Origin: a virus | UHGV virus genome: UHGV-0189394 | Strand: one strand, 5' to 3' | Length of the DNA stretch: 17,848 bases | In this document: in pieces, positions 1-17,848 of the stretch | Layout of the letters: every line of letters begins with the position of its first letter | How positions within the stretch are numbered: the first letter of the stretch is position 1 | Translations under genes and position numbers: made by a program | The notes under the pieces: model-generated | Databases searched by the model: none | The model's input: the letters and a program-made list of their open reading frames with translations, nothing else | What the model was told of the DNA's origin: nothing

Positions 1-1421
1 AACGTCTTCTGCCCTATATTCCGGTTAATGCGGGGATCCTGATTGTGCCGTGCAGTCGTGGCGGCTCTGCGTTTACCGACGAAGCGCGTCAGATCGGTAC
101 CTACTCAAAAGAGAATGGTGCAACGGCAGAGTCTTCGCGCTGGGGTGTGGGCAATCCACTGTACATGGATTTAATCGACCGCACCAAAGCGGCTCTGGAC
201 AAAAACCCGAAAAACGTCCTGCTGGCCGTGTACTGGATGCAGGGCGAAGGCGACTGTATGAGCACGGGGTATGAGCAACACCCGACAAAATTTGTGGAGA
301 TGGTGAAACAGTTCCGTGCCGATCTTGCGGCCTATGCCGGTCAGTGTCTGGGGGAGGATGCGGCACGCGTACCGTGGGTGTGCGGCGATACCACCTTCTG
401 GTGGAAAACCGTTTACCCGACGCAGTACGCAACGGTTTACGGCACTTACCGTAATAACAGTGAGCTGAATATTCATTTTGTGCCGTTGATGAAAGACGAG
501 AACGGGGCAAATGTACCGACCAACAACCCGACGGAAGATCCGGATGTGCCGGAAGCAAATTATTACGGTGCTGCATCACGCACAGCTGAAAACTGGACGA
601 ACCCGACACGCGCCATGCATTTCAGTTCCTGGGCCCGTCGCGGCATCCTGCCGGACCGTATTGCGTCTGCCATCCTTGTGCACACAGGCCGCAATGCGCC
701 GTTCCTGGCTGGCGGTGATATCTCTGTGGACTTCCCCGAGCCTGAAGTGACGGAAGGCGAACTGACCACGCTGTACAGCGGCGCAGTGAGCGAAGGTGAT
801 TATCAGGCGCAGGGCTGGAATAAAGAACAGGGGAATGCTGAAGTTGTTCTCGACCCTGACAGCCAGTCATGGCATGCCCTGAAACTCACACAGGACAGTT
901 CACCAACAAAAGACCTGAAGATGAGTCACGCTGTGGCAAATGCGCCAGATTTGCTGAAGAACGGTGGTCGCATCACATTGCGTTTCAAAATCGGTGGCGA
1001 ATACGCCAACAAGAAAATCGCTGTTGCGATGTATCTGCAACTGAGTGAAAGCGCTCTTCAGGGGCTGACGTTCCAGGGACAGGCTGAGGGGACACATCCG
1101 TTCCTGGCTGCCTTCTTCCTTCAGACCGATGAGCAGAAAAAACTCAATCTTATGCACAGTAGCGGCAGCACGTCGAATAAGGTTGCAGGCTTTGGCGTAA
1201 TGAATAGCGAATGGCATACGCTGGAACTGGTGTATCCGGGACAGGGGAAAAACACGGTTATTCCTTATGTTGATTCTGTGAAAGGGCCGGAAACACAGCT
1301 GACATGGGCTAAATTCACCGGTCAGGAGAACACGCTGATCCTGACGGATGCATCCAGCAATGATACCTATGAAGTGCGTATTGACACGTTGACGGTGGAA
1401 GTTAACAAAGCAGCGGCGTAA
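1..1421 (+). CDS. SASA/SGNH-type carbohydrate esterase-like protein (sialate O-acetylesterase / NanS-like), 5'-partial
   Basis: Frame is open from nt 3 to the window edge (the track ORF at 45 starts on GTG with no upstream in-frame stop); stop TAA 1419-1421. Translation has a VYWMQGEGD block and a later MHFS block resembling conserved SASA esterase motifs, followed by a ~250-aa C-terminal domain. The catalytic Ser block would lie upstream of the window. Confidence 0.5.
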   Translation, partial: RLLPYIPVNAGILIVPCSRGGSAFTDEARQIGTYSKENGATAESSRWGVGNPLYMDLIDRTKAALDKNPKNVLLAVYWMQGEGDCMSTGYEQHPTKFVEMVKQFRADLAAYAGQCLGEDAARVPWVCGDTTFWWKTVYPTQYATVYGTYRNNSELNIHFVPLMKDENGANVPTNNPTEDPDVPEANYYGAASRTAENWTNPTRAMHFSSWARRGILPDRIASAILVHTGRNAPFLAGGDISVDFPEPEVTEGELTTLYSGAVSEGDYQAQGWNKEQGNAEVVLDPDSQSWHALKLTQDSSPTKDLKMSHAVANAPDLLKNGGRITLRFKIGGEYANKKIAVAMYLQLSESALQGLTFQGQAEGTHPFLAAFFLQTDEQKKLNLMHSSGSTSNKVAGFGVMNSEWHTLELVYPGQGKNTVIPYVDSVKGPETQLTWAKFTGQENTLILTDASSNDTYEVRIDTLTVEVNKAAA

Positions 1422-1427
1422 CGCCAT

Positions 1428-1456
1428 AAAAAAACCCTCCGCCATGCGGAGGGGAA
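1428..1456. terminator. A7 tract + perfect 8-bp GC-rich hairpin (ccctccgc-cat-gcggaggg); intrinsic-terminator-like, best oriented for the - strand
   Basis: Seen directly: aaaaaaa (1428-1434) then stem 1435-1442 / 1446-1453 with a 3-nt loop. On the - strand the hairpin is followed by U7; on the + strand it sits 14 nt after the esterase stop but lacks a U tract. Confidence 0.5.
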
Positions 1457-1537
1457 GAAGTTAACCATCAAACGAATATCTATGGAATTTGCATTCTGGC
1501 AATTTTCACCAATACACACAATGCAAAGGAGCGATGT

Positions 1538-1705
1538 ATGAATTTATTTCAACAGGTGATGTTGTATTTCAGTACTGCGGTATGCGTCCTCTGGTTGTTA
1601 TCCGGTGGCTACAAAGCCGTTAAAAACTTCTGGAACAAAAAACCAGACGAGGCCGCCGCCAGAAAGTCAGCATCAGGTTCAGGTGAAAGCAACTCGTTAA
1701 ACTGA
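1538..1705 (+). CDS. small hypothetical membrane protein (55 aa)
   Basis: ATG 1538 with AGGAG at 1526-1530 (7-nt spacing), stop TGA 1703-1705. Product MNLFQQVMLYFSTAVCVLWLLSGGYKAVKNFWNKKPDEAAARKSASGSGESNSLN has one N-terminal hydrophobic helix and a charged tail. Absent from the supplied track, presumably below its length cutoff. Confidence 0.4.
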   Translation: MNLFQQVMLYFSTAVCVLWLLSGGYKAVKNFWNKKPDEAAARKSASGSGESNSLN

Positions 1706-1783
1706 CGGTGATACCAGGACAAACCAGAATGACCGGCATCTCATCAGGCCGGTCACAGTAACAAGACGAAAAACGGTGACCTC

Positions 1784-2254
1784 ATGCTGAAACTGAATTC
1801 ATTCCGCGATGCGTTAACAGCACATTGCCGGTGGTGTAAAGCCAGTCCGGAAAAATTCACGGTATTCATTGAATCCGGCGGCATTGAAACCACCGGAGAA
1901 TCCCCCTCATTCCTGTACCGCTACAATCTGGTGTTGTTCGTCATGGACTTCACCGAAAGCATCGACAACATCATGCTGCCGGTCATGGCGTGGCTGTACA
2001 GGAATCAGCCGGATCTTCTTCTCAATCCGGAGAAAAACAAAAGCATCAAATTTTCGACGGCCATCAACGATGATGACAGCGCTGACATTCTTCTGGAAAT
2101 CCCGGTATGGGAGCGCGTGATTGTACGCCGCAACGATGACGGCACGGTGAGCGCGGAGCATATCGGTGAGCCACCGGTAAGCCGGGCACTGGAAGCGTGG
2201 CGCGTGGTGTTTGAAGACATGACCTGGAAAACCGCAGAAGAGGCCGGTGCATGA
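1784..2254 (+). CDS. R: tail completion protein, P2 gpR-like
   Basis: 156-aa ORF directly upstream of the S-like and V genes; size and sequence character (e.g. MLPVMAWLYRNQPDLLLNPE) match my recollection of the P2 gpR family. Stop overlaps the next start (ATGA). Confidence 0.7.
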   Translation: MLKLNSFRDALTAHCRWCKASPEKFTVFIESGGIETTGESPSFLYRYNLVLFVMDFTESIDNIMLPVMAWLYRNQPDLLLNPEKNKSIKFSTAINDDDSADILLEIPVWERVIVRRNDDGTVSAEHIGEPPVSRALEAWRVVFEDMTWKTAEEAGA

Positions 2255-2886
2255 GAGACGTTCACGAACTGGATGCCATCTTTCAGGACATTCTTTCAGG
2301 CCTGTCAGCTGCCGGAATTCAGCGCACGGCAATGAGCGTGGGTAAGGCCATCCGGCAGGTACAGACAAAACGCATCAGAAGCCAGGTATCCCCGGACGGT
2401 CAGCCCTGGGAGAAACGAAAACGCCGGATACTGCGCATACAAAAAGGCGTGAAGTTCATCTGGAAAGACGGACAGGTAAGAAACCTGAAAAACTGGAGCA
2501 CATCCCGGGGACGGTTCGGGCGGAAAATTACCGGCTACGATACCGACGCCGGGGGTATCCGGACGTTTTACAAGGCAGATATCGAAGACTATCTGGAAAT
2601 TAACACGCAGCGCGTCGCAGCAAGAGCATCACGTCGCTCACCCATGTTCGAAAAACTGAGAACACCGCGCTTTCTGAAAATCACCCCCGACCCGAGCGGC
2701 GTCAGTGTCGGTTTTCAGGGGCGGGCCGCGCGCATTGCCAGAGTGCACCAGTTCGGTGAGGTGAGCCTTGTCTCGCCCGGAAACGCCACGAAATACCCCG
2801 TGCGCGAACTGCTGGGCCTGAACGCTAAAGACAAACAGCAAATCACGGAAACTGTGATTGCCGGACTGGGGAAAGCTGCGAAATGA
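2251..2886 (+). CDS. S: virion morphogenesis / tail completion protein, P2 gpS-like (extended, 211 aa)
   Basis: Contains QVSPDGQPWEKRK, VHQFGE and VRELLGLNAKD blocks resembling gpS-family motifs; about 60 aa longer than P2 gpS as I recall it. Translationally coupled to R and V. Confidence 0.7.
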   Translation: MRDVHELDAIFQDILSGLSAAGIQRTAMSVGKAIRQVQTKRIRSQVSPDGQPWEKRKRRILRIQKGVKFIWKDGQVRNLKNWSTSRGRFGRKITGYDTDAGGIRTFYKADIEDYLEINTQRVAARASRRSPMFEKLRTPRFLKITPDPSGVSVGFQGRAARIARVHQFGEVSLVSPGNATKYPVRELLGLNAKDKQQITETVIAGLGKAAK

Positions 2887-3464
2887 ACATTGAGCTTATG
2901 CGATTGCTGGAAAACATTGTGCGGATTGGTGTGGTCACGGAAATCAACACCGACACCTGGGAGGTTCGGGTGCAGAGTGGCGGACTGACCACCAACTGGA
3001 TCAGATGGAACAGCGGACGGGCCGGAAAATTCAGAATCTGGATCCCGCCATCACCGGGTGAGCAGGTGCTTCTCCTTTGCCCCGGTGGCAATCCGGAAAC
3101 CGCCGTCAGCGCGGGCAGTCTGTACAGTAATGACAATCCACCACCGGGCGCACTGGAAAACGAAATGGTCATCACCGCACCGGACGGTGCGGAATTTCGC
3201 TATAACGCACAGGAAGGCGACCTGACGGCAAAAGGTATCAAAACCGCAACCATTACGGCCAGAACCAGCATCACGCTGGACACGCCAAGGGTGGAATGCA
3301 CGCAGCACCTGAAGGCAAAAACATTCGAGCTGACCGAAGGCGGGAAGATGACCGGCAACATCACGCACACCGGCGGAAGCCTGACCTCCAACGGTATCAC
3401 GGTGCACAGCCACGTACACGGCGGAGTCAGAAGCGGCGGAGACACAAGCGGAGGTCCACAGTGA
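2883..3464 (+). CDS. V: baseplate assembly protein V (central spike)
   Basis: 193-aa product with GEQVLLLCPGGNPETAV, TLDTPRVECT and THTGGSLTSNGITVHSHVH blocks closely resembling P2 gpV; position directly before W. Confidence 0.9.
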   Translation: MNIELMRLLENIVRIGVVTEINTDTWEVRVQSGGLTTNWIRWNSGRAGKFRIWIPPSPGEQVLLLCPGGNPETAVSAGSLYSNDNPPPGALENEMVITAPDGAEFRYNAQEGDLTAKGIKTATITARTSITLDTPRVECTQHLKAKTFELTEGGKMTGNITHTGGSLTSNGITVHSHVHGGVRSGGDTSGGPQ

Positions 3465-3829
3465 GCATTGACTACACCGGCATGAATCCGCACGGCACGG
3501 GAACCATTTCAGGGCACGAACACCTGAAGAACGCCATCAGGGACATCATCATGACACCTGTCGGAACACGCGTCATGAGACGGGACTATGGCAGCCTGGT
3601 TCCCGGACTCATCGACAGCCCGATGAATGATGTAACCCGCCTTCAGTGCATGAGTGCAGCCGTAATAGCAATCAGCCGCTGGGAGCCGCGCGTGGCCGTG
3701 AGCGCCGTTGATGTGGCGTGGGATAAGCAGGGGCGGGCCATGCTGTCCCTGAACTGCCTGATTGTAAACACCATGGAAAAACTGGAGTTTTCTGTAGAGA
3801 TGGGAGGAAAGGCAGATGCCGGCCATTGA
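3461..3829 (+). CDS. W: baseplate wedge protein W (gp25-like)
   Basis: Frame is open from GTG 3461, which overlaps the V stop (GTGA); an alternative ATG lies at 3482. Product has the TPVGTRVMRRDYGSL block characteristic of gpW/gp25-like proteins. Confidence 0.8.
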   Translation: MSIDYTGMNPHGTGTISGHEHLKNAIRDIIMTPVGTRVMRRDYGSLVPGLIDSPMNDVTRLQCMSAAVIAISRWEPRVAVSAVDVAWDKQGRAMLSLNCLIVNTMEKLEFSVEMGGKADAGH

Positions 3830-4712
3830 TTTATCTGAACTGCCAAAACCGAACGTTATCGAAACGCTGGATTACGAGGTGATACTGGCAGAAACAAAGG
3901 CATTTATCGTCAGCCTTTACCCGGCAGAGATACAGGAAGCCGTCACTGCCGCAATGATGCTGGAATCGGAACCCCTGAACATCATTGCCCAGAGCATGGC
4001 TTTCCGTGAGCTTATTATCCGTCAGAGAATTAACGACGCTGCGGGTGCCATTCTGCTGAGCCATGCGGTATCCACAGACCTGGATCATGTTGCCGCGAAC
4101 CTGAACACCGCTCGCCTGGTCATCACACCGGCAACAGAGACCAGTGATGCCGTTATGGAGAGCGACACCGCCCTGCGTCTTCGGGCGCAGTCTGCCTTTG
4201 ACGGGCTAAGTGTCGCCGGTCCAACAGGCGCATATGAATATTTTGCCCGAAGCGTCAGTGGCAGCATTGCCGACGTGAGGGCAACAAGCCCATCCCCAGC
4301 CCAGGTCACCGTGGCGGTATTATCCACAGAAGGCGACGGTACCGCTTCCGAAGACCTGATCGAAAAGGTCAGAACCGCACTGAGTGCGGAGGACGTCAGA
4401 CCAGTGGGAGACAGGCTTACCGTAAAGAGCGCTGAAATCATCAGCTATCAGATCGACGCCAGACTCTACTTTTATCCGGGCCCGGAATCCGAGCCCATTC
4501 TGAATGCAGCCAAAAGCAACCTGGAAGCGTGGATCAGAGAGCAGAGAAAAATTGGTCGCGATGTTGCGCTTTCCGCCATCATGGCCGTCCTGCATGTGCA
4601 GGGCGTTCAGCGGGTGGAGCTGGTGAAGCCACAACAGAACATTACCGTGAGCGATACGCAGTCGGCATATTGCACTTCATTCACCGTCAGCACCGGGGGA
4701 ACCAATGAATAA
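3816..4712 (+). CDS. J: baseplate assembly protein J
   Basis: 298-aa ORF, size and position match P2 gpJ (~302 aa); overlaps W by 14 nt and I by 8 nt. Confidence 0.85.
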   Translation: MPAIDLSELPKPNVIETLDYEVILAETKAFIVSLYPAEIQEAVTAAMMLESEPLNIIAQSMAFRELIIRQRINDAAGAILLSHAVSTDLDHVAANLNTARLVITPATETSDAVMESDTALRLRAQSAFDGLSVAGPTGAYEYFARSVSGSIADVRATSPSPAQVTVAVLSTEGDGTASEDLIEKVRTALSAEDVRPVGDRLTVKSAEIISYQIDARLYFYPGPESEPILNAAKSNLEAWIREQRKIGRDVALSAIMAVLHVQGVQRVELVKPQQNITVSDTQSAYCTSFTVSTGGTNE

Positions 4713-5238
4713 AGACACTCTGCTTCCCCCTTCCGCCACAGAATTCATACGCAACGCAGAGCGTGGCAGTGAGCGGTTGATGGCGCTGCCCGTCGGTATT
4801 CGTCATCTCTGGGATCCTGACACATGTCCCGTGCAGTTGCTGCCTTATCTGGCATGGGCGCTGTCGGTTGACCGATGGGATCAAAACTGGCCGGAGGAAA
4901 CCAAACGGCAGGTCATTCGCGATTCATGGGATATTCACCGGCATAAAGGCACCATCAAAGCCATTCGCCGGGTTGTTGAGCCATTTGGTTATGTGATCAG
5001 GGTAACCGAATGGTGGGAAACCAACGAAACACCGGGAACATTCCGGCTGGATATCGGCGTACTGGATATCGGGATCACCGAAGAAATGTACAGGGAAGTT
5101 GAACGCCTGGTAGCCGACGCACGTCCGGTCAGTCGCCATCTGATCGGTCTGAACATCATTCAGGACGTACCGGGTTACATGTACACAGGCGGCATCGCCT
5201 ACGACGGCGACATTATTACTGTTTATCCTTCGGAGTAG
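4705..5238 (+). CDS. I: tail/baseplate protein I
   Basis: 177-aa ORF between J and the tail-fibre gene, matching P2 gpI size (~176 aa) and position. Confidence 0.85.
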
Positions 5239-5242
5239 CGCT

Positions 5243-8164
5243 ATGACCGTAAAATTCAAAACCGTAATCACTAAGGACGGTGCAGCAAAAATCGCCGCAG
5301 CAACCGGCACACCGGGAACAAAAATCAACATCACGCACATGGCCGTTGGCGATGGCGACGGCAACTTACCCACGCCTTCATCATCCCAGAAAGCGCTCAT
5401 TCGTGAGGTATGGCGAGGCACACCAAACAAAGTAAGCCCCAACCCCAAAAACCCTGCTGAACTCATTGCTGAACTGGTGATCCCTCCTGAAGCGGGAGGA
5501 TTCTGGATGCGTGAAATGGGCTTGTTCGATGAGGCGGGAACGCTGATTGCCGTATCCAACATGGCAGAAACCTACAAACCGCTACTGTCTGAAGGTTCCG
5601 GCAGGGCGATGACATGCCGCATGGTCCTCATCATCAGCGATGTGAGTGCCGTAAACATCTCCGTTGACAACACCACCATCATGGCAACACAGGATTACGT
5701 CGATGACAAAATCGCTGAACATGAACAGTCGCGCCGACATCCCGACGCCACACTGACCCAGAAAGGCTTCACCCAACTGGACAGCTCGGTAAACAGTAGC
5801 AGTGAGGCGAAAGCTGCAACACCAAAAGCAGTAAAAACACTGAACGATACAAAGGCCCCGCTGAACAGCCCTAAGCTGACCGGAACACCGACTGCCCCCA
5901 CGGCAGCAAAAGGGGTCAACAACACCCAGATAGCGACAACCGCTTACGTGATGGCAGCAATCGCTAATTTAGTGGACTCATCACCGGACGCCCTGAATAC
6001 GCTGAACGAGCTGGCGCAGGCGCTGGGAGATGACCCAAACTTTTCAGCCACCATGACCAACGCACTGGCGGGAAAACAGCCCCTTGATGCAACGCTGACG
6101 GCGATTGCCGCGCTGACCACGGCAGCCGATAAACTGCCTTACTTCACCGGAAACGACAAGGCGGCACTGGCAACACTGACGGAAGTTGGCCGGGACATCC
6201 TCGGAAAGGCAGCCGTCAGTGACGTCATCGCGTATCTGGGGCTCACGAACACCATCACCCAGGCATCAGGCGCACTTCAGAAAGCGCAGAACGGAAAAGA
6301 CATCCCGGACACCGAAGCGTTCCTGGAGAACGTCGGCGTCACCAGTCAGACGTTCATGAAACATAATGGAGAACTGCCTGAAGAGGCTGACCTGAATACC
6401 TATGGCCCGGTTGCTGCCACTCTGGGCACGTGGGGGAAAGCAACGTCAACCAATGCAACGATCGCTAAAAATTTCCCGGAAGACGGTGCGGTGGGCTTTC
6501 TCGAAGTCTTTACTGGAGGAGCTTTTAACGGAACGCAGCGATACACCTGCCGTAACGGTGGAATTTATATCCGGACCCTGACCGCCAGATGGAACGGAAA
6601 AGATGGCCCATGGAGCGCATGGCGTAACGTTCAGATGACCAGCAGAACCCTGAGTCAGGATATTGATCTTGACACCCTGGGGGGAACCGAACATCTGGGG
6701 GTATGGCGTAACGCAGGCGCAGCCAATGCTTCATTCACCAGAAACTACCCGGAAGAAGGTAGTTATGCCCAGGGCGTTCTTGAGGTTATGGAAGGTGGCA
6801 GCTATTCACGCACCCAGCGGTACACTACAGCCAAAGGGAATATGTACATCCGCAGCCTGGCTGCAACATGGGATGCATCTGCCCCGAAGTGGGGAGAATG
6901 GAATAGCGTCGGACATCAACCTGACGGCGCATGGCACGATGGCGACCTGAACACCATGAAAACGCCGGGTATTTACAGCACGACCAACAAGGCCAAAAAC
7001 GGCCCTATGACGGTTACGGACGGGGATAACCTGACAGGGGTCCTTGAGGTCATAAAACGACTGAGTGGTACCGCCTTTATACAGCGCTATACCACCACAG
7101 GAACGGCGACATTAACACGCGGACGTTCTTTTGAAAGAACCTTCAGCGGTGAAGCCTGGACAGAATGGCGGGAAATCTATAACTCGTTCAGCCTGCCGCA
7201 GAATCTGGGCATCGGTGGCGCAGTGGCAAAACTATCCAGTCTGGACTGGCAGACCTACGACTTTGTGCCGGGCAGTCTGATAACCGTGCGGCTTGATAAC
7301 ATGACCAACATTCCCGACGGTATGGACTGGGGCGTCATTGATGGCAACCTGATAAACATCGCGGTTGGTCCGAGTGATGATTCCGGTACGGGGCGCTCAA
7401 TGCATGTATGGCGCAGCACTGTGAGTAAAGCGAATTACCGCTTTTTTATGGTGCGTATTTCAGGAAATCCGGGAAGCCGCACGATCACAACAAGACGAGT
7501 ACCAATCATTGACGAAGCCCAGACATGGGGCGCGAAACAGACATTCAGTGCTGGCCTTTCAGGTGAATTATCCGGCAACGCCTCCACTGCAACAAAATTA
7601 AAAACCGGGCGTAAGATTAACGGCGTCACGTTTGATGGCACCGCCAATATAGAGGCATTCCCTCCGGGGGTTCCCTTACCATGGCCATCAGACACCCCGC
7701 CTTCAGGCTATGCCATTATGCAGGGGCAAACCTTCGACAAGGCAAAATACCCGAAACTTGCCATCGCCTACCCGTCAGGAAAACTGCCTGATATGCGGGG
7801 ATGGACAATCAAAGGGAAACCAGCCAGCGGTCGGGCGGTATTATCACAGGAGCAGGACGGTATTAAATCGCATACCCATACGGCCAGCGTATCAAATACC
7901 GATCTGGGGTCGAAAACGACCAGTTCATCAGGCTCAGGATCAGGCACCGCATCAGTAATACAGGGGACAGCATCCCCTGAAGGTAGCGGAGACTGGACGG
8001 CGTACGGTCCAGGAAGTGGGTCAACAATTACTGTAACTATGCCCAGTCACACCCACACCGTGGCACTGGGCTCACACGGGCACGGCGTGACCGTTAACGC
8101 CACAGGCAACACAGAAAACACCGTGAAAAATATTGCGTTTAACTACATCGTGAGGCTTGCATAA
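5243..8164 (+). CDS. H: tail fibre protein (mosaic: P2 gpH-like N-terminus, repeat-containing shaft, lambda Stf / Mu S-like receptor-binding tip)
   Basis: 973-aa ORF with GGAG 8 nt upstream. N-terminal ~150 aa is P2 H-like; C-terminus has GWTIKGK...HTHTA...[16 protein letters not shown]...[12 protein letters not shown], resembling the conserved tip of lambda Stf-type side tail fibres. Confidence 0.9.
6388..7183 (+). repeat. three tandem protein-level repeats (~85-90 aa each) inside the tail-fibre gene
   Basis: Units begin near nt 6388 (DLNTYGP...[29 protein letters not shown]...W..W), 6659 (DIDLDTLGG...[29 protein letters not shown]...W..W) and 6939 ([11 protein letters not shown]...GVLEVIKRL...QRYTTTG...W..W). 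Nucleotide sequences have diverged; unit boundaries are approximate. Confidence 0.6.
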
Positions 8165-8910
8165 TGACCTTTACAATGAAAGACGAAGCCAGAACGCTAC
8201 GGGTATTTCATATTCACCCGGAAACCAGCGAACTGACCGGCGAAAGCGACGTATATATTCCACCGCATACCGGGCTGCCCGCTGGTTGCACAACTACCGA
8301 ACCGCCACATATCCCGGAAGGGTTCGCGGCACTTTTTGATGAGGTTCGCCAGCGCTGGGAACTCGCCGAAGATCACCGGGGGAAAGTGGTGTGGGAGACA
8401 ACATCCGGGAATGAAATCACAATAACTGAAATCGGACCGCTGCCTGAAAACACAACAACCGTGGCCCCGCCAACAGCCGCAGGAAAGTTTATTGATGGCG
8501 AATGGAAAGAAGATCGCAGTCTGGCAATCAGTATAAAAAATAACGAGATAAACGAATGGCGTAACGCCATGGAATCTGCAAATTACGTTTTCACGTTCAA
8601 TGGCCGCAACTGGGATTACGGAAAAGAAACCCAGTCCCGACTGGAACCATCAGTGGCAGCCGCAAAGTCCGGGTTATTACCGGAGGGATTTTTCTGGACG
8701 GATGCCGATAACAACGATATCCCGGTTACCGCAGATGAATTGATCGCACTGAGCAATGCTGCATCTGCTGCAATGTTTACCAAAGGAATGGAAATACATA
8801 TCCGGCAACGGGAAATGAAAAAAGCCATAGAGGAATTACAGGACCCCGGAGAAATCATGGCATACCCGGTGGGATGGAAAACAGACACCGCAGAAGGTGA
8901 CGACGAGTGA
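8164..8910 (+). CDS. tfa: tail fibre assembly protein / chaperone (lambda Tfa-like N-terminal domain, non-canonical C-terminal domain)
   Basis: Start overlaps the H stop (TAATGA). N-terminal ~100 aa (GESDVYIPPHTGLPAG, EDHRGKVVWETTSGNEITITEIGPLPEN) closely resembles lambda Tfa; the C-terminal ~140 aa does not resemble the usual Tfa C-terminus as I recall it. Confidence 0.75.
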   Translation: MTFTMKDEARTLRVFHIHPETSELTGESDVYIPPHTGLPAGCTTTEPPHIPEGFAALFDEVRQRWELAEDHRGKVVWETTSGNEITITEIGPLPENTTTVAPPTAAGKFIDGEWKEDRSLAISIKNNEINEWRNAMESANYVFTFNGRNWDYGKETQSRLEPSVAAAKSGLLPEGFFWTDADNNDIPVTADELIALSNAASAAMFTKGMEIHIRQREMKKAIEELQDPGEIMAYPVGWKTDTAEGDDE

Positions 8911-8915
8911 AAGTT

Positions 8916-8942
8916 AAAACGCCCGACTGACGGGCGTTTTTA
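8916..8942. terminator. bidirectional rho-independent terminator between convergent tfa and U
   Basis: aaaa-ACGCCCG-actga-CGGGCGT-ttttt: GC-rich 7-bp stem flanked by an A tract on one side and a T tract on the other, lying between the tfa stop (8910) and the U stop (8943). Confidence 0.8.
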
Positions 8943-9416
8943 TTATCTTACCAGTGTCAGTGCAGAGCTGACGCCGGACTTGATATTATTTGTCAGATCC
9001 CCCAGAGATGAAGACTGAAGGCGCTCACGCAAATCTTCATTCACACGCTCAAAGGTCACCGTAAACTCAATCTTCCGGGCCTTGCCATAGCGATCAAGCT
9101 CTGAGCGCGTGGTATTCAGCGCGGTGATAACGTACATACCGTAAATCTGACCAACACCATCAATCAGCGGCCAGGGACGCCCCGCATACGCCTGAGTTGT
9201 CAGCGCCGTGAGCGAGACTTCACCGCCTGTTATTTCCGGGTAGAGAAGACCGGAAAGCGTGATGGTATCGTCCCCCGCACCGATATACTGCCAGCTTGCC
9301 GAGCGGTTGATCCGCTCGTTCTTCACATGACGCCAGTTACGGGACTGCTGTATCTGCTGGTGTGGCAGCGTGCTTAACTGAAAAACAAACATGCCGTAAA
9401 TCATCATCATAACCAT
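8943..9416 (-). CDS. U: tail protein U
   Basis: Product (..MMMIYGMFVFQLSTLPHQQ...WPLIDGVGQIYGMYVI...KIEFTVTFERV) resembles P2 gpU. The track ORF starts at GTG 9419; I place the start at ATG 9416, but ATGs at 9410-9404 are equally possible (AGGAG lies just upstream). Confidence 0.8.
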   Translation of the reverse strand: MVMMMIYGMFVFQLSTLPHQQIQQSRNWRHVKNERINRSASWQYIGAGDDTITLSGLLYPEITGGEVSLTALTTQAYAGRPWPLIDGVGQIYGMYVITALNTTRSELDRYGKARKIEFTVTFERVNEDLRERLQSSSLGDLTNNIKSGVSSALTLVR

Positions 9417-9421
9417 CACTC

Positions 9422-12307
9422 CTAATCACGATCGCGGAAGCTGTTCATACCGCCGACTTGTCTGCGAATTTCTTCCCGTACCGCCTCCCCCACCATTCTG
9501 GCAAGGTCGCGCGGATTCTGCGTAACCACGTTATGAAGGTGAACGTGAATTTCCCCATCAAACACAGGCGACGGCGCAGGAGCAGATGCACGCGATGCAG
9601 CACCCGATGATGGAGAAACCGGTGCCCACTGCTTAACCTCCACAGGACGGGAAGTATCCGGGGAAACAACCGGAGACACGGGTGAAAGCGCTGGCACAGG
9701 CGGAAGTACGGGGGCAACAGTCGGTTCATTCCACTGCCCACGAACGGCCAGCGCGCGGGGGAGATTTTTAAACACGATATCGCCGGGGCCGATACGCTTA
9801 CGGGCTTCCTGAAGCATACCCGACGTATTGCCTTCGATACCCTTGAGCCTGCGAAGAACGCCACTGGTACCGTCATTTATTCCCGGAGGATTACCACCTT
9901 TGGGATCCACGCCCCCCGTATTACCGCCAGCCACCGGTTTGCCCTTCCCTGCGTTATCACTGGTGGCAGATTCAGCCATACTGGGGGACCATGCCTTCTG
10001 AACCATTTTTTTCTGAACAGGGTCCCACTCCCACATAACCGGAGCCTTTGCAACTGCCTCAGCACGATTTTTCGCCCGCTCAACTTCAGAGGGGAGCACG
10101 CCGAGTTTTTCCAGCACCCATGCCAGGCCGTCCATCAGAGCCTGAAGAGGAGTAAGCGCAAGCGATATCGCCCCGCTGAGCACGCGACCAAAAGTTTCCC
10201 CGGCCGATGTACACCGTTCAAGAGATTCATTACTGGCCTGAACCGGCGTGAGCAACCGGGTAAACCAGTCGAACACCGTGGACACCGCACCCGATACCAG
10301 ATCAAACAGCGGCGCAAACTGAGCAATACTTTCACGAACAGGCGCAAGGCCAGCCCACAGCGCCCGGAATGTGCCGAGCATGAAGGCCTTAACCTGTTCC
10401 CAGTGACGCCATATGAGCAGCGCCCCACCGGCAAGGGCAGCAATCACGAGACCAACAGGACTGAGAAGACCGGCAAGCGCCCCGCCCAGCACCGAAAACG
10501 CACCGGATACCATCCCCCACAGTGCCGGAAGTCCGGACAGGCGAAGGACAAGACCACTGACGCCGGTTGCAACGGAGGAAAGTCCGCCACCAAGAAGCGC
10601 AGAGCCAAGCTGAAGTTTTGCAAAAACCCCCGTCAGCAATCCACCACCGACAGACAGCGCGCCTATGGCCGTTGTGGCCGCAAGCACGCCCCCCACGGTA
10701 AGGGTCAGTGTGCGTACAAGCTGTGGGTTTTCCTGAATCCACGACCTGAAACGTTCGCCCACAGAAGCAACAGCCTGTACAAGCTCGCGGATATCATCAG
10801 TAACCAGCGACACAACATCACTGCGTATACCGGAGAAGACGCCAGACAGACGATCGGCATCACCGCCGAGGTTATCCCGCAGGACATCCCCCATTCGCCG
10901 GGCGGTTCCCTGAACCTGTCCCATACGGTCTGATACCGTTGCCAGCGAGCGGAGAAAATCCGGGATCTGGTCAACGGCAAGATCTTCAATGGGTGTGCCG
11001 AACAGCGCTATCGCCGCATTAGCCCGTTCTGCCGGATCCTGAATCTTCAGCAGCCCGGCAGCCGTTCGCTGCATTGCCTCGCGTGCAGCTGCGCCTCCGC
11101 TGGCAATCGCTGACGACATTCTTTCAGCGTTAAGGCCAATCAGCTCATAGGCCTCAACGCTTGCTTTGGACATATCCGAGCCGCGAATACTGAATTCCTT
11201 GACGGCATCGCCGGTTTTATCCAGGGCGAATTTTCCCTGCTGTGCCATGCTGACAAGCAGCGTCATGGTTTCAGAGCCGGAAAGCCCCATATTGCGGAAG
11301 TGCGTGGAATACTCATGCAGAATTTCAGGAAGTTCAGCGCGCATTTCGGCAGACATTTTCTGCATCCCTGCCGCCATCAGGTCGACCGCCTCCCCGGCAT
11401 TTGCGGCAAGCCCGTTTTTCAGCATGATTCCGGCAGCCTGAACCTGTTCAGCCACACTACCGCCGGTGACCTGAGCAAGATCCAGCGCCTGACGTGTCAC
11501 CCGTTCGAGCTCTTCAGTCCCCACCGTACCCAGTGCGCCAAGCGTGCTTTGCGTCGCAGCTGCCGCCTCTGAAATCATTGCGATATCCGTTGCGACACCT
11601 GACGCCCGGATATTCTGAATCATCCGGCTGTAGCGCTGCCCGTCCTCCGCACTGCCGCCACTCTGTGCCGCAATAAGCGCGCCCTGCCGTTGCTCTTCAA
11701 CAACAGGCGCAACCGCATGTCCGGCGGCGTACAGACCAGCACTGCCCGCCGCCATGGCAACCGCTCCGCGCTGGCTGAGTTTACCGGCGATATCCTGAAC
11801 ACGATCGTAACGTTGCTGTGCCTGCGTGACGCGCGCAAGCTGAGCCTGCTGGCGTTCAAGCTGATCGTTGTATTCCTGCGTTCGCCTGATTGCTTCCTCC
11901 ACAGCGCGGTTACTTCCGTCAGCCCGTATGCCGTGAGCTTCCAGTTCGCGACCGGCCTCCCGTAATCGGGACTGGTGAAGGGAGTACACAGTATTAAGGC
12001 GCTCAACCTTTGCGGTCAGCGCCCTGAGAGTTTCCTGCTGCTTTTCCGTCAGTGCTGTGCCGGTGCGCTGTGCTTCCTGAAGGCGCTGAAGTCGCGCACG
12101 CGCATCATTCAGACTGTTTTCAGTCGAAGCGACCTGCTGACGGGCACGGGAAAACGCATCACTGCTTCGCTGGAGTGACTTAAGCGCGTTCTGTGTGGAC
12201 GAAAGGGATTCAGAAAGCGCGCCGGTCATTTCCCGGGCGCGCCTGACAGGTTGGGTGAGACGGTCGACCGCAGTGAGGGCTACACGTATCTGGAGATTAT
12301 TACTCAT
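9422..12307 (-). CDS. T: tail tape measure protein T
   Basis: Long ORF between E/E' and U with an Ala/Gly-rich hydrophobic central region typical of tape measure proteins. Start placed at ATG 12307-12305 (MSNNLQ...), which overlaps the E' stop; the track's GTG at 12361 would lie inside E'. Confidence 0.85.
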   Translation of the reverse strand: MSNNLQIRVALTAVDRLTQPVRRAREMTGALSESLSSTQNALKSLQRSSDAFSRARQQVASTENSLNDARARLQRLQEAQRTGTALTEKQQETLRALTAKVERLNTVYSLHQSRLREAGRELEAHGIRADGSNRAVEEAIRRTQEYNDQLERQQAQLARVTQAQQRYDRVQDIAGKLSQRGAVAMAAGSAGLYAAGHAVAPVVEEQRQGALIAAQSGGSAEDGQRYSRMIQNIRASGVATDIAMISEAAAATQSTLGALGTVGTEELERVTRQALDLAQVTGGSVAEQVQAAGIMLKNGLAANAGEAVDLMAAGMQKMSAEMRAELPEILHEYSTHFRNMGLSGSETMTLLVSMAQQGKFALDKTGDAVKEFSIRGSDMSKASVEAYELIGLNAERMSSAIASGGAAAREAMQRTAAGLLKIQDPAERANAAIALFGTPIEDLAVDQIPDFLRSLATVSDRMGQVQGTARRMGDVLRDNLGGDADRLSGVFSGIRSDVVSLVTDDIRELVQAVASVGERFRSWIQENPQLVRTLTLTVGGVLAATTAIGALSVGGGLLTGVFAKLQLGSALLGGGLSSVATGVSGLVLRLSGLPALWGMVSGAFSVLGGALAGLLSPVGLVIAALAGGALLIWRHWEQVKAFMLGTFRALWAGLAPVRESIAQFAPLFDLVSGAVSTVFDWFTRLLTPVQASNESLERCTSAGETFGRVLSGAISLALTPLQALMDGLAWVLEKLGVLPSEVERAKNRAEAVAKAPVMWEWDPVQKKMVQKAWSPSMAESATSDNAGKGKPVAGGNTGGVDPKGGNPPGINDGTSGVLRRLKGIEGNTSGMLQEARKRIGPGDIVFKNLPRALAVRGQWNEPTVAPVLPPVPALSPVSPVVSPDTSRPVEVKQWAPVSPSSGAASRASAPAPSPVFDGEIHVHLHNVVTQNPRDLARMVGEAVREEIRRQVGGMNSFRDRD

Positions 12308-12847
12308 CGTTATGATTCCCGGTTCTGGCAGCCGCCCGCTCTCGCCAGGCAACAACCTCACCAGGACTCATACCGAATATCTCTGCGGGCGACCAGTTAA
12401 AGACAACAGCGATATCAGCGACAAGCTCTTCGATATCGTCAAACAGGAGACGAATTACATCACACCTGTATTCGTCTTTTTCTTGCCGGGCAAGGCCTTC
12501 GGCGAGAAAAAATACGTTGCCGCCGTGGAAAGCGCCCCGAAATCCTCCGTGCGCATGGTCGACAGTTCCGCTTCAGTAAGGCGGGGCTCTGTAACACGAG
12601 CGAGATAAACGCACATCGCGTTAAAGTTCAGGCTGTACAGGTGAGCCAGAGACAGACCACGCAGCGAACCACTCTGACGGGCACGCTCGCCAATCTTCAC
12701 ATGTGTAATAATCTGTTCGCCACGGATGACCGGGTTTGTTAATTCAATGAGCTCACCGTTATAGGCAACCTCATTACCATCAGCAGCATCGAAGTCGTCG
12801 ACGTTATCAGCACCGACAACCGGCATTTCGTTTTGTTTTTTTGACAT
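12300..12847 (-). CDS. tail assembly chaperone E+E' (predicted -1 programmed frameshift product)
   Basis: Slippery heptamer T TTT TTC on the - strand (12512-12506) at codons 112-114 of E. Hand translation of the -1 frame from 12506 gives a 68-codon extension (LAEGLARQEKDEYRCDVIRLLFDDIEELVADIAVVFNWSPAEIFGMSPGEVVAWRERAAARTGNHNDE) ending TAA 12302-12300, overlapping the T start. Confidence 0.6.
12455..12847 (-). CDS. E: tail assembly chaperone E
   Basis: 130-aa ORF with AGGAG 9 nt upstream of ATG 12847; sits between FII and T as in P2 and contains a slippery run near its 3' end. Confidence 0.8.
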   Translation of the reverse strand: MSKKQNEMPVVGADNVDDFDAADGNEVAYNGELIELTNPVIRGEQIITHVKIGERARQSGSLRGLSLAHLYSLNFNAMCVYLARVTEPRLTEAELSTMRTEDFGALSTAATYFFSPKALPGKKKTNTGVM

Positions 12848-12892
12848 TGTGAAATTCTCCTGGCGGCCACACGACCGCCGTCAGTCAGTTAA

Positions 12893-13405
12893 TCAGCCAA
12901 GCCCCAGCATGGAGCGGGTGCGGTCAGGCAACACATCCTTGCCATCAACGCGCCAGATGAAGTTCAGCACGTCGATTTCAATAACATCGCTGTTATCAAC
13001 GCTGAGCTTGTACCAGGTGCATTTCATCGCGTAGGTATGTTCGGTATCCTCACCCTGTTTGGCTTCGCCCTTGTCGATTTCGACAATGCGCCCACGGGCT
13101 TCAATATCGACGTACTCAATACCCTCTTCGGAATAGTATTCACCCGAGAAGCGCACACGTACCGCATCAATGCCTGCGGCATATTTGGCAAAGATGTGAC
13201 GGTCCACGCCGCCAACCGCAAAGGAGAGATCCAGCGCACCGTCATCAAGCCCGAGATCCACCGCCGCAGAGCCTGGCATACCCGCACCGCGATACGCTTC
13301 AGTCTTGCGGGTCAGCTTGGGCGGAGTGAAGGAGGTCACCTTACCCAGCTTGTTGTCACCGTCCACAAAGACGGTAAACACACGAAGTTTTTTTGGCACG
13401 GCCAT
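12893..13405 (-). CDS. FII: tail tube protein FII
   Basis: 170-aa ORF (P2 FII ~172 aa); its start overlaps the FI stop (TGATG). Confidence 0.9.
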   Translation of the reverse strand: MAVPKKLRVFTVFVDGDNKLGKVTSFTPPKLTRKTEAYRGAGMPGSAAVDLGLDDGALDLSFAVGGVDRHIFAKYAAGIDAVRVRFSGEYYSEEGIEYVDIEARGRIVEIDKGEAKQGEDTEHTYAMKCTWYKLSVDNSDVIEIDVLNFIWRVDGKDVLPDRTRSMLGLG

Positions 13406-14610
13406 CAGTTACCCCCTCCCAGAGATGCAAAAGCAGAACTGAAGAACTCGTCAGTAAACGTCTGATAGAGTTCCATGCACTCCATAGGCGGAACAGGGGT
13501 GTATTTGTAGCGAATACGCACAATACCCTGACGAAGGCTGGTTGTGTCGTTGTCGATGATATCGAACCAGCATTCCGCCCCGATAAGTTTTCCGGCCGTG
13601 ACCAGCGCATCCAGTTTTGCCTTGATAGCGCTTACCGCATCCTTCGCGTTGGCTGGCGTCAACGGTGAATCCACCACCTGAAGCTGTGCCTCTGCGATAC
13701 CGTCAGCCAGTTGTTGCGCCGTACGGGTGTACACCTCAAAGATATACTCCGCCGTTTCCGGCGTACGGTTCCCCCAGAAACGGAAGGAGCCGTCACCCTG
13801 GTGAATAATCGTCGTCACCTCACTGCTGTTCAGCGTGTTGGCATCGCTGTTTTCATCCTGAAGCGACCAGGAAACCGACGCAGAGATCCCGAGAACATTC
13901 TTCACAGGGATGTTTGAAAGAGAGCGATGCCAGCCCTGTTCGTGGTCGATTCGGGCACGAAGACCGCACGCATACGCCGCAGCCGGGAAAGTTTCGCTTT
14001 TACCGGATGCAGGGTTGAACGCCGTGAAATCAGGCCACAGAAGCATGATTTCACGCCCGGAAATCTTTTTGCGGAATGCAATGGCATCGGACGGTTTTGT
14101 ACATGCCGGGCAGCCGGAATACGCAAAAGCGCGCATTTTGCCCGCAATCGTCACCAGTGCCGCCGTAACGGCCTCGGACTCAAGACCGGGTGCCGCCAGG
14201 ATACGCGGACGACAGCCAATCCCTTCCATCTGTTCAGCAACCAGAAGAGCCTGCATCCCCGTGTAACTGCCATCAGCCTCCACGGTACCAATAACAAGCT
14301 GGTCCTGATTCTTCCCTCCCTCGGTGTCTTCCTCCTCTTTGGCTTCAGCGACACGCACGACGATAACGCGCGTGCTGACCTGATCGGAGATAGCCTTAAG
14401 AGATTTGTAGAGCGTCCCCTTTGTGCCAGCCTTACCCAGAACATTATTGACTCGTGTTAACAGCACCGGCGTGTCAAGCGGGAACTGCTCTTCATCAGCA
14501 TCATCTGCAACAGCAATAATCCCAATGACACTGGAATCAACGTCATTAATTGCCGTCACCAGATCGGTGTTTTCCCTGACGCGCACACCGTGAAATCGCG
14601 TTTCAGCCAT
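13405..14610 (-). CDS. FI: contractile tail sheath protein FI
   Basis: ~400-aa ORF resembling P2 gpFI. Start placed at ATG 14610 (MAETRFHGVRV..., GGTGA 5 nt upstream) rather than the track's ATG 14622, which has no RBS. Confidence 0.9.
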   Translation of the reverse strand: MAETRFHGVRVRENTDLVTAINDVDSSVIGIIAVADDADEEQFPLDTPVLLTRVNNVLGKAGTKGTLYKSLKAISDQVSTRVIVVRVAEAKEEEDTEGGKNQDQLVIGTVEADGSYTGMQALLVAEQMEGIGCRPRILAAPGLESEAVTAALVTIAGKMRAFAYSGCPACTKPSDAIAFRKKISGREIMLLWPDFTAFNPASGKSETFPAAAYACGLRARIDHEQGWHRSLSNIPVKNVLGISASVSWSLQDENSDANTLNSSEVTTIIHQGDGSFRFWGNRTPETAEYIFEVYTRTAQQLADGIAEAQLQVVDSPLTPANAKDAVSAIKAKLDALVTAGKLIGAECWFDIIDNDTTSLRQGIVRIRYKYTPVPPMECMELYQTFTDEFFSSAFASLGGGN

Positions 14611-14685
14611 ACGATTCACCATCAGTTATGTTTAAGCTCGCCTGAATAATCCACTACTGGCGCGCAGCCTTCACGTGATGCGGGT

Positions 14686-14703
14686 TGTGGGGATTTTTTT
14701 ACA
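14686..14703. promoter_or_regulatory. Ogr/Delta-type late-promoter activator box (TGT-N12-ACA) in the divergent FI / D intergenic region
   Basis: Seen directly: TGT ggggattttttt ACA, with exactly 12 nt between the half-sites. It lies ~57 bp upstream of a GATGAT -10-like hexamer (14739-14744) before the D RBS (GGGAGGGG) and ATG 14764, and ~85 bp from the FI start on the other strand. Confidence 0.5.
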
Positions 14704-14763
14704 ACATAGCCGGACAGAAACGACAGGGTACGCGTGGGATGATACGCACACGGGAGGGGCATC

Positions 14764-15909
14764 ATGAGTATCACTGAATCAGTAACACATCACATCAACA
14801 GCGCACTGGATGCAGCGGAAGACACAGTGAGGGTACCGGACTTCACTATCACACTGGAAGGAAAAGATGCCAGCCTGAAGAACATCACGCAGCGCATCAT
14901 GAGCCTCACCATGACAGACAACAGGGGTTTTGAGGCTGACAGGGTGACGCTGGAAATCGACGACGCCGACGGCGAGGTGGTACTTCCGGAACGTGGAACA
15001 AGATTATCTCTGTCTCTGGGATGGAAAGGTGAAAGCCTCACACACAAAGGGACGTTCGTTGTGGATGAAGTCGCGCACGACGGGCCACCGGATAAGCTGA
15101 CCATCTCCGCGAACAGCGCGGATTTTCGCGAAGAGTTTAACGTAAAACGCGAAGTCTCATGGCATGACGTGACCGTTGAGCGTGTGGTGTCTGCCATCGC
15201 CCACCGTTACGGACTGAAAGCCCAAATCAGCGAAATGTTGATGAACATCGAAATCGACCATGCCGACCAGACAGAGGAAAGTGATATGTCATTCCTAACG
15301 CGCATGGCTGACATGCTGGGTGCAATAGCCACCGTAAAAAACGGGTGCCTGCTGTTCATTCTGCCGGGTGGTGGTGTGACGGCCAGCGGTCACGCCCTCC
15401 CCTCTTTCTCCCTGACCCGTTCGGATGGCGACAGCCACCGGTTCCGCATTGCTGACAGACAGGCCTACACCGGGGTGAAGGCTTACTGGCTGGATTTAAA
15501 GTTCGGTCAGAAGAAGGCCGTGAACGTGAAAAAGCGAAACGCGCAAACCACGCAGAAGCCGGAGAAAAGCAGTTCACGGGAGGGCGGATACATGGAAGGC
15601 GCAGAAGGCAACGTGTATGTGCTGAGAAGAACCTACCCGAACGAAGAGGCCGCGCGTCGCGCAGCTGCCGCACGCTGGCAGCAACTTCAGCGGGGCGCAG
15701 CGGAATTCAGCATCACGCTGGCGCGCGGACGCGCCGACCTGTATCCGGAGATGCACGGCACGGTATCCGGGTTCAAGAGCGACATTGACAATCAGGACTG
15801 GATTATTTCGCGCATTGAACACGTCATCGACGACAGCGGCTTCACCACCAGACTGGAGCTGGAAGCAAAAATCGCAGACTGGATAGCAGAGAGTAACACG
15901 ACTGGCTAG
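14764..15909 (+). CDS. D: tail protein D (late control gene D family; gp27/VgrG-like baseplate hub)
   Basis: 381-aa ORF (P2 gpD ~387 aa) with a strong RBS, immediately upstream of ogr as in P2. Confidence 0.85.
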   Translation: MSITESVTHHINSALDAAEDTVRVPDFTITLEGKDASLKNITQRIMSLTMTDNRGFEADRVTLEIDDADGEVVLPERGTRLSLSLGWKGESLTHKGTFVVDEVAHDGPPDKLTISANSADFREEFNVKREVSWHDVTVERVVSAIAHRYGLKAQISEMLMNIEIDHADQTEESDMSFLTRMADMLGAIATVKNGCLLFILPGGGVTASGHALPSFSLTRSDGDSHRFRIADRQAYTGVKAYWLDLKFGQKKAVNVKKRNAQTTQKPEKSSSREGGYMEGAEGNVYVLRRTYPNEEAARRAAAARWQQLQRGAAEFSITLARGRADLYPEMHGTVSGFKSDIDNQDWIISRIEHVIDDSGFTTRLELEAKIADWIAESNTTG

Positions 15910-15950
15910 AATGAGCGCGAGCCCACCCCGTTTCAGCCAGGGGGACCATC

Positions 15951-16253
15951 ATGCATCCTTGCCCATACTGCGGAGCAAGCACCCGCACCAGAACAAGCCG
16001 CAACGCCAACGACACAGGAACAATCAGGGAGAAATACTATCAGTGCAACAACATTGAATGCAGCGCAACCTTTGTGACTCACGAGTTTGTCGTGAGAACC
16101 GTATGCCGTCCGCAACCCACCGAAGAACGGGGAATTATTCCCGCAGACGCCTTCAAAGCATGTCACCGGGGGAGGGATCAACTCAGCCTTCCCCTGGGCG
16201 ATTGCGCCTCCCAGTCAAAAACTGTACATTACGCGCGGGTGCCTTTCGGCTGA
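15951..16253 (+). CDS. ogr: Ogr/Delta-family zinc-finger late transcription activator
   Basis: N-terminus MHPCPYCGASTRTRTSRNANDTGTIREKYYQCNNIECSATF has the C-x2-C...C-x4-C arrangement and surrounding residues of P2 Ogr; GGGGGA RBS upstream. The 100-aa ORF is longer than P2 Ogr (72 aa). Confidence 0.8.
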   Translation: MHPCPYCGASTRTRTSRNANDTGTIREKYYQCNNIECSATFVTHEFVVRTVCRPQPTEERGIIPADAFKACHRGRDQLSLPLGDCASQSKTVHYARVPFG

Positions 16254-16382
16254 CGGCTGGAAGGATTACCTGAAGGCCGGATGTGGAAAGGCCCCGAGTC
16301 AACTAAACGTTAACCCGAGGCCCTAACCATCTACCATAAGCAAGTGATAGGTTAGCGCCTCTCCAACAAAGGAGCAAGCGCT

Positions 16383-16523
16383 ATGTCGCAAAAATCGCTT
16401 ATGGCCATCACGTTCTGCGTGACGGCAATCCTCATCATCTGGATGTTACATGGTTCGCTGTGTGAAATACGGATGAACATATGGGGAGCGGAGTTTGCGG
16501 CGTTCCTACAGTGTAAACAGTAA
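16383..16523 (+). CDS. Hok/Gef-family type I toxin-like small membrane protein (46 aa)
   Basis: ATG 16383 with AGGAG 9 nt upstream, stop TAA 16521-16523. Product MSQKSLMAITFCVTAILIIWMLHGSLCEIRMNIWGAEFAAFLQCKQ has one TM helix followed by SLCEIR and a later AAF block, matching the Hok family signature as I recall it (R1 Hok ...SLCEIR...VAAFMAYE). Confidence 0.55.
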   Translation: MSQKSLMAITFCVTAILIIWMLHGSLCEIRMNIWGAEFAAFLQCKQ

Positions 16524-16616
16524 GGAAACCGCGACGGGGGAGTAATCCCCCGTCAATCGGTTGCCAGGGTAAAGCCGAAAGTAGCACCCTCACACGCAAG
16601 TCACAAAGAAAAACAA

Positions 16617-16647
16617 AGCCCGCAGCGTAAAAACTGCGGGCTTTTTT
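16617..16647 (+). terminator. rho-independent terminator
   Basis: AGCCCGCAG-cgtaaaaa-CTGCGGGCT followed by TTTTTT, ~95 nt downstream of the hok-like ORF. Confidence 0.75.
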
Positions 16648-16852
16648 GTATTCACATTTCGAAGATGTGGTCACTGCGTGGACACAGAGCGATGAAAATC
16701 CTTTCAAATCACAATGTTAACTAATTTTTTTCATTCATCAACAAGGATTTTCACGTTTGTGTTACCTGTATGAGACGAGAGTTAACCGGACAAGTGTGCC
16801 ATAATCTCGCGGCCAGGCATACTTGCGAAGATTTCAGGTATAAGGATACGTA

Positions 16853-17848
16853 ATGATACAACCTATTTCCGGCCCTCCTCCTGGGCAACCACCAGGTCAG
16901 GGAGATAACCTGCCGTCTGGCGCGGGCAATCAGCCTTTATCCAGTCAGCAACGTACTTCGCTGGAAAGCTTAATGACGAAAGTGACCTCACTGACGCAAC
17001 AACAAAGAGCAGAACTGTGGGCGGGTATCAGGCACGATATTGGTCTGTCGGGAGATTCACCGCTGCTTTCGCGTCACTTCCCTGCCGCTGAGCATAATCT
17101 GGCGCAACGTCTGCTGGCCGCGCAAAAAAGCCATTCTGCCCGCCAGCTTTTAGCGCAATTAGGGGAGTATTTACGTCTGGGGAATAATCGTCAGGCGGTC
17201 ACGGATTATATCCGTCATAACTTTGGTCAGACGCCGCTGAATCAGCTCTCACCGGAGCAATTAAAAACCATTCTCACCCTGTTGCAGGAAGGGAAGATGG
17301 TTATTCCGCAACCACAGCAGCGCGAGGCGACCGACCGTCCTTTATTACCGGCGGAGCACAATGCGCTAAAACAGCTGGTGACCAAACTTGCGGCGGCAAC
17401 GGGGGAACCCAGCAAACAGATCTGGCAATCGATGCTGGAACTTTCCGGGGTGAAAGATGGCGAGTTAATTCCAGCGAAACTGTTTAACCATCTGGTGACC
17501 TGGTTGCAGGCGCGCCAGACGTTAAGCCAGCAAAATACGCCGACGCTGGAATCACTACAGATGGCGCTAAAACAACCTTTAGATGCCAGTGAACTGGCGG
17601 CGTTATCGGCATATATCCAGCAAAAATATGGCCTTTCTGCGCAATCATCGCTTTCTTCTGCCCAGGCCGAGGATATTCTTAATCAGCTTTATCAACGGCG
17701 GGTTAAAGGGATTGATCCGCGTGATATGCAACCGCTGCTTAATCCTTTTCCACCGATGATGGACACGTTGCAAAATATGGCAACGCGTCCCGCGCTGTGG
17801 ATACTGTTAGTCGCGATTATCCTGATGCTGGTCTGGCTGGTTCGTTAG
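16853..17848 (+). CDS. flk: flagellar regulator Flk-like protein (host chromosomal gene)
   Basis: 331-aa ORF with TAAGGA RBS; Pro/Gln-rich N-terminus (MIQPISGPPPGQPPGQ...) and a single C-terminal transmembrane anchor (ALWILLVAIILMLVWLVR), matching enterobacterial Flk as I recall it. Complete gene, stop TAG 17846-17848. Confidence 0.7.
   Translation: MIQPISGPPPGQPPGQGDNLPSGAGNQPLSSQQRTSLESLMTKVTSLTQQQRAELWAGIRHDIGLSGDSPLLSRHFPAAEHNLAQRLLAAQKSHSARQLLAQLGEYLRLGNNRQAVTDYIRHNFGQTPLNQLSPEQLKTILTLLQEGKMVIPQPQQREATDRPLLPAEHNALKQLVTKLAAATGEPSKQIWQSMLELSGVKDGELIPAKLFNHLVTWLQARQTLSQQNTPTLESLQMALKQPLDASELAALSAYIQQKYGLSAQSSLSSAQAEDILNQLYQRRVKGIDPRDMQPLLNPFPPMMDTLQNMATRPALWILLVAIILMLVWLVR

What the first reader, a model, noticed from the sequence alone, without database searches (positions are those of the whole stretch)
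1..1421. SASA/NanS-like esterase gene sits immediately upstream of P2-type tail completion genes
In P2 the genes upstream of R are the lysis cassette, not an esterase. Here a large carbohydrate-esterase-like ORF (WMQGEGD block plus ~250-aa C-terminal domain) is followed by a tiny membrane-protein ORF and then R-S-V. That makes it a candidate cargo/moron gene or a replacement of the lysis-accessory region. Phage-borne sialate O-acetylesterases (NanS-p type) are known from lambdoid prophages; a myovirus tail-module context would be unusual. The gene is truncated by the window, so its N-terminal domain is unknown.
Basis: partly seen in the sequence, partly recalled or inferred. Interest (0 to 1): 0.45.

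Follow-up and report, generated by a model that had tools for sequence, protein, structure and literature searches.

The report
NanS-p esterase cassette in P2-like prophage
The truncated gene at the start of the window is a phage-type sialic-acid O-acetylesterase (NanS-p family) carried as an optional late-gene cassette by a P2-like E. coli prophage, which turns out to be a common arrangement, not a rare one.

Summary
Window 3-1421 encodes the last 472 residues of a 647-aa esterase, followed by a 55-aa DUF1378 membrane protein and P2-type R, S and V. The source contig (identical over 12.2 kb) supplies the missing start. The full protein has an N-terminal DUF1737 domain, a catalytic domain matching E. 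coli NanS (E 9e-111) and a C-terminal domain matching the phi24B NanS-p lectin-like domain (E 2e-30).

A complete lysis cassette (holin, lysozyme, Rz/Rz1-like spanins) sits immediately upstream, so nothing was replaced. The esterase is an optional insert: phage P88 has the same backbone without it, and a 96%-identical O104:H4 prophage carries a 2-kb cassette there.

The context is not unusual. 405 of 5426 complete E. coli genomes carry this kind of esterase, with the matches annotated next to lysC.

The N-terminal domain follows the phage type: 53-100% identity among P2-like loci, 24-31% to lambdoid or phage-plasmid-like loci. The catalytic and C-terminal domains are exchanged with lambdoid phages, up to 99% identity. 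A 2026 preprint shows DUF1737 anchoring NanS-p to the phi24B capsid. I therefore infer late expression and action outside the cell after lysis, probably capsid-tethered.

Verdict: a new member of a known kind, of modest interest.

The parts
3..692 (+). 3' two-thirds of the SGNH/SASA catalytic domain of the esterase (residues 176-405 of 647). It contains Block II RGGS (nt 57), Block III QGE (nt 240) and Block V HFS (nt 618). Block I GQSN with the catalytic Ser lies 252 nt upstream of the window.
   Evidence: (E 9.4e-111 to NanS 3PT5). Block definitions come from PMC10792757.
693..764 (+). Linker between the catalytic and C-terminal domains.
   Evidence: This stretch is not covered by either PDB match.
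765..1421 (+). C-terminal DUF6645 / lectin-like jelly-roll domain (residues 430-647) plus the stop codon. It is hypervariable between alleles and has lower GC.
   Evidence: E 2.1e-30 to NanS-p C-domain 6YP6; DUF6645, E 1.1e-15; 15-64% identity between alleles; GC 0.455-0.50.
1435..1453 (.). GC-rich hairpin CCCTCCGC-CAT-GCGGAGGG just after the stop codon. The T-run lies on the minus-strand side only, so it is not a canonical terminator for the esterase transcript. It is specific to this allele.
1538..1705 (+). DUF1378 small membrane protein (55 aa) with a strong AAGGAG ribosome-binding site. It is the usual downstream partner of nanS-p in lambdoid prophages. It is variably present in P2-like relatives.
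   Evidence: phrog_494; lambdoid pairing; absent in the P88-type sublineage.
1784..2254 (+). gpR tail completion protein: the backbone gene to the right of the cassette.
   Evidence: E 3.8e-40.
2251..2886 (+). gpS-like virion morphogenesis protein (context).

Best explanation
The window opens inside a nanS-p-type gene. The protein is a 647-aa, signal-peptide-less, three-domain sialate O-acetylesterase: a DUF1737 N-terminal domain, an SGNH/SASA catalytic domain and a lectin-like C-terminal domain. With the small DUF1378 gene it forms an optional cassette between the lysis genes (holin, lysozyme, LysB/LysC spanins) and the tail-completion gene R. The host element is a P88-like (Xuanwuvirus-like) P2-family prophage integrated next to flk in E. 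coli.

Shown: the domain identities, the conserved catalytic motifs, the intact lysis cassette upstream, the empty site in P88, and a start codon 6 nt after the lysC stop with no promoter-like site.

Inferred: the gene is transcribed only with the phage late operon. The protein accumulates in the cytoplasm and reaches its substrate (9-O-acetylated sialic acids on mucins, as for characterised NanS-p enzymes) only when the cell lyses.

Further inferred: the DUF1737 domain is specific to the phage type while the enzyme part is swapped between phage families. DUF1737 is the capsid-binding domain of NanS-p in phi24B. I therefore propose that DUF1737 tethers the enzyme to the P2-type capsid, so the virion carries a mucin-directed esterase.
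For: Identity:
- The catalytic domain matches NanS 3PT5 at E 9.4e-111.
- The C-terminal domain matches NanS-p 6YP6 at E 2.1e-30.
- The N-terminal domain matches DUF1737 at E 6.7e-8, 32.7 bits against a cutoff of 24.
- Blocks I, II, III and V are conserved.

Context:
- Eight independent assemblies give the same order: portal, terminase, O, N, M, L, X, holin, lysozyme, spanin, esterase, DUF1378, R, S, V.
- Two complete genomes agree, with lysC annotated; one of them has no DUF1378 annotated.
- PHROGs names the holin and the Rz-like spanin.

Late co-transcription:
- The ATG lies 6 nt after the lysC stop, with an AGGAG site.
- No plus-strand promoter-like or terminator-like site is found.

Optional cassette:
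- P88 goes from LysB to R in 137 bp.
- P88 and the O104:H4 prophage are 95.6-96.7% identical on both sides of a 2.0-kb versus 93-bp difference.

Frequency: 405 of 5426 complete genomes.

Anchor and payload pattern:
- N-domain identity to the window allele is 53-100% in 7 P2-like loci, 29-31% in 4 lambdoid loci and 24-25% in 2 phage-plasmid-like alleles.
- Catalytic-domain identity is 60-90% regardless of context.
- The P2-like allele L002 is 98-100% identical in DNA to lambdoid L001, starting exactly at codon ~79.
- Other P2-type alleles have 90-98% lambdoid catalytic domains.
- The prediction that EPGxP[WF]YLMQA-type N-domains sit in P2-like prophages held in 3 of 3 blind look-ups.

Function by homology:
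- The phi24B preprint identifies gp84 (NanS-p) as a capsid decoration protein bound through DUF1737.
- NanS-p alleles of EDL933 and O104:H4 are reported to be active Neu5,9Ac2 esterases (PMC8065619).
- The AF2 model of the N-domain is beta-alpha-beta-beta with pLDDT 75-81, matching the fold described for phi24B.
Against: - No experiment on any P2-like allele is accessible to me. Virion association is by analogy with a single preprint on a T=9 podovirus with an unrelated major capsid protein family.
- In phi24B the domain binds only the flat central hexons of T=9 facets. I know of no equivalent flat, facet-centre hexon on a P2-type capsid (T=7, from my own knowledge).
- N-domain and MCP identities co-vary only loosely. 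MCPs that are 98% identical go with N-domains that are 73% identical (r = 0.62, non-independent pairs).
- The N-domain could track the backbone simply because crossovers need homology, and only the catalytic domain offers it.
- Foldseek found no significant structural match to any capsid protein.
- The natural substrate of this allele is unknown, and its C-terminal domain is only about 36% identical to the solved one.
Confidence: 0.55

Rival explanations
1. Soluble public-good enzyme. The esterase is made late and simply released by lysis. It de-O-acetylates mucin sialic acids so that surviving sibling lysogens can grow on them (the classical NanS-p model). It has no role in the virion, and DUF1737 serves some other purpose or none.
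For: This is the published model for NanS-p in EDL933 and O104:H4 (PMC8065619; PMC10462455). The gene follows the lysis genes directly. P88 does without it.
Against: It does not explain why each phage type keeps its own N-terminal domain while the enzyme part is exchanged. It also does not fit the phi24B virion data. It is compatible with the best explanation, because phi24B gp84 is processed and partly released.
Confidence: 0.3
2. Adsorption aid. The enzyme removes O-acetyl groups from a bacterial surface glycan (O-antigen, or an O-acetylated K capsule such as K1 polysialic acid). This would expose the receptor for the tail fibre encoded nearby.
For: The idea is raised as an open possibility for NanS-p (PMC8065619). 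The C-terminal lectin-like domain is hypervariable, as receptor-binding modules are. The gene sits at the edge of the tail module.
Against: The protein has no tail-fibre or baseplate-attachment domain. The catalytic domain is about 60% identical to the sialate-specific NanS. The same payload is shared with siphoviral, podoviral and phage-plasmid-like contexts that have different tails. R and S are tail-completion proteins, not fibre proteins.
Confidence: 0.1
3. The domain pattern is a by-product of recombination. The N-domain stays with the backbone only because homologous crossovers can occur in the conserved catalytic domain and not upstream. On this view the N-domain has no phage-specific partner.
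For: The junction between L002 and L001 lies exactly where DNA homology begins. The N-domains are too diverged to support crossovers. Co-variation with the MCP is loose.
Against: It does not explain why three phage types each maintain a distinct, internally conserved DUF1737 family. The EPGxP[WF]YLMQA loop is invariant across P2-like lineages whose MCPs are only 61% identical.
Confidence: 0.25
4. Artefact: the window is a junction of a lambdoid remnant with a P2-like tail remnant, or an assembly chimera.
For: The esterase-DUF1378 pair is typical of lambdoid late regions.
Against: The same order, inside complete P2-like prophages, is seen in eight draft assemblies, several complete genomes and deposited phage records.
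Confidence: 0.01

Closest known systems
NanS-p esterases of lambdoid and Stx prophages (933W L0105/Z1466; phi24B gp84 = vb_24B_21; C-domain PDB 6YP6)
   Same: The three-domain architecture (DUF1737, SASA, DUF6645) and length (~640 aa) are the same, and neither has a signal peptide. Both lie in the late transcription unit beside the lysis genes and are usually followed by DUF1378. The catalytic domain is up to 89% identical to a lambdoid allele.
   Different: The host phage is a P2-family myovirus, so late transcription would be Ogr-dependent (inferred from the ogr gene in the window), not Q-dependent. The gene lies after the lysis genes, not before them. The N-terminal DUF1737 domain is a separate subfamily with only 29-31% identity.
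Chromosomal NanS (YjhS), PDB 3PT5
   Same: The catalytic domain is homologous at E 9e-111, with Blocks I, II, III and V conserved, including the SASA-type QGE motif and the Asp-less Block V.
   Different: From my own knowledge, NanS is a single-domain enzyme of the nan regulon that carries an export signal. The protein here has extra N- and C-terminal domains and no signal peptide, and it is phage-borne.
Escherichia phage P88 (Xuanwuvirus, Peduoviridae)
   Same: The genome architecture is the same, including the FI-FII-E-T-U block inverted relative to R-G, followed by D.
   Different: P88 has no esterase and no DUF1378: LysB is followed by R after 137 bp. It is only ~65% identical in DNA to the window's tail genes. 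The window lineage has a lysozyme-type endolysin, whereas P88 has an M15 peptidase.
Capsid decoration proteins that display a glycan-binding module (T4 Hoc; phi24B gp84)
   Same: The proposed logic is the same: a small capsid-binding domain carrying an outward-facing glycan-directed module.
   Different: For the P2-like protein this is untested. Hoc has Ig-like domains and no enzyme activity (from my own knowledge).

Membership tests
NanS-p (phage-borne sialate O-acetylesterase) | SASA/SGNH catalytic domain homologous to NanS | tested here: met
   E 9.4e-111 to 3PT5 over residues 79-400. Pfam SASA above the gathering score.
NanS-p (phage-borne sialate O-acetylesterase) | Catalytic motifs: Block I GQSN (Ser), Block II RGGS, Block III QGE, Block V H in xHFS | tested here: met
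   with motif definitions. Block I lies upstream of the window, in the identical contig L008.
NanS-p (phage-borne sialate O-acetylesterase) | N-terminal DUF1737 domain | tested here: met
   E 6.7e-8, 32.7 bits against a cutoff of 24. The domain is in the full-length gene (L008), outside the window.
NanS-p (phage-borne sialate O-acetylesterase) | C-terminal lectin-like jelly-roll domain (DUF6645 / 6YP6) | tested here: met
   E 2.1e-30. DUF6645, E 1.1e-15.
NanS-p (phage-borne sialate O-acetylesterase) | Lies in a prophage late region next to the lysis genes | tested here: met
NanS-p (phage-borne sialate O-acetylesterase) | Lambdoid, Q-antiterminated context (as in all described examples) | tested here: not met
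   P2-family backbone with ogr. This is a feature of the context, not of the protein.
NanS-p (phage-borne sialate O-acetylesterase) | Hydrolyses the 9-O-acetyl group of Neu5,9Ac2 or mucin sialic acids | not testable with these tools
   Inferred from about 60% identity to NanS. Reported for other alleles.
Moron / optional cargo cassette | Presence/absence polymorphism between otherwise near-identical phages | tested here: met
   P88 versus the O104:H4 prophage, 2.0 kb against 93 bp with 96% identical flanks. This was shown in the P88-type sublineage, not in the window's own sublineage, where all relatives found carry it.
Moron / optional cargo cassette | Own promoter and terminator allowing expression from the repressed prophage | tested here: not met
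   no plus-strand promoter-like site, the start codon is 6 nt after the lysC stop, and the hairpin lacks a plus-strand T-run. These are consensus scans only.
phi24B-gp84-type capsid decoration protein | DUF1737 domain with a helix plus three-strand sheet fold | tested here: met
   (beta-alpha-beta-beta, pLDDT 75-81).
phi24B-gp84-type capsid decoration protein | Aromatic 'tooth' residue in the loop before the last strand (Tyr42 in gp84) | tested here: inconclusive
   An invariant P[WF]Y lies at residues 44-46 of P2-type domains. Equivalence to Tyr42 is not established.
phi24B-gp84-type capsid decoration protein | Present in purified virions, bound at hexon centres | not testable with these tools
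   Foldseek against the PDB gave no significant hit.
phi24B-gp84-type capsid decoration protein | phi24B/GP4-type T=9 head module | tested here: not met
   the major capsid protein is Phage_cap_P2 (PF05125).
P2 lysis-accessory genes (lysA/lysB/lysC) | Homology to, or replacement of, the spanin or lysis-timing genes | tested here: not met
   the Rz-like spanin and LysC are present upstream, and the esterase is unrelated to them.
Tail-spike/fibre-borne SGNH deacetylase | N-terminal tail or baseplate attachment domain | tested here: not met
   only DUF1737, SASA and DUF6645 are found.

The most novel reading that the evidence does not exclude
DUF1737 is a phage-type-specific capsid anchor, and the NanS-p enzyme plus lectin-like unit is a portable payload. 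Lambdoid, P2-like and phage-plasmid-like phages of E. coli exchange this payload by recombination at the domain boundary. On this reading, roughly 7% of sequenced E. coli strains carry a P2-family prophage whose capsid would display a mucin-directed esterase. That would be the first decoration protein described for a P2-type capsid.
Probability: 0.35. Interest if true: 0.55.

Novelty: new member of a known kind. Interest (0 to 1): 0.33.

Why it matters
NanS-p has been discussed almost only as a feature of Stx and lambdoid prophages. Here the same enzyme is shown to be a frequent, optional late gene of P88-like P2-family prophages, including those in the O104:H4 outbreak strain and in ST131 strain JJ1887. 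The enzyme part moves between unrelated phage families, while the N-terminal domain stays with each family. This gives a concrete, testable link to the recent claim that DUF1737 is a capsid-binding domain. It matters for how phages and their lysogens interact with gut mucus. For genome annotation, it argues for naming these 'DUF6645 domain-containing proteins' as NanS-p-type esterases.

Tried and rejected
- Megablast of the esterase region against 5426 complete E. coli genomes found only three partial hits at 80-85%. This briefly suggested a non-E. coli host, but the flk flank shows E. coli. The allele is simply rare and the locus hypervariable.
- Megablast of window 1-5200 against the phage collection found nothing. 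Only the distant mode found P88-like phages, at ~65%.
- A genome-contig scan with gpR found no relative.
- The search for homologous proteins with the 82-aa N-terminal piece returned only two fragments.
- The exhaustive representative search with fragment P0002 returned seven hits, none informative. I found no evidence for P2-type DUF1737 fused to other payloads or standing alone.
- Foldseek of the N-domain model against the PDB gave only generic dodecin-like beta-alpha-beta-beta matches (E > 0.1). It neither supports nor refutes a capsid-binding fold.
- Rfam found nothing in the window.
- The hairpin after the stop codon is allele-specific and is oriented as a minus-strand terminator. I attach no function to it.
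- The phi24B 'SSP' autoprocessing motifs are not present in this protein's linkers, on reading the sequence.
- The papers of Rangel 2016, Rangarajan 2011, Feuerbaum 2018 and Saile 2018 were not held. I therefore could not confirm whether one of the five O104:H4 NanS-p enzymes already tested is the P2-like-borne allele.
- The function of DUF1378 remains unknown, and no paper describes it.

Full report
**1. The observation**

Frame 3 of the plus strand is open from the left edge of the window to the TAA at 1419-1421. Pfam finds SASA (E 1.3e-9) and DUF6645 (E 1.1e-15) in these 472 residues. The 55-aa ORF at 1538-1705 is DUF1378 (E 2e-17). The next genes are gpR (E 4e-40), gpS and gpV. The remainder of the window is a P2-family tail module:
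- W, J, I, H and G on the plus strand.
- U, T, E, FII and FI on the minus strand.
- D and ogr on the plus strand.
- A hok/gef gene, and then the host gene flk.

**2. The missing part of the gene and the neighbourhood**

An exact look-up of the gpR protein returned eight assemblies. One of them (L008; GCA_030003975.1, contig JAAQRJ010000002.1) is 100% identical to the window over 12,254 nt. In L008 the gene is intact and encodes 647 residues.

Against solved structures:
- Residues 79-400 match E. coli NanS/YjhS (3PT5) at E 9.4e-111.
- Residues 433-643 match the C-terminal domain of NanS-p from phage phi24B (6YP6) at E 2.1e-30.

Residues 3-51 match DUF1737 (E 6.7e-8, above the Pfam cutoff). The SGNH/SASA motifs listed for 3PT5 in PMC10792757 are all present:
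- GQSN lies 252 nt upstream of the window.
- RGGS is at window nt 57.
- QGE is at nt 240.
- HFS is at nt 618.

The N-terminus is hydrophilic, with no signal peptide (my reading). The protein is therefore a full NanS-p-type, three-domain esterase.

Upstream of it in L008, and in all relatives, lie the portal and terminase (reverse strand) and then O, N, M, L and X. Next come a holin (phrog_1350), a lysozyme, an Rz-like spanin (phrog_214) and, in RefSeq annotation, LysC. The esterase ATG is 6 nt after the lysC stop and follows an AGGAG site. No promoter-like or terminator-like site is found on the plus strand. The lysis cassette is therefore intact and in its expected place. The esterase has been added to it, not substituted for it.

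**3. It is optional cargo, and it is common**

The closest deposited phages are P88-like Xuanwuvirus (Peduoviridae), at ~65% DNA identity. P88 has the same architecture, including the inverted FI-U block, but goes from LysB to R in 137 bp.

A P88-type prophage in E. coli O104:H4 2011C-3493 is 95.6-96.7% identical to P88 on both sides. It carries 2.0 kb containing the esterase where P88 has 93 bp. Two deposited phage records (vB_EcoM-705R2 and 'Entero_P88_NC_026014(23)') hold the same gene, cut by the record end and unnamed.

I searched 5426 complete E. coli genomes with a probe made of the five P2-type N-terminal domain sequences. It hit 405 genomes, always on the chromosome. The matches listed are annotated 'DUF6645 domain-containing protein', mostly overlapping lysC. 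The window's own allele is rare: no complete genome has it. The arrangement itself is not rare.

GC content falls from about 0.57 to 0.455-0.50 over the C-terminal domain and DUF1378.

**4. Domain mosaic**

I compared the window allele, domain by domain, with alleles whose context I had read.

| Context | N-domain identity | Catalytic-domain identity |
|---|---|---|
| Seven P2-like loci | 53-100% | 62-90% |
| Four lambdoid loci | 29-31% | 66-89% |
| Two alleles in a phage-plasmid-like element | 24-25% | 60-79% |

The C-terminal domain is the most variable, at 15-64% identity.

Further points:
- The P2-like allele L002 is unrelated in DNA to the lambdoid allele L001 up to codon ~79. It is then 98-100% identical for 1.2 kb.
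- Other P2-type alleles have lambdoid-like catalytic domains at 90-98% identity.
- Among 118 cluster representatives, the N-domains fall into discrete types.
- I predicted that the types sharing the loop EPGxP[WF]YLMQA would lie in P2-like prophages. Three of three look-ups confirmed this.
- Two other N-domain types looked up were lambdoid. A third lay in a phage-plasmid-like element.
- DUF1378 follows the backbone, not the payload: 100% identity between L008 and L002, and 54-55% to lambdoid copies. It is absent from the P88-type sublineage.

**5. How it probably works**

The shown facts are the identity of the domains, the conserved catalytic motifs, the position inside the late lysis/tail operon, the optional nature of the cassette, and the domain exchange.

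From established knowledge of NanS and NanS-p, the enzyme removes 9-O-acetyl groups from sialic acids. This includes mucin sialic acids, which makes them usable by E. coli. With no signal peptide and late co-transcription, the protein should reach its substrate only at lysis.

A 2026 preprint reports that phi24B gp84, a NanS-p, is a capsid decoration protein. Its DUF1737 domain forms hexamers that plug hexon centres, and the protein is later processed. Each phage type here keeps its own DUF1737 family while exchanging the enzyme. That is what one expects of an anchor that must fit a phage-specific partner. An AF2 model of the P2-type domain has the helix plus three-strand topology described for gp84. 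I therefore favour a capsid-tethered, later possibly released, esterase.

The caveats are real:
- The P2-type MCP is unrelated to that of phi24B, and its capsid is T=7 (from my own knowledge).
- In phi24B, binding is limited to the flat central hexons of T=9 facets.
- Co-variation with the MCP is loose.
- The pattern could arise from the mechanics of homologous recombination alone.
- No structural match to a capsid protein was found.

I put the identity and cargo status above 0.9, late-only expression near 0.75, and capsid tethering near 0.4-0.5.

**6. Comparison with what is known, and novelty**

The protein meets every sequence criterion of the NanS-p family. Only the lambdoid context differs.

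The papers I could search describe NanS-p in Stx and 'non-Stx' prophages and report five active alleles in O104:H4. I found none that names a P2-family context, and none on DUF1378. The O104:H4 P2-like allele may already be among the enzymes tested, but I could not check this.

I classify the finding as a new member of a known kind. The 'replacement of the lysis region' and 'unusual context' ideas are not. The anchor-and-payload pattern is the one point that may deserve follow-up.

Noticed in passing
window 8943-14622 (minus strand): The U-T-E-FII-FI tail block is inverted relative to R-S-V-W-J-I-H-G and to D/ogr, unlike in P2, where (from my own knowledge) all these genes run the same way. 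The same inversion is seen in phage P88 and in all relatives fetched, so it marks this Xuanwuvirus-like group and is not a rearrangement peculiar to this window.
   Followed up: partly
window 16383-16523 (+): A Hok/Gef-family toxin ORF (Pfam E 3e-7) lies just after ogr at the right end of the prophage. It is also annotated in relatives integrated at other sites (serS, tRNA-Leu/pgsA). Rfam found no Sok-like RNA at the gathering threshold.
   Followed up: partly
window 16853-17848 (+): The host gene flk (flagella biosynthesis regulator) shows the host is E. coli and that the prophage sits beside flk. Other E. coli genomes carry a different element there, annotated as DNA methyltransferase, Com and Hok/Gef, between flk and yfcJ.
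   Followed up: partly
L002-L006 between the tail-fibre assembly gene and gpU (e.g. L002 15968-17572); L023 19105-19677: There is a second cargo site, between G and U. Relatives carry a methyltransferase and a hexapeptide-repeat acetyltransferase there; in the O104:H4 prophage the gene is annotated 'serine O-acetyltransferase'. The window has nothing there: G ends at 8910 and the U gene begins at 8943.
   Followed up: no
L019 10001-14029: A phage-plasmid-like element (DNA polymerase III alpha, CobT, ParA-like, integrase) carries two convergent NanS-p paralogues. They share an N-terminal domain type of their own but have diverged catalytic domains. A 90-kb E. coli plasmid also matched the window esterase at 85% (H2).
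   Followed up: partly
protein P0103: One 752-aa NanS-p variant with the P2-type N-domain also has a phage tail Collar domain (PF07484) in its precomputed Pfam list.
   Followed up: no
window 1435-1453: A perfect 8-bp GC-rich hairpin lies immediately after the esterase stop codon. Its T-run is on the minus-strand side, although no minus-strand gene runs into it. It is found only in the three loci that carry this exact allele.
   Followed up: partly
window 5243-8910: The tail fibre H (973 aa) and its DUF4376-type assembly protein G differ strongly from those of closely related prophages. H is about 48% identical over only 20% of its length to L002, but 82% identical to L010. This is the usual host-range mosaic.
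   Followed up: no
L010 12700-13001: In strain SCU-172 the DUF1378 gene is not annotated, and tblastn finds only a partial match (63% identity over 63% of its length). The small gene is probably decaying there. It is absent altogether in the P88-type sublineage.
   Followed up: partly

Follow-up and report, generated by a model that had tools for sequence, protein, structure and literature searches.

The closest described systems are PasA and PasC of the EPEC strain E2348/69, which are Hfq-associated, Northern-validated small RNAs lying in a '> < >' orientation by the esterase genes E2348C_0688 and E2348C_1246 (PMC8550237). Both are transcribed from the minus strand, PasA from 743499 to 743415 (85 nt, with a minor 236-nt form which ends at 743264) and PasC from 1290909 to 1290832 (79 nt) (PMC8550237, Table S6). 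EcOnc51 and EcOnc52 are the EHEC homologues of this pair (Pearl Mizrahi et al., 2021, PMC8550237), and the RNAs encoded at the equivalent position are abundant among Hfq partners and have numerous targets by RIL-seq (PMC8550237). PasA and PasC adjoin sialic-acid esterase and holin/lysozyme genes, and a poly-U tract accompanies the 3' stem-loop of all Pas RNAs (Zhu, Shabalina & Storz, 2026, bioRxiv 10.64898/2026.05.13.724894). Convergent short small RNAs at the moron sites of lambdoid prophages had been noted earlier, and in AgvB and AsxR the 3' part with the terminator was described as conserved and the 5' part as variable (Tree et al., 2014, PMC4104026). With PasA, PasC and EcOnc51/52 a convergent prophage small-RNA gene of the kind that we propose here is already known.

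On inspection of these loci the PasC terminator (AAAAAAA GCCAGCG...) was found to abut the stop codon of the esterase gene. In EHEC Sakai the stop codon of the esterase ECs_1088, at 1182008, is overlapped by the Hfq-CRAC peak of EcOnc52 (1181998-1182075, minus strand), for which a Rho-independent terminator is predicted. Prophage PP2 of E2348/69 (locus L016, 2466-2700) carries two tandem reverse small-RNA units behind the esterase. PasA is the second of these; the first is EcOnc52-like and has as its terminator the 3' end of the "minor" PasA form. Just ahead of the PP2 holin gene there is a terminator for rightward transcription, GCCGTCAGTG...CACTGGCGGCTTTTTT. An antisense RNA of a different location is the lambda OOP RNA, a 77-nt RNA from between cII and O which has its own promoter and intrinsic terminator and is transcribed in the direction opposite to the surrounding rightward operon. 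It overlaps cII at the 3' end of the coding sequence and acts in cis through RNase III.

The window analysed in this work, a stretch of 17,848 nt deposited as UHGV-0189394, is an E. coli P2-like prophage inserted beside flk, with a host flank that recurs at 99% identity or above in 3005 E. coli records. Its genes are arranged as follows.

45-1421, plus strand: 3' part of a sialate O-acetylesterase gene (SASA + DUF6645, NanS-p-like; PF03629, PF20350), cut by the window start
1538-1705, plus strand: DUF1378 gene (PF07125, E 2e-17) for a small membrane protein of 55 aa that has one hydrophobic helix
1784-8910, plus strand: gpR, S, V, W, J, I, H and the tail-fibre assembly protein
14622 to 8943, minus strand: FI, FII, E, T and U, ending at a bidirectional terminator (8916-8940)
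after 14764, plus strand: gpD and Ogr

The full-length esterase gene (647 aa) is present in the 99.9% identical locus L108; there, and in its relatives, the cassette is placed between the lysis genes (lysozyme, lysB/lysC) and gpR. The hairpin under study lies in the gap between two genes which are both rightward, as the original prediction had it: the esterase/DUF6645 ORF ends at 1421 and the DUF1378 ORF occupies 1538-1705, 84 nt beyond the hairpin. On the far side of the hairpin, upstream in the leftward sense, there is no minus-strand gene: all genes from 1538 to 8910 are on the plus strand and the nearest minus-strand operon has a terminator of its own, so that any leftward transcript stopped at the hairpin starts locally. 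Two minus-strand ORFs, 900..1445 and 1367..1519, were considered as terminated genes and rejected, since they start in or run through the terminator. Elsewhere in the window, the bidirectional terminator at 8916-8940, AAAACGCCCG...CGGGCGTTTT, marks the meeting point of the convergent R-to-G block and the minus-strand FI/FII/E/T/U block, a placement of these five genes opposite the R-to-G block which we take to differ from that of P2. The gap from the DUF1378 stop to the gpR start contains a second perfect 8-bp hairpin at 1737-1762 (TGACCGGC, loop atctcatcag, GCCGGTCA), which is flanked by neither an A-run nor a T-run; L103-L108 carry the identical hairpin and L001 lacks it. Near the prophage-host boundary by flk there are a minus-strand terminator (16555..16532) and a bidirectional terminator (16615-16644), both strong, and in other E. 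coli strains the interval 16532-16644 holds methyltransferase, Com and Hok/Gef genes.

The elements of the proposed unit, all on the minus strand, are listed here from its 3' end.

1428-1434, minus strand: U7 tail (A7 on the plus strand), predicted 3' end of the small RNA
1435-1453, minus strand: terminator hairpin, 5' arm CCCUCCGC (1453..1446), loop AUG (1445..1443), 3' arm GCGGAGGG (1442..1435)
1448-1460, minus strand: 13-nt run of C and U only, CUUCUUCCCCUCC, single-stranded until the terminator and then continuing into its 5' arm
1465-1485, minus strand: predicted 5' stem-loop (minimum-free-energy fold), in the long form of about 60 nt only
1468-1428, minus strand: predicted short form of the RNA, 41 nt, from P-a
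1428-1487, minus strand: predicted small-RNA transcript, long form, from promoter positions and terminator
1475-1502, minus strand: candidate promoter P-a, TTGCCA (1502..1497), 16-nt spacer, GATATT (1480..1475), top 0.006% by PWM, predicted +1 at A1468, giving a 41-nt RNA
1493-1498, minus strand: -10 of candidate promoter P-b, CAGAAT, predicted +1 at about 1483-1488, giving an RNA of about 60 nt
1516-1521, minus strand: -35 of P-b, TTGTGT, 17-nt spacer, P-b score within the top 0.08% of window sites by PWM

Read along the plus strand, the site consists of A7 (1428-1434), which begins 7 nt past the esterase stop codon (1419-1421), the stem CCCTCCGC (1435-1442), the loop CAT (1443-1445) and the stem GCGGAGGG (1446-1453). 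The flank which follows, GAAGAAGTTAAC, begins GAAGAAG directly after the stem and has two T in 12 bases and no T-run; the sequence therefore bears out the statement of the original prediction that an A7 tract precedes the hairpin and no T tract follows it. The same prediction spoke of a perfect GC hairpin, and the pairing is indeed perfect over 8 bp around a loop of 3 nt, although the pairs are seven G-C and one T-A. The hairpin has an energy of -15.8 kcal/mol in the minus-strand RNA and of -16.4 kcal/mol when the same stem is taken as plus-strand RNA. On the minus strand the U7 abuts the stem directly, so that both the stem and the U-run of a Rho-independent terminator are present, and the terminator scan reported the site on this strand only, as CCCTCCGCATGGCGGAGGG followed by the tail TTTTTTTATG. 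A bidirectional intrinsic terminator would have a T-run on both strands and the plus-strand flank has none, which upholds the view that the terminator geometry exists for leftward transcription only.

A strict definition (8 perfect pairs, at least six of them G-C, a loop of 3-8 nt and at least six T in the next seven bases) selected just two sites in the 17.8-kb window, the 1428-1453 hairpin and the bidirectional terminator at 16618-16641. Shuffling of the sequence with its dinucleotide content preserved gave, over 500 replicates, a mean of 0.002 such sites per window, which argues that the hairpin is real and not a product of chance. The bidirectional terminators at 8916-8940 and 16615-16644 share with it a G+C-rich hairpin flanked by an A-run, but they have a T-run on both sides and are placed between convergent genes, whereas the 1428 site has no plus-strand T-run and is placed between co-directional genes. 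At the least, the hairpin is very likely to be a functional terminator of leftward transcription.

Alignment of the junction among related prophages, which had been suggested as a check on the original prediction, confirmed this layout. About 100 DUF1378-encoding loci were collected from E. coli genomes, phage records, IMG/VR and NCBI assemblies, and these contained 52 distinct upstream sequences. In 48 of them the esterase stop codon was followed first by an A5-A9 run and next by a hairpin, and the hairpin by no T-run. As for the four exceptions, L051 and L067 merely have an interrupted A-run by our own reading of the sequences, L019 (Rosenbergiella) has no esterase upstream, and the L002 type carries the same kind of hairpin behind DUF1378 and not before it. 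Across the junctions there are 17 distinct stems, among them CCCTCCGC, GCCCCTCC, CCGCCAGCG, CCCGCCAGTCA and GCCAGCGCC; all are fully paired, and two to four pair types occur at each of the first seven positions. The retention of the layout while the stems change indicates that selection maintains a hairpin with a 5' A-run and without a 3' T-run, and this combination is what a terminator acting on leftward transcription only requires. Within the CCCTCC type, the stem class to which the window belongs, no covariation was found because the core of the stem is invariant, and the support for the structure comes from the comparison across types.

The CCCTCC type was found in 11 P2-like prophage loci and in the lambdoid loci L003 and L059, where genes for DUF826 and holin follow, and the cassette must therefore have moved between both types of phage. 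The sequence type of the window itself is rare, with 3 of 5426 complete E. coli genomes matching across the hairpin, and it is absent from the strains studied. Searches of the phage collection with the region, by megablast and blastn, gave no match. A DUF1378 alignment searched against genome contigs gave only four loci (Cedecea, Rosenbergiella), none with an esterase, while the esterase C-terminus found one locus among the viral contigs. The pattern AAAANNCCCTCC..GGAGGG..ATTCTG had 20 hits in the viral contigs, of which three were true relatives, already known, and the others unrelated terminators. In Cedecea neteri (L018, approximately 3165-3225) a DUF1378 homologue without an upstream esterase is directly followed by an A-rich run and the hairpin GCCCTGTC...GACAGGGC, which has no T-run and is a further leftward-only terminator beside DUF1378, outside Escherichia. 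The L002 type (E. coli G1/2 and 13 other complete genomes) carries the whole promoter-body-terminator unit at 4215-4345, after DUF1378 and just before gpR. The esterase-to-DUF1378 gap of this lineage holds a different hairpin, GCTTCCC...GGGAAGC, with no A-run.

Where a leftward transcript could start was addressed in two ways. The promoter scan of the terminator tool found only four promoter-like sites in the whole window, and P-a, which is aimed at the hairpin, is among them. A PWM scan with our own approximate sigma-70 frequencies was applied to minus-strand sites at 1460-1800, which were ranked against all sites of the window; the two best were P-a and P-b, with the hairpin 21-40 nt downstream, and for P-b a +1 at about 1486 was predicted. 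Both candidates are situated in the 5' leader of the DUF1378 gene. These two candidates imply different 5' ends of the RNA. P-b has a -35 hexamer which matches the consensus at just three of six positions, but its TTG, the 17-nt spacing and CAnAAT are invariant in all seven aligned units of the CCCTCC type (alignment A2), including the relocated L002b. Furthermore, its CAGAAT corresponds in position to the CAGAAA of the PasA and PasC promoter (TTGACA, 18 nt, CAGAAA), which precedes the RNA-seq 5' end of both RNAs by 5 nt. On account of this invariance and of the counterpart in PasA and PasC we regard P-b as the conserved candidate promoter. The -35 of P-b is only 3 nt from the DUF1378 Shine-Dalgarno sequence on the opposite strand, and the overlap of the conserved -35 region with the DUF1378 leader could in itself account for part of the conservation. 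P-a is a candidate for an additional strong promoter in the allele carried by the window: its -10 is common to L001, and the site is weaker or absent in L003 and L002b.

In the long form the predicted RNA folds into a 5' stem-loop, a single-stranded stretch which ends in the C/U run, the terminator and U7. All five variants of the CCCTCC type have this order of 5' stem-loop, C/U run of 11-15 nt, terminator and U6-8 despite their diverged bodies; the small 5' hairpin occurs in the other variants too, without conservation of its sequence. The ORF list of the window contains no ORF within the predicted RNA that closes before the terminator. In the Hfq-binding module of enterobacterial small RNAs, reportedly described by Otaka et al. 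in 2011 and Ishikawa et al. in 2012, a U-rich stretch leads into a G+C-rich terminator that carries a long U tail. The C/U run CUUCUUCCCCUCC is a candidate for the seed or for a contact with Hfq. A search of the translation-initiation regions of the window for targets of the RNA produced none that stands out. An imperfect direct repeat, GG(T)GGAAGTTAAC at 1394-1406 and GGAAGAAGTTAACC at 1453-1466, would allow the RNA to pair with the last esterase codons (1394-1406) at -16.3 kcal/mol, and this recalls PasA, which has a RIL-seq contact with the 3' end of its own esterase. We rejected this pairing as evidence for a target because 5 of 117 background windows match or beat the same energy.

When compared with the systems described above, the window unit resembles PasA, PasC and EcOnc52 in that it directly follows a prophage sialate O-acetylesterase gene and converges on it, between two rightward genes. 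It shares with PasA and PasC an intrinsic terminator with a U6-8 tail at the esterase stop and a TTGACA-like -35, a spacer of 17-18 nt and CAGAA(A/T), and the sizes are similar (71-85 nt in the PasA/PasC group, 41-60 nt predicted here). It differs in that its stem is of the CCCTCC type and not of the GCCAGC type, in that the prophage is P2-like and not lambdoid, and in that the RNA is predicted here from sequence. An nhmmer profile of PasA, PasC, EcOnc52 and the unit of the minor PasA form did not match the window at E up to 10, nor did the reciprocal CCCTCC-type profile match the Pas loci; a covariance model of the Pas RNAs (R1), run with filters off, had no hit at 1428-1487, again at E up to 10. 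Given this lack of similarity in sequence and structure, the link to the proven small RNAs is one of position and architecture only, and the window element cannot be filed as a member of their family by sequence, although by analogy it would fit their niche and their manner of working. PasA and PasC have no entry in Rfam 15. Rfam cmscan over 1000-2200 at E up to 10 did not list AgvB (RF02702) or AsxR (RF02703) and gave around the site only sub-threshold, terminator-driven matches such as OmrA-B (E 0.19); at the Rfam gathering score nothing was found in the window or in the related P2-like loci. AgvB and AsxR are nonetheless similar in being very short (51-60 nt) prophage small RNAs at moron sites and convergent to the late operon, and their conserved 3' and variable 5' parts resemble the conserved terminator core and swapped body of the window unit; they differ in position, which is between the Q/PR' region or stx and the esterase gene. 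Unlike OOP, the RNA predicted here ends 7 nt short of the esterase stop codon and overlaps intergenic mRNA only.

Taken together, these features lead us to a reading to which we assign a probability of roughly two in three, namely that the hairpin is the Rho-independent terminator of a tiny leftward non-coding RNA gene between the esterase and DUF1378 genes; the original prediction would then have overlooked that the hairpin forms the 3' end of a compact convergent small-RNA gene. One or more dedicated sigma-70-type promoters at 1475-1521 would drive leftward transcription of an RNA of approximately 41-60 nt from a gene nested in the moron cassette (rightward esterase and DUF1378) of a P2-like prophage. 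The one-way terminator would end the small RNA 7 nt before the esterase stop codon is reached, and rightward transcription of the late operon would read through it to DUF1378 and to the essential tail genes R and S. To our knowledge P2-like phages have no Q-type antitermination, and a strict one-way design would be sensible in such a phage because a bidirectional terminator at this place would cut off R and S. We infer transcription of the window unit, and the position of its 5' end, from the candidate promoters and the conserved layout. By analogy with PasA, PasC and EcOnc52, which occupy this position in lambdoid prophages, we further infer that the RNA is made in the lysogen, that it binds Hfq via the hairpin and the U7 tail and that it acts by base pairing, probably through the C/U-rich stretch beside the terminator.

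The history of the unit bears on what the RNA may do. L103 and L104 share 98.8% identity over 8.47 kb, and on each side of the unit they match at 100% over several hundred bases, and yet at 3626-3710 their identity drops to 46-64%, solely from the terminator stem to the -10 hexamer. This pattern indicates that one allele has replaced another, the breakpoints being in the terminator stem and at the -10 hexamer. There was accordingly some truth in the suggestion that the hairpin marks a module junction, since mosaic breakpoints are located at the terminator and also at the promoter. In L059 the RNA body of the window is joined to a promoter side of the L003 type. As judged from these alignments, the transcribed segment appears to be an exchangeable unit with fixed ends. 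A more far-reaching proposal, which we consider doubtful, is that of a swappable small-RNA cassette with a fixed promoter and terminator core, the body of which is exchanged between near-identical prophages and between lambdoid and P2-like ones under selection for new targets; the C/U-rich, anti-Shine-Dalgarno-like CUUCUUCCCCUCC would silence mRNAs of the host or of rival phages or sponge host small RNAs, and the CCCTCC type would be a distinct undescribed family of prophage riboregulators whose spread now extends to P2-like phages.

The free divergence of bodies between near-identical prophages could also mean a lack of constraint, as would be expected if the leftward terminator were a pure insulator. 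Its sole role would be to keep antisense transcription, whether spurious or leaking from a promoter, out of the esterase and lysis genes, and the short RNA would have no function. The geometry of the terminator and its position right at the esterase stop fit such a role, as does a target search that returned no target. The original prediction had indeed proposed that the hairpin stops antisense transcription from entering the esterase gene, which is right as far as it goes but misses where the leftward transcription comes from. The promoter hexamers are kept in all variants, whereas for an unwanted transcript the loss of the promoter would be the simpler outcome, and in L002 promoter, body and terminator move as one piece. 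The C/U run and the long U tail are moreover retained in every diverged body, and the RNAs found at equivalent positions are abundant Hfq partners with many RIL-seq targets. We therefore think it improbable that insulation is the whole function of the site.

The proximity of DUF1378 raises the question of whether the leftward RNA is a cis-acting antisense regulator of this gene in the manner of a type I toxin-antitoxin system, for which the pairing of IstR-1 with the tisB mRNA leader is a model. The 55-aa product with its one hydrophobic helix would suit this role, any transcribed leader of the gene would be perfectly complementary to the RNA at 50-110 nt ahead of the DUF1378 start, and unit and gene are adjacent in most loci. 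An obligate pairing with a toxin is contradicted, however, by the retention of the unit with a truncated DUF1378 in L001 and without DUF1378 at the PasA and PasC loci, and in L002 the unit is downstream of the gene; DUF1378 is, moreover, at most a putative toxin. Regulation of this kind is thus unlikely.

No more can be said for a function of the hairpin in the plus-strand RNA, where it would protect or process a 3' end in the polycistronic late mRNA and so stabilise the esterase message or uncouple DUF1378 and the tail genes. The stem forms in plus-strand RNA (-16.4 kcal/mol), lies in an intercistronic gap 13 nt after the stop codon and, having no U-run, would not terminate rightward transcription. 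Such a function does not predict the A5-9 run 5' of the stem together with the missing 3' T-run in 48 of 52 junctions, nor does it predict a conserved minus-strand promoter and minus-strand transcripts at equivalent sites, and we consider it a little less probable again. That the hairpin is a chance structure or a relic with no current function, which might be argued from the transcription of this exact sequence being so far predicted only, is highly improbable in view of the shuffle expectation of 0.002 per window and of a layout conserved with 17 different, fully paired stems.

The small-RNA gene thus remains our preferred reading of the site. The CCCTCC-type sequence class and its occurrence in a P2-like prophage are, within the libraries searched, undescribed, and a unit of this type is beyond the reach of BLAST with PasA or PasC. 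If transcribed, it would add a sequence-distinct class to the prophage small RNAs beside NanS-p-type esterase genes, and the esterase/small-RNA/DUF1378 cassette would have passed from lambdoid phages, including those of the Stx type, into P2-like prophages and would therefore not be confined to lambdoid phages. For annotation the locus suggests a rule, which is that a strong terminator which is preceded by an A-run, is not followed by a T-run and opposes the shared direction of the two phage genes beside it may be the mark of an unannotated convergent small-RNA gene.

Follow-up and report, generated by a model that had tools for sequence, protein, structure and literature searches.

A DUF1378 family gene encoding a predicted single-pass inner-membrane protein behind a NanS-p-type esterase gene in a P2-like prophage

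The gene order in lambdoid and Stx phages is stx, esterase (NanS-p), DUF1378, DUF826, pinholin S, R, and Rz. DUF1378 is already known as a gene family in Pfam and PHROGs. Functional data on the family were not found in the literature, and the one passing mention places DUF1378 between nanS-p and S as a functionally uncharacterized region annotated as coding (PMC10462455). In stx2a-positive STEC, nanS-p mRNA increases by 1–2.4 logs (10- to 250-fold) after mitomycin C, which is thought to be Q-dependent (PMC10462455). The esterase–holin interval is also a prophage sRNA hot spot, containing the PasA and PasC sRNAs (10.64898/2026.05.13.724894) and convergent sRNA pairs (PMC4104026). In the RefSeq record of phage 933W (locus L001, 4501–4993), the DUF1378 ORF at 25261–25419 is unannotated, and a 148-aa CDS, ST933Wp43 (25307–25753), overlaps it in another frame. 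A DUF826-type frame in 933W has its own ATG 42 nt after the DUF1378 stop codon, and the annotated start of ST933Wp43 is therefore probably too far upstream.

The window analyzed here (the whole 17,848-nt stretch of UHGV virus genome UHGV-0189394) contains a DUF1378 family gene at 1538–1705 on the plus strand, as indicated by PF07125, PHROG 494, dN/dS, transmembrane (TM) and charge analysis, and AF2. The ATG is located at 1538 and the TGA at 1703–1705, and the product has 55 amino-acid residues (MNLFQQVMLYFSTAVCVLWLLSGGYKAVKNFWNKKPDEAAARKSASGSGESNSLN). Direct reading of the sequence reveals a Shine–Dalgarno element, AAAGGAG, at 1525–1531 (plus strand), 6 nt upstream of the ATG. Its assignment is supported by the invariance of AAAGGAGC in four P2-like copies, including the 73%-identical NCTC9112 variant. 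A six-codon upstream ORF at 1521–1541 (ATG CAA AGG AGC GAT GTA TGA) encloses the Shine–Dalgarno element, and its TGA overlaps the DUF1378 ATG (ATGA), which could represent either coupling or coincidence. The original prediction of a 55-aa ORF between the esterase gene and R, with a good ribosome-binding site, a single N-terminal hydrophobic helix, and a Lys/Ser-rich tail, is borne out in each of these respects. The ORF is missing from the supplied ORF track, which its length of 55 aa, below the 60-aa default of the ORF lister, would explain. Taken as a whole, it is nearly certain that 1538–1705 is a genuine DUF1378 gene, that its product is a 55-aa single-pass inner-membrane protein, and that it is phage cargo behind a NanS-p-type esterase gene.

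Residues 3–21 of the 55-aa protein are hydrophobic, with a Kyte–Doolittle mean of 1.72 over 19 residues. The flank preceding this helix consists of two uncharged residues, and four Lys or Arg residues are present within the 15 residues on its C-terminal side; the tail composition includes 5 Lys, 1 Arg, and 6 Ser. The hydrophobic segment occupies residues 3–21 in all 32 DUF1378 members tested, each of which has 0–1 Lys or Arg before the helix and 3–5 in the 15 residues after it. By the positive-inside rule, the basic flank of a membrane helix is cytoplasmic. Because of this rule and the Lys/Arg asymmetry, a single TM helix with N-out/C-in topology is predicted: the two-residue N-terminus should face the periplasm, and the basic juxtamembrane helix and the variable tail should face the cytoplasm.

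The AF2 model, based on the 32-sequence alignment, has one continuous helix at residues 3–47 and a disordered end (mean pLDDT 66, and 84 at residues 11–20). The protein can be divided into a TM helix (residues ~3–21), an SGGY-K/R juxtamembrane motif, a basic helix extending to about residue 44, and a variable Ser/Gly-rich tail. The motif of the basic juxtamembrane helix in the family is SGGYKxhRNh..KxDxAAxxK, and the conserved core consists of M1, L9, (Y10), F11, V15, L18, L20, (S22), G23, G24, Y25, (R29), D37, A40, and K43. Beyond about residue 44, neither the length nor the composition of the tail is constant among members. The sole Cys, C16, lies outside any lipobox (T-A-V-C), is Ser in the NCTC9112 variant, and has no counterpart in the copy of Stenotrophomonas phage BUCT709, which contains no Cys. 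An amphipathic helix at residues 25–44 was considered and rejected; the hydrophobic moment of this segment is no higher than that of shuffled sequences.

The protein scores 63.4 bits for PF07125 (DUF1378), for which the cut-off is 25 (E = 2.1e-17; residues 1–49 of 55), and also matches PHROG 494, with E = 1.9e-20. The original prediction had called it an orphan with no recognizable resemblance to P2 lysis proteins or spanins. The first part of that description does not stand, as the protein is a clear member of DUF1378/PHROG 494 and homology searches led to 309 phage records and 348 protein clusters; the second part stands, for P2 lysis proteins, holins, and spanins alike. Membership is indicated by the HMM score, by the combination of a length of ~50–70 aa with a TM helix and the family motifs, and by the context 3′ of a SASA/DUF6645 esterase gene. 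The window protein agrees with the 32-sequence alignment at each of its 12 invariant columns but departs at four of the eight nearly invariant (≥90%) ones (F3L, Y19W, I36P, E42R), and it forms a divergent branch, 47–65% identical to the other subfamilies.

Homologs were found by tblastn in 309 phage records, nearly all Stx-converting, at 53–62% identity, including the 933W copy at 25261–25419. A word-indexed protein search gave four matches, and a profile search was needed to reach the 348 clusters (at 90% identity). Nearly all of the named proteins among the clusters listed are "DUF1378 family protein," mostly from E. coli and Shigella and some from Citrobacter. An exhaustive HMMER search of 1.8 billion representatives gave ~8 true clusters at 50% identity, and the family is therefore compact; clusters P0005 and P0008 of the same search were discarded as repeat or low-complexity false positives. 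The identical 55-aa sequence has been recorded by NCBI PGAP as "DUF1378 family protein [Escherichia coli]" on 68 contigs, and a gene look-up gave six places, each in a P2-like prophage of a draft E. coli genome. Because the identical protein sits in public databases under the family name, the gene is rated as already known. Window DNA from 1400 to 1800 had no match by megablast in complete E. coli genomes or by blastn in phages, and the protein had none in NCBIfam, PADLOC (E up to 0.1), or PDB sequences. The peptide sequence is absent from the supplements of the Sakai ribosome-profiling paper.

The first 4 kb of the window contain 47 ORFs of at least 30 aa, so a length of 55 codons is not significant by itself. 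The significance of the ORF derives instead from the Pfam match, the intact orthologs, and dN/dS. Each of the 91 loci first collected has an intact ORF starting with ATG. Among all pairs whose dS exceeds 0.05, dN/dS has a median of 0.17 in frame, as against 1.6 and 1.9 in the shifted frames, and dN/dS is 0.09 relative to the 73%-identical E. coli variant. Relative to the Stx-phage copies, pS is ~0.85–1.0 (saturated) and pN is ~0.26. Synonymous saturation, the low pN, and the lack of a blastn match in phages together indicate conservation of the protein, not of the DNA, and these sequence comparisons place the DUF1378 gene under purifying selection. The situation that the original prediction named as contrary to a gene, conservation of the nucleotide sequence alone, is thus not what is seen.

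Upstream, at 45–1421 on the plus strand, lies the 3′ portion of a gene for a NanS-p-type sialate O-acetylesterase (SASA PF03629, DUF6645 PF20350; PHROG 143, E = 1e-154). In sister prophages the full-length esterase has 642 aa (DUF1737, SASA, and DUF6645), and the whole gene is seen in locus L004. The gene downstream, at 1784–2254 on the plus strand, encodes the P2 gpR tail completion protein (PF06891, E = 3.8e-40) and begins 78 nt past the DUF1378 stop codon. This 78-nt spacer contains a hairpin, GACCGGC-N10-GCCGGTC, at 1731–1754, with no T-run on either strand. The remainder of the window, a P2-like tail region, comprises S, V, W, J, I, H, a tail-fiber assembly-like gene, U, T, FII, FI, D, and Ogr. 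In P2, these genes are generally described as running in one direction. In the window, the minus strand carries a tail block at 8943–14622 (U, tape measure, (E), tube FII, sheath FI), which is thus inverted with respect to R-S-V-W-J-I-H on its left and to D and Ogr on its right, all on the plus strand.

Sister loci encoding the identical protein extend this order. Their 5′ part has Q, P, O, N, M, L, and X, then a 96-aa holin candidate, a 179-aa PF00959 lysozyme with an N-terminus resembling a signal-arrest-release (SAR) sequence, a 147-aa i-spanin, and an overlapping LysC-like lipoprotein ORF; their 3′ part has the 642-aa esterase, DUF1378, and then R, S, V, W, J, I, H onwards. Locus L004 has extra cargo at 16214–17818, a minus-strand methyltransferase gene and a hexapeptide-repeat acetyltransferase gene flanking a partial tail-fiber-assembly gene, and locus L006 has a gene for a YadA-anchor protein at 15928–16806, after the tail-fiber genes; the window has neither. 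A second P2-like type has the order esterase, DUF1378 (47% identical), and gpR. In Mu-like prophages, esterase, DUF1378, and DUF826 are located at the right end, between the tail-fiber genes and com/mom, ~23 kb from the lysozyme, Rz, and LysC genes.

The association with the esterase gene is close. In 70 of 72 distinct DUF1378 neighborhoods, the sequence encoding an esterase C-terminus lies 68–173 nt upstream (median 149), and the pairing holds in three backbones (lambdoid/Stx, P2-like, and Mu-like). The two exceptions are a Cedecea neteri Mu-like prophage with the order tail fiber, DUF1378, and Dam-like methylase, and phage BUCT709, in which DUF1378 comes after a SAR-type lysozyme gene and an i-spanin-like gene, its start overlapping the stop codon of the latter. 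Many esterase genes lack DUF1378, and the link is therefore one-way. Among loci picked by the esterase and having enough downstream sequence, DUF1378 is absent from most; these loci belong to another P2-like type, in which gpR starts 27 nt past the esterase stop codon. The 447-nt esterase–holin interval of Stx1 phage YYZ-2008 contains sRNA-like units only.

Loss and exchange of the gene can both be seen. In a prophage of E. coli MSB1_4I that is close to that of the window (L091, 4926–5071), DUF1378 is a pseudogene encoding MNLFQQSMLYFSAAVCVIWV followed by a stop (after 20 codons), with further deletions of 12 nt, 1 nt, and ~31 nt, and the upstream gene for a 645-aa esterase is intact. In lambdoid locus L048 (~4500–4650), a window-type esterase 3′ end and hairpin, with nearly identical DNA, are joined to lambdoid-type DUF1378, DUF826, and holin S at a point ~35 nt before the DUF1378 ATG. 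This mosaic points to a recent exchange of DNA between prophages of the P2-like and lambdoid kinds. In addition, one and the same intergenic region is found joined to several different esterase 3′ ends. The esterase genes without DUF1378, the MSB1_4I pseudogene, and the joints between the two genes indicate that DUF1378 is dispensable and not needed by the esterase. An obligate partnership was rejected, as each gene is found without the other.

The interval between the two genes contains a GC-rich hairpin, CCCTCCGC-ATG-GCGGAGGG, followed by T7, which a terminator scan identified as an intrinsic terminator on the minus strand (1427–1453). Viewed on the plus strand, the hairpin (1435–1453) is preceded by an A-run but not followed by a T-run, and without a U-tract it should not stop read-through from the esterase gene into DUF1378. 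The same hairpin architecture, with different stems, is present in 38 of 48 upstream variants; none of the 48 has a plus-strand terminator between esterase and DUF1378, and two have a plus-strand promoter-like site. The promoter scan of the window found none on the plus strand upstream of DUF1378, and that of the Mu-like cassette was uninformative. From the lack of a plus-strand promoter or terminator, we infer that the esterase gene and DUF1378 are co-transcribed; in lambdoid and P2-like backbones, the transcript would be that of the late operon.

On the minus strand, a promoter-like sequence, TTGCCA-16-GATATT (1502 to 1475), and the terminator (1453 to 1427) together form an sRNA-like unit at window positions 1427–1502, with a predicted RNA of ~40–45 nt. 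The unit overlaps neither the DUF1378 ORF nor its ribosome-binding site and points away from the gene. Similar units with unrelated stems (TTGACA, 17–18 nt, TAAAAA or TAGAAA) occur in lambdoid, Mu-like (L096, ~3845–3985), and second-type P2-like (L093, ~3857–3985) contexts, and a promoter-like site and terminator in the correct order are found in 34 of the 48 upstream variants. In lambdoid loci, a distance of 18 nt separates the DUF1378 ATG from the beginning of the −35 element of the unit, which is on the opposite strand, and the terminator follows ~72 nt further on. Units without DUF1378 occur in YYZ-2008, and DUF1378 without units occurs in L003, L010, and the NCTC9112 type. The interval had no Rfam match at the gathering threshold in the window and four related loci; an OmrA-B match was rejected as sub-threshold (21.9 bits against a gathering threshold of 40) and was probably driven by the terminator hairpin.

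These features suggest a tentative model of a late lysis accessory. DUF1378 would be co-transcribed late with the esterase gene, and its product would insert into the inner membrane shortly before lysis. Through its TM helix and juxtamembrane helix, the protein would then modulate the holin/SAR-endolysin step without being essential to it. It would change when, or how efficiently, the membrane is depolarized and the endolysin released, and hence the release of the cytoplasmic esterase. Because a membrane protein made late cannot act after lysis, a role in the inner membrane during the last phase of infection is the simplest reading. The statement as a whole, identity and mechanism taken together, is put forward tentatively, and the mechanism itself, a late-expressed modulator of lysis, is possible though doubtful.

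The genomic context favors a late-expressed accessory over a core lysis component. DUF1378 adjoins the lysis cassette in three of five contexts, the lambdoid and P2-like ones among them, it overlaps the i-spanin-like gene of the lysis cluster in BUCT709, and a PF00959 lysozyme with a SAR-like N-terminus is present in every DUF1378-positive backbone checked (933W R, the window-type P2-like prophage, BUCT709, and the Mu-like prophage). The P2-like type that has the esterase but lacks DUF1378 encodes a 130-aa endolysin without a SAR-like N-terminus, which on reading by eye appears to be a soluble M15-like peptidase. The loci compared were L004 (6861–7397), L146 (28239–28739), L003 (2926–3462), and L112 (2066–2458), and the association with SAR endolysins rests on about five backbones that are not independent. 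Several observations run counter to a lysis role. The Mu-like cassette is far (~23 kb) from the lysis genes and beside com/mom, and the phage of the window already has a complete set of holin, endolysin, and spanins. In sister prophages whose lysis proteins are ~90% identical (L121), only a degraded DUF1378 is left, a clear pseudogene in the case of MSB1_4I, and SAR-endolysin phages without DUF1378 exist, such as YYZ-2008.

More specific lysis functions were considered and rejected. A core role does not agree with the MSB1_4I pseudogene or with the complete lysis cassette already present in the phage of the window. Pinholins and holins of classes I and II have at least two TM segments, whereas T4-type holins combine a single TM segment with a large periplasmic domain. 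DUF1378 has one TM segment and a two-residue N-terminus, unlike a holin or pinholin, and a separate 96-aa holin candidate is present in the sister loci. It is likewise no o-spanin (Rz1/LysC), as it has no lipobox Cys, and a LysC-like ORF with an LLSAC lipobox lies upstream. The 32 members had no match to holin, antiholin, or spanin families at E values up to 10.

DUF1378 might instead serve the esterase, as a membrane anchor or export helper whose cytoplasmic helix would bind the signal-less NanS-p esterase (or DUF826) and keep it at, or bring it to, the membrane. Such a function, which we consider quite unlikely, would agree with the pairing in 70 of 72 neighborhoods across lambdoid, P2-like, and Mu-like backbones despite synonymous saturation; by organism category, moreover, the 309 phage records with DUF1378 look like a subset of the 347 with the esterase. 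Eight of the 32 members have weak, sub-threshold matches to OAD_gamma, a bitopic anchor subunit. Like DUF1378, the oxaloacetate decarboxylase gamma chain (PF04277) has an N-terminal TM anchor and a cytoplasmic, Ala-rich flexible segment, but the matches (best E = 0.0018) are below the Pfam threshold, the window protein itself is not matched, and the likeness probably reflects composition, not homology. A partnership is difficult to reconcile with the frequent occurrence of the esterase without DUF1378 (P2-like type 2, YYZ-2008), with DUF1378 lacking an esterase in the Cedecea Mu-like prophage and BUCT709, with the pseudogene beside the intact 645-aa esterase gene in MSB1_4I, and with the recombination joints between the genes (L048 and the several esterase 3′ ends).

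The sites occupied by DUF1378 are typical of cargo (the 3′ side of stx/nanS-p, the junction of lysis and tail genes in P2-like prophages, and the right end of Mu-like ones, by com/mom and a Dam-like methylase gene), and its distribution is patchy, with easy loss. A lysogenic-conversion moron would fit this pattern: the prophage would make a small inner-membrane protein that either shuts out superinfecting phages or modulates a membrane protein of the host. AcrZ, MgtS, and Sie-type proteins are analogs for such a function. It is nevertheless unlikely, given that no plus-strand promoter was found upstream, that PADLOC gave no match to a defense family at E values up to 0.1, and that orientation and position imply expression from the late operon, nanS-p being strongly induction-dependent. 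The small size, N-terminal TM helix, and charged tail would also suit a type I toxin-like peptide, in which a membrane-damaging protein is checked by the apparent opposite-strand sRNA just upstream; the minus-strand promoter-like and terminator unit recurs directly upstream in lambdoid, Mu-like, and two P2-like contexts in diverged form. In type I systems, the small hydrophobic toxin has its own promoter, and an antisense RNA pairs with the toxin mRNA. The RNA unit seen here is clear of the ORF and its ribosome-binding site, units and gene occur without each other (YYZ-2008 on the one hand; L003, L010, and the NCTC9112 type on the other), and DUF1378 lacks its own promoter. Strong conservation of the cytoplasmic motif speaks for a specific partner and against unspecific damage to the membrane. 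A toxin-like peptide is considered very unlikely.

As a discovery the gene adds little that is new, and the gain is a sharper description of an uncharacterized family present in hundreds of Stx-phage genomes. Modest new leads come from the synteny across three unrelated backbones and from a possible link with SAR endolysins, and hypotheses follow on lysis timing and on esterase or toxin release in EHEC prophages. In a bolder form, which we regard as very unlikely, DUF1378 would be an unrecognized class of accessory factor specific to SAR-endolysin phages, either a releasin/antiholin-like timer or a membrane partner of NanS-p, and its expression might be tied to the divergent sRNA gene. If true, this would bear on toxin and esterase release, because in most Stx phages DUF1378 has stx/nanS-p on one side and the lysis genes on the other.

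For a late lysis modulator, the closest known systems are functional analogs. Mu releasin gp25, T4 antiholin RI, and P2 LysA are small membrane proteins made late that tune the holin or SAR endolysin and are dispensable for the lytic machinery. The likeness of DUF1378 to such small bitopic lysis regulators (gp25, RI, and LysA) is one of function only, by analogy, and Pfam searches detected no sequence similarity to holin, antiholin, or spanin families. A periplasmic domain is present in RI, and LysA spans the membrane with four TM segments, whereas DUF1378 is predicted to have a two-residue periplasmic end and a cytoplasmic tail.

Among DUF1378 relatives, the 933W ORF (25261–25419) and WP_001537165.1 of E. 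coli NCTC9112 share with the window copy a length of 50–70 aa, an N-terminal TM helix, a position after a SASA/DUF6645 esterase gene, and the invariant L9, F11, V15, L18, L20, G23-G24-Y25, D37, A40, and K43. The window copy differs from its relatives in having Pro36 (Ile in ≥90%), Trp19 in place of Tyr, and Arg42 in place of Glu. It lies in a P2-like late operon with no DUF826 gene on its 3′ side, rather than upstream of a pinholin S gene. Compared with the NanS-p/933Wp42 cassette of Stx phages, the window has no stx, Q, or DUF826, and the pair is placed after LysB/LysC and before R in a P2-like prophage; the window and the cassette have in common the esterase–DUF1378 pair and the A-run hairpin between the two genes.

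Follow-up and report, generated by a model that had tools for sequence, protein, structure and literature searches.

An inserted WYL-type beta-barrel in the long form of the gpS-type tail completion protein of P2-like phages

Tail completion proteins (TCPs) are nearly universal among the long-tailed phages, and their workings are poorly known. In the viral sequence UHGV-0189394, of which the whole 17,848-nucleotide stretch analysed is referred to here as the window, a first-pass annotation had assigned one open reading frame to a gpS-like tail completion protein and had proposed that it carries an extra, basic internal segment of about 60 residues. This raised the question of what the additional segment is and what it might do in a virion, at a time when the first structure of a TCP in place, that of 80alpha gp51, dates only from 2024 (PMC11661146). 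We therefore examined the identity of the gene, the distribution, fold and ancestry of the segment, and the role that it might undertake.

The open reading frame at 2251..2886 on the plus strand is complete, with an ATG start, a TGA stop and a product of 211 aa. It is located directly 3' of a gpR-type gene within the synteny R-S-V-W-J-I-H, the P2-type late/tail position, and is tightly packed among its neighbors, as the gpR stop and the gpS start share an ATGA overlap and the gpS stop and the gpV start share another. The features of this region are the following:

1784..2254, plus strand: gpR-type tail terminator (PF06891 P2_Phage_GpR, E 3.8e-40; PHROG 65, tail terminator)
2251..2886, plus strand: gpS-type tail completion protein, long form (PF05069, TIGR01635, PHROG 26)
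2251..2424, plus strand: N-terminal core of gpS, aa 1-58 (AF2 pLDDT 79-94; conserved columns)
2425..2610, plus strand: inserted WYL-like (Sm-fold) beta-barrel, aa ~59-120 (five predicted strands)
2611..2883, plus strand: C-terminal core of gpS, aa 121-211 (Pfam stretch at aa 122-205; AF2 secondary structure)
2883..3464, plus strand: gpV baseplate spike (PF18715, PF04717, PF18946)

The assignment to the gpS family was borne out by this position between gpR and gpV and by the profile scores. PF05069 (Phage_tail_S) matched with 90.1 bits against a gathering cutoff of 24.3 (E 1.7e-25), in a match broken into two stretches, the second of which pairs aa 122-205 with profile positions 61-146; the NCBIfam equivalog TIGR01635 (tail_comp_S) matched with 81.2 bits against a cutoff of 37.65; and PHROG 26, labelled 'tail completion or Neck1', was found at E 1.9e-32. 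The gpS motifs that had been pointed out at both ends of the protein are indeed present, namely SQVSPDGQPWEKRK at aa 44-57, VHQFG at aa 165-169 and RELLGL at aa 185-190. In the family alignment, QVSPDGQPWEKRK, HQFG and RELLGL coincide with invariant or nearly invariant columns, the conserved ones among them being P48, D49, R56, H166, Q167, G169, R185, L187, L188 and G189, and G50 is near-invariant in the family as well. All invariant columns of a 19-sequence alignment were kept in the window protein, which exhibits each of the family motifs PDG...R, MF, ARxxH.xG and Y..R.LLG. The N-terminal core consists, in the AlphaFold2 (AF2) model, of a helical hairpin (H2-17, H20-43) followed by the conserved Q..PDG....RK loop, with R35, Q38, R41, Q45, P48, D49 and R56 as its conserved columns. 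The C-terminal core comprises, in order, a basic linker, the MF motif, a beta hairpin, a helix with ARIARVHQFG, a second hairpin, YPxRELLGL and the C-terminal helix, with invariant columns at M132, F133, A163, H166, G169, Y182, R185, L187, L188 and G189. Together, these observations establish that the open reading frame encodes a P2 gpS-type TCP.

The broader gene context indicated the kind of element in which this protein operates. After gpV come W, J, I, a 973-aa H-type fibre and a DUF4376 protein, and further downstream an inverted block on the minus strand holds gpU, a 979-aa tape measure protein, the tube and the sheath, followed by gpD and ogr/Delta. The closest relative across most of the window, at ~90% nucleotide identity, is found in E. 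coli MSB1_4I as a complete P2-like prophage adjoining serS, with the same gene order and with genes for the portal, the terminase, the GPO scaffold, a P2-family capsid, gpM, gpL and X. A headless tailocin, for which a role at a DNA end would be moot, was considered and rejected, given the portal, terminase, scaffold and capsid genes of this relative; the element is a real phage, a P2-like prophage. Its host is E. coli or a very close relative, since every complete E. coli genome has a match to the right end of the window. Within this species, the nearest relatives of the gpS gene itself (88-91% nucleotide identity) occur in only 16 of 5426 complete genomes.

Aligning the window protein with P2 gpS, which is 150 aa long (PMC11099176, Table 1), and with 14 further members of 148-158 aa, we observed a block of ~60 residues (aa ~59-118/120, RILRIQKG...EDYLEIN) that faces a gap, confirming the internal insertion that the first-pass annotation had deduced from a length of 211 against ~150 aa. 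That annotation had also named a finding that would refute the insertion, namely a length typical of a known gpS subfamily. The length does prove typical of a subfamily, and the insertion relative to the family core is still real: the ~211-aa form is the rule in P88/Xuanwuvirus and relatives, so the insertion is a trait of this subfamily and not an oddity of the locus. In a search of 5.8 billion proteins, the lengths of the homologues were bimodal, with 148-158 aa in one mode and 209-218 aa in the other, and dozens of the 209-218-aa clusters aligned over their full length. The split was clean at the insertion site itself, where the extracted fragment measured 61-67 residues in long forms and 2-9 in short ones. 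Long forms were found in Escherichia, Salmonella, Edwardsiella, Erwinia, Dickeya, Serratia, Kosakonia and Providencia and, more distantly, in Nitrincola and Marinobacterium. They occur in many prophages and also in isolated phages, including P88 (Xuanwuvirus, gp34, 211 aa), phiT5282H of Enterobacter, 3LV2017 and ST16-OXA48phi5.4 of Klebsiella, SEN4/SEN5 of Salmonella and Shae_phiSM of Citrobacter. A tblastn search with the insert alone returned 49 phage records, in which the match was always within the gpS-equivalent gene where the record was annotated, one of the 49 being an unannotated stretch of Aeromonas phage AP1. P88-like phages and their P2-like relatives thus ordinarily carry gpS in its long form. 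In a neighbor-joining tree of the core columns, which has long branches and retrieval-biased sampling, long and short forms were interleaved outside Enterobacterales.

The inserted block was well conserved. Among 42 long-form homologues, the mean pairwise identity amounted to 55% in the insert, against 43% in the N-terminal and 51% in the C-terminal core, and between the window protein and its orthologue in E. coli MSB1_4I the insert differs by three amino-acid changes and nine synonymous codon changes. These patterns show the insert to be under purifying selection and at least as conserved as the core, and its conservation in the 42 homologues rules out a chance or low-complexity feature. The insert has a GC content of 50.6% against 57.7% in the rest of the gene; recent foreign origin was rejected as the reading of this difference, because the insert is conserved throughout the subfamily and its composition follows a sequence rich in K, I, F and Y. 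The insert has a net charge of +6 (its first half, +10), and the inserts of 83 long forms average +5.3; the window protein as a whole is very basic, at +22.

For structure prediction, AF2 was run on a 56-sequence alignment and yielded a mean pLDDT of 86. The predicted model of the long form proceeds from the helical hairpin through the loop into five consecutive strands (62-71, 75-87, 90-97, 102-107 and 111-121, with a pLDDT of 85-94 for the block) and then into the hairpin, helix, hairpin and helix of the C-terminal core. The model of a 150-aa short form (P0058) exhibits the same core without the five strands, and its lowest-confidence loop (residues 61-70, pLDDT 54) falls at the insertion site. 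In the models, the barrel accordingly interrupts the long loop that joins the N-terminal helical hairpin to the C-terminal alpha/beta core, and its predicted fold is that of an Sm-like SH3 five-stranded beta-barrel. The proposal that the extra basic segment is an inserted module was therefore well founded, for it is a discrete block with a confidently predicted fold of its own, and the profile alignment and structure prediction that had been recommended for delimiting it place its limits at aa ~59-118/120.

The sequence relationships of the insert were subsequently resolved with profiles. Searches of the PDB with the window protein and with the full-family profile found no relative, and the window insert alone gave no match in Pfam even at E<=10, so that it does not reach the gathering cutoff of the WYL model (PF13280); for this reason the databases list only PF05069, as the Pfam annotation does for all 73 homologues. 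With an insert-only profile (A4), the best PDB match was the WYL domain of mycobacterial PafB (E 0.036), in which GRwYLVGHDRDREDTRTFRLSRIS was aligned to GrtitGfDeerggiRtFyrsdIe. In the opposite direction, the Pfam WYL model matched 2 of 23 insert fragments (best E 2.8e-4), and it matched aa 63-115 of another long gpS, P0056, at E 0.004 and 17.5 bits, under its gathering cutoff of 21.8 bits. The same insert-only profile, compared with 1.84 billion representative proteins, gave 88 matches at E<=1e-3; PF05069 was carried by 63 of the 87 that were scanned, and WYL proteins were recovered exactly on their Pfam WYL regions (P0151, P0148, P0137, P0147 and P0157), P0151 having WYL (9e-18) plus WCX, and P0148 and P0137 having WYL plus BRCT. 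Finally, when the gpS family (A3) was aligned by hhalign with eight WYL regions from non-gpS proteins (A8), the two matched over window aa 61-120 with a Prob of 97.8% and E 7.5e-13; these eight regions were picked from among the insert-profile matches, which entails a selection bias, and all eight are WYL matches in Pfam, so their WYL identity is independent. Hence, the insert is a divergent WYL-type (Sm-fold) domain forming a five-stranded beta-barrel.

An entirely different account would be that the insert is a generic small beta-barrel whose likeness to WYL and Sm domains arose by convergence, or that the 211-aa reading frame is an artefact of annotation or assembly. Small barrels are ubiquitous, the individual Foldseek matches of the insert were weak (best E 6.5e-3), and the lack of a Pfam match for the window insert on its own would fit such a view. 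The sequence evidence is nevertheless reciprocal, with the hhalign alignment, the Pfam WYL matches on gpS inserts and the WYL proteins recovered in the library-wide search all pointing the same way, and the reading frame is continuous and conserved at full length across dozens of taxa and in isolated phages. On this evidence, convergence and artefact are largely refuted, and we regard them as very improbable.

The position of the barrel in the virion was approached through the structural relatives of the core. [quoted passage not shown] Among TCPs, the 80alpha protein alone has been placed in a virion at high resolution: one molecule lies within the neck channel with a positive face toward the DNA, its extended loop capping the packaged DNA end (through N55, Y78, F81 and R87) and its beta hairpin pairing with three tape measure chains at their N-termini (PMC11661146). 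From the order of the secondary-structure elements compared by eye, in which the EFG/HQFG-type motif was also used, the insertion site would correspond to the gp51 loop between the N-terminal helix and the hairpin, the loop that holds N55.

[quoted passage not shown] This insertion point is the reason why we tentatively propose, with slightly less than even confidence, that the WYL-derived basic barrel is an added contact module at the leading DNA end. The basic barrel would contact this end and might help to position, retain or escort it during head-tail joining and ejection. In the P2-like cos phages the end has a 19-nt single-stranded overhang; as P2-like phages all package cos DNA and many of them have a short gpS, the overhang alone cannot explain which phages carry the insert.

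A location outside the lumen has an older root in P2 genetics, which, as summarised in PMC11784142, viewed gpS as a sheath terminator and gave longer sheaths in gpS mutants. If gpS were a symmetric outer ring of the neck that terminates the sheath, the insert could be a peripheral collar or decoration domain that might oligomerise, and Sm-fold proteins commonly form rings (PMC4012209). We consider this improbable, since the core finds its best structural match in a monomeric TCP of the lumen and the label of PHROG 26 agrees with it; weakly in the same direction, a term count gives gpR seven times and gpS never in a 2026 cryo-EM preprint on P2, which would be unexpected of an ordered gpS ring.

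Whether a WYL-derived barrel in the lumen could hold nucleic acid was considered from the residues of its putative ligand groove. The WYL domains of PafBC bind single-stranded DNA (ssDNA), and the residues of PafB required for this binding are R181, Y196, R204, R208, R211 and R214 (PMC11804915). Mapped on gpS by alignment (A5), positions of the insert and their states across 83 long forms are the following:

F69: F in 82/83
R77 (PafB R181): R in 66/83
G95 (PafB G199): G in 82/83
D97 (PafB D201): D in 81/83
R104 (PafB R208): R in 82/83
F106 (PafB F210): F in 83/83
Y107 (PafB R211): Y in 55 and R in 9 of 83
K108 (PafB L212): a basic residue in 79/83
D110 (PafB R214): D, a charge reversal, in 61 and R in 13 of 83

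The window protein thus keeps R77, R104 and F106 and has replaced the other four of the residues required in PafB, with K92 at Y196, A100 at R204, Y107 at R211 and D110 at R214; it exhibits neither the signature W-Y-L motif, in place of which it has K92-I93-T94, nor the arginine pair that accompanies Y196 (R211 and R214). Most enterobacterial relatives resemble it in having K or T at Y196, Y at R211 and D at R214. The position of R204 is held by R or K in 61/83 long forms, and some long forms from outside this group (P0056 and P0100) retain the canonical FRRDR[IV]. With three of the six PafB residues for ssDNA binding replaced, plus R204 in the window, the canonical WYL groove is not preserved, and any nucleic-acid binding by the insert is putative. 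A nucleic-acid role is favored by the basic character of the insert and by the retention of R77 and R104, while the replacement of half of the PafB residues and the missing Pfam WYL match of the window insert count against a contact module.

The same substitutions lend themselves to another explanation, in which the barrel no longer binds nucleic acid and has become a protein-protein or space-filling module, for instance one through which gpS docks onto the tape measure protein of this phage lineage, onto gpR, or onto the portal channel or head completion protein. The loss of the WYL signature Tyr and of the Arg pair, together with the conserved Asp at the R214 position, is consistent with such a domain. 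An added docking domain is also plausible in a TCP because that of 80alpha is held only by minimal contacts with the head-tail connector (PMC11661146), and the neck of T4 offers a precedent in Hfq, a hijacked Sm-fold protein that acts purely as a plug (PMC12929587). Against this, the insert is still strongly basic, the equivalents of R181 and R208 are kept, and the residue beside the R211 position is basic in nearly all long forms. We judge docking or spacing to be the main rival of the contact module, possible though less probable.

A narrower version of the contact-module proposal concerns the form of the DNA end itself. The barrel could be a dedicated clamp for the single-stranded cohesive end of the cos-packaged genome, residing in the neck lumen atop the tape measure protein and then entering the cell with the DNA, thereby positioning or protecting the overhang. 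We hold the clamp to be unlikely as it is here specified. The authors of the gp51 structure suggested, as a speculation, that cos phages may have a different way of placing their DNA in the tail (PMC11661146).

The contact-module reading would turn an unexplained difference in length into a specific and testable hypothesis about what holds the genome end; its limits are a degenerate ligand groove and a location and a binding activity that are both inferred. A large and easily cultured group of P2-like phages has a WYL domain, of a class that senses ssDNA, at an apparently DNA-facing loop, which makes the holding and release of the genome end accessible to experiment. Short-form phages such as P2, and long-form variants with or without the canonical arginines, can serve as natural controls. 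Were the clamp reading true, a bacterial ssDNA-sensing domain employed in damage and anti-phage regulation would have been co-opted as a virion component; were the insert a mere spacer, the gain would be a modest improvement in annotation. The contexts of WYL are also widened from regulators to a virion structural protein, and current annotation misses this domain in the long gpS, for which it gives PF05069 alone.

Among the known systems, the closest comparison is with P2 gpS (NP_046769, 150 aa), the type member of PF05069/TIGR01635, with which the window protein shares 34% identity over the core. The two are alike in their conserved motifs, in their place after gpR and in the predicted core order of helical hairpin, loop, hairpin, helix, hairpin and helix, whereas P2 gpS is without the ~60-aa barrel. 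The genes differ in what follows them as well, since in P2 S is succeeded by orf30, a terminator and a separate pV promoter, while in the window S overlaps V. P88 gp34 (YP_009113077, 211 aa) and its equivalents in SEN4/SEN5, 3LV2017, ST16-OXA48phi5.4 and phiT5282H have the insert at the same position and the same architecture; they belong to other lineages, with 47-53% full-length identity to the window protein, and are annotated only as virion morphogenesis, tail completion or Ne1 protein.

The TCPs of other phages provide more distant counterparts. The 80alpha gp51 protein has 115 aa, belongs to the HK97 gp10 family and is without an inserted barrel, and 80alpha is a headful-packaging siphovirus with blunt DNA ends. 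SPP1 depends on its gp16.1 both for the interface that binds the head and for the correct routing of DNA into the cytoplasm (PMC11099176). Lambda gpZ (192 aa) is the TCP of a cos phage; an additional beta domain is located at its apex, and a role of gpZ in binding one end of the DNA has been proposed (PMC11661146). The insert profile gave no similarity to gpZ by hhalign (Prob 0.1%), and gpZ was absent from the top fold matches in BFVD; the resemblance is at most an analogous solution. The Hfq of the T4 neck (gp13/gp14/Hfq) is a separate host hexamer in assembly intermediates and not a domain of a TCP, so that it serves as an analogy only.

On the side of the domain itself, the insert shares with the WYL (PF13280) domains of PafBC, DriD, CapW and BrxR an Sm-like five-stranded barrel and the common pattern F.Y/W...R.L..W...G..I.G.D....R.F...I. 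The founding paper on WYL describes fusions to HTH and enzymatic domains, and the words 'tail' and 'virion' are absent from it; in the literature searched, no paper treated WYL jointly with tail completion or virion morphogenesis, although the connection may be noted elsewhere. As a gene, the gpS of the window adds one further member to the P88-type long subfamily; what appears new is a WYL domain inside a virion tail completion protein. The WYL proteins described so far are soluble, act as regulators or enzyme accessories and have HTH and WCX partner domains, whereas in the long gpS the domain is found in a structural protein of the virion, with neither HTH nor WCX.

The search of the viral fold database (BFVD) with the model of the window gpS, a long-form P2 gpS-type tail completion protein, returned a sole strong match, K4NZQ8 of Burkholderia phage phiX216 (E 3e-9, 27% identity). 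K4NZQ8 is itself a tail completion protein of 244 aa, and gpS variants even longer than that of the window are therefore present in Burkholderia P2-like phages. The sequence-search matches include a 268-aa chimera (P0145) in which the N-terminus of a GPO capsid scaffold is joined to the C-terminal core of gpS; it probably arose by deletion or through an assembly error.

The divergent WYL-type insert of gpS also has relatives outside tail completion proteins. Among its closest non-phage relatives, P0137, P0148, and P0152 each have a hydrophobic stretch at the N-terminus in addition to the WYL domain, and the first two also carry a Pfam BRCT domain. Furthermore, an unannotated region of the 254-kb Aeromonas phage AP1 (MT713136.1, 242165-242269) resembles the second half of the insert, exhibiting 57% identity over 35 aa (E 2e-5), and is possibly a small WYL-like ORF.

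The gene encoding gpS (S) overlaps both of its neighbors, the tail terminator gene R and the baseplate spike gene V, and two further ORFs are located upstream of R:

45-1421, plus strand, ORF containing DUF6645 and a segment resembling sialate-O-acetylesterase (SASA), located after the lysis region and before gpR
1538-1705, plus strand, 55-aa DUF1378 ORF, directly 5' of gpR
2251-2254, plus strand, R/S junction, 4-nt ATGA overlap
2883-2886, plus strand, S/V junction, 4-nt ATGA overlap

The first ORF is probably truncated by the window start; at the equivalent position, the related E. coli MSB1_4I prophage encodes a 645-aa DUF6645 protein. The predicted SASA/DUF6645 product may act as a carbohydrate esterase, either associated with the virion or encoded as a moron. 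At the other side of S, the overlap renders S and V contiguous in the window, whereas in P2 the two genes are separated by orf30, a terminator, and a separate pV promoter.

The remaining features comprise a tail block, the prophage end, and the adjoining host sequence:

8946-14622, minus strand, block of sheath, tube, E, tape measure, and gpU, inverted relative to P2
14764-15909, plus strand, gpD
15951-16253, ogr/Delta zinc-finger gene
16383-16523, 46-aa ORF at the site of the relative's Hok/Gef gene
~16764-17848, minus strand, host serS, beyond the prophage end and extending past the window edge

The ogr/Delta gene and the 46-aa ORF mark the prophage end, and part of the window was matched by every complete E. 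coli genome in the nucleotide search. In the window gene order, the sheath-to-gpU block is convergent with the fibre genes and divergent from gpD. The MSB1_4I prophage exhibits the same inverted arrangement as the window.

What the first reader, a model, noticed from the sequence alone, without database searches (positions are those of the whole stretch)
5243..8164. Mosaic tail fibre: P2 H-like anchor, three tandem ~85-aa repeats, Stf/Mu-S-type His-rich tip
The N-terminus is P2 H-like and the last ~250 aa carry the Stf-type tip ([27 protein letters not shown]), indicating horizontal exchange of the receptor-binding module. The three internal repeats (6388-7183), each with a GxLEV...QRYT...YIR core and conserved Trp spacing, look like a repeated beta-rich shaft or knob domain; repeat number could vary and tune fibre length.
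Basis: partly seen in the sequence, partly recalled or inferred. Interest (0 to 1): 0.4.

Follow-up and report, generated by a model that had tools for sequence, protein, structure and literature searches.

The report
Mosaic P2-type prophage tail fibre
This is the tail-fibre gene of a P2-like prophage of E. coli, assembled from known modules (P2 anchor, three pyocin-type knob domains, a short T4 gp37/lambda Stf-type metal-binding tip, matching chaperone); it is a clear but ordinary example of how phages swap host-recognition parts.

Summary
The 973-aa ORF (5243-8164, +) is real and is an exact match to RefSeq WP_097334421.1, "phage tail protein [E. coli]". It follows gpI in a P2-type R-S-V-W-J-I-H operon.

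- aa 1-347: 62% identical to P2 gpH.
- aa 376-649: three tandem ~90-aa units. Units 1 and 2 are clearly related (z=29). Unit 3 is diverged but significant.
- aa 655-770: a conserved domain of unresolved fold.
- aa 795-973: the collar and needle of T4 gp37 (PDB 2XGF, E 6e-52) and lambda Stf (47% identity). It does not match Mu S.
- The needle is short, with 3 HxH motifs against 7 in T4 and 8 in lambda.
- The downstream gene is a lambda Tfa/T4 gp38-type chaperone with a DUF4376 C-terminus.

The three-knob block is a fixed cassette in 222 of 228 matching phage records, both P2-like and T-even gp37. So knob number does not vary among close relatives, although it ranges from 1 to 6 in the wider family. 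Among close relatives, length varies in the needle instead. The finding is ordinary: a new member of a known kind.

The parts
5243..8164 (+). Tail fibre gene (gpH position), 973 aa; identical to WP_097334421.1
   Evidence: ORF. Exact-sequence lookup. Encoded on 16 contigs in the same gene context.
5243..6283 (+). P2 gpH-like N-terminal part (aa 1-347): baseplate-attachment domain (Pfam Phage_tail_fib, aa 1-151), one Phage_fiber_2 repeat (aa 170-202) and proximal shaft
   Evidence: E 4e-51; 62% identity to P2 H 1-394, with one 47-aa fibre-repeat copy fewer than P2.
6068..6367 (+). Shaft segment aa 276-375. From aa 276 the protein is collinear with aa 15-530 of a T-even gp37 (WilhelmHis/Bas35). 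aa 271-333 also match the first 63 aa of lambda orf-314 (Stf C-half)
   Evidence: 51% identity, E 1e-164 over aa 276-792. (68% identity over aa 271-333).
6368..6646 (+). Knob unit 1 (aa 376-468)
   Evidence: Model pLDDT 70-88. Fold matches.
6650..6922 (+). Knob unit 2 (aa 470-560)
6929..7189 (+). Knob unit 3 (aa 563-649), diverged copy
   Evidence: Non-circular HMM test. Same strand pattern in the model.
7205..7552 (+). Post-knob domain (aa 655-770), conserved in P2-like fibres and T-even gp37; fold unresolved; not a knob
   Evidence: 97% identical to Peduovirus P24B2 and 59% to WilhelmHis gp37. ~91% nucleotide identity to Peduovirus and Yersinia P2-like phages. hhalign against the knob profile is negative. 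AF2 pLDDT 30-44.
7553..7642 (+). Generic fibre shaft motif (aa 771-800, '[31 protein letters not shown]'); likely recombination joint
   Evidence: Many unrelated fibre fragments match only this stretch.
7643..7852 (+). Collar domain (aa 801-870; Pfam Collar aa 809-856)
   Evidence: E 5e-11. (2XGF); 67% identical to T4 gp37, 77% to lambda Stf.
7853..8161 (+). Short gp37/Stf-type needle and tip (aa 871-973) with three HxH motifs at nt 7871-7879, 8048-8056 and 8075-8083. The centre (aa ~895-935, nt 7925-8047) is lineage-specific and is the probable receptor-contacting end
   Evidence: Centre differs completely from the SCU-172 fibre. Centre absent from 5,426 complete E. coli genomes. Paired needle indels in cluster members.
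8164..8910 (+). Tail-fibre assembly chaperone, 248 aa. N-terminal ~120 aa are lambda Tfa/T4 gp38-type. C-terminus is DUF4376
   Evidence: DUF4376, E 3e-18. (45% to lambda Tfa 1-117). (34% to T4 gp38, 48% to the P24A7b Tfa, none to P2 G or Mu U). (Caudo_TAP_N + DUF4376).
8916..8940 (.). Hairpin terminator (10-bp stem, 6 GC pairs) ending the fibre operon, between convergent operons

Best explanation
This is the gpH-position tail fibre of a P2-family (Peduoviridae-like) prophage of E. coli. It is a homotrimeric host-recognition fibre built from exchangeable modules.

Modules, from N- to C-terminus:
1. A P2 H-type N-terminal domain that plugs the fibre into the gpJ/gpI baseplate wedge.
2. A shaft.
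3. A fixed cassette of three tandem pyocin-type knob domains followed by a fourth conserved domain. The same ~520-aa block forms the N-proximal half of gp37 in some T-even phages.
4. A collar and a short needle of the T4 gp37/lambda Stf type. In this type, HxH motifs from the three chains are expected to coordinate metal ions, and the far end of the needle contacts the receptor.

The gene immediately downstream encodes a Tfa/gp38-type chaperone that would fold the tip.

Shown here: the domain assignments, the homologies, the gene context and the pattern of variation.

Inferred: trimerisation, metal binding, chaperone dependence, and that the lineage-specific centre of the tip (aa ~895-935) sets host range. 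The knobs may give secondary, possibly carbohydrate, contacts as proposed for pyocin Knob2. The receptor itself is unknown.
For: Context: R, S, V, W, J and I precede the gene, and the chaperone follows it. The closest complete-genome relative, the E. coli SCU-172 prophage, has the full P2-type head, lysis and tail gene set.

Anchor.

Knobs:
- NCBI names the homologues 'pyocin knob domain-containing protein'.
- AF2 pLDDT is 70-88 over aa 371-646, with the same beta-strand pattern in each unit.
- Foldseek: 6CL5 R1 pyocin fibre E 4e-7, prob 1.00; also phi812, phi11 and P68.
- This is the same set that Buth et al. 2018 (PMC6116203) recovered with the pyocin knobs, whose size is 83-84 aa.

Tip:
- 2XGF, E 6e-52.
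- Lambda orf-314, E 8e-63.
- T4 gp37 810-1026, 51% identity.
- HxH motifs 3, against 7 in T4, where seven iron atoms line the needle and the 932-959 tip subdomain binds LPS and OmpC (PMC6957217).

Chaperone. DUF4376 chaperones are experimentally required for the Alteromonas phage V22 fibre (PMC7289586, PMC10579305).

Precedent for the architecture working: engineered P2 gpH N-terminus fused to a T-even gp37 C-terminus is functional on P2 particles (PMC9594776).
Against: - No experiment here shows that the prophage is inducible or that the fibre is assembled.
- The needle is much shorter than any characterised gp37/Stf tip. T4 residues 908-970, including the receptor-binding tip subdomain, have no counterpart. 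So metal stoichiometry and the receptor cannot be transferred from T4.
- The structure model is a monomer. Fold-search rmsd values are large (9-24 A) because the relative orientation of the knobs is arbitrary. No per-knob superposition was possible.
- Sequence-only support for the pyocin knob is weak (profile vs 6CL5 E 0.32; vs 9B45 E 0.006).
- The fold of aa 655-770 is unresolved.
Confidence: 0.88

Rival explanations
1. One reading: the three internal repeats are a variable-number array whose copy number changes between homologous prophages and tunes fibre length.
For: Across distant proteins that carry the unit, copy number does differ. Among the 150 best representatives the counts are 1 unit in 32 proteins, 2 in 49, 3 in 50, 4 in 14, 5 in 4 and 6 in 1. 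A knob duplication between related Alteromonas phage fibres is published (PMC10579305).
Against: - All five fetched fibres with this cassette have exactly three units in the same order: SCU-172, P24B2, P24A7b, WilhelmHis gp37, and even the 36%-identical Rahnella fibre.
- 222 of 228 phage records cover at least 80% of the three-unit block.
- The units are 24-40% identical to each other with no DNA-level repeat. Slippage or unequal crossing-over between them is therefore not favoured.
- All 11 full-length members of the 90% cluster keep three units. Their length differences map to the needle.
Confidence: 0.1
2. The receptor-binding tip is of the Mu S / P2 H type and is served by a Mu U / P2 G-type chaperone.
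Against: There is no alignment of Mu S or P2 H to aa 348-973. The chaperone has no similarity to P2 G or Mu U. The tip matches gp37 and Stf instead.
Confidence: 0.02
3. The short tip is a deletion remnant. The fibre would be a decaying gene of a cryptic prophage and would no longer bind a receptor.
For: It has only 3 HxH motifs against 5-8 in the four fibres compared. The region equivalent to the T4 tip subdomain is missing. This tip centre is absent from all 5,426 complete E. coli genomes.
Against: - The ORF is intact, and the identical protein occurs on 16 contigs from different samples.
- The longer variants in the same cluster differ by two matched insertions, 10 aa on the outbound strand and 9 aa on the return strand, which keep the hairpin-like needle in register. 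The same tip centre is retained, with a few point substitutions. That pattern is what selection for a folded needle would give.
- All neighbouring tail genes and the chaperone are intact.
Confidence: 0.07

Closest known systems
Tail fibre of Peduovirus P24A7b (LR595887 / NC_049390) and its Tfa
   Same: Same overall architecture in a sequenced P2-like phage: P2 H anchor, three knob units, post-knob domain, collar and gp37/Stf-type needle. Window aa 237-973 align to aa 101-874 at 55% identity. Its chaperone shares the N-terminal 119 aa at 48% identity.
   Different: P24A7b lacks about 137 aa of proximal shaft. It has 6 HxH motifs against 3 here and a different tip centre. Its chaperone is 192 aa of the TfaP/TfaQ type without DUF4376.
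Bacteriophage P2 gpH / gpG
   Same: Same gene position. aa 1-347 are 62% identical to P2 H 1-394. Same baseplate neighbours V, W, J and I.
   Different: Everything distal to aa 347 differs. P2 H has no knob units, no collar and no HxH needle. P2 G is unrelated to the chaperone here.
T4 gp37 distal tip (PDB 2XGF) with gp38; lambda Stf with Tfa
   Same: Collar and needle are homologous: 51% identity to T4 gp37 810-1026 and 47% to lambda orf-314 59-314. The C-terminal '[18 protein letters not shown]' is identical in T4 gp37; lambda has '[18 protein letters not shown]', and the last 12 residues are identical in all three. HxH motifs are present. The chaperone N-domain is homologous to Tfa and gp38.
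   Different: The needle is much shorter: 3 HxH against 7 in T4 and 8 in lambda. The T4 receptor-binding tip subdomain (932-959) has no counterpart. The chaperone C-terminus is DUF4376.
gp37 of T2/T6-type T-even phages (e.g. Escherichia phage WilhelmHis, Bas35)
   Same: aa 276-792 (shaft, three knobs, post-knob domain) are collinear with gp37 aa 15-530 at 51% identity, E 1e-164. It has three knob units.
   Different: There the distal end carries a gp38 adhesin instead of a gp37-type needle. The N-terminus joins gp36, not a P2 baseplate.
R-type pyocin fibres of P. aeruginosa (PDB 6CL5, 6CL6, 6CU2) and other knob-bearing RBPs (phi11 gp45, phage K gp144, AS12 gp42, T4 gp34)
   Different: Pyocins have two knobs, an iron-containing shaft and a lectin-like foot. 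This fibre has three knobs, an extra domain and a gp37-type needle. Sequence similarity is marginal.

Membership tests
P2 gpH-type tail fibre (Pfam PF12571 N-terminal domain family) | N-terminal baseplate-attachment domain homologous to P2 H | tested here: met
   PF12571 aa 1-151, E 4e-51, 173 bits against a cut-off of 23. 62% identity to P2 H over aa 1-347.
P2 gpH-type tail fibre (Pfam PF12571 N-terminal domain family) | Encoded directly after gpJ and gpI in the baseplate operon | tested here: met
   Baseplate_J at 3816-4712 and Tail_P2_I at 4705-5238 immediately upstream.
P2 gpH-type tail fibre (Pfam PF12571 N-terminal domain family) | P2 H / Mu S-type C-terminal receptor-binding half with a gpG/U-type chaperone | tested here: not met
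   No alignment beyond aa 347. The chaperone is unrelated to P2 G and Mu U. The protein is therefore a member by its anchor only.
Pyocin-type knob domain | ~83-aa domain with a five- or six-stranded antiparallel beta-sheet fold, as in R1/R2 pyocin Knob1 and Knob2 (PMC6116203) | tested here: met
Pyocin-type knob domain | Occurs in tandem within a trimeric fibre or spike | tested here: met
   Three units in tandem. Median spacing of 97 aa between unit starts in 150 family members.
Pyocin-type knob domain | Detectable sequence relationship to solved knob domains | tested here: inconclusive
   Unit profile against the PDB: 9B45 gp47 fibre E 0.006; 6CL5 E 0.32. Pfam and NCBIfam give no hit. The NCBI protein name for homologues is 'pyocin knob domain-containing'.
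Pyocin-type knob domain | Three chains pack their sheets around the fibre axis to form the trimeric knob | not testable with these tools
   Only monomer prediction was available.
T4 gp37 / lambda Stf-type collar-and-needle tip | Collar domain (Pfam PF07484) | tested here: met
   aa 809-856, E 5e-11. 67% identical to T4 and 77% to lambda over aa 801-870.
T4 gp37 / lambda Stf-type collar-and-needle tip | HxH motifs on both strands of the needle and the conserved C-terminal end | tested here: met
   HTH 877, HTH 936, HGH 945. The C-terminal 18 aa are identical to T4 gp37; lambda Stf differs at one of them (A for T). phmmer against 2XGF gives E 6e-52.
T4 gp37 / lambda Stf-type collar-and-needle tip | Iron ions coordinated by the HxH motifs of three chains | not testable with these tools
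   Inferred from T4 (PMC6957217). Needs metal analysis or a structure.
T4 gp37 / lambda Stf-type collar-and-needle tip | T4-like distal tip subdomain (gp37 932-959) with its LPS/OmpC-binding residues | tested here: not met
   gp37 ~908-970 has no counterpart. The centre aa ~895-935 aligns with none of T4, lambda, P24A7b or SCU-172.
T4 gp37 / lambda Stf-type collar-and-needle tip | Adjacent gp38/Tfa-type chaperone gene | tested here: met
   The ORF at 8164-8910 starts at the last base of the fibre's stop codon. 45% identity to lambda Tfa 1-117 and 34% to T4 gp38 1-127.
Mu S-type tip | C-terminal domain homologous to Mu S (PDB 8JU3) | tested here: not met
   Only shaft motifs match.
Tfa (Caudo_TAP) tail-fibre assembly proteins | N-terminal Tfa domain plus the Tfa C-terminal domain | tested here: inconclusive
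   The N-domain is met (Caudo_TAP_N). The C-terminal half is DUF4376 instead of the lambda Tfa C-terminus.

The most novel reading that the evidence does not exclude
This fibre may carry the shortest natural gp37/Stf-type needle. It has three HxH sites and a unique ~40-aa end, and it is served by a hybrid chaperone (Tfa/gp38 N-domain fused to a DUF4376 'cap' domain). Natural variants in its own 90% cluster add exactly one rung to both strands of the needle (+10 aa and +9 aa, one extra HxH). If the short form is functional, it would define the minimal folding unit of this widespread tip. It would also show that needle length is adjusted in paired steps, which is useful as a small scaffold for engineering host range.
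Probability: 0.3. Interest if true: 0.35.

Novelty: new member of a known kind. Interest (0 to 1): 0.22.

Why it matters
It matters little for basic biology. The gene is already in RefSeq as a phage tail protein, each module has characterised relatives, and the same architecture exists in a sequenced Peduovirus. Its value is practical and illustrative:
- It is a natural P2-anchor/gp37-type chimera that mirrors engineered P2:gp37 fibres.
- It shows that one ~520-aa knob-containing block is shared between temperate P2-like phages and virulent T-even phages.
- Its very short needle and hybrid chaperone could serve as compact parts for retargeting P2 particles or R-type tailocins.

Tried and rejected
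- DNA-level tandem repeat search (TRF) found nothing in the repeat region.
- BLASTP of the protein against itself reported only the diagonal. Smith-Waterman with shuffling was needed.
- NCBIfam gave no hit for the fibre, the repeat region or the chaperone.
With the single protein, the genome-contig scan returned only three distant loci (Rahnella, Pseudomonas MAG, Aeromonas), so it could not give a census of repeat number in genomes. I used the phage collection and the representative-protein search instead.
- Fourth-knob hypothesis for aa 655-770: rejected by hhalign, which matched only the 10-residue tail of unit 3.
- Structure of aa 655-770: two attempts gave low confidence (pLDDT ~30, 44). 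The available homologues are nearly identical or fragmentary. I did not run a fold search on that model.
- Search for the tip centre (nt 7925-8047) in complete E. coli genomes: no match.
- 'His box' literature was not found in the held library. The statement that conserved His motifs in gp37 act as recombination sites (Tetart et al., J Mol Biol 1998) rests on my own recollection and was not verified here.
- An invertible alternative-tip cassette of the Mu G-segment type was considered and rejected. Only 33 bases, occupied by a terminator, separate the chaperone from gpU, and no invertase is present in the window.
Full report
OBSERVATION. Window 5243-8164 (+) is one ORF of 973 aa. It is identical to RefSeq WP_097334421.1, "phage tail protein [Escherichia coli]". 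It sits in a 90% cluster of 13 sequences, of which the 11 full-length members are 972-992 aa. The same protein is encoded on 16 contigs, always in the same gene context. So the window is an E. coli prophage. It is present in draft assemblies, and only two of 5,426 complete E. coli genomes have a full-length relative, at 84.5% nucleotide identity.

CONTEXT. Upstream on the same strand lie P2 gpR, gpS, gpV (spike), gpW, gpJ and gpI homologues. Downstream there is a 248-aa ORF whose start overlaps the fibre's stop codon by one base, and then a strong hairpin terminator at 8916-8940. After that come gpU, the tape-measure protein, gpE, the tube and the sheath on the opposite strand, followed by gpD and Ogr on the plus strand. 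The closest complete-genome relative is a prophage next to serS in E. coli SCU-172. It has the same layout and a full P2-type head and lysis gene set. The ORF therefore occupies the gpH (tail fibre) position of a P2-family prophage.

N-TERMINUS. Pfam finds the tail-collar-fibre N-terminal domain at aa 1-151 (E 4e-51) and one Phage_fiber_2 repeat at aa 170-202. BLASTP against P2 gpH aligns aa 1-347 with P2 H 1-394 at 62% identity (E 2e-144), with one 47-aa fibre-repeat copy fewer than P2. Nothing aligns beyond that point. The "P2 H-like anchor" is confirmed.

THE REPEATS. There is no DNA-level tandem repeat. At protein level, units 1 and 2 give a Smith-Waterman score of 183 against a shuffle mean of 29 (z = 29). 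Unit 3 against either gives z = 5.6. A unit alignment that includes homologues has invariant columns G20, G43, E46, V47, Q57, R58, T60, W82 and W85. An HMM places the units at aa 376-468, 470-560 and 563-649. An HMM built without any unit-3-type sequence still detects unit 3, with 14.8 bits and i-E 1.4e-6. The best of 2000 shuffles scored 13.9. So there are three units: two clear and one diverged.

WHAT THE UNITS ARE. Database homologues of the region are named "pyocin knob domain-containing protein" by NCBI. An AlphaFold2 model of aa 371-800 is confident over aa 371-646 (pLDDT about 70-88) and shows the same series of beta-strands in each unit.
- Foldseek against the PDB returns the phi812 receptor-binding protein (E 4e-8), the R1 pyocin fibre 6CL5 (E 4e-7, probability 1.00), phi11 gp45, the P68 fibre, AS12 gp42 and the Pa193 fibre.
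- This is essentially the list that Buth et al. 2018 obtained when they searched with the pyocin Knob1 and Knob2 domains. Those domains are 83-84 aa and consist of five- or six-stranded antiparallel sheets (PMC6116203).
- Caveats: the model is a monomer, so rmsd values over two knobs are large. Sequence-only links to solved knobs are weak (E 0.006 to 9B45, 0.32 to 6CL5).

I conclude that the units are pyocin-type knob domains.

DOES THE NUMBER VARY? Five fetched fibres carry the module, and each has exactly three units: SCU-172, Peduovirus P24B2, Peduovirus P24A7b, WilhelmHis gp37 and a 36%-identical Rahnella fibre. A tblastn search of the three-unit block against 50,697 phage records finds 228 records, and 222 of them cover at least 80% of it. 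They include P2-like phages (60-63% identity) and T-even phages (about 58%), where the block lies in gp37. All 11 full-length members of the protein's own cluster also keep three units. So the three knobs behave as one fixed cassette.

In the wider family the unit is common, with 1,031 representative proteins at E <= 0.001. Among the best 150, the counts are 1 unit in 32 proteins, 2 in 49, 3 in 50, 4 in 14, 5 in 4 and 6 in 1, with a median spacing of 97 aa. A one-knob versus two-knob difference between related Alteromonas phage fibres is already published (PMC10579305).

POST-KNOB DOMAIN. aa 655-770 are conserved in the same fibres: 97% identical to P24B2, 73% to P24A7b and 59% to WilhelmHis gp37. 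The segment shows no profile similarity to the knob unit. Two modelling attempts stayed at low confidence because the available homologues are nearly identical or fragmentary. Its fold and role are unresolved. The flanking knobs are only 57-67% identical to P24B2, and the segment is about 91% identical in DNA to many P2-like phages. This points to a recent exchange of this module alone.

THE TIP. phmmer against PDB sequences matches aa 802-973 to the T4 gp37 receptor-binding fragment 2XGF (E 6e-52), in two pieces with a gap in the middle. T4 gp37 810-1026 aligns at 51% identity. Lambda orf-314, the C-terminal half of Stf, aligns to aa 795-973 at 47% identity with 77 gap positions. Its first 63 aa also match aa 271-333 at 68%. 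Relative to Stf, then, aa 334-794 (knobs and post-knob domain) are an insertion between shaft and collar. Mu S matches only shaft motifs and nothing in the tip, so the "Mu-S-type" label is wrong.

HxH motifs number 3 here (877, 936, 945), 5 in SCU-172, 6 in P24A7b, 7 in T4 and 8 in lambda Stf. In T4, seven iron atoms line the needle, and the 932-959 tip subdomain binds LPS and OmpC (PMC6957217). T4 residues ~908-970 have no counterpart here. The centre of this tip (aa ~895-935) aligns with none of the four fibres it was compared with and is absent from all complete E. coli genomes. Within the protein's own cluster, the 991-992-aa forms carry two matched insertions: KTTSTFDHGT on the outbound strand and GIGAHSHTM, with one extra HxH, on the return strand. 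The same tip centre is kept, with a few point substitutions. So among close relatives, length varies in the needle, in paired steps.

CHAPERONE. The 248-aa product of 8164-8910 is 45% identical to lambda Tfa over aa 1-117. It is 34% identical to T4 gp38 and 48% to the P24A7b Tfa, and it has no similarity to P2 G or Mu U. Precomputed Pfam calls it Caudo_TAP_N plus DUF4376. DUF4376 is the domain of the Alteromonas phage V22 and A5 fibre chaperones, of which V22 gp27 is required for active fibre (PMC7289586, PMC10579305). The tip and the chaperone N-domain are thus of matching type, as expected if the receptor-binding module moved together with its chaperone.

MECHANISM.
- Shown: the module map, the homologies and the variation pattern.
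- Inferred from the named families: the protein trimerises. The N-domain binds the baseplate. The knobs stack along the axis and may make secondary sugar contacts, as proposed for pyocin Knob2. The chaperone nucleates folding from the C-terminus. The three HxH layers bind metal. The lineage-specific end of the needle contacts the receptor and sets host range.
- The receptor cannot be named.
- Engineered P2 gpH:gp37 chimeras work on P2 particles (PMC9594776), so the architecture is plausible as a functional fibre.

VERDICT. The gene is annotated in RefSeq, every module has characterised relatives, and the same architecture exists in a sequenced Peduovirus (P24A7b). It is a new member of a known kind and of modest interest.

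Noticed in passing
window 8943-14622 (minus strand) versus 1784-8910 (plus strand): The sheath, tube, gpE, tape-measure and gpU genes are inverted relative to the R-S-V-W-J-I-H operon, so the two tail operons converge on one hairpin terminator (8916-8940). In P2 all these genes run in one direction. The E. coli SCU-172 prophage next to serS has the same inverted layout.
   Followed up: partly
window 45-1421 (+), start probably cut by the window edge: A large gene between the lysis genes and gpR encodes a SASA-type carbohydrate (sialate O-acetyl) esterase domain plus DUF6645 (phrog_143, function unknown). It is 645 aa in SCU-172 and has no counterpart at this position in P2. It could be a virion-associated or lysogenic-conversion enzyme acting on surface sugars.
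   Followed up: no
window 8164-8910 (+): The fibre chaperone is a hybrid. It has a lambda Tfa/T4 gp38-type N-domain fused to a DUF4376 C-domain, which is otherwise known from the Alteromonas phage V22 and A5 fibre chaperones described as transient 'caps'.
   Followed up: partly
window ~7910-7915 and ~8060-8065 (after aa 890 and aa 939 of the fibre): The 991-992-aa variants in the same 90% protein cluster carry paired insertions, KTTSTFDHGT and GIGAHSHTM. These add one rung and one HxH motif to both strands of the needle, while the tip centre is kept apart from substitutions at three positions (I915R/M, G917A, A929V).
   Followed up: partly
window 7205-7552 (aa 655-770): This conserved domain is 97% identical to Peduovirus P24B2 while the adjacent knobs are 57-67% identical, which indicates a recent exchange of that single module. 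Its fold could not be modelled. T4 gp37 gives a weak local match to it, with 21% of residues identical.
   Followed up: partly
P0061 (1300-aa representative protein): One distant fibre-like protein carries two separate three-knob cassettes (aa 217-483 and 720-985). This suggests that the triple block can be duplicated as a whole.
   Followed up: no

Follow-up and report, generated by a model that had tools for sequence, protein, structure and literature searches.

Organisation of the fibre locus

The window analysed here, the whole 17,848-nucleotide stretch of the virus genome UHGV-0189394, carries a P2 gpH-type tail-fibre gene, H (5243..8164, + strand), which encodes 973 aa. Immediately downstream and in the same orientation lies an ORF of 248 aa with an ATG start (8164-8910, + strand) and the domain architecture Caudo_TAP_N + DUF4376, referred to below as the chaperone ORF; the peptide quoted in the original prediction is present in its translation. 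The H product, the presumed client of the chaperone, contains the Pfam domains Phage_tail_fib (aa 1-151), Phage_fiber_2, and Collar (aa 809-856), and matches phrog_295 “tail fiber protein” with an E-value of 1.9e-212. Its tip, from the Collar domain to the C-terminus (7667..8161, + strand), is of the lambda Stf / P24A7b H type. It shares 46% identity with lambda Stf (orf-314; E 2e-69) and 68% identity with the C-terminus of P24A7b H (E 7e-161), and the final residues are identical.

The two genes overlap in the pentamer TAATG (8162-8166, + strand), which joins the TAA stop of H to the ATG of the chaperone ORF, and a Shine-Dalgarno-like GAGG (8152..8155, + strand) is located 8 nt 5' of this ATG; both signals were read directly from the sequence. 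A consensus scan found a terminator-like GC-rich hairpin at 8916..8940, not assigned to a strand, with a 10-bp stem (AAAACGCCCGACTGACGGGCGTTTT) and A/T runs on either side, which separates the chaperone ORF from the convergent gpU gene (8943-9419, - strand; Pfam Phage_P2_GpU). An Rfam scan of the whole window returned no match, and neither the chaperone nor the fibre is covered by an NCBIfam family.

When the region was compared by megablast with phages and E. coli genomes, two E. coli prophages were recovered at 91.7% identity. Beyond these two prophages, sharing at the DNA level was restricted to the 3' end of the fibre gene (window positions 8048-8179), so nothing points to a recent swap where the N- and C-terminal parts of the chaperone ORF meet.

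A lambda-type N-terminal domain followed by DUF4376

The N-terminal part of the chaperone ORF (aa 1-117; 8164..8514, + strand) is a beta-rich domain of the lambda Tfa type, as indicated by BLASTP, phrog_105, and the AF2 model. BLASTP aligned residues 1-117 of the protein with residues 1-117 of lambda Tfa at 45% identity (E 4e-37), the alignment ending at 117, and identity with the Tfa of Peduovirus P24A7b reached 48.7% over the same residues. The profile phrog_105, labelled “tail fiber assembly”, covers aa 1-134, and PF28596, which carries the newer Pfam name Caudo_TAP_N, is present in close homologues. In the AF2 model of the ORF (pLDDT 95), this domain consists of strands only and the domain boundary falls at 116/118. 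The original prediction described the first ~100 aa as Tfa-like; the homology with lambda Tfa is clear, while both the end of the BLASTP alignment and the modelled boundary extend it to about 117 residues. We regard aa 1-117 as a putative fibre-tip-binding module.

The remainder of the protein was expected to differ from Tfa and to hold a DUF-type phage domain, and the profile search bore out both expectations. The C-terminal module (aa 118-240; 8515..8883, + strand) matches Pfam DUF4376 (PF14301) at aa 125-227, corresponding to nt 8536-8844, with an E-value of 2.6e-18 and 66.9 bits against a cut-off of 25; the match spans profile positions 6-98 of 106. No Pfam match to Caudo_TAP was found in the ORF at E <= 1. 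The reference Tfa proteins (lambda Tfa, P2 G, Mu U/U', and P24A7b Tfa; 175-194 aa) show the reverse, with Caudo_TAP at E 1e-37 to 1e-43 and no DUF4376 match. The DUF4376 module nevertheless occupies the position that the helical C-domain holds in canonical Tfa.

This shared position raises the alternative that DUF4376 is a highly diverged, expanded Tfa C-terminal domain, so that the protein would have arisen by divergence with no swap. Zampara et al. 2021 equate DUF4376 with the C-terminus of TfaMu (PMC7882524), both domains follow the same N-domains and presumably serve the same use, and close to their C-termini both have a motif that contains Trp (GW... versus EWP..P). However, no gapped alignment of the C-terminal part with the standard Tfa C-domain, an outcome named in advance as speaking against a swap, was obtained: hhalign of a DUF4376 profile (98 sequences) against a Tfa C-domain profile (34 sequences) gave a probability of 0.1-0.6% and E 0.09-0.37. 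The two HMMs produced no cross-matches among 150 representatives, and Mu U, P2 G, and lambda Tfa match Caudo_TAP only, whereas the chaperone ORF matches DUF4376 only, even at E <= 1. The predicted structures differ as well. The Tfa C-domain is ~75 aa long with two helices (PMC9608196), as compared to ~125 aa for DUF4376, which AF2 folds in the order helix, hairpin, helix, hairpin, long helix, plus short helices. We therefore rejected divergence on the basis of hhalign and the reciprocal HMM searches, and consider it highly unlikely.

Searches of known structures returned no relative for either part. A sequence search of the chaperone protein, together with a 76-sequence profile, matched none of the PDB chains, TfaMu (5YVQ) included; TfaMu was missed because no similarity is detectable between N-domains of the lambda type and those of the Mu type. 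The PDB contains no structure of a DUF4376 domain. Foldseek against the PDB with the full-length and C-domain models likewise gave no match at E <= 0.001, TfaMu and intramolecular chaperone domains included. The top match was prefoldin beta, which was not significant (E 0.15-0.3; probability 0.93 and TM 0.45/0.58 at E 0.15), and we treat it as a topological resemblance only.

The conserved residues of DUF4376 are W132, R133, E137, W150, D151, R159, P173, F176, W178, T179, D185, G208, I211, H212, R214, Q215, R216, M218, K219, and W238, of which the polar residues H212, R214, Q215, R216, K219, D151, and D185 are near-invariant. Such an abundance of near-invariant polar residues exceeds the needs of a simple helical bundle and hints at a specific binding site for some partner.

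Module combinations and the fibre tip

The fusion is not confined to this locus, and the same build is already catalogued. The chaperone ORF aligns from aa 2 to 239 with positions 3-240 of the 241 in phrog_1807 (E 3e-68), and the Pfam pair PF28596 + PF14301, at a length of 237-253 aa, occurs in all of the homologues listed (120/120). Hundreds of prophages of Salmonella and E. coli carry the combination Caudo_TAP_N + DUF4376. For example, WP_016236121.1 of E. coli SCU-172, named “DUF4376 domain-containing protein” by NCBI, is 93% identical, intact, and situated in the same genomic context. The chaperone ORF is an ordinary member of a catalogued family, whose architecture is already in Pfam and PHROGs. 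Our literature search found no experimental study on any enterobacterial Caudo_TAP_N + DUF4376 protein.

These homologues also bear on whether the 248-aa ORF is an artefact, in which a truncated Tfa gene was joined to a separate DUF4376 gene by a frameshift or an assembly error. The two halves have separate relatives and differ in GC content (0.53 in the N part and 0.48 in the C part), which would favour such a join. The constant length and domain pair among the listed homologues argue against it, as do the intact SCU-172 protein in the same context, the coincidence of the junction with a structural domain boundary predicted in a model of high pLDDT, and the recurrence of the architecture in 18 of 150 diverse cluster representatives. 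Together, these observations effectively refute an artefact, to which we assign a negligible chance.

The 150 representatives, the best of the 50%-identity clusters, were classed by domain content. A lambda-type N-domain was followed by DUF4376 in the 18 already mentioned and by a Tfa C-domain in 30, while in 81 DUF4376 stood behind other N-termini, the P2 G/Mu U type among them. None of the 150 contained both C-modules, and the N/C junctions fell near residue 117-125. The lambda-type N-domain is found with a Tfa C-domain in lambda and P24A7b and with DUF4376 in the window, SCU-172, the STM4199-like proteins, and L009; the P2 G/Mu U-type N-domain is found with a Tfa C-domain in P2 and Mu and with DUF4376 in L011 and in a 223-aa protein of phiSTEC1589-Stx1c. 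The N-domain of the latter is 41% identical to P2 G (E 8e-23), and its DUF4376 is 72% identical to that of the window. DUF4376 genes come after fibre genes in every context examined, and L009 carries two fibre/DUF4376 pairs in tandem. These results support a two-module fibre chaperone, in which a lambda-Tfa-type N-domain is joined to a C-module that is not detectably homologous to the Tfa C-domain of canonical proteins. Two N-domain types combined with two C-module types offer a clean natural experiment on chaperone modularity, although the advance is incremental.

It had been proposed that the swapped domain is matched to the mosaic fibre tip, and the pairings point the other way. Fibres with the shared C-terminal tip motif are always followed by a lambda-type N-domain, with either C-module behind it (lambda, P24A7b, the window, SCU-172, STM4199-like, and L009), whereas the 72%-identical DUF4376 of the Stx phage adjoins an unrelated tip, behind a P2 G/Mu U-type N-domain. 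The N-domain, rather than DUF4376, tracks the fibre tip. Since the N-domain is constant across fibres with the same tip and the C-module varies, the N-domain is the tip-matching part and DUF4376 the generic, interchangeable part. For the engineering of retargeted phages or tailocins, this suggests that the N-domain is to be matched to the tip, while the C-module may be either a Tfa C-domain or DUF4376. For annotation, the role of fibre assembly chaperone can be assigned to genes of similar build that carry the name “DUF4376 domain-containing protein”, “phage tail protein”, or “tail fiber protein”.

Proposed role and comparison with known systems

The product of the chaperone ORF probably serves the adjacent gpH-type fibre of a P2-like prophage as its assembly chaperone, and is built from two exchangeable modules. 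As North et al. 2019 are summarised in PMC9608196 and PMC7882524, the N-domain is the part of Tfa that binds the fibre, and trimerisation is driven by its conserved C-domain. By analogy, the N-domain (aa 1-117) would dock on the conserved C-terminal fibre tip, and DUF4376 (aa 118-240) would take over the generic role of the helical Tfa C-domain by gathering three chaperone-fibre pairs, with trimerisation of the fibre starting at its C-terminal end. The chaperone may then remain on the tip for a time after assembly. A role of DUF4376 in oligomerisation is suggested by its position, analogous to that of the Tfa C-domain, and by published AlphaFold-Multimer models of distant relatives. The Campylobacter CJIE1 H-fibre requires its downstream DUF4376 gene (PMC7882524). 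In Alteromonas phages, V22 cannot form active fibres without gp27, and the gp9 protein of A5 binds to its fibre (PMC7289586, PMC10579305). The A5 fibre nevertheless functions without gp9 (PMC10579305), and “chaperone” may therefore be an incomplete description.

An alternative is that the product forms the distal end of the fibre as a structural component, which stays on the virion tip for receptor recognition, like the gp38 adhesins of T2-type phages, or forms a transient tip cap, instead of being a purely catalytic assembly factor. TfaMu is retained at the tip of the Mu fibre, association with the fibre likewise persists for V22 gp27 and A5 gp9, and a role as a “cap” has been put forward (PMC10579305). 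PHROG families that match the chaperone ORF (1807, 11571, and 1141) are labelled “tail fiber protein”, the label of its own family makes no mention of “assembly”, and the cluster of near-invariant polar residues in DUF4376 could make a binding site. Adhesin domains are usually the most variable part of such proteins, whereas among 14 sequences (13 diverse N + DUF4376 representatives and the query) mean pairwise identity was 37% in the C-domain as compared to 28% in the N-domain, with no hypervariable block. This P2-like prophage and a lambdoid Stx phage, whose fibre tips are unrelated, also share a DUF4376 that is conserved at 72% identity. We consider a structural part unlikely, and it would overlap with, and be compatible with, the chaperone role.

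A further reading, to which we likewise give a low probability, holds that DUF4376 is an independently evolved, widely mobile organiser of fibre tips with its own mechanism, for example as a prefoldin-like helix/hairpin holdase or a transient cap. Its polar patch (W178, H212, R214, Q215, R216, and K219) would then bind either a host component or some feature that many unrelated tips share. If this were true, phages would have a choice of two assembly modules, different in mechanism, for one fibre.

The assembly chaperone favoured here can be compared with several known systems. DUF4376 proteins have been proposed to resemble intramolecular chaperone domains, in which a helical core with beta-hairpins aids the folding of trimeric fibres (PMC10579305). 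For the chaperone ORF, a likeness to these domains (Peptidase_S74: T5 pb1 and K1F endosialidase) was not reproduced by Foldseek or hhalign: no T5 or K1F entry was among the top 50 Foldseek matches in the PDB with the full-length and C-domain models, hhalign against the T5 pb1 C-terminus gave a probability of 0.4%, and the ORF had no Peptidase_S74-type Pfam match. In contrast to Peptidase_S74 domains, DUF4376 here lies on a separate polypeptide and lacks an autoproteolysis site.

In Alteromonas V22 gp27 and A5 gp9 and in Campylobacter CJIE1 and F341, a C-terminal DUF4376 is likewise encoded just downstream of a fibre or receptor-binding gene, although the N-terminal parts, fibres, and hosts are unrelated to those of the chaperone ORF. 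The need for the chaperone was shown experimentally for V22 and CJIE1, and earlier work on F341 had described N/C hybrid chaperones. As DUF4376 chaperones have been demonstrated in other phages, the present case adds incrementally.

Closer in sequence are P-Eib ORF-191 and the phiSTEC1589-Stx1c “tail fiber protein” (phrog_1141 / phrog_11571), whose DUF4376 is ~70% and 72% identical, respectively, and whose genes also follow a fibre gene; the latter protein differs in its N-domain type, in its fibre tip, and in coming from a lambdoid phage. Lambda Tfa (orf-194) and the Peduovirus TfaP/TfaQ-type proteins (Caudo_TAP, PF02413) share with the chaperone ORF a gene directly 3' of a fibre with the common tip motif, an N-terminal 117 residues that are 45-49% identical, and the same two-module logic, while the ORF lacks the helical C-domain that defines Caudo_TAP and is 248 aa long as compared to 175-194 aa. 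The closest system is the enterobacterial “DUF4376 domain-containing protein” family (WP_016236121.1, STM4199-like, and phrog_1807), which has the same architecture and the same position after a fibre gene, at identities of 93% (E. coli), 52-58% (Salmonella clusters), and 32% (STM4199-like). Nothing essential separates the chaperone ORF from these proteins, and this is its own family.

Locus and gene layout

The window spans the tail-gene region of a P2-like prophage, in which gpR, gpS, gpV, gpW, gpJ and gpI (1784-5238, +) are followed by a gpH-type fibre gene of 973 aa (5243-8164, +) and the ORF under study (8164-8910, +), which encodes 248 aa as originally described. The ORF starts at an ATG that overlaps the fibre-gene stop codon, TAA (TAATG), with GAGG 8 nt upstream. 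A strong, GC-rich, terminator-like hairpin of 10 bp (AAAACGCCCGACTGACGGGCGTTTT; 8916-8940), flanked on both sides by A/T runs, separates it from the convergent gpU, which is encoded together with the tape measure, gpE, tube and sheath (8943-14622, -); gpD and an ogr-like gene lie downstream (14764-16253, +). Among annotated relatives, the closest is a prophage adjoining serS in E. coli SCU-172; it has the same gene order and 91.7% nucleotide identity across the ORF region, and its 248-aa homologue, WP_016236121.1, carries the name "DUF4376 domain-containing protein".

The gpFI-FII-E-T-U block on the minus strand is inverted relative to the V-W-J-I-H block (1784-8910, +) and gpD/ogr; the corresponding tail blocks are collinear in P2, whereas SCU-172 shares the layout of the window, inversion included. 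A large ORF upstream of gpR (45-1421, +) runs off the left end, contains DUF6645 as well as a sialate O-acetylesterase-like (SASA) region, and has phrog_143 (function not assigned) as its PHROG match; its SCU-172 homologue of 645 aa is located after LysC, and it may be a carbohydrate esterase, either as cargo or as a virion component. Another ORF after the ogr-like gene (16853-17848, +; >331 aa) runs off the right end and matches phrog_5825 (function not assigned), with sub-threshold similarity to GemA, while SCU-172 has hok/gef and serS at this position. In the H fibre, aa 376-655 (6368-7207) form three tandem modules of ~90 aa, all bearing the motif (V/F)LEV...QRYT...W..W; repeats 1 and 2 share 42% identity (E 8e-23), whereas repeat 3 has diverged further. 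Compared with lambda Stf, P24A7b H and the SCU-172 fibre, the His-rich HxH repeat region that precedes the conserved tip (aa ~890-950; 7900-8100) is far shorter (alignment gaps of 36-85 residues), a Ser/Gly-rich stretch taking the place of the missing part.

Two halves of the protein and their combinations

The original prediction of a Tfa-like N-terminal part joined to an unrelated C-terminal part is confirmed by sequence comparison. BLASTP aligned the ORF with lambda Tfa over residues 1-117 of both (45% identity, E 4e-37) and stopped at 117; the Tfa of Peduovirus P24A7b gave 48.7% identity over the same span. The suspected DUF-type phage domain proved to be DUF4376 (PF14301; aa 125-227, E 2.6e-18, 66.9 bits, cut-off 25), the sole Pfam match, and no Caudo_TAP match, the mark of the standard Tfa C-domain, was found even at E <= 1. 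Lambda Tfa, P2 G, Mu U, Mu U' and P24A7b Tfa (175-194 aa) all match Caudo_TAP (1e-37 to 1e-43), and none of the five matches DUF4376. The C-terminal part also failed to align with the Tfa C-domain when profiles were compared directly, as hhalign between DUF4376 (98 sequences) and the Tfa C-domain (34 sequences) gave probabilities of 0.1% (global) and 0.6% (local). Zampara et al. treat DUF4376 as equivalent to the TfaMu C-terminus (PMC7882524), which the Pfam searches and hhalign do not support. GC content is 0.53 where the N-domain is encoded and falls to 0.48 in the DUF4376 portion (whole window, 0.545), which would fit an independent origin of the C-module; GC3 shows no difference.

The protein is a member of a large family that is already catalogued. 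Phrog_1807 covers its full length (aa 2-239 aligned to positions 3-240 of a 241-position profile, E 3e-68), phrog_105 ("tail fiber assembly") is limited to aa 1-134, and phrog_11571 and phrog_1141 to the C-half. A collection of 5.8 billion proteins contained 974 clusters with E <= 0.001, the best 120 of which are all 237-253 aa long with 94-100% query coverage, belong chiefly to Salmonella enterica and E. coli, and carry PF14301 and PF28596 (Caudo_TAP_N), the latter being absent from the Pfam copy used for our domain search.

A library of representatives at 50% identity gave 1427 matches (E <= 0.001), and the best 150 were classified by three local searches with the query N-half, the query C-half and a Tfa C-domain HMM. 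The lambda-type N-domain was joined to DUF4376 in 18 and to the Tfa C-domain in 30; 21 had the N-domain only and were mostly short or fragmentary, and 81 had DUF4376 behind other N-termini. No protein among the 150 carried both C-modules, neither HMM cross-matched the other class, and the junctions fall at ~residues 117-125. In the Stx phage phiSTEC1589-Stx1c, the first 102 residues of a 223-aa protein after the fibre gene are 41% identical to P2 G (E 8e-23), and the C-half of this protein is 72% identical to the window DUF4376; comparison locus L011 has the same combination. Because DUF4376 also occurs behind the P2 G type, the other classical N-domain, the two N-domain types combine freely with the two C-module types.

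Some relatives (P0121, P0126, P0133, P0176 and P0256) have 2-9 tandem partial Caudo_TAP_N-like copies (query aa ~41-108) preceding a Tfa C-domain or DUF4376; P0121 has 9 copies in 652 aa. Comparison locus L009 carries two tandem fibre/DUF4376-chaperone pairs (2179-6977) within a single HP1/P2-like tail cluster, the first with Caudo_TAP_N and a lambda-type tip, the second with another N-domain and another tip.

Predicted structure and role of DUF4376

The AlphaFold2 model (76-sequence alignment; mean pLDDT 95, pTM 0.79) has exclusively strands at residues 10-116; beyond these, helices at 118-138, 154-168 and 190-224 (the last one long) alternate with hairpins at 141-152 and 177-187, and two short helices follow; given this changeover at 116/118, the sequence break at 117 corresponds to a predicted domain boundary. 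The C-domain modelled separately is unchanged (pLDDT 95.2). Sequence and profile searches of PDB chains gave no matches, and Foldseek found no significant PDB match for the full-length or C-domain models, the top one being archaeal prefoldin beta (E 0.15-0.3, TM 0.45/0.58). Predicted viral structures gave 39 matches (E <= 0.001), most named ones being "DUF4376 domain-containing protein", across myo-, sipho- and podoviruses with Gram-negative, Gram-positive and cyanobacterial hosts.

Published work on other phages supports a chaperone role for DUF4376. Gp27 of Alteromonas phage V22 is required for active fibres, while A5 gp9 binds its own fibre yet can be dispensed with; the AlphaFold-Multimer models of that work have helical cores that are trimeric and bear hairpins, and a role as a transient "cap" was put forward (PMC7289586, PMC10579305). 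The H-fibre of Campylobacter CJIE1 depends on a downstream DUF4376 gene (PMC7882524), and for phage F341 a hybrid chaperone whose N- and C-parts differ in origin has already been described (PMC10877375). DUF4376 might instead act as a receptor-binding adhesin, but among 13 diverse N-domain/DUF4376 representatives plus the query, mean pairwise identity is 37% in the C-domain versus 28% in the N-domain, and no hypervariable stretch is present, which counts against an adhesin and for a generic function. By analogy with the Tfa C-domain, we infer that this function would be oligomerisation or trimer nucleation. Conservation within DUF4376 is concentrated in LPxGFFWTDADN (aa 172-183) and a second block, IHxRQRxMK (aa 211-219); W178, Q215 and K219 do not vary across 91 aligned sequences, and with so many invariant polar residues a more specific activity is also conceivable.

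The fibre tip and the N-domain

The original prediction also suggested that the swapped C-domain may be matched to the fibre tip, and this is contradicted by the compared loci. Lambda Stf (46% identity over the tip, E 2e-69) and P24A7b H (68%, E 7e-161) share the tip of the window fibre, as do the fibre of SCU-172, the first L009 fibre and an STM4200-like fibre from Salmonella, and a lambda-type N-domain lies downstream of every one of them. After this tip, lambda and P24A7b have a Tfa C-domain as C-module; in SCU-172, the STM4200-like locus, the first L009 pair and the window it is DUF4376. Where DUF4376 follows a different N-domain, the tip differs too: the ending in phiSTEC1589 and L011 weakly resembles that of P2 H/Mu S (E 0.002-0.04), and the tip of the second L009 pair is unrelated. 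Since tip type changes with the N-domain regardless of the C-module, the N-domain, as judged from these alignments, tracks the tip and DUF4376 does not.

The general fibre-chaperone role of DUF4376 proteins is already in the literature; our sole and modest addition is the explicit two-by-two modularity together with the negative test of homology between DUF4376 and the Tfa C-domain. In the Tfa model of North et al. 2019, as relayed in PMC9608196 and PMC7882524, the N-domain is variable and binds the fibre, while trimerisation is driven by a conserved C-domain, which agrees with the tracking of the tip by the N-domain in the loci compared here.

Follow-up and report, generated by a model that had tools for sequence, protein, structure and literature searches.

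The F operon of the window, from its late promoter through gene U, was very probably inverted once and fixed in the ancestor of a whole phage lineage, with one shared dyad now predicted to serve both the FI-to-U genes and the D-ogr pair. The window, the entire 17,848-nucleotide stretch of UHGV virus genome UHGV-0189394 analyzed here, is the right-hand part of a P2-like (Peduoviridae) prophage. Its inverted block is an old inherited trait, neither a local rearrangement nor an assembly error, and the lineage that carries it is deep and Enterobacterales-wide, encompassing the genera Xuanwuvirus (P88), Novemvirus (phiT5282H) and Senquatrovirus (SEN4/5). The inverted gene order itself is already known from annotated genomes. 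In the literature that we searched, which included the papers on P88, PhiSM, SEN4/5 and Serratia PP4, we found no comment on the orientation of the block and no description of a shared FI/D control region.

Gene identities were assigned by Pfam profile matches, except for E, which was assigned by its position and by the annotation of the Escherichia coli MSB1_4I prophage. The plus strand carries R (1784–2254), S (2251–2886), V (2883–3464), W (about 3482–3829), J (3816–4712), I (4705–5238), H (5243–8164) and, at the position of the P2 fibre-assembly gene G, a DUF4376 protein (8164–8910); the profiles matched across this operon (1784–8910) are PF06891, PF05069, PF04717/PF18715, PF04965, PF04865, PF09684, PF12571 and PF14301. 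The operon is not inverted, and its gene order matches that of the MSB1_4I prophage. The sheath-to-U block lies on the minus strand and runs from the gpFI tail sheath protein (ORF 13405–14622; PF04984, PF22671 and PF17482) through the gpFII tail tube protein (12893–13405; PF04985, E 3e-49), gpE (12455–12847) and the gpT tape measure protein (ORF 9422–12361; PF10145) to the gpU tail protein (8943–9419; PF06995, E 6e-41), the last gene of the block. The E reading frame has no Pfam match; the GpE domain (PF06528, Phage_P2_GpE, E 3.6e-14) is found in the −1 frame after the slippery sequence TTTTTTC at 12506–12512, in E′ (12303–12512), the −1 frameshift extension of E. Comparison with annotated relatives places the true start of gpFI at the ATG at 14610 as the likely choice, opening the conserved MAETRF, and inspection of start codons likewise favors the ATG at 12307, which overlaps the E′ stop, as the likely start of gpT. 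The plus strand resumes with the gpD baseplate hub protein (14764–15909; PF05954), followed 41 bp later by a zinc-finger late activator of the Ogr/Delta type (15951–16253, 100 aa; PF04606, E 6e-16). The P2-like tail morphogenesis module of FI, FII, E/E′ with its −1 frameshift, T, U and D is thus complete, and it is the canonical co-directional order from FI through U to D that is absent. A scan of the window with Rfam at gathering thresholds gave no matches. The host DNA (flk) that starts at about 16655 had raised the idea of a tail-only tailocin, which we rejected, as the window begins inside the prophage; the close relative MSB1_4I has a full head, lysis and tail set.

The P2 record places FI-FII-E-T-U-D-ogr on one strand, where U directly adjoins D, and the block of the window is therefore inverted relative to P2. 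This agrees with the preliminary description of this DNA, which had put the sheath-to-U block on the opposite strand; the Pfam identities and the P2 record both support it. That description had also held that the block diverges from D-ogr and that D is uncoupled from U, and D is indeed found apart from U as the first gene of its own transcription unit. While in P2 the genes from FI to ogr form one unit from pF, in the window the F block is flipped and D-ogr is a separate unit.

How far this layout extends can be judged from a survey of 160 loci collected by D-protein alignment from IMG/VR and the GTDB species genomes. With D as its seed and the best 80 loci retained per collection, the survey is a partial sample of the Peduoviridae. 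Within it, D identity to the window divides the two layouts cleanly: all 116 loci at 57% or more have the inverted order, and all 44 at 55% or less have the P2 order. The layout of the window is that of loci L001, L002, L003, L166 and L168: FI diverges from D over a short spacer and U converges with the fibre operon, as in the lineage typified by P88, SEN4 and phiT5282H. Hosts of the inverted layout span the Enterobacterales (among them Xenorhabdus, Photorhabdus, Providencia, Morganella, Erwinia, Serratia, Klebsiella and Salmonella). By annotation, P88, SEN5, phiT5282H, PhiR44_2 and the complete MSB1_4I prophage have the inverted order; P2, Fels-2 and phiCTX have the canonical one. Of 5426 complete E. 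coli genomes, 1572 gave a match to a probe for the FI/D junction. Among 12 evenly spaced rows chosen for checking, the match covered the sheath gene as well as D in about nine, and the share of complete E. coli genomes with this junction is roughly a fifth.

These observations bear on whether the orientation is real and how old it is. An assembler could in principle have flipped the 5.7-kb block of a genome that is truly in P2 order, an alternative that the preliminary description had left standing and whose sole support is the prior expectation drawn from P2. Its probability is now practically nil. The same order recurs in all 116 independent loci at or above 57% D identity (among the best 80 per collection), which come from a variety of assemblies and hosts, and again in closed chromosomes of E. 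coli and in isolated phages that were sequenced separately, and misassembly is excluded on these grounds; moreover, both junctions are conserved and look functional (a terminator at one, and at the other a spacer of constrained length that holds a dyad and two −10-like elements), and the junctions have no repeats that could have led an assembler to flip the block. An inversion that occurred recently and is limited to this strain or prophage has nothing in its favor beyond the difference from P2, and we regard it as wholly improbable, as the trait is common to phages whose D proteins are only 57–76% identical to that of the window and whose hosts range across the Enterobacterales. Neighbour-joining trees of four genes (D, FI, FII and U), computed with no bootstrap and with phiCTX as the root, also recover the inverted set, which includes the window, as monophyletic and give it a single origin. 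The shared layout together with this monophyly points to one old, fixed inversion. That the canonical order is the ancestral state rests on few outgroups, namely phiCTX and the Burkholderia phages KS5 and KL3. The preliminary description had spoken of a fixed rearrangement or a distinct lineage: the distinct lineage holds, and a rearrangement of this particular genome does not, as all 116 relatives share the order. Synteny with close relatives, which are routinely inverted, makes the arrangement a lineage trait and not an event in this genome.

Burkholderia phages were considered as further carriers of the inversion and rejected, as KS5 and KL3 have D-U-T on one strand. At the xenorhabdicin xnp1 locus, the sheath gene appears to adjoin the variable fibre region, as in the canonical order; since xnp1 appears canonical, the inverted Xenorhabdus and Photorhabdus loci of the survey are probably other prophages.

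At the left end of the block, a hairpin (8916–8940) identified by terminator scan and folding, with the sequence AAAACGCCCG-actga-CGGGCGTTTT, separates the fibre operon from U and is usable as a terminator on both strands. Its folding energy is −17.4 kcal/mol on the plus strand (z −4.6) and −16.2 kcal/mol on the minus strand (z −4.1), in accord with the earlier suggestion that the block converges on the tail-fibre operon at a bidirectional terminator. At least 63 of 109 inverted relatives have a GC-rich hairpin, bordered by A/T-rich sequence, downstream of U and at most about 200 bp from its 3′ end; the sequences of these hairpins are unrelated to one another.

The position beside the fibre genes brings to mind the tail-fibre segments of Mu, P1 and Fels-2, which are inverted by a site-specific recombinase. 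Invertase-driven inversions are common beside P2-like fibre genes, and some relatives, P88 among them, have a DNA invertase gene exactly at the fibre/U junction. That the block of the window is itself such a switchable segment is nevertheless scarcely conceivable. A tblastn search of the window with the P88 and Fels-2 invertases found no homologue, and a repeat search found no inverted repeat pairing the 8900–8950 junction with the 14610–14770 junction, so the absence of a recombinase gene and of flanking inverted repeats, noted at the outset, stands. Of 82 inverted loci, only nine have an invertase between H and U. The block is held in a single orientation by 120 of 120 clade members, with the opposite orientation in none, as expected from the earlier view that it does not switch. 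Furthermore, the block includes a promoter of its own, so that inverting it would not change expression in the manner of an invertible fibre segment.

The divergent control region between FI and D occupies 14623–14763 (141 bp), and its elements were recognized by sequence. It contains one central perfect dyad, GTTGT-N12-ACAAC, of the Ogr-site type, with the TGT-N12-ACA core at 14686–14703 and its center at 14694.5. Late promoters of the Ogr/Delta class combine a −10 element with a partial dyad, TGT-N12-ACA, whose center lies about 55 bp before the transcription start; they lack a good −35 element, and Ogr activates them through the alpha subunit of RNA polymerase. In the window, −10-like hexamers lie 44–49 bp from the center of the dyad (GATTAT on the minus strand, 14646–14651, and GATGAT, 14739–14744), and transcription starts are predicted near 14639 (minus, the FI operon) and 14750 (plus, D-ogr). 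A sigma-70 consensus promoter was sought in the spacer and not found, which would be expected of activator-dependent late promoters. The dyad-and-hexamer geometry equals that of pP/pO of P2, a divergent pair of late promoters with one annotated activator site and the model for the FI/D spacer: the RefSeq record of P2 annotates the activator site at 3057–3087 for both promoters, with transcription starts at 3016 and 3127, 55–56 bp to either side.

This anatomy is conserved. The spacer is 98–163 bp long in 116 of 120 loci, a range that includes the window, and 98 of 106 unique spacers contain T[GC]T-N12-ACA, compared with a mean of 5.2 in shuffled sequences; the left half-site is TCT and not TGT in about half of the spacers, and the pattern is absent in eight of the 106. 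Among 42 spacer representatives (less than 80% identical to each other), the conserved positions are the two halves of the dyad and an xAxxAT hexamer 44–49 bp away on both sides, with the N12 variable. The dyad lies 78–83 bp upstream of the FI ATG in canonical relatives and about 84 bp from the ATG at 14610 in the window, and this match in distance indicates that the geometry of PF has been kept. In MSB1_4I, the spacer between the terminase and scaffold genes and the FI/D spacer have near-identical central sites, both with GTTCTTACAACA. Across the whole window TGT-N12-ACA is not above chance (three found, 4.1 expected), and the argument for the dyad hence rests on its position and its conservation in relatives, not on its count.

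A model for the origin of this arrangement can now be proposed. A single inversion of the F operon in the ancestor would have moved the PF promoter and its predicted Ogr-binding dyad along with the block, leaving the dyad back to back with D. The shared dyad would then activate FI-FII-E/E′-T-U leftward and D-ogr rightward, and the inverted operon would end at the hairpin terminator that it has in common with the tail-fibre operon. One activator site may be used in both directions because the dyad is symmetric, as at the divergent P/O late promoters of P2. We infer from these comparisons that Ogr binds the dyad and that the dyad fires both promoters. We further lean toward the view that the symmetry of the predicted Ogr dyad is what made the inversion viable, as it would have instantly created a second bidirectional late promoter, for FI-U on one side and D-ogr on the other.

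The lineage trait could also be combined with a simpler regulation, in which the dyad serves FI only and D-ogr has a separate promoter, constitutive or differently regulated. The spacing between dyad and FI goes back to the canonical PF promoter, so FI alone could explain the conservation of the dyad; a start at +55 implies a very short leader for D, of about 13 nt; and ogr has a conserved −10-like element of its own, a TAGAAT hexamer that overlaps the D stop codon (15907–15912), with a TAnAAT-like element upstream of ogr in most of 50 representative sequences aligned on the ogr start. We nonetheless consider this reading unlikely, if deserving of real weight. On the D side, a conserved TG-n-xAxxAT element 41–49 bp from the dyad center mirrors the FI side, and the distance from that center to the D start codon is constrained, with a median of 69 bp. 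The spacer offers D no sigma-70 consensus promoter, and D is an essential tail gene in need of late expression. P2 provides the precedent for a single site at two divergent late promoters and, according to its record, for a leaderless transcript, that of V. If the shared dyad does serve both sides, ogr gains direct feedback from a late promoter besides its own promoter, and the arrangement would illustrate in a simple way how the dyad symmetry of a regulatory site can make an operon inversion tolerable.

What is modestly new here is the prediction that one symmetric activator site in the FI/D spacer forms a bidirectional late promoter. For annotation, the consequence is that P2 is not the sole gene-order template for the Peduoviridae: because ICTV-classified genera of the family have the inverted order, the canonical order is a feature of P2 and not a requirement of the family. 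Pipelines that flag the inverted order as a rearrangement or misassembly would be wrong for a lineage that about one in five complete E. coli genomes carries.

Several known phages have the layout of the window. P88 and PhiR44_2 are annotated with the fibre genes on the plus strand, U-T-E′-E-FII-FI on the minus strand and D on the plus strand. P88 (Xuanwuvirus), Citrobacter phage PhiSM and Escherichia phages PhiR44_2 and 500465-2 have D proteins about 72% identical to that of the window, and their nucleotide similarity to it is patchy; the record of 500465-2 has the same host flank next to flk. Unlike the window, P88 has an additional fibre segment that is invertible, and a DNA invertase is encoded between its fibre genes and U. 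The lineage is widespread and includes functional phages: P88 is plaque-forming, with a contractile tail by electron microscopy (PMC5285337), PhiSM is an active temperate phage (PMC6456863), and SEN4/5 is a myovirus by electron microscopy (PMC5261728). Enterobacter phage phiT5282H and Salmonella phage SEN4/5 likewise have the inverted F block, D-ogr divergent from FI and a central T[GC]T-N12-ACA site in the spacer. They are more distant, with D 72.5% and 61% identical, respectively, to that of the window (72–73% for phiT5282H and PhiR44_2), and with different hosts and fibre genes. The Gin/Cin/Hin-type segments (Mu G, P1 C, Fels-2 and P88) share with the window an inverted block beside the tail-fibre genes of a contractile-tailed temperate phage. 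Those segments are short, with crossover sites at their flanks, an adjacent invertase and both orientations found, whereas the block of the window has neither invertase nor flanking repeats and a single orientation clade-wide. With P2 itself, whose D is 49% identical, the window shares the tail gene set, the E/E′ frameshift, the Ogr activator and the late-promoter dyads. It differs in that R and S belong to the O operon in P2 and V has its own promoter, while in the window S overlaps V, and in that the slippery site is TTTTTTG in P2 and TTTTTTC at the equivalent place in the window.

The window contains the right-hand part of a P2-like prophage together with host DNA. On the plus strand, Pfam matches identify R (1784-2254), S (2251-2886), V (2883-3464), W (about 3482-3829), J (3816-4712), I (4705-5238), the fibre gene H (5243-8164) and, in the position of P2 G, a gene for a DUF4376 protein (8164-8910). 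The minus strand presents, again by Pfam matches, U (8943-9419), T (9422-12361), the E ORF (12455-12847, the exception, without a Pfam match and assigned by position), FII (12893-13405) and FI (ORF 13405-14622); D (14764-15909) and the Ogr/Delta zinc-finger protein (15951-16253) follow on the plus strand, both with Pfam matches. The conserved start of FI (MAETRF) corresponds to ATG 14610, not 14622, and T most likely starts at ATG 12307. The programmed E/E' frameshift is intact: TTTTTTC is present at 12506-12512, where P2 has TTTTTTG, and the downstream -1 frame matches the GpE family. The preliminary description had placed an inverted FI-FII-E/E'-T-U block (F block) here, and it did so correctly, since the P2 RefSeq record has all of FI-FII-E-T-U-D-ogr running in one direction as a single unit, with U abutting D.

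Megablast and tblastn searches of phage records yielded four phages with exactly the order of the window: Enterobacter phage phiT5282H (Novemvirus), Escherichia phages PhiR44_2 and P88 (the latter a Xuanwuvirus) and Salmonella phage SEN5 (Senquatrovirus). Among the reference genomes compared, P2, Fels-2 and phiCTX are canonical. The closed chromosome of E. coli MSB1_4I carries a complete prophage ~90% identical to window positions 1784-16654, with the same order and a full complement of head and lysis genes. We then used an alignment of D proteins to fetch the best 80 loci of IMG/VR and the best 80 loci of GTDB species genomes, each typed by local tblastn. Every one of the 116 loci with D at least 57% identical to that of the window is inverted and all 44 with D at most 55% identical are canonical, with no exception among the 160. 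The inverted loci come from hosts across the Enterobacterales (among them Escherichia, Salmonella, Citrobacter, Klebsiella, Enterobacter, Kosakonia, Serratia, Yersinia, Hafnia, Erwinia, Pantoea, Brenneria, Pectobacterium, Edwardsiella, Providencia, Morganella, Xenorhabdus and Photorhabdus). One fetched locus (L093, NZ_JBQPOM010000071.1), a P2-like prophage of enterobacterial type whose D is 71% identical to that of the window, lies on a contig labelled as the Firmicute 'Vagococcus sp. WN89Y' and is probably contamination or a mislabelled assembly. Of 5426 complete E. coli genomes, 1572 gave a match to a 1.1-kb FI/D junction probe, and of 12 rows taken at even intervals down the ranking, 9 have a match that covers the sheath gene as well as D; this suggests, as an estimate from sampled rows and not a count, that ~1,100-1,300 of these genomes have the junction.

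Neighbour-joining trees rooted on phiCTX unite the inverted loci in one clade for each of D, FI, FII and U, with stem branch lengths of 0.085-0.128; the lack of bootstrap and the seeding of the sample on D both limit the conclusion of a single origin. The clade is too deep for a recent inversion specific to this strain, which is excluded. Of the two readings favored by the preliminary description, a fixed rearrangement or a distinct lineage, the latter is upheld, and a rearrangement of this genome is not borne out: close relatives are routinely inverted, which by that description's own criterion makes the arrangement a lineage trait. As the outgroups checked (phiCTX and Burkholderia KS5/KL3) are canonical, the P2 order is the likelier ancestral state on this comparison of gene orders. 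Monophyly of the inverted set breaks down in the baseplate genes J and I, where identity between inverted and canonical phages reaches 88-92%; the baseplate/fibre module is thus swapped among lineages, and the F block stays linked to D. Positions 7157-7928, within H, share 83-92% DNA identity with the fibre genes of numerous canonical P2-like phages from E. coli and Yersinia; the remainder of the window is without such similarity to them, and the segment looks like a mosaic exchange of the receptor-binding part.

At the convergent junction, the sequence AAAACGCCCG-actga-CGGGCGTTTT (8916-8940) lies between the stops of the G-position gene and U. This hairpin folds on either strand (-17.4 and -16.2 kcal/mol; z-scores -4.6 and -4.1), in agreement with the two-way terminator proposed earlier. 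An artefactual orientation of the block through misassembly, the alternative previously kept in reserve, is excluded by the distribution among relatives and by the conserved functional anatomy at both junctions. Neither inverted repeats flanking the F block nor homologues of the P88 or Fels-2 DNA invertases were found in the window, bearing out their earlier reported absence. With invertase and crossover repeats both missing, and the other orientation seen in none of 120 relatives, a switchable segment is excluded as well. Only 9 of 82 inverted loci have an invertase between H and U, and its role there is fibre switching.

Tail assembly tolerates the separation of D and U, as working relatives attest. 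P88 is inducible and plaque-forming, with a burst size of about 65 and a contractile tail of 137 nm by electron microscopy (PMC5285337). Citrobacter rodentium harbours PhiSM, a relative by its D (~72% identical to that of the window) and active as a temperate phage (PMC6456863). Electron microscopy shows SEN4/5 to be a myovirus (PMC5261728), and particles are released by PP4/KSP20, a related Serratia prophage (PMC9826266). The element in the window is an ordinary member of a known P2-like lineage, and its arrangement can already be seen in the public, annotated records of phages classified by ICTV; in the literature searched, whose coverage is incomplete, no published comment on the inversion was found.

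Just upstream of the tail genes, a 458-aa ORF (45-1421, plus strand) combines DUF6645 with a SASA (sialate O-acetylesterase-like) domain; it is a cargo-like gene whose product could act on host surface sugars, and its place is taken in MSB1_4I by a DUF6645 protein of 645 aa. At the prophage end, ogr is followed by a 46-aa Hok/Gef-family toxin ORF (16383-16523, plus strand), 52% identical to one annotated in MSB1_4I; no hok/sok-type RNA in the window matched Rfam at the gathering score. A strong two-way hairpin terminator is located at 16615-16644, and likeness to related prophages ends just past it, at ~16654. The host gene flk lies beyond (16853-17848 region). This host flank recurs, 96% identical, in the record of Escherichia phage 500465-2, and a common insertion site is suggested by it.

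Because D is on the other strand from U, it needs its own promoter in the divergent FI/D spacer (14623-14763), a region of 98-163 bp in 116 of 120 loci. The window spacer presents a perfect dyad, GTTGT-N12-ACAAC, with its TGT-N12-ACA core at 14686-14703 and its center (14694.5) 69.5 bp from the ATG of D and 84.5 bp from that of FI. T[GC]T-N12-ACA occurs in 98 of 106 unique spacers (shuffles: mean 5.2, maximum 12). When 42 representatives with less than 80% mutual identity were aligned on the dyad, the half-sites were conserved and N12 varied freely. A CACG is conserved on the FI side, 19-24 bp from the center, and an xAxxAT hexamer on both sides at 44-49 bp, preceded by TG-n on the D side. This spacing puts both predicted transcription starts about 55-56 bp from the center. 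A short hypothetical CDS is annotated inside the spacer in P88, PhiR44_2 and SEN5 (in the window, a 50-aa ORF at 14622-14774, minus strand); these calls are probably spurious, since conservation there is motif-like, not codon-like.

A second good dyad, GTTGT-N12-ACAA (1596-1613), is found 170-190 bp upstream of R, within a DUF1378 ORF (1538-1705); in MSB1_4I the equivalent gap offers no more than an imperfect match (TGT-N12-AGA, 11876-11893). Here S overlaps V, and a single late operon may therefore run from R through S-V-W-J-I-H to the G-position gene; P2 differs in having R and S in the O operon and a separate promoter for V. Upstream of ogr, most of 50 aligned representatives of the fetched loci (L006-L165) conserve a TAnAAT-like -10 hexamer ~35-40 bp before the ATG (TAGAAT 15907-15912 in the window, overlapping the D stop codon). 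The element parallels that of P2, which has a separate ogr promoter, and suggests that ogr keeps its own.

We propose, by comparative inference throughout, that one Ogr-bound dyad would activate both FI-FII-E/E'-T-U leftward and D-ogr rightward. The sigma-70 scan of the window spacer revealed no consensus promoter, as expected for activator-dependent promoters. The only live alternative, in which the dyad serves FI only and D has a separate, Ogr-independent promoter within the same lineage trait, is rather improbable. The proposed model of a shared FI/D late promoter is a small, testable addition to the known picture. In canonical relatives the dyad lies 78-83 bp upstream of the FI ATG, which argues that the inverted clade kept the PF geometry and that the breakpoint fell just beyond the activator site. 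In MSB1_4I the terminase/scaffold spacer, an internal control for the FI/D site, and the FI/D spacer have one central site each, with the common sequence GTTCTTACAACA. The P2 late promoters have the same geometry as the predicted starts: in the P2 record, the divergent pP and pO share one activator-binding site (3057-3087), with transcription starting 55-56 bp to each side, at 3016 and 3127.

Follow-up and report, generated by a model that had tools for sequence, protein, structure and literature searches.

A closely related, already described system is gene E of the FETUD tail operon in phage P2, where a TTTTTTG site without a stimulatory hairpin serves a 91-aa E and a 142-aa E+E' (PMC3091744). 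The P2 record (NC_001895 19430..19857) characterizes E+E' as “-1 frameshift; shares amino terminus with gpE” and as “essential tail protein”. The E+E' frameshift site is conserved in the Burkholderia P2-like phages KS5, KS14 and KL3, for which no downstream hairpin was predicted (PMC3091744). In lambda, a low-level -1 shift yields G and GT, which have a common N terminus, are needed in a critical ratio and are both absent from the virion; the tape measure protein is bound by G and GT alike, the major tail protein is bound by the extension, and the ratio is fixed and low (PMC5009743).

The region considered here is 12847..12300 (minus strand) of a viral genome, UHGV-0189394; the window is the whole analysed stretch of 17,848 nucleotides. 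We believe that this region is, with high probability, an E/E+E' recoding cassette with -1 ribosomal slippage in a P2-family E. coli prophage (Peduoviridae, Xuanwuvirus/P88-like, host E. coli). It represents the well-known P2-like programmed -1 frameshift, in which one start codon serves two chaperones; it is real but ordinary, and the only feature peculiar to this locus is a heptamer that ends in C rather than G.

Layout of the E, E' and T region

The contractile-tail module has the order FI, FII, E, T, U (Pfam and NCBIfam), with E between the tube and the tape measure genes and with all of these genes, the heptamer and E' on the minus strand. The coordinates are collected in the table.

Features of the tail module around the putative recoding site
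Feature	Position	Strand	Description
Gene FI, tail sheath	13405..14622	-	first gene of the operon; Pfam Phage_sheath_1 and related domains
Gene FII, tail tube	12893..13405	-	directly upstream of E; Pfam Phage_tube, E 3.1e-49; TIGR01611
Shine-Dalgarno AGGAGA	12856..12861	-	8 nt 5' of the E start codon; read from the sequence
Gene E, tail assembly chaperone	12455..12847	-	zero-frame product, 130 aa, 14.2 kDa; ORF and translation
Slippery heptamer T_TTT_TTC	12506..12512	-	X_XXY_YYZ phase of E; codons Tyr112-Phe113-Phe114
E/E' overlap zone	12455..12505	-	16 zero-frame codons and stop, readable in the -1 frame too
E', -1 frame extension	12300..12506	-	68 sense codons and TAA 12302..12300
Conserved GpE domain PF06528	12315..12422	-	residues 143-178 of predicted E+E'; entirely within the 147-nt “intergenic” gap
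Gene T, tape measure protein	9422..12307	-	961 aa from ATG 12307; Pfam PhageMin_Tail, TIGR01760
Gene U, tail protein	8943..9419	-	downstream of T; Pfam Phage_P2_GpU, E 6.2e-41

Gene E starts at ATG 12847 and stops at TAA 12457..12455. The initial annotation proposed a heptamer T TTT TTC located 17 codons before this stop, and it is indeed found there, its TTC being codon 114 of 131. The same source described a -1 frame open for 68 codons and ending just past the start codon of T. Counted from C 12506, the frame contains exactly 68 sense codons (LAEGLARQEK...TGNHNDE), and its stop covers codons 2-3 of T (ATG 12307..12305), which makes the E'/T overlap 8 nt long. The predicted E+E' has 182 aa (20.3 kDa) and the junction ...TAATYFF-LAEGLAR.... 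The peptide quoted earlier as conserved-looking, DIAVVFNWSPAEIFGMSPGEVVAWRERA, is present in the -1 frame. The junction tryptic peptide of the predicted fusion is TEDFGALSTAATYFFLAEGLAR; LLFDDIEELVADIAVVFNWSPAEIFGMSPGEVVAWR is unique to the E' part, and TEDFGALSTAATYFFSPK marks E.

The distance from the E stop to the T start is exactly 147 nt, and this gap, which the initial annotation assigned to E', shows the substitution pattern of coding DNA read in the -1 frame. An alternative T start at GTG 12361 was dropped in favor of ATG 12307: the sequence ahead of 12307 is under constraint in the frame of E', the relatives are annotated from ATG, and the same ATG is used in E. coli SCU-172.

Homology, conservation and selection

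The earlier suggestion of a tail-chaperone frameshift of the P2 E/E+E' and lambda G/GT type is supported by homology, layout and selection, from which we infer the frameshift event itself. The -1 segment matches Pfam PF06528 (Phage_P2_GpE) with 50.3 bits (cut-off 23; E 1.6e-13), the match spanning profile positions 1-36 of 37. It also matches phrog_1756 “tail protein” (E 2.5e-23) and phrog_6416, while E matches phrog_103 “tail protein” (E 6.6e-29). The alignment with P2 E', proposed initially as a check, gave a clear answer: in BLASTP the 182-aa fusion and the annotated P2 E+E' are collinear, the alignment continuing past the shift site without a break (37% identity, E 9e-32), and the N-terminal part of the fusion is aligned to residues 6-85 of P2 gpE.

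Several other searches were negative. The E part falls below the cut-off of Pfam Phage_TAC_7 (18-19 bits vs 25); no NCBIfam model is matched by E or by the fusion; and the PDB sequence search gave no relative with a solved structure. Megablast of a 700-nt region against the phage collection found no match, and the relatives came from a protein-mode search. A pattern scan of genome contigs with the E part alone returned 79 pattern matches, of which 0 were confirmed. The protein-cluster homologue search with the fusion gave two clusters only, both consisting of E-only 130-aa proteins, with 0 fused.

A lack of conservation of the -1 extension in homologues was initially named as evidence against the frameshift; the extension proved to be conserved. 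In each of the 12 annotated loci, an in-phase heptamer occupies the same column of the alignment, and a -1 ORF overlaps the T start by 8-14 nt. Among the IMG/VR relatives, the -1 layout is observed in 77 of 80, with the heptamer 15-18 codons ahead of the E stop. The heptamers are TTTTTTG (28), CCCTTTC (19), AAATTTT (16), TTTTTTA (4), TTTTTTT (1) and TTTTTTC (1). Since six different heptamers occur at this place among close relatives, it is slipperiness rather than the heptamer sequence that is conserved. Selection thus holds a slippery heptamer in place while its sequence drifts, which neatly illustrates a principle already known and not a new one.

The final base of the heptamer is C here and G in P2; among distinct relatives, TTTTTTC is found only in L013 (92% identical), in addition to the examined E. 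coli SCU-172 locus. Most relatives have an ERGGDG motif after the shift, from which the linker here, EKDEYRCD, deviates. Compared with P2, the N terminus of E is extended by an acidic stretch of 30 aa, which the P88-type relatives have as well.

Substitution patterns in relatives indicate that purifying selection acts on the -1 frame both before and after the E stop. In the E' core, the differences at codon positions 1/2/3 number 365/180/675, and the synonymous fraction is 0.47 in the -1 frame, the remaining frames having 0.09 and 0.07. The core has zero stops in the -1 frame; in the other frames, stops are present in most relatives. In the overlap zone upstream of the E stop, constraint is found in the -1 frame and none in the zero frame; for instance, the differences in one group of relatives are 46 synonymous and 21 non-synonymous when read in the -1 frame vs 6 and 60 in the zero frame. 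Between 12572 and 12372 the -1 frame contains no ATG, GTG or TTG; the first such codon is ATG 12371, inside the conserved domain.

Proposed mechanism and alternative explanations

We presume that the majority of ribosomes would read E to its stop and produce the 130-aa chaperone. In a minority, U_UUU_UUC would hold one tRNA-Phe in the P site, paired with UUU, and another in the A site, paired with UUC, and both would step back one base onto UUU_UUU; translation would restart at CUC in the -1 frame and add 68 residues, so that the 182-aa E+E' would end just within T. If P2 E/E+E' and lambda G/GT are a guide, the tape measure protein T would be bound by the E part that both products have in common, and the E' domain would recruit the tube protein. 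A fixed low E+E':E ratio would drive tail assembly, and neither protein would be kept in the virion.

As for RNA stimulators, no conserved downstream structure was found in eight relatives. The local hairpins start 2 nt or 28 nt past the heptamer, which is unsuitable spacing, or involve the heptamer itself; a downstream stimulator as a conserved feature was rejected. No upstream Shine-Dalgarno-like stimulator is evident in the 20 nt preceding the heptamer. The absence of a stimulator is no argument against membership in this family, because such structures are reported to be absent in P2 as well (PMC3091744); it does mean, however, that the efficiency is not predictable. Among tail chaperone systems of the lambda G/GT type, most lack a downstream RNA stimulator, and its presence does not define the class. 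The heptamer U_UUU_UUC lets tRNA-Phe re-pair perfectly in the P site and the A site alike, and one local hairpin pairs the U-run with a downstream GAAAAAG (MFE -36.9 kcal/mol, z -3.7). We consider it rather unlikely that this combination gives an E+E':E ratio clearly unlike that of P2; should the ratio differ, the lineage would be a natural variant for the tuning of the chaperone ratio in contractile-tail assembly.

The same ...YFF-LAEG... protein would be produced if RNA polymerase added one U in the T6 run, and a homopolymer run makes this transcriptional slippage conceivable, with a product identical under either mechanism. Furthermore, the T-run has the lengths T6, T7 and T8 in the otherwise near-identical IMG/VR loci L023, L014 and L018; therefore, it is indel-prone at some level (DNA, sequencing or polymerase). 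We nevertheless regard this explanation as improbable. The non-homopolymeric heptamers occupying the same place, C_CCT_TTC in 19 loci and A_AAT_TTT in 16, fit tandem tRNA slippage but are poor sites for the polymerase. Efficient slippage of bacterial RNA polymerase generally needs a run of about 8-9, and six T is shorter. Finally, the site in P2 is described as a translational frameshift (P2 record; PMC3091744).

E' could also be a separate small gene with its own non-canonical start (e.g., ATT 12455) or with reinitiation past the E stop, considering that public records list a CDS of 46-51 aa after E as “GpE family phage tail protein” or “tail protein”. Yet the frame offers no ATG, GTG or TTG until the middle of the conserved domain, and the PGAP CDS in SCU-172 begins with ATT. 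Purifying selection on the -1 frame is also seen ahead of the E stop, in sequence that a gene of this kind would leave untranslated, the frame is open in relatives back through the heptamer, and E+E' is a fusion according to the P2 record; we find a separate gene very hard to accept. The idea of a non-coding gap with an open frame and a heptamer arising by chance has in its favor that the single parts are not rare: 68 codons stay open in 3.5% of mononucleotide shuffles, and in-phase XXXYYYZ heptamers number 22 in 5034 codons of the window genes (about 1 per 230 codons). It has practically no chance of being correct and is already refuted by the Pfam match, the homology with P2 E' and the codon-position pattern; the PHROG matches and the conserved layout speak against it as well. 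The observation is far above chance owing to the Pfam match, the homology with P2 E+E' and the conservation in relatives. Thus, -1 ribosomal slippage is our preferred explanation.

Annotation and comparison with known systems

Public records of this prophage lineage list E as a “hypothetical protein” and give E' a CDS of its own, a 51-aa “GpE family phage tail protein” that begins at ATT. The locus is correctly described as one recoded gene with two products, E (130 aa) and E+E' (182 aa), and fixing the split annotation is the main value of the present report.

Lambda G/GT is similar in its two-product logic and in its location, with the major tail gene on one side and the tape measure gene on the other. 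The lambda heptamer is G_GGA_AAG. Lambda is, however, a siphovirus, similarity at the sequence level would not be expected, and the domain roles in P2-type contractile tails are only suggested by analogy with it. The Burkholderia phages KS5, KS14 and KL3 retain TTTTTTG, unlike the locus considered here, and both the hosts and the phages are only distantly related.

Xuanwuvirus P88 (gp47/gp46) and the related E. coli prophages SCU-172, MSB1_4I and G1/2 agree with the present locus in gene order, and their FI-U block is likewise inverted. The identity is about 45-49% for P88 and 96% at the DNA level for SCU-172 and MSB1_4I. In the P88 group, E has 121-130 aa with the N-terminal extension, and the heptamer is located 15-17 codons before the stop. 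P88 differs in having T_TTT_TTG, with A_AAT_TTT one codon upstream, and a 14-nt overlap with T; P88_4B11 has A_AAT_TTT only. The fusion is annotated in none of the records for P88, SCU-172, MSB1_4I and G1/2. The FI-U block was also considered as an invertible segment, which was rejected: it has no flanking inverted repeats, and its order is the same in phage P88.

Compared with P2, the FI-U block is on the strand opposite to D/ogr, and the heptamer is T_TTT_TTC, where that of P2 ends in G. It is 17 codons ahead of the E stop vs 7 in P2. E has 130 aa vs 91 in P2 owing to a 30-residue acidic N-terminal extension, and the linker from the shift site to GpE is longer by about 10 residues, the predicted fusion having 182 aa vs 142. 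At the same time, E/E+E' occupies the same slot as in P2, between the FII tube and the T tape measure genes. As in P2, the bases after the heptamer are TCGCCGAA, there is no obvious stimulatory structure, an in-phase T-rich heptamer lies near the end of E, and the -1 extension carries the GpE domain and overlaps T by 8 nt.

Layout of the cassette and its setting

The E/E+E' cassette and its tail-block genes are read from the minus strand. The heptamer T_TTT_TTC is in X_XXY_YYZ phase, since E codons 112-114 are TAT TTT TTC. The numbers of the initial annotation proved correct on reading the sequence: the E stop codon lies 17 codons from the last heptamer codon, the -1 frame stays open for 68 codons, and 147 nt separate the E stop from the T start. 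Read in the -1 frame from the C at 12506, the sequence is LAEGLARQEKDEYRCDVIRLLFDDIEELVADIAVVFNWSPAEIFGMSPGEVVAWRERAAARTGNHNDE; because T starts at ATG 12307, this frame ends 8 nt inside T. The predicted trans-frame protein E+E' has 182 aa. Taken one by one, these elements are not improbable by chance: 68 codons stay open in 3.5% of shuffles, and among the 5034 codons of the window's genes there are 22 in-phase XXXYYYZ heptamers. It is the comparative evidence, therefore, that carries the case.

Features of the tail block and the right end of the window
Feature	Position	Strand	Remark
U	8943-9419	minus	
Tape measure T	9422-12307	minus	
E' in -1 frame	from C 12506; stop TAA 12302..12300	minus	68 sense codons
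Slippery heptamer T_TTT_TTC	12512..12506	minus	X_XXY_YYZ phase
Gene E	ATG 12847 to TAA 12457..12455	minus	130 aa
AGGAGA ahead of E start	12861..12856	minus	
Tube FII	12893-13405	minus	
Sheath FI	13405-14622	minus	
flk	16853-17848 (ORF)		core E. coli gene, right end of the window

Judged by sequence similarity, the neighbouring genes identify a P2-family contractile-tail module, with R, S, V, W, J, I, a 973-aa tail fibre and a DUF4376 protein upstream on the plus strand, and D and an Ogr/Delta zinc-finger protein downstream on the same strand. The FI-FII-E-T-U block (8943-14622) lies on the strand opposite to the baseplate/fibre genes (1784-8910) and D/ogr (14764-16253); inverted repeats flanking the block were looked for and none was found. 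As the right end is flk, the element is an E. coli prophage, whose predicted right border is at about 16.3-16.8 kb, from flk and the sequence before it (16260-17848). In the best-matching genomes the sequence upstream of flk is annotated as Hok/Gef and Com-family genes. The tail region at about 90% identity is found in only 2 of 5426 complete E. coli genomes. A probable bidirectional terminator separates U from the convergent DUF4376 gene: at 8909-8947, the arms of a 17-nt inverted repeat enclose a 5-nt loop, and a T-run follows. Just upstream of R (45-1421, plus strand) is the gene of a 458-aa protein that combines a SASA (sialate O-acetylesterase-like) domain with DUF6645. This protein is seldom found in E. 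coli, 3 of 5426 genomes having partial matches (80-85% identity), and may be prophage cargo.

Homology to P2 and coding in the -1 frame

Residues 143-178 of E+E' match Pfam PF06528 (Phage P2 GpE) at 50.3 bits (E 1.6e-13; cut-off 23 bits), and the match is coded wholly within the "gap" in the -1 frame. Both parts hit PHROG families described as "tail protein": phrog_103 for E, phrog_1756 and phrog_6416 for the extension. The P2 record places E at 19430..19705, the E+E' join at 19685, its end at 19857 and the T start at 19850, and notes of E+E' "shares amino terminus with gpE; -1 frameshift". In BLASTP, P2 E+E' rebuilt from this record aligns with the window fusion (37% identity, E 9e-32), unbroken across the shift site (window YFF-LAE, P2 GFL-FAE), and the extension is homologous to P2 E'. 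The join at 19685 yields ...GFLFAE, while strict tandem slippage predicts ...GFLVAE.

Pairwise differences among nine distinct loci, counted over a 40-codon ungapped core of E', number 365/180/675 at -1-frame codon positions 1/2/3. Of the codons that differ, 47% are synonymous in the -1 frame versus 9% and 7% in the other two, which contain stops in most loci; the -1 frame has none. The 147-nt gap, which the initial annotation explained by the frameshift, thus codes for the GpE domain, as indicated by PF06528 and this substitution pattern. From the heptamer to the E stop both frames are open, and here too it is the -1 frame that is constrained: in the CCCTTTC group it shows 46 synonymous and 21 non-synonymous differences, the zero frame 6 and 60, and a G-x-W-x-x-ERGGDG motif is common to most lineages. 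Translation of the -1 frame therefore begins upstream of the E stop.

Slip-site conservation and alternative explanations

A tblastn search with the fusion matched 373 of 50,697 phage records; the best matches listed are split in two, as a query spanning two reading frames should give. We compared 12 annotated loci (the window, E. coli SCU-172, G1/2, EC2, P88, PhiR44_2, P88_4B11, KSP20, two Klebsiella elements, pro147 and P2). All 12 have an in-phase heptamer near the E end, a -1 ORF already open ahead of it and a -1 stop 8-14 nt into T; the shift-site Phe is an invariant column of the protein alignment. The -1 layout recurs in 77 of 80 IMG/VR relatives, so the extension is conserved in homologues. 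The last in-phase heptamer in the overlap, in the 72 loci scorable by a stricter motif scan, is TTTTTTG (28), CCCTTTC (19), AAATTTT (16), TTTTTTA (4), TTTTTTT (1) or TTTTTTC (1, a 92% relative of the window), invariably 15-18 codons from the E stop. Relatives keep the position and slipperiness of the heptamer, not its sequence, as would be expected if a ribosomal slip site is under selection.

The three loci in which no heptamer was found are accounted for by T-run length variants and indels in E or E'. Three near-identical IMG/VR loci differ only in the T-run of the slip site (CCC-T6/T7/T8-GACGCC, at about nt 1136 of each): with T6 (L023) the layout is normal, with T7 (L014) E and E' are fused in one frame, and with T8 (L018) E stops at TGA directly after the run and E' is in the +1 frame. 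Two more loci carry further indels within E or E'. These exceptions may be homopolymer sequencing errors or genuine variants. In 14 E. coli genomes, DNA similarity of about 89% begins within E' at the GpE domain (window 12431) and runs on into T; their E is a different allele (126 aa, heptamer TTTTTTG). By this sequence comparison, 12431 is a putative mosaic joint, the E' domain staying with its tape measure.

Could the -1 ORF and heptamer be a coincidence? The PF06528 match, the P2 alignment and the -1-frame substitution pattern exclude this. Independent initiation of E' is contradicted both by the constraint ahead of the E stop and by the lack of a start codon: reading the window's -1 frame from 12572, the first ATG, GTG or TTG met is ATG 12371, in the middle of the conserved domain. 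The ATT-start E' CDS annotated in SCU-172 is a work-around of annotation and no evidence of a separate gene. An identical protein would result if RNA polymerase added one U at the T6 run; however, C_CCT_TTC and A_AAT_TTT of the relatives are not polymerase slippage sites, and we consider this explanation quite improbable.

Proposed mechanism and comparison with P2

Tandem -1 slippage at T_TTT_TTC is, very probably, the best explanation. The P-site tRNA-Phe on UUU and the A-site tRNA-Phe on UUC would re-pair with UUU and UUU, and decoding would resume at CUC. Under the established simultaneous-slippage model, the C-ending heptamer lets each tRNA re-pair at every one of the three positions, G:U wobble included, which should be no less favourable than the UUG-to-UUU re-pairing in P2. 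No stimulatory element was identified in folds of the window and relatives. A 113-nt window fold has a z-score of -3.7, its first helix pairing the U-run with a downstream GAAAAAG; further hairpins start 2 and 28 nt past the heptamer. Downstream 70-nt folds of the window and seven relatives (z-scores -1.6 to +1.1) share no structure. P2 and its Burkholderia relatives are likewise reported to lack stimulatory structures (PMC3091744). By analogy with P2 and lambda (PMC5009743), E, together with the E portion of E+E', would form a coat on the tape measure, and the E' domain would bring in the tube protein; correct tail assembly would depend on a low ratio set by the frameshift.

The P2-type tail-chaperone frameshift proposed in the initial annotation is supported by PF06528, BLASTP to P2 and the slip site kept in relatives. 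By sequence, this P88/Xuanwuvirus-like prophage carries an orthologue of the P2 E/E+E' cassette; mechanistically the locus presents nothing new, and the practical outcome is a corrected annotation. In the SCU-172 prophage (96% identical), PGAP calls E a "hypothetical protein" and E' a separate 51-aa "GpE family phage tail protein" with ATT as first codon. SCU-172 (3054-3601 of its locus), P88, PhiR44_2 and pro147 all have E as "hypothetical protein" or "tail protein" plus a separate 46-51-aa GpE CDS; compared with these, ribosomal slippage is annotated only in the P2 reference record.

E' overlaps T by 8 nt in both P2 and the window. The last heptamer base is C in the window and G in P2, the heptamer lies 17 rather than 7 codons from the E stop, the window E has a 30-residue acidic N-terminal extension, and the linker exceeds that of P2 by about 10 residues. 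An SD-like AAGGTGG precedes the P2 heptamer by four bases (19669-19685; 2670-2686 of the extracted P2 locus), and the window has no comparable sequence. The gene order is collinear in P2, whereas the FI-U block is inverted in the window. P88 (Xuanwuvirus) and SCU-172 have the block arrangement of the window. Of the differences from P2 in the heptamer, its distance to the E stop, the E N-terminus and the linker, P88-type relatives share all except the C-ending heptamer.

Follow-up and report, generated by a model that had tools for sequence, protein, structure and literature searches.

We analyzed a stretch of 17,848 nt from the virus genome UHGV-0189394, hereafter the window, to whose full length all coordinates refer unless another genome is named. 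Pfam scans and a listing of the open reading frames identified it as the late region, on the right arm, of a P2-like (Peduoviridae) Escherichia prophage. The plus strand carries the genes R, S, V, W, J, I and H and one for tail-fibre assembly (1784–8910); U, T, E, FII and FI follow on the minus strand (8943–14610). This second block is headed by the tail sheath gene FI (13405–14610, minus strand) and is read FI-FII-E/E'-T-U from 14610 down to 8943; its products matched Phage_sheath_1, Phage_tube, Phage_TAC_7 (weakly), PhageMin_Tail and Phage_P2_GpU. To its right, on the plus strand, are D, the late control D or baseplate hub gene (14764–15909; Phage_GPD, E = 6e-16), the product of which is 48% identical to P2 gpD, and a gene for an Ogr/Delta-type zinc-finger activator of 100 aa (15951–16253; Ogr_Delta, E = 6e-16). 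FI, FII, E, T, U, D and ogr are co-directional in P2, whereas the FI–U block is inverted in the window, and FI and D(-ogr) therefore diverge over a spacer of 153 bp. This spacer is the sole intergenic gap between two divergent late units, with the sheath–tube–chaperone–tape measure–U block on one side and D on the other.

The limits of the spacer (14611–14763) had been given correctly in an earlier annotation made from the letters alone (the sequence-only reading). D starts at 14764, behind the Shine-Dalgarno sequence GGGAGGGG (14752–14759). FI most likely starts at the ATG at 14610, not at the in-frame ATG located farther upstream at 14622, because homologues align from that residue and the RefSeq start in E. 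coli SCU-172 is equivalent.

As that reading had also noted, the spacer contains a single exact TGT-N12-ACA element (TGT at 14686–14688, ACA at 14701–14703). The Ogr relatives 186 B, P4 delta and PSP3 Pag are small activators with a C4 zinc finger, and their sites of action are TGT-N12-ACA elements near position −55 of late promoters. In the window, the element forms the core (14686–14703, centre 14694.5) of an extended dyad, GTTGT-N12-ACAAC (14684–14705, assigned to neither strand), which lies upstream of both genes and which we refer to as the box. It could be argued that the TGT-N12-ACA match arose by chance and that both genes are transcribed from ordinary constitutive promoters. Indeed, the bare motif occurs three times in the window compared with 4.08 expected, a count that is not above chance and is thus uninformative. 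The extended dyad, however, occurs once compared with 0.03 expected, and any match to it was found in only 6 of 200 shuffled sequences. Moreover, no consensus sigma-70 promoter was detected from 14300 to 16900, compared with 1.5 expected, which fits activator-dependent promoters, and the box is conserved in place across genera (see below). In this respect it is unlike a second near-perfect dyad (one mismatch) at 1594–1615, which we considered as a possible R–G promoter and rejected as a chance match. That dyad lies inside the DUF1378 open reading frame, has no −10-like hexamer at 35–40 bp on either side and is destroyed by a 12-bp gap in the closest relative; it illustrates what a chance site looks like and is a useful negative control. 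We accordingly give hardly any credence to the explanation by chance.

Several other candidates in and around the spacer were rejected. The sole one-mismatch match in the spacer (CGT..ACA, 14733–14750) overlaps the D −10 region, and the D-side flanks of the relatives vary there, so that it is not a conserved second box. A CRP site (TGTGA-N6-TCACA, that is, TGT-N10-ACA) differs from the box in its spacing, which is N12 in the latter. A terminator-like hairpin on the minus strand (14751–14728), located upstream of the predicted start of FI, was judged non-functional; its stem is weak and its T run poor. A scan of the whole window against Rfam yielded no match.

Each side of the box carries a −10-like hexamer at the same distance. 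On the FI side, GATTAT (14646–14651, minus strand) is located 35–40 bp from the left edge of the box, and a weak −35-like element (14669–14675, minus strand; cTCACg on the plus strand, cGTGAag on the FI strand) is located 17 bp upstream of it. This element forms an island of conservation in the alignment of relatives described below (columns 47–52), and cTCACg/GTGAAG may act as the −35 of the FI side. On the D side, a TG (14735–14736) is followed by G and then by GATGAT (14738–14743), which together make up a putative extended −10 element (14735–14743, plus strand), again with the hexamer 35–40 bp from the right edge of the box. Both hexamers match the −10 consensus at 4/6 positions, including A2 and T6, and they are mirror images about the centre of the box (±43.5 to 48.5, on the two strands). 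The region thus combines recognizable −10 elements with poor −35 elements, the FI side having no more than the weak −35-like GTGAAG. The sequence-only reading had placed the box ~57 bp upstream of a plausible −10 for D; this figure is obtained only if the count runs from the box's first base to the last base of GATGAT. Relative to the centre of the box, the hexamer lies at +43.5 to +48.5, and for a start at about 14750 the box would then be near −55.5.

From the geometry of P2 (see below), we predicted that transcription of FI starts at 14639 (minus strand), 47 bp from the edge of the box as at P2 pP, and that transcription of D starts at 14750 (plus strand). The two predicted starts are 111 bp apart, and the centre of the box is predicted to lie at about −55.5 of both, so that a single box between the two divergent late units is equidistant from their putative promoters. 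The predicted FI leader, from 14639 to the ATG at 14610, would be ~29 nt long, and the predicted D leader would be short (~14 nt) and include the Shine-Dalgarno sequence.

A closely similar arrangement is annotated at another place in P2. In the RefSeq entry NC_001895, one 'activator binding site; pO, pP promoters' (3057–3087) is located between two divergent starts mapped 111 bp apart, that of the P operon at 3016 on the minus strand and that of the O operon at 3127 on the plus strand. The sequence of this site is TGT(3063)-N12-CCA(3080); each start is 47 bp from the edge of the box, or 55.5 bp from its centre, and the hexamers TAGCCT (P side) and GAAACT (O side) occupy the positions 35–40 bp from the edges. 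The P2 pP/pO region and the FI/D spacer of the window therefore have in common a single partly symmetric site between divergent late operons, hexamers at 35–40 bp, the lack of a good −35 element and an Ogr-family activator encoded in the same genome. The geometry of the hexamers is alike base for base, and the spacing of 111 bp between starts, mapped in P2, is the one predicted in the window. The two regions differ in the genes served (terminase/portal versus scaffold/capsid in P2, the tail sheath operon versus D-ogr in the window), in the right half-site (CCA at the P2 P/O site, ACA in the window) and in the conserved TG of the extended −10, which is found on the D side of the window but at neither pO nor pP. 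The sequence-only reading had described the sharing of one site as an arrangement that canonical P2 does not need. This statement does not hold in general, since P2 already has one shared site at P/O; P2 has no need of it at FI/D specifically, because FI to D form one operon there.

The P2 promoter that the FI side most resembles is pF, from which the homologous tail sheath genes are transcribed as one operon (FI FII E E' T U D) and which has a TGT-N12-CCA element upstream, ~57 bp from the start (17626–17628). In P2 pF and in the window alike, the half-site farther from FI is the strong GTTGT and the nearer one is weak. However, P2 pF acts in one direction and its operon ends with D, whereas in the window the FI–U block is inverted, D is separated from it and the site faces two promoters. 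Among other phages, one 18-bp TGT-N12-ACA-like site (4381–4398) in the Stenotrophomonas phage Smp131 was read in both directions for the putative divergent promoters PP'/PO', and the authors also noted rearranged tail operons with boxes of their own (PMC3931495). Smp131 differs from the window in that it belongs to another host group, the prediction was purely computational and an FI/D pairing was not described.

We searched viral and genome collections with the D protein and obtained 154 loci. FI was divergent from D at every locus where D was at least 61% identical (96 loci including the window), whereas U and D were in tandem at every locus where D was at most 52% identical, P2 included. 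The 96 divergent loci were found in Escherichia, Salmonella, Klebsiella, Citrobacter, Edwardsiella, Serratia, Pantoea, Brenneria, Rouxiella and others. Among named phages, the divergent layout was present in at least five ICTV genera of Peduoviridae: Novemvirus (phiT5282H), Xuanwuvirus (P88 and 520873), Reipivirus (ST16-OXA48phi5.4), Reginaelenavirus (3LV2017) and Senquatrovirus (SEN4/SEN5). In the literature, we found no paper that discusses a shared FI/D site and no start-site, Ogr-binding or Ogr-dependence data for any phage with divergent FI and D; the P88 paper mentions no promoters.

We then aligned 73 distinct spacer sequences, anchored on the conserved ACAAC half-site. T[G/C]T-N12-ACA was in register in all 73, and the ACAAC half was nearly invariant. 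The left half-site was TCT rather than TGT in most relatives, and the site is thus only partly symmetric. The G/C in this half-site is tolerated rather than specificity-determining, because the loci L012 and L013 have TCT and TGT, respectively, at FI/D and encode nearly identical Ogr proteins.

The register of the hexamers was computed for 21 representatives that were <80% identical over 142 nt. The pattern NANNNT occurred on the FI side at offset 35 in 21/21 representatives, making it the best-conserved feature of the spacer, and on the D side in 21/21 at offset 35 (67%) or 36 (33%), although these counts overstate the statistical weight because related sequences are not independent. At all other offsets, the background frequency of NANNNT was at most 0.29. 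The distance from the box to the start codons varied (FI ATG at +73 to +80, D ATG at +60 to +68), whereas the distance from the box to the hexamer was constant on either side, within 1 bp on the D side. Since the offsets remained fixed while the surrounding sequence diverged, it appears that no insertion or deletion of more than 1 bp is tolerated between the box and either hexamer. Both promoter halves thus appear to be under selection with their register kept, and it is this constancy on the two sides that argues most strongly for a coupling of both promoters to the box.

These observations bear on the possibility that the box serves D-ogr only and that FI is transcribed from another late promoter or from an unrecognised site. 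The strong ACAAC half does face D, as such an arrangement would lead us to expect. However, it would leave the invariant offset of the FI-side hexamer without a reason, the spacer contains no other box, and the order of strong and weak half-sites towards FI is that of P2 pF. In addition, FI heads its block and nothing lies upstream of it on that strand. We regard a box restricted to D-ogr as very improbable.

The reverse possibility is that the box serves only the FI operon, as an ancestral P2-type F promoter, and that D-ogr is transcribed from an activator-free extended −10 element (TGnGATGAT). Extended −10 promoters can function without a −35 element or an activator. The TG one base upstream of the D-side hexamer was kept in 20/21 representatives (by eye), and ogr must be made before any Ogr exists, both of which are in keeping with an activator-free D promoter. 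If the D promoter were independent of the box, however, its distance from the box could drift, yet it was 35–36 bp in every representative, as at P2 pO and pP. Furthermore, the better-conserved half-site, ACAAC, is the one nearest D, and ogr appears to have a −10 element of its own for early supply (see below). An activator-free D promoter is therefore an unlikely, though not negligible, explanation.

The same clade also offers a comparison with its own P/O spacers. In six independent genomes (phiT5282H, P88, ST16-OXA48phi5.4, 3LV2017, SEN5 and the E. coli SCU-172 prophage), the P/O spacer contained a box of the same type, T[G/C]T-N12-ACAAC, with hexamers at 35–36 bp on both sides, and the same hexamer peak was obtained for 10 representative P/O spacers from IMG/VR. 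The IMG/VR contigs added just two further lineages in which P/O and FI/D could be paired, most hits being P88-like. The P/O and FI/D boxes of a given phage are similar: in phiT5282H, TCTGGCC..CGACAACAAAA was found in the P/O box and the FI/D box alike, and in SCU-172 both boxes contained ..GTTCTTACAAC. The flanking sequence differs, however. At P/O, a GC-rich run, CGCGCGCG, is located on the side of the weak half, but at FI/D it is on the side of the strong half, which indicates that the FI/D site is not a simple copy of the P/O site. The choice between TGT and TCT was concordant between P/O and FI/D in 7/7 lineages. We set this co-variation aside as evidence of a shared ligand, because the nearly identical Ogr proteins of L012 (TCT) and L013 (TGT) suggest that common descent explains it better.

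When five complete or near-complete genomes from the clade were scanned for the pattern, the P/O and FI/D boxes were the only ones with −10-like hexamers on both flanks; a further, one-sided site was present upstream of V in SEN5. Thus, four late units in the clade seem to be served by two two-sided sites. In the window, R is not preceded by an Ogr-type box, and R–G may depend on read-through from the O promoter.

Taken together, the register of box and hexamers in the relatives and the geometry of P2 pP/pO give comparative support to the proposal of the sequence-only reading that one dyad-symmetric site could activate both the FI and the D units. From these comparisons we infer, with good confidence, that the FI/D spacer is a bidirectional, Ogr-dependent late promoter region with one shared dyad site. 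The Ogr-family protein encoded at 15951–16253, the presumed ligand of the box, would bind the single dyad GTTGT-N12-ACAAC and, from about −55.5, recruit RNA polymerase to two weak promoters that lack a good −35 element. The leftward promoter, with the −10 GATTAT and a start near 14639, would lead into FI-FII-E-T-U, and the rightward promoter, with the extended −10 TGgGATGAT and a start near 14750, would lead into D and then ogr. Contact with the C-terminal domain of the RNA polymerase alpha subunit is known from P2 genetics (rpoA109 and ogr suppressors). For the window, we infer the same contact, as well as Ogr binding and both start sites, by analogy with P2.

With regard to origin, the inversion of FI–U in this clade separated D from the ancestral F promoter. 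The activator site of that promoter appears to have turned into one that acts on both sides, with a −10 for D placed equally far away on the opposite flank; the FI side resembles the ancestral F promoter, its strong GTTGT half being distal as in P2 pF. The extended −10 on the D side may confer slight Ogr-independent activity, and read-through from the D promoter into ogr could add positive feedback. In P2, read-through from pF is thought to provide such feedback for ogr.

The presumed cognate activator is encoded in the same element as the box. The Ogr protein of the window has four cysteines in the arrangement CX2CX24CX4C and is 46% identical to P2 Ogr over residues 1–54. It differs from 186 B, P4 delta and PSP3 Pag in this cysteine spacing, in its length of 100 aa and in a C-terminal extension.

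The sequence-only reading had treated D and ogr as one transcription unit. The read-through from the D promoter proposed above is compatible with this view, but the unit is probably incomplete, as a conserved −10-like hexamer lies upstream of ogr. This hexamer, TAGAAT (15907–15912, plus strand), overlaps the stop codon of D, is situated 39–44 nt upstream of the ogr ATG and is a candidate −10 element of a separate ogr promoter. TA[G/A]AAT or CATAAT was found ~40 nt upstream of the ogr ATG in 19 representative relatives, and an ogr promoter is annotated at the corresponding position of P2, between D and ogr. Thus, ogr has probably retained a separate promoter, as it has in P2, and would also be transcribed by read-through from the D promoter. 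It is conceivable, although we hold this only as a tentative idea, that a regulon condensed on two two-sided Ogr sites, together with an activator gene located behind an Ogr-dependent D promoter with weak Ogr-independent firing and equipped with a promoter of its own, constitutes a positive-feedback, switch-like late trigger that is wired unlike that of P2.

The shared-site design is already known from P2 P/O, and the inverted layout is a common one that also occurs in curated genomes. The finding is thus worth a line in an annotation, would not surprise a P2 specialist and reveals no new mechanism. Nevertheless, it shows how Ogr control of the late genes could have been maintained in a P2-like phage whose F operon had been split by an inversion: this phage appears to have reused its own P/O design, in which one activator site is flanked by mirror-image −10 elements. 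It also provides an annotation rule for the clade, namely T[G/C]T-N12-ACAAC with NANNNT 35–36 bp away on both sides, and a natural test case for one small zinc-finger activator that would drive two polymerases in opposite directions.

Additional features were observed around ogr. In many relatives, the ogr leader (e.g. ~7870–7907 in L001) contains an inverted repeat, GGAGTTCAACTCC, adjoining the Shine-Dalgarno sequence GGGGAG, and in the window the corresponding leader (15920–15950) contains CCCC-N10-GGGG. This repeat could form a hairpin that affects ogr translation or mRNA stability. The 100 aa of the window Ogr compare with about 82, and its C-terminal tail, ..GDCASQSKTVHYARVPFG (16190–16253), is common to the SCU-172 prophage and to L007, whose Ogr is otherwise only 59% identical. 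Because the tail runs into a hok/mok-like module, it may represent read-through into conserved DNA upstream of hok. This toxin module of the hok/mok type is located at the end of the prophage (16226–16530), contains a hok-like open reading frame (16384–16524) and is 85–90% identical to modules in P88, Stx phages and others; it is annotated as Hok/Gef in SCU-172. The junction between prophage and chromosome lies at ~16654, and a strong two-way terminator hairpin is present just inside it (16615–16644). The remaining sequence (16654–17848) is Escherichia core DNA with flk and yfcJ, and each of the 5,426 complete E. coli genomes contained it at 95–99% identity.

At the opposite end of the window, accessory genes (45–1705) are inserted between the lysis genes and R. 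They include a SASA/DUF6645 esterase-like open reading frame (45–1421), which runs off the start of the window, and the DUF1378 open reading frame of 55 aa (1538–1705). A hairpin at 1431–1455 (CCCTCCGC-CATG-CGGAGGG), preceded by A7 on the plus strand, is conserved in SCU-172; on the minus strand this sequence reads as a textbook intrinsic terminator, even though the genes on either side of it are both plus-strand genes. Finally, in the Xuanwuvirus genomes L165 (P88; 25416–27564) and L168 (25102–27209), the tail-fibre genes are separated from the inverted U–FI block by a DNA invertase together with an alternative tail-fibre cassette. The window is without this insertion, and G (8164–8910) abuts U at 8943.

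Follow-up and report, generated by a model that had tools for sequence, protein, structure and literature searches.

The right end of a P2-like prophage in UHGV-0189394 appears to carry a complete hok/sok-type type I toxin-antitoxin module in which, with no mok leader frame involved, a structural switch in the mRNA would act directly on the ribosome-binding site (RBS) of hok and be reversed by a Sok-like antisense RNA. We give this reading, module and mechanism together, a probability of about 55%. The whole 17,848-nt stretch (the window) was analysed, and the features of the locus are collected in Table 1. The toxin itself and its location in a prophage are ordinary and common; no mok frame can be read in the window, nor clade-wide among its relatives. 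A preliminary description of this DNA had pointed both to the toxin gene and to the missing mok frame; its observation was confirmed in part, and the interpretation placed on it was partly supported.

Table 1. Coordinates of the hok locus and its flanks in the window (+, hok-sense strand).
Feature	Position	Strand	Details
Predicted hok mRNA promoter	16202-16230	+	-35 TTGCGC 16202-07, 17-nt spacer, -10 TACATT 16225-30; inside the 3' end of ogr
tac, predicted mRNA 5' end	16237-16251	+	GGGUGCCUUUCGGCU; nearly invariant in 38 relatives; Rfam RF01794 alignment begins here
ucb (upstream complementary box)	16283-16296	+	UGUGGAAAGGCCCC; partner GAGG (full-length RNA) or tac (truncated RNA)
Predicted Sok-like antisense RNA	~16342 to 16284	-	5' tail, 16-bp stem-loop (16288-16324), UUU; ends approximate
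GAGG	16317-16320	+	Positional homologue of the mok Shine-Dalgarno in R1, hokC and hokW (alignment)
Predicted Sok promoter	16349-16377	-	-35 TTGCTC (complement 16372-77), 17-nt spacer, -10 TAACCT (complement 16349-54)
dcb + anti-SD	16353-16364	+	UAGCGCCUCUCC; GCCUC 16357-61 with GAGGC (truncated form); CUCC 16361-64 with hok SD
hok Shine-Dalgarno (SD) AGGAG	16370-16374	+	8 nt before ATG; held in local hairpin with 16361-64
hok coding sequence	16383-16523	+	46 aa, MSQKSLMAITFCVTAILIIWMLHGSLCEIRMNIWGAEFAAFLQCKQ
Local GC-rich stem-loop after stop codon	16530-16551	+	GACGGGGGA-gtaa-TCCCCCGTC; folds locally in every state
fbi (fold-back inhibition) element	16573-16589	+	AGCCGAAAG-UA-GCACCC; 15 bp with tac
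Intrinsic terminator-like hairpin + T-run	16615-16650 (hairpin 16615-44)	+	Also scores on the minus strand
Prophage/chromosome junction, attR side	~16725-16733		E. coli K-12 pdxB-flk intergenic homology begins ~16734

The 46-aa peptide contains the SLCEIR motif and is hydrophobic at residues 7-22 (MAITFCVTAILIIWML), as expected from its first description as a frame with a Hok-like transmembrane helix and that motif. This assignment was confirmed by matches to Pfam HOK_GEF (PF01848; 30.3 bits against a cut-off of 22, E 3.2e-7, profile positions 5-42 of 42) and to PHROG 251 (8.6e-23); the NCBIfam HokA and Hok models matched only below their cut-offs (34.1 vs 89 and 22.2 vs 73, respectively). Residues M1, C16, T18, L30, C31, E32 and E41 are kept in more than 80% of Hok peptides (numbering of 10.1101/2025.08.07.668861), and the window peptide has M1 and, with equal spacings, C12, T14, L26, C27, E28 and E37, its C44 corresponding to logo position 48. 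By its sequence, then, this is a Hok-family type I toxin gene. It belongs to an abundant prophage-borne Hok clade, cluster 72 in a 2026 preprint, and its product is identical to the cluster-72 peptide 72_1621 at 43 of 46 residues (3 differ). Peptides 72_1621 and 72_1589 were both assayed, from an artificial promoter and SD, and neither is among the three non-toxic constructs (10.1101/2025.08.07.668861); these two near-identical peptides were reported to be toxic.

The clade was found in 1663 of 5426 complete E. coli genomes (31%), with up to 8 copies in each. The hok frame, neither absent nor frameshifted in close relatives, is intact in all 42 distinct alleles, which come from E. coli, E. albertii, Salmonella and a Citrobacter phage. 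Judged by its substitutions, Hok is under purifying selection in the clade, with dN/dS of about 0.1-0.4 and dS reaching above 1. The untranslated regions are conserved more than synonymous sites, and their helices are kept with compensatory changes.

The upstream neighbours of hok are gpD and ogr (15951-16253, PF04606), and the gene sits between ogr and the prophage/chromosome junction, shortly before flk. The junction with pdxB-flk intergenic DNA is ~200 nt from the hok gene, and the same moron-like position recurs in many P2-like prophages, in agreement with the placement at the prophage right end proposed at the outset. Homology to the K-12 pdxB-flk intergenic region starts just beyond the junction. 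Over 16217-16657 the window is 83-89% identical to hok loci of P2-like and Stx phages. The interval 16254-16650 first assigned to the locus proved too short, since the predicted promoter and a predicted transcription start near 16237 precede it, inside the 3' end of ogr.

The hok mRNA is predicted to run from ~16237 to 16650 (~414 nt). Relatives keep the TTG of the -35 and the TAnATT of the -10 of its promoter, and the layout is that of R1-type loci and hokC, the -10 standing six nt ahead of the G of tac. A consensus promoter scan of the window with a threshold of 9/12 matches, in which the hok promoter scores 8/12, called neither this promoter nor that of Sok. The gene has its own AGGAG, as had been noted. 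The strong terminator said to close the frame is indeed present, but it lies 92 nt beyond the stop codon and so does not close it directly. It is common to P2-like relatives and absent from the Stx-phage copies, whose homology stops at ~16589-90, the end of the fbi element. A terminator hairpin of this strength should impede the 3' exonucleolytic trimming that our model of the switch requires.

We compared the leader with those of three mok-containing controls (R1-type, hokC and hokW), in which an ATG lies exactly 8 nt downstream of GAGG and its frame reads through the hok start. In contrast, the codon 8 nt after GAGG in the window is AUC (16329-31), and its frame is closed 8 codons later. No frame initiated by ATG, GTG or TTG crosses the SD or the start of hok in the window, where all three frames are closed (frame 0 by TAG 16353-55, frame 1 by TAG 16348-50 and frame 2 by TAA 16337-39). 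Across the clade, ATG, GTG or TTG at 3-14 nt after GAGG occurs in 0 of the 41 alleles with a recognisable GAGG, so that the lack of an overlapping mok frame, first reported for the window, holds for the clade. No allele has frame 0 or 1 open, save for short GTG or TTG frames begun at most 23 nt from the hok ATG; in about half of the alleles frame 2 is closed too, at differing positions, and the leader carries 1-2 nt indels among relatives. An open frame over ~20 codons is expected by chance in ~40% of sequences. One sub-branch (L027-type) has an in-phase AUU 10 nt after GAGG, from which the frame reads through hok.

Other mok starts were considered and rejected. The conserved AUG at 16281 opens only 10 codons in the window, lies within the tac/ucb stem and meets an immediate stop in EC2 (L003) and L024. 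An ATG at -130 or -103, with frame 2 open in about half of the relatives, starts upstream of GAGG; the -130 ATG is absent from the window, and frame 2 is broken at several different places in other relatives. The suggestion that regulation may differ from that of other hok loci is upheld for the mok step only, and fails for the rest: tac, fbi, ucb, GAGG, dcb and the layout of the Sok promoter are all present and conserved in the clade.

Folding of the transcript, a check recommended in the preliminary description, reproduced the design of R1 hok, namely closure by tac/fbi and a switch after 3' truncation. The 414-nt RNA folds with -175.5 kcal/mol (z = -9.45 against shuffles), and in the minimum-energy structure of the full-length form tac pairs with fbi over 15 bp and ucb with GAGG. 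In the folds predicted for RNAs ending at 16556-16570, tac switches to ucb (16283-95) and GAGG to dcb (16357-61). In the alignment of 38 relatives the paired fraction of cells is 93%, slid controls giving ~41%, and 22 pairs are changed on both sides, against 7-12 in the controls. Across 37 distinct relatives 87% of the tac/fbi helix is paired, its fbi side showing wobble and bulge variants; the ucb/tac helix of the truncated form (helix 1) is 97% paired, and the dcb helices are 95% (helix 8) and 90% (helix 5 of the truncated form) paired. The leader helices of the active form are 93% paired, and their covariation is weak because those columns hardly vary.

The GC-rich hairpin just after the stop codon, which had been put forward as the fold-back element, exists and is 99% paired in relatives (helix 16), with 2 pairs changed on both sides. 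The fold-back role was ruled out, as the hairpin folds locally in every state and the partner of tac is the fbi element further downstream. A hairpin occupies this position in R1 and hokW as well, and the one in the window probably protects the 3' end of the processed mRNA. The Rfam sok model RF01794, which matches the hok-sense leader, aligned over its full length to the plus strand at 16237-16393 with a score below gathering (42.1 bits against 59, E 6.8e-8), and a scan of the entire window returned no Rfam family at its gathering score.

An antisense RNA over 16300-16400 had been suggested, and we could predict a Sok-like RNA gene opposite roughly 16284-16342. The 5' tail of this putative RNA is complementary to the loop of the GAGG/dcb hairpin. 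Its predicted fold has -31 kcal/mol (z = -5.35). Of the two strands, the antisense one gives the more stable fold in every one of the 26 unique variants (mean -8.6 kcal/mol), and the stem persists in variant forms. The hairpin is followed by UUU only, which makes for a weak terminator. The predicted promoter has the R1-type layout (TTGCGC-17-TATCCT); the complement of its -10, AGGTTA, is found in 37 of 38 relatives, L024 having AGCTTA, and that of its -35, GAGCAA, is missing only from L002, L017 and L021, where the -35 reads TTGACT or TTGCCT.

In order to follow the hok RBS through these states, we calculated the cost of opening it. For the SD alone the cost is 7.7 kcal/mol in the full-length RNA, 3.4-3.9 in the truncated RNA and 7.9 in the truncated RNA with the Sok target blocked; for the RBS the corresponding values are 17.1, 11.4 and 16.9 kcal/mol, and the direction of the change is the same in 31-32 of 35 relatives. 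The R1-type control behaves differently, in that its hok RBS costs 20-22 kcal/mol in all states while the mok RBS opens (15.2 to 7.3). Truncation makes the hok RBS cheaper to open in the hokW control too (14.0 to 10.5), so that mok-containing loci differ from the window in degree. For the hok SD the predicted change is small, ~3-4 kcal/mol, and its unpaired probability is nearly flat (0.20, 0.26, 0.20). With the switch visible in opening energies and barely in unpaired probability, support for it is moderate.

Our best model, drawn from thermodynamic prediction alone, is that the structural switch acts directly on the RBS of hok and is reversed by Sok. The hok mRNA would be made from its own promoter and stored in a translationally closed form, with tac paired to fbi, ucb to GAGG and the hok SD to CUCC. 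Loss of the 3' end, including fbi, would free tac to pair with ucb, and the GAGGC-CUAACC released in this way would pair with GGUUAG-GCCUC, stripping the 5' arm of the SD hairpin and making the toxin's own RBS easier to open. A constitutive Sok-like RNA of ~55-60 nt from the opposite strand would pair with 16284-16342 and re-close the site, probably prompting decay by RNase III, as shown for Sok in R1. No mok frame would take part, and the former mok SD would persist as a structural element.

The predicted Sok target lies at least 28 nt upstream of the hok SD, which makes direct occlusion of the SD by Sok impossible and invites a ribosome-standby explanation. Here the single-stranded GAGG region and the loop of the processed mRNA would be a landing pad for 30S subunits, which would enter the hok RBS ~50 nt downstream as it breathes, and Sok would block the pad, as in the precedent of tisB/IstR-1 (PMC4147584). 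An SD-like GAGG kept without a start codon, and an RBS that still costs ~10-11 kcal/mol to open in the truncated form, are consistent with this. However, GAGG pairs with dcb in the predicted truncated form (unpaired probability 0.04-0.24) and is not obviously a free landing site, and we consider standby unlikely. Standby and the structural relay are compatible and not mutually exclusive.

Canonical coupling through a cryptic leader frame has to be weighed as well. Translation would start at the near-cognate AUC 16329-31 and end at UAG 16353-55, where the terminating ribosome would unwind the 5' arm of the SD hairpin, and Sok would block initiation as in R1. The distance from GAGG to this would-be start is the same as in R1, hokC and hokW, ATC, ATA or ATT stands at +7 to +10 in many alleles, and in ~12 of them, the window included, the frame is stopped within the hairpin arm by the invariant TAG of AGGTTAGCG; the AUU frame of the L027-type sub-branch even reads through the hok start. 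Yet AUC and AUA initiate translation very poorly in E. coli, and the codon varies (ATC, GTC, GCA, ATA, TTC), with six alleles lacking any near-cognate codon. Moreover, the near-cognate frames end anywhere from -51 to +131, and the conservation of GAGG is equally explained by its two alternative pairings, so we regard cryptic coupling as quite unlikely.

It is very improbable that mok was lost in the ancestor of the clade and that the native transcript yields no Hok, the locus hitch-hiking on mobile prophages. Most chromosomal hok loci of E. coli K-12 are inactive, IS186 flanks that of hokC, and the toxicity assays on cluster-72 peptides depended on an artificial promoter and SD. In R1, mutations in mok's start codon as well as premature mok stops abolish toxicity (PMC9841398), so that loss of mok could in principle silence the window locus too. 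A silent relic is, however, at odds with the intact frame of every allele, the low dN/dS at synonymous divergence above 1, untranslated regions that outdo synonymous sites in conservation, helices kept by compensatory changes, and the abundance and copy number of the clade.

The direct switch that we favour can be set against the known systems. Like R1/IncF hok/mok/sok (parB), the window has a toxin of the Hok family and, by prediction, a weak promoter of its own whose -10 stands six nt ahead of a G-rich 5' end, long-range tac/fbi closure, the ucb/SD/dcb switch and a local hairpin past the stop codon (PMC9841398), as well as a putative Sok promoter with a 17-nt spacer between dcb and the hok SD and a putative Sok made of a 5' tail and a stem-loop. 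Unlike R1, where the switch is predicted to open the mok RBS and the hok RBS stays closed, that of the window is predicted to act on the hok RBS; the window also has a separate strong terminator after fbi and is a prophage, not a plasmid. K-12 hokC/mokC/sokC (gef) has the same leader architecture and the same GAGG spacing, and the RF01794 consensus resembles hokC, but there an annotated mokC begins 8 nt after GAGG, in the frame of hokC, the locus is IS186-flanked, and the HokC peptide falls in a different Hok cluster.

The hokW-sokW locus of Sakai prophage 5 (an Stx2 phage) was shown to be a type I system that needs RNase III and Hfq and accelerates phage release (PMC8621323), and it offers a precedent for a role in the phage life cycle. 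It too is a prophage-borne hok/sok, with a nearly identical AGGTTAGCC(T)C dcb/Sok -10 motif, but hokW is a different paralogue, at ~57.8 kb of VT2-Sakai, encoding a 51-aa HokC-like peptide and having a canonical in-frame mok. The homologue of the window in VT2-Sakai is a second locus at 44.5-44.9 kb, adjoining lom, for which we found no regulatory work in the literature examined; its identity with the published hokW-sokW was ruled out, the primers of that paper (ATGAAGCAGCAAAAGGCGATG) mapping to ~57.8 kb.

Two systems without a leader frame are also instructive. In Helicobacter pylori aapA/IsoA the SD is sequestered by mRNA structure, the transcript is closed from 5' to 3' and activated by 3' processing, and the antisense RNA acts on the processed form with no leader peptide (PMC9841398); the likeness would be one of mechanism only, the toxin and RNA sequences being unrelated to those of the window. 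In tisB/istR-1 the antisense target likewise lies well upstream of the toxin RBS and there is no leader ORF (PMC4147584), although the toxin is unrelated and IstR-1 is trans-encoded, divergent and under SOS control.

The R1 hok/mok/sok locus is the textbook case of antisense control via a leader peptide, and mok translation has been termed "absolutely required" in reviews (PMC4147584). The newest survey of Hok diversity left Mok unanalysed, and a mok-less subgroup may already stand in Steif & Meyer 2012 ("The hok mRNA family"), Pedersen & Gerdes 1999 or T1TAdb. Tentatively, and at somewhat less than even odds, we suggest that a very common Hok clade, carried by ~31% of complete E. coli genomes, has given up mok, turned the old mok SD into a structural anti-anti-SD, and lets 3' processing and Sok gate the hok RBS by an RNA relay, like the leaderless aapA/IsoA. 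If it is true that the clade keeps the RNA elements and a selected toxin with no mok, coupling would not be essential, or a second solution would have arisen on the same scaffold. A mok-less clade would bear on the annotation of hok loci, on the prediction of active copies, and on antisense approaches meant to release Hok.

The late region of a P2-like prophage, encoding tail fibre, sheath, tape measure, gpD and ogr, carries the hok open reading frame (ORF) between ogr and the chromosomal junction. The prophage ends at about 16725-16733; from ~16734 the sequence is that of the E. coli K-12 pdxB-flk intergenic region, and then flk. The hok peptide scores 30.3 bits against Pfam HOK_GEF, above the cut-off of 22, matches PHROG 251 ("MokW-like host killing", 8.6e-23) and has, with the right spacing, all residues conserved in >80% of Hok peptides in a 2026 survey. 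The toxin is known, ordinary and routinely annotated, and the preliminary description had correctly described its ORF, its AGGAG Shine-Dalgarno sequence (SD), a hairpin at 16530-51 and a terminator at 16615-50.

Features of the hok/sok locus and its predicted RNA pairings
Feature	Location	Strand	Remarks
hok ORF	16383-16523	+	46 aa; Pfam HOK_GEF match
Promoter-like TTGCGC-17-TACATT	six nt before G16237, within last ogr codons	+	sequence reading
tac/fbi helix, full-length fold	GGGUGCCUUUCGGCU 16237-51 with AGCCGAAAG-UA-GCACCC 16573-89	+	15 bp, predicted
ucb/GAGG pairing, full-length fold	GGCC-CC of 16286-96 with GAGG region 16317-20	+	predicted
hok SD pairing, full-length fold	with CUCC 16361-64	+	predicted
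Predicted Sok promoter	TTGCTC (complement of 16372-77), 17-nt spacer, TAACCT (complement of 16349-54)	-	R1-like position
Predicted Sok RNA	start ~16342; 5' tail, then 16-bp stem-loop 16288-16324	-	-31 kcal/mol, z = -5.35

The prophage lies between pdxB and flk; K-12 homology restarts only ~10 nt from the position of the pdxB start codon in K-12 (L094), so insertion cuts pdxB off from its upstream region. The ~70 nt between terminator and junction (16656-16720) are common to the flk-adjacent prophage of strain AR_0085. The sheath/tube/tape-measure/gpU block (8943-14622) is on the minus strand and its flanks, the tail-fibre genes (5243-8910) and gpD (14764-15909), on the plus strand; strain EC2 has the same layout, and the gene order of P2 is different. 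The ogr ORF (15951-16253, 100 aa) shares its last ~50 nt with the predicted hok promoter and the initial 17 nt of hok mRNA (16202-16251). No terminator lies between ogr and hok, so read-through from ogr would yield 5'-extended hok RNAs in which tac, the 5' activator element, would lie internally. On both strands, the 16615-50 hairpin has the score of an intrinsic terminator; P2-like relatives have it and Stx-phage copies lack it, which assigns it to the prophage end and not to the hok module.

Loci with 83-89% identity to 16217-16657 occur in P2-like phages (P88, Chuche, Xuanwuvirus) and beside lom in Stx phages, and the gpD-ogr-hok order is repeated in E. coli prophages, the flk site included. 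By megablast, a 364-nt core is present in 1663 of 5426 complete E. coli genomes, in up to 8 places per genome, and always annotated merely as "Hok/Gef family protein". A recent preprint lists the clade as cluster 72, a "high abundance cluster"; two members, 72_1621 and 72_1589, were cloned there, and the only three non-toxic constructs were others (10.1101/2025.08.07.668861). 72_1621 differs from the window's peptide at 3 residues; 72_1589 is the Stx-phage copy. Homology to the Stx-phage copies ends at ~16589-90, the end of fbi, the fold-back inhibition element. hokW-sokW, described from prophage Sp5 (PMC8621323), is another paralogue, at a different place in a phage that also has a cluster-72 copy.

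Sp5 (VT2-Sakai) has two unrelated hok loci: the published hokW-sokW at ~57.3-58.3 kb (L098), with a canonical mok, and a lom-adjacent cluster-72 copy at 44.5-44.9 kb (L007), without mok and unannotated in the VT2-Sakai record. Cluster-72 copies lie also beside ykgM (L095, L096), the lom-adjacent site in Stx phages being represented by L002 and L007, and E. coli STEC2018-607 carries two in tandem after ogr (1176-1316 and 1648-1788 of L097), the second with a peptide identical to the window's. Near-identical loci in assemblies named Planococcaceae MAG, Vagococcus sp. and Xanthomonas pisi (L009, L010, L012) are most likely enterobacterial contamination. Many IMG/VR prophage contigs (among L014-L093) have their end precisely at the stop codon of hok (locus length 1641), so that automated boundary calls remove fbi and the terminator.

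Among relatives, conservation is higher in the non-coding flanks than in the coding region. The 414-nt RNA 16237-16650 folds at -175.5 kcal/mol (z = -9.45), and its promoter-like element has the same spacing to G16237 as in R1-type and hokC loci. When the RNA is cut anywhere in 16556-16570, predicted folds move tac to 16283-95 and pair GAGGC with GCCUC 16357-61 (dcb). This is precisely how R1 is described to switch, from tac/fbi to tac/ucb with SD/dcb (PMC9841398). When the full-length structure was imposed on 38 relatives, 93.4% of it was paired, and slid controls gave about 41%; 22 pairs had changed on both sides, compared with 7-12 in the controls. The leader helices of the active form are 93% paired and vary little. 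The 16530-51 GC hairpin, which had been proposed as the fold-back element, was rejected in that role, as its folding is local whatever the state; its counterpart in R1 and hokW is the stem-loop 3' of the stop codon. In one IMG/VR copy (2778261222_000004, L024) the 5' end reads GGACACC for GGGUGCC and the 3' end GGCACCC as usual, which breaks the tac/fbi pairing; the predicted switch is absent there, and the copy is possibly an inactive recombinant.

The earlier suspicion that the locus lacks a mok frame was borne out. R1-type, hokC and hokW loci have an ATG exactly 8 nt after GAGG, reading through the hok start, whereas the window has AUC there, in a frame closed at TAG 16353-55; the other two leader frames close at 16337-39 and 16348-50. 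None of 41 distinct alleles with a recognisable GAGG, from E. coli, E. albertii, Salmonella and phages, has ATG, GTG or TTG 3-14 nt after it, and in about half of the alleles the R1-phase frame is broken, at differing places; indels of 1-2 nt are frequent in the leader. On these sequences, mok absence holds as a property of the clade. The conserved AUG 16281 was rejected as a mok start: it sits in ucb and meets an immediate stop in two relatives.

The window's predicted Sok promoter reproduces the position of TTGCGC-17-TATCCT in R1. Of 38 relatives, 37 keep its -10 and all but three its -35; those three have TTGACT or TTGCCT. The 5' tail of the predicted Sok is complementary to the GAGG/dcb hairpin loop, and only UUU follows its stem, which is preserved in versions of differing sequence. 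In 26/26 distinct variants the fold is more stable on the antisense than on the sense strand (mean difference 8.6 kcal/mol), G-U pairs of the antisense RNA being C-A mismatches in the sense RNA. This is good, if indirect, evidence for the candidate Sok-like antisense RNA. The Sok-tail/target-loop segment (16325-16346, same columns of alignment A3) is the leader's most variable part, and the flanking structural elements are nearly invariant.

We calculated, for three states, what it costs in free energy to make the hok SD or ribosome-binding site (RBS) single-stranded.

Opening energies (kcal/mol)
Site	Full length	3'-truncated	Truncated, Sok target blocked
Window hok SD	7.7	3.4-3.9	7.9
Window hok RBS	17.1	11.4	16.9
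Relatives' hok SD (mean of 35)	7.2	4.35	7.2
R1-type hok RBS	21.7	20.3	19.8
R1-type mok RBS	15.2	7.3	
hokW hok SD	4.2	3.8	3.8
hokW hok RBS	14.0	10.5	11.9
hokW mok RBS	17.5	9.2	

Of 35 distinct relatives, 31-32 behave like the window. In the R1-type control, by contrast, the hok RBS is unmoved and the mok RBS opens; hokW is intermediate: truncation opens its mok RBS strongly and its hok RBS to some degree, and does not open its hok SD. Given this contrast, our preferred reading, based on nearest-neighbour thermodynamics only, is that in cluster 72 the structural switch would act directly on the hok SD; the predicted effect is modest, and hardly seen as unpaired probability. The tac/ucb flip would free GAGGC-CUAACC to pair with GGUUAG-GCCUC, stripping the 5' arm of the hairpin that encloses the hok SD, and Sok pairing with 16284-16342 would reverse this release and presumably recruit RNase III. 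Ribosome standby at GAGG, which is paired in both predicted folds, seems an unlikely alternative. A cryptic near-cognate mini-ORF in the leader is slightly less probable again; the codon at the former mok start differs between alleles, being ATC, GTC, GCA, ATA or TTC. That the locus is a silent relic is improbable: no allele has a disrupted hok ORF, and with pairwise dN/dS of about 0.1-0.4 (dS >1 between sub-branches) the mok-less clade, judged by its sequences, is not decaying.

Precedents for a biological role of the locus are post-segregational killing, phage exclusion and the accelerated phage release shown for hokW-sokW (PMC8621323). The attR-adjacent position, repeated capture by unrelated phage types (P2-like and lambdoid) and the presence of several copies in one genome agree with a moron, selfish or accessory. 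The newest Hok survey explicitly left Mok out (10.1101/2025.08.07.668861), and we found no description of clade-wide mok absence in the literature searched, which did not take in Steif & Meyer 2012. What is noteworthy is this absence from a hok/sok RNA system that is under selection and in other respects complete. The variability of the Sok tail and target loop fits a divergence of antisense specificity among coexisting copies, and would restrict cross-talk between co-resident copies.
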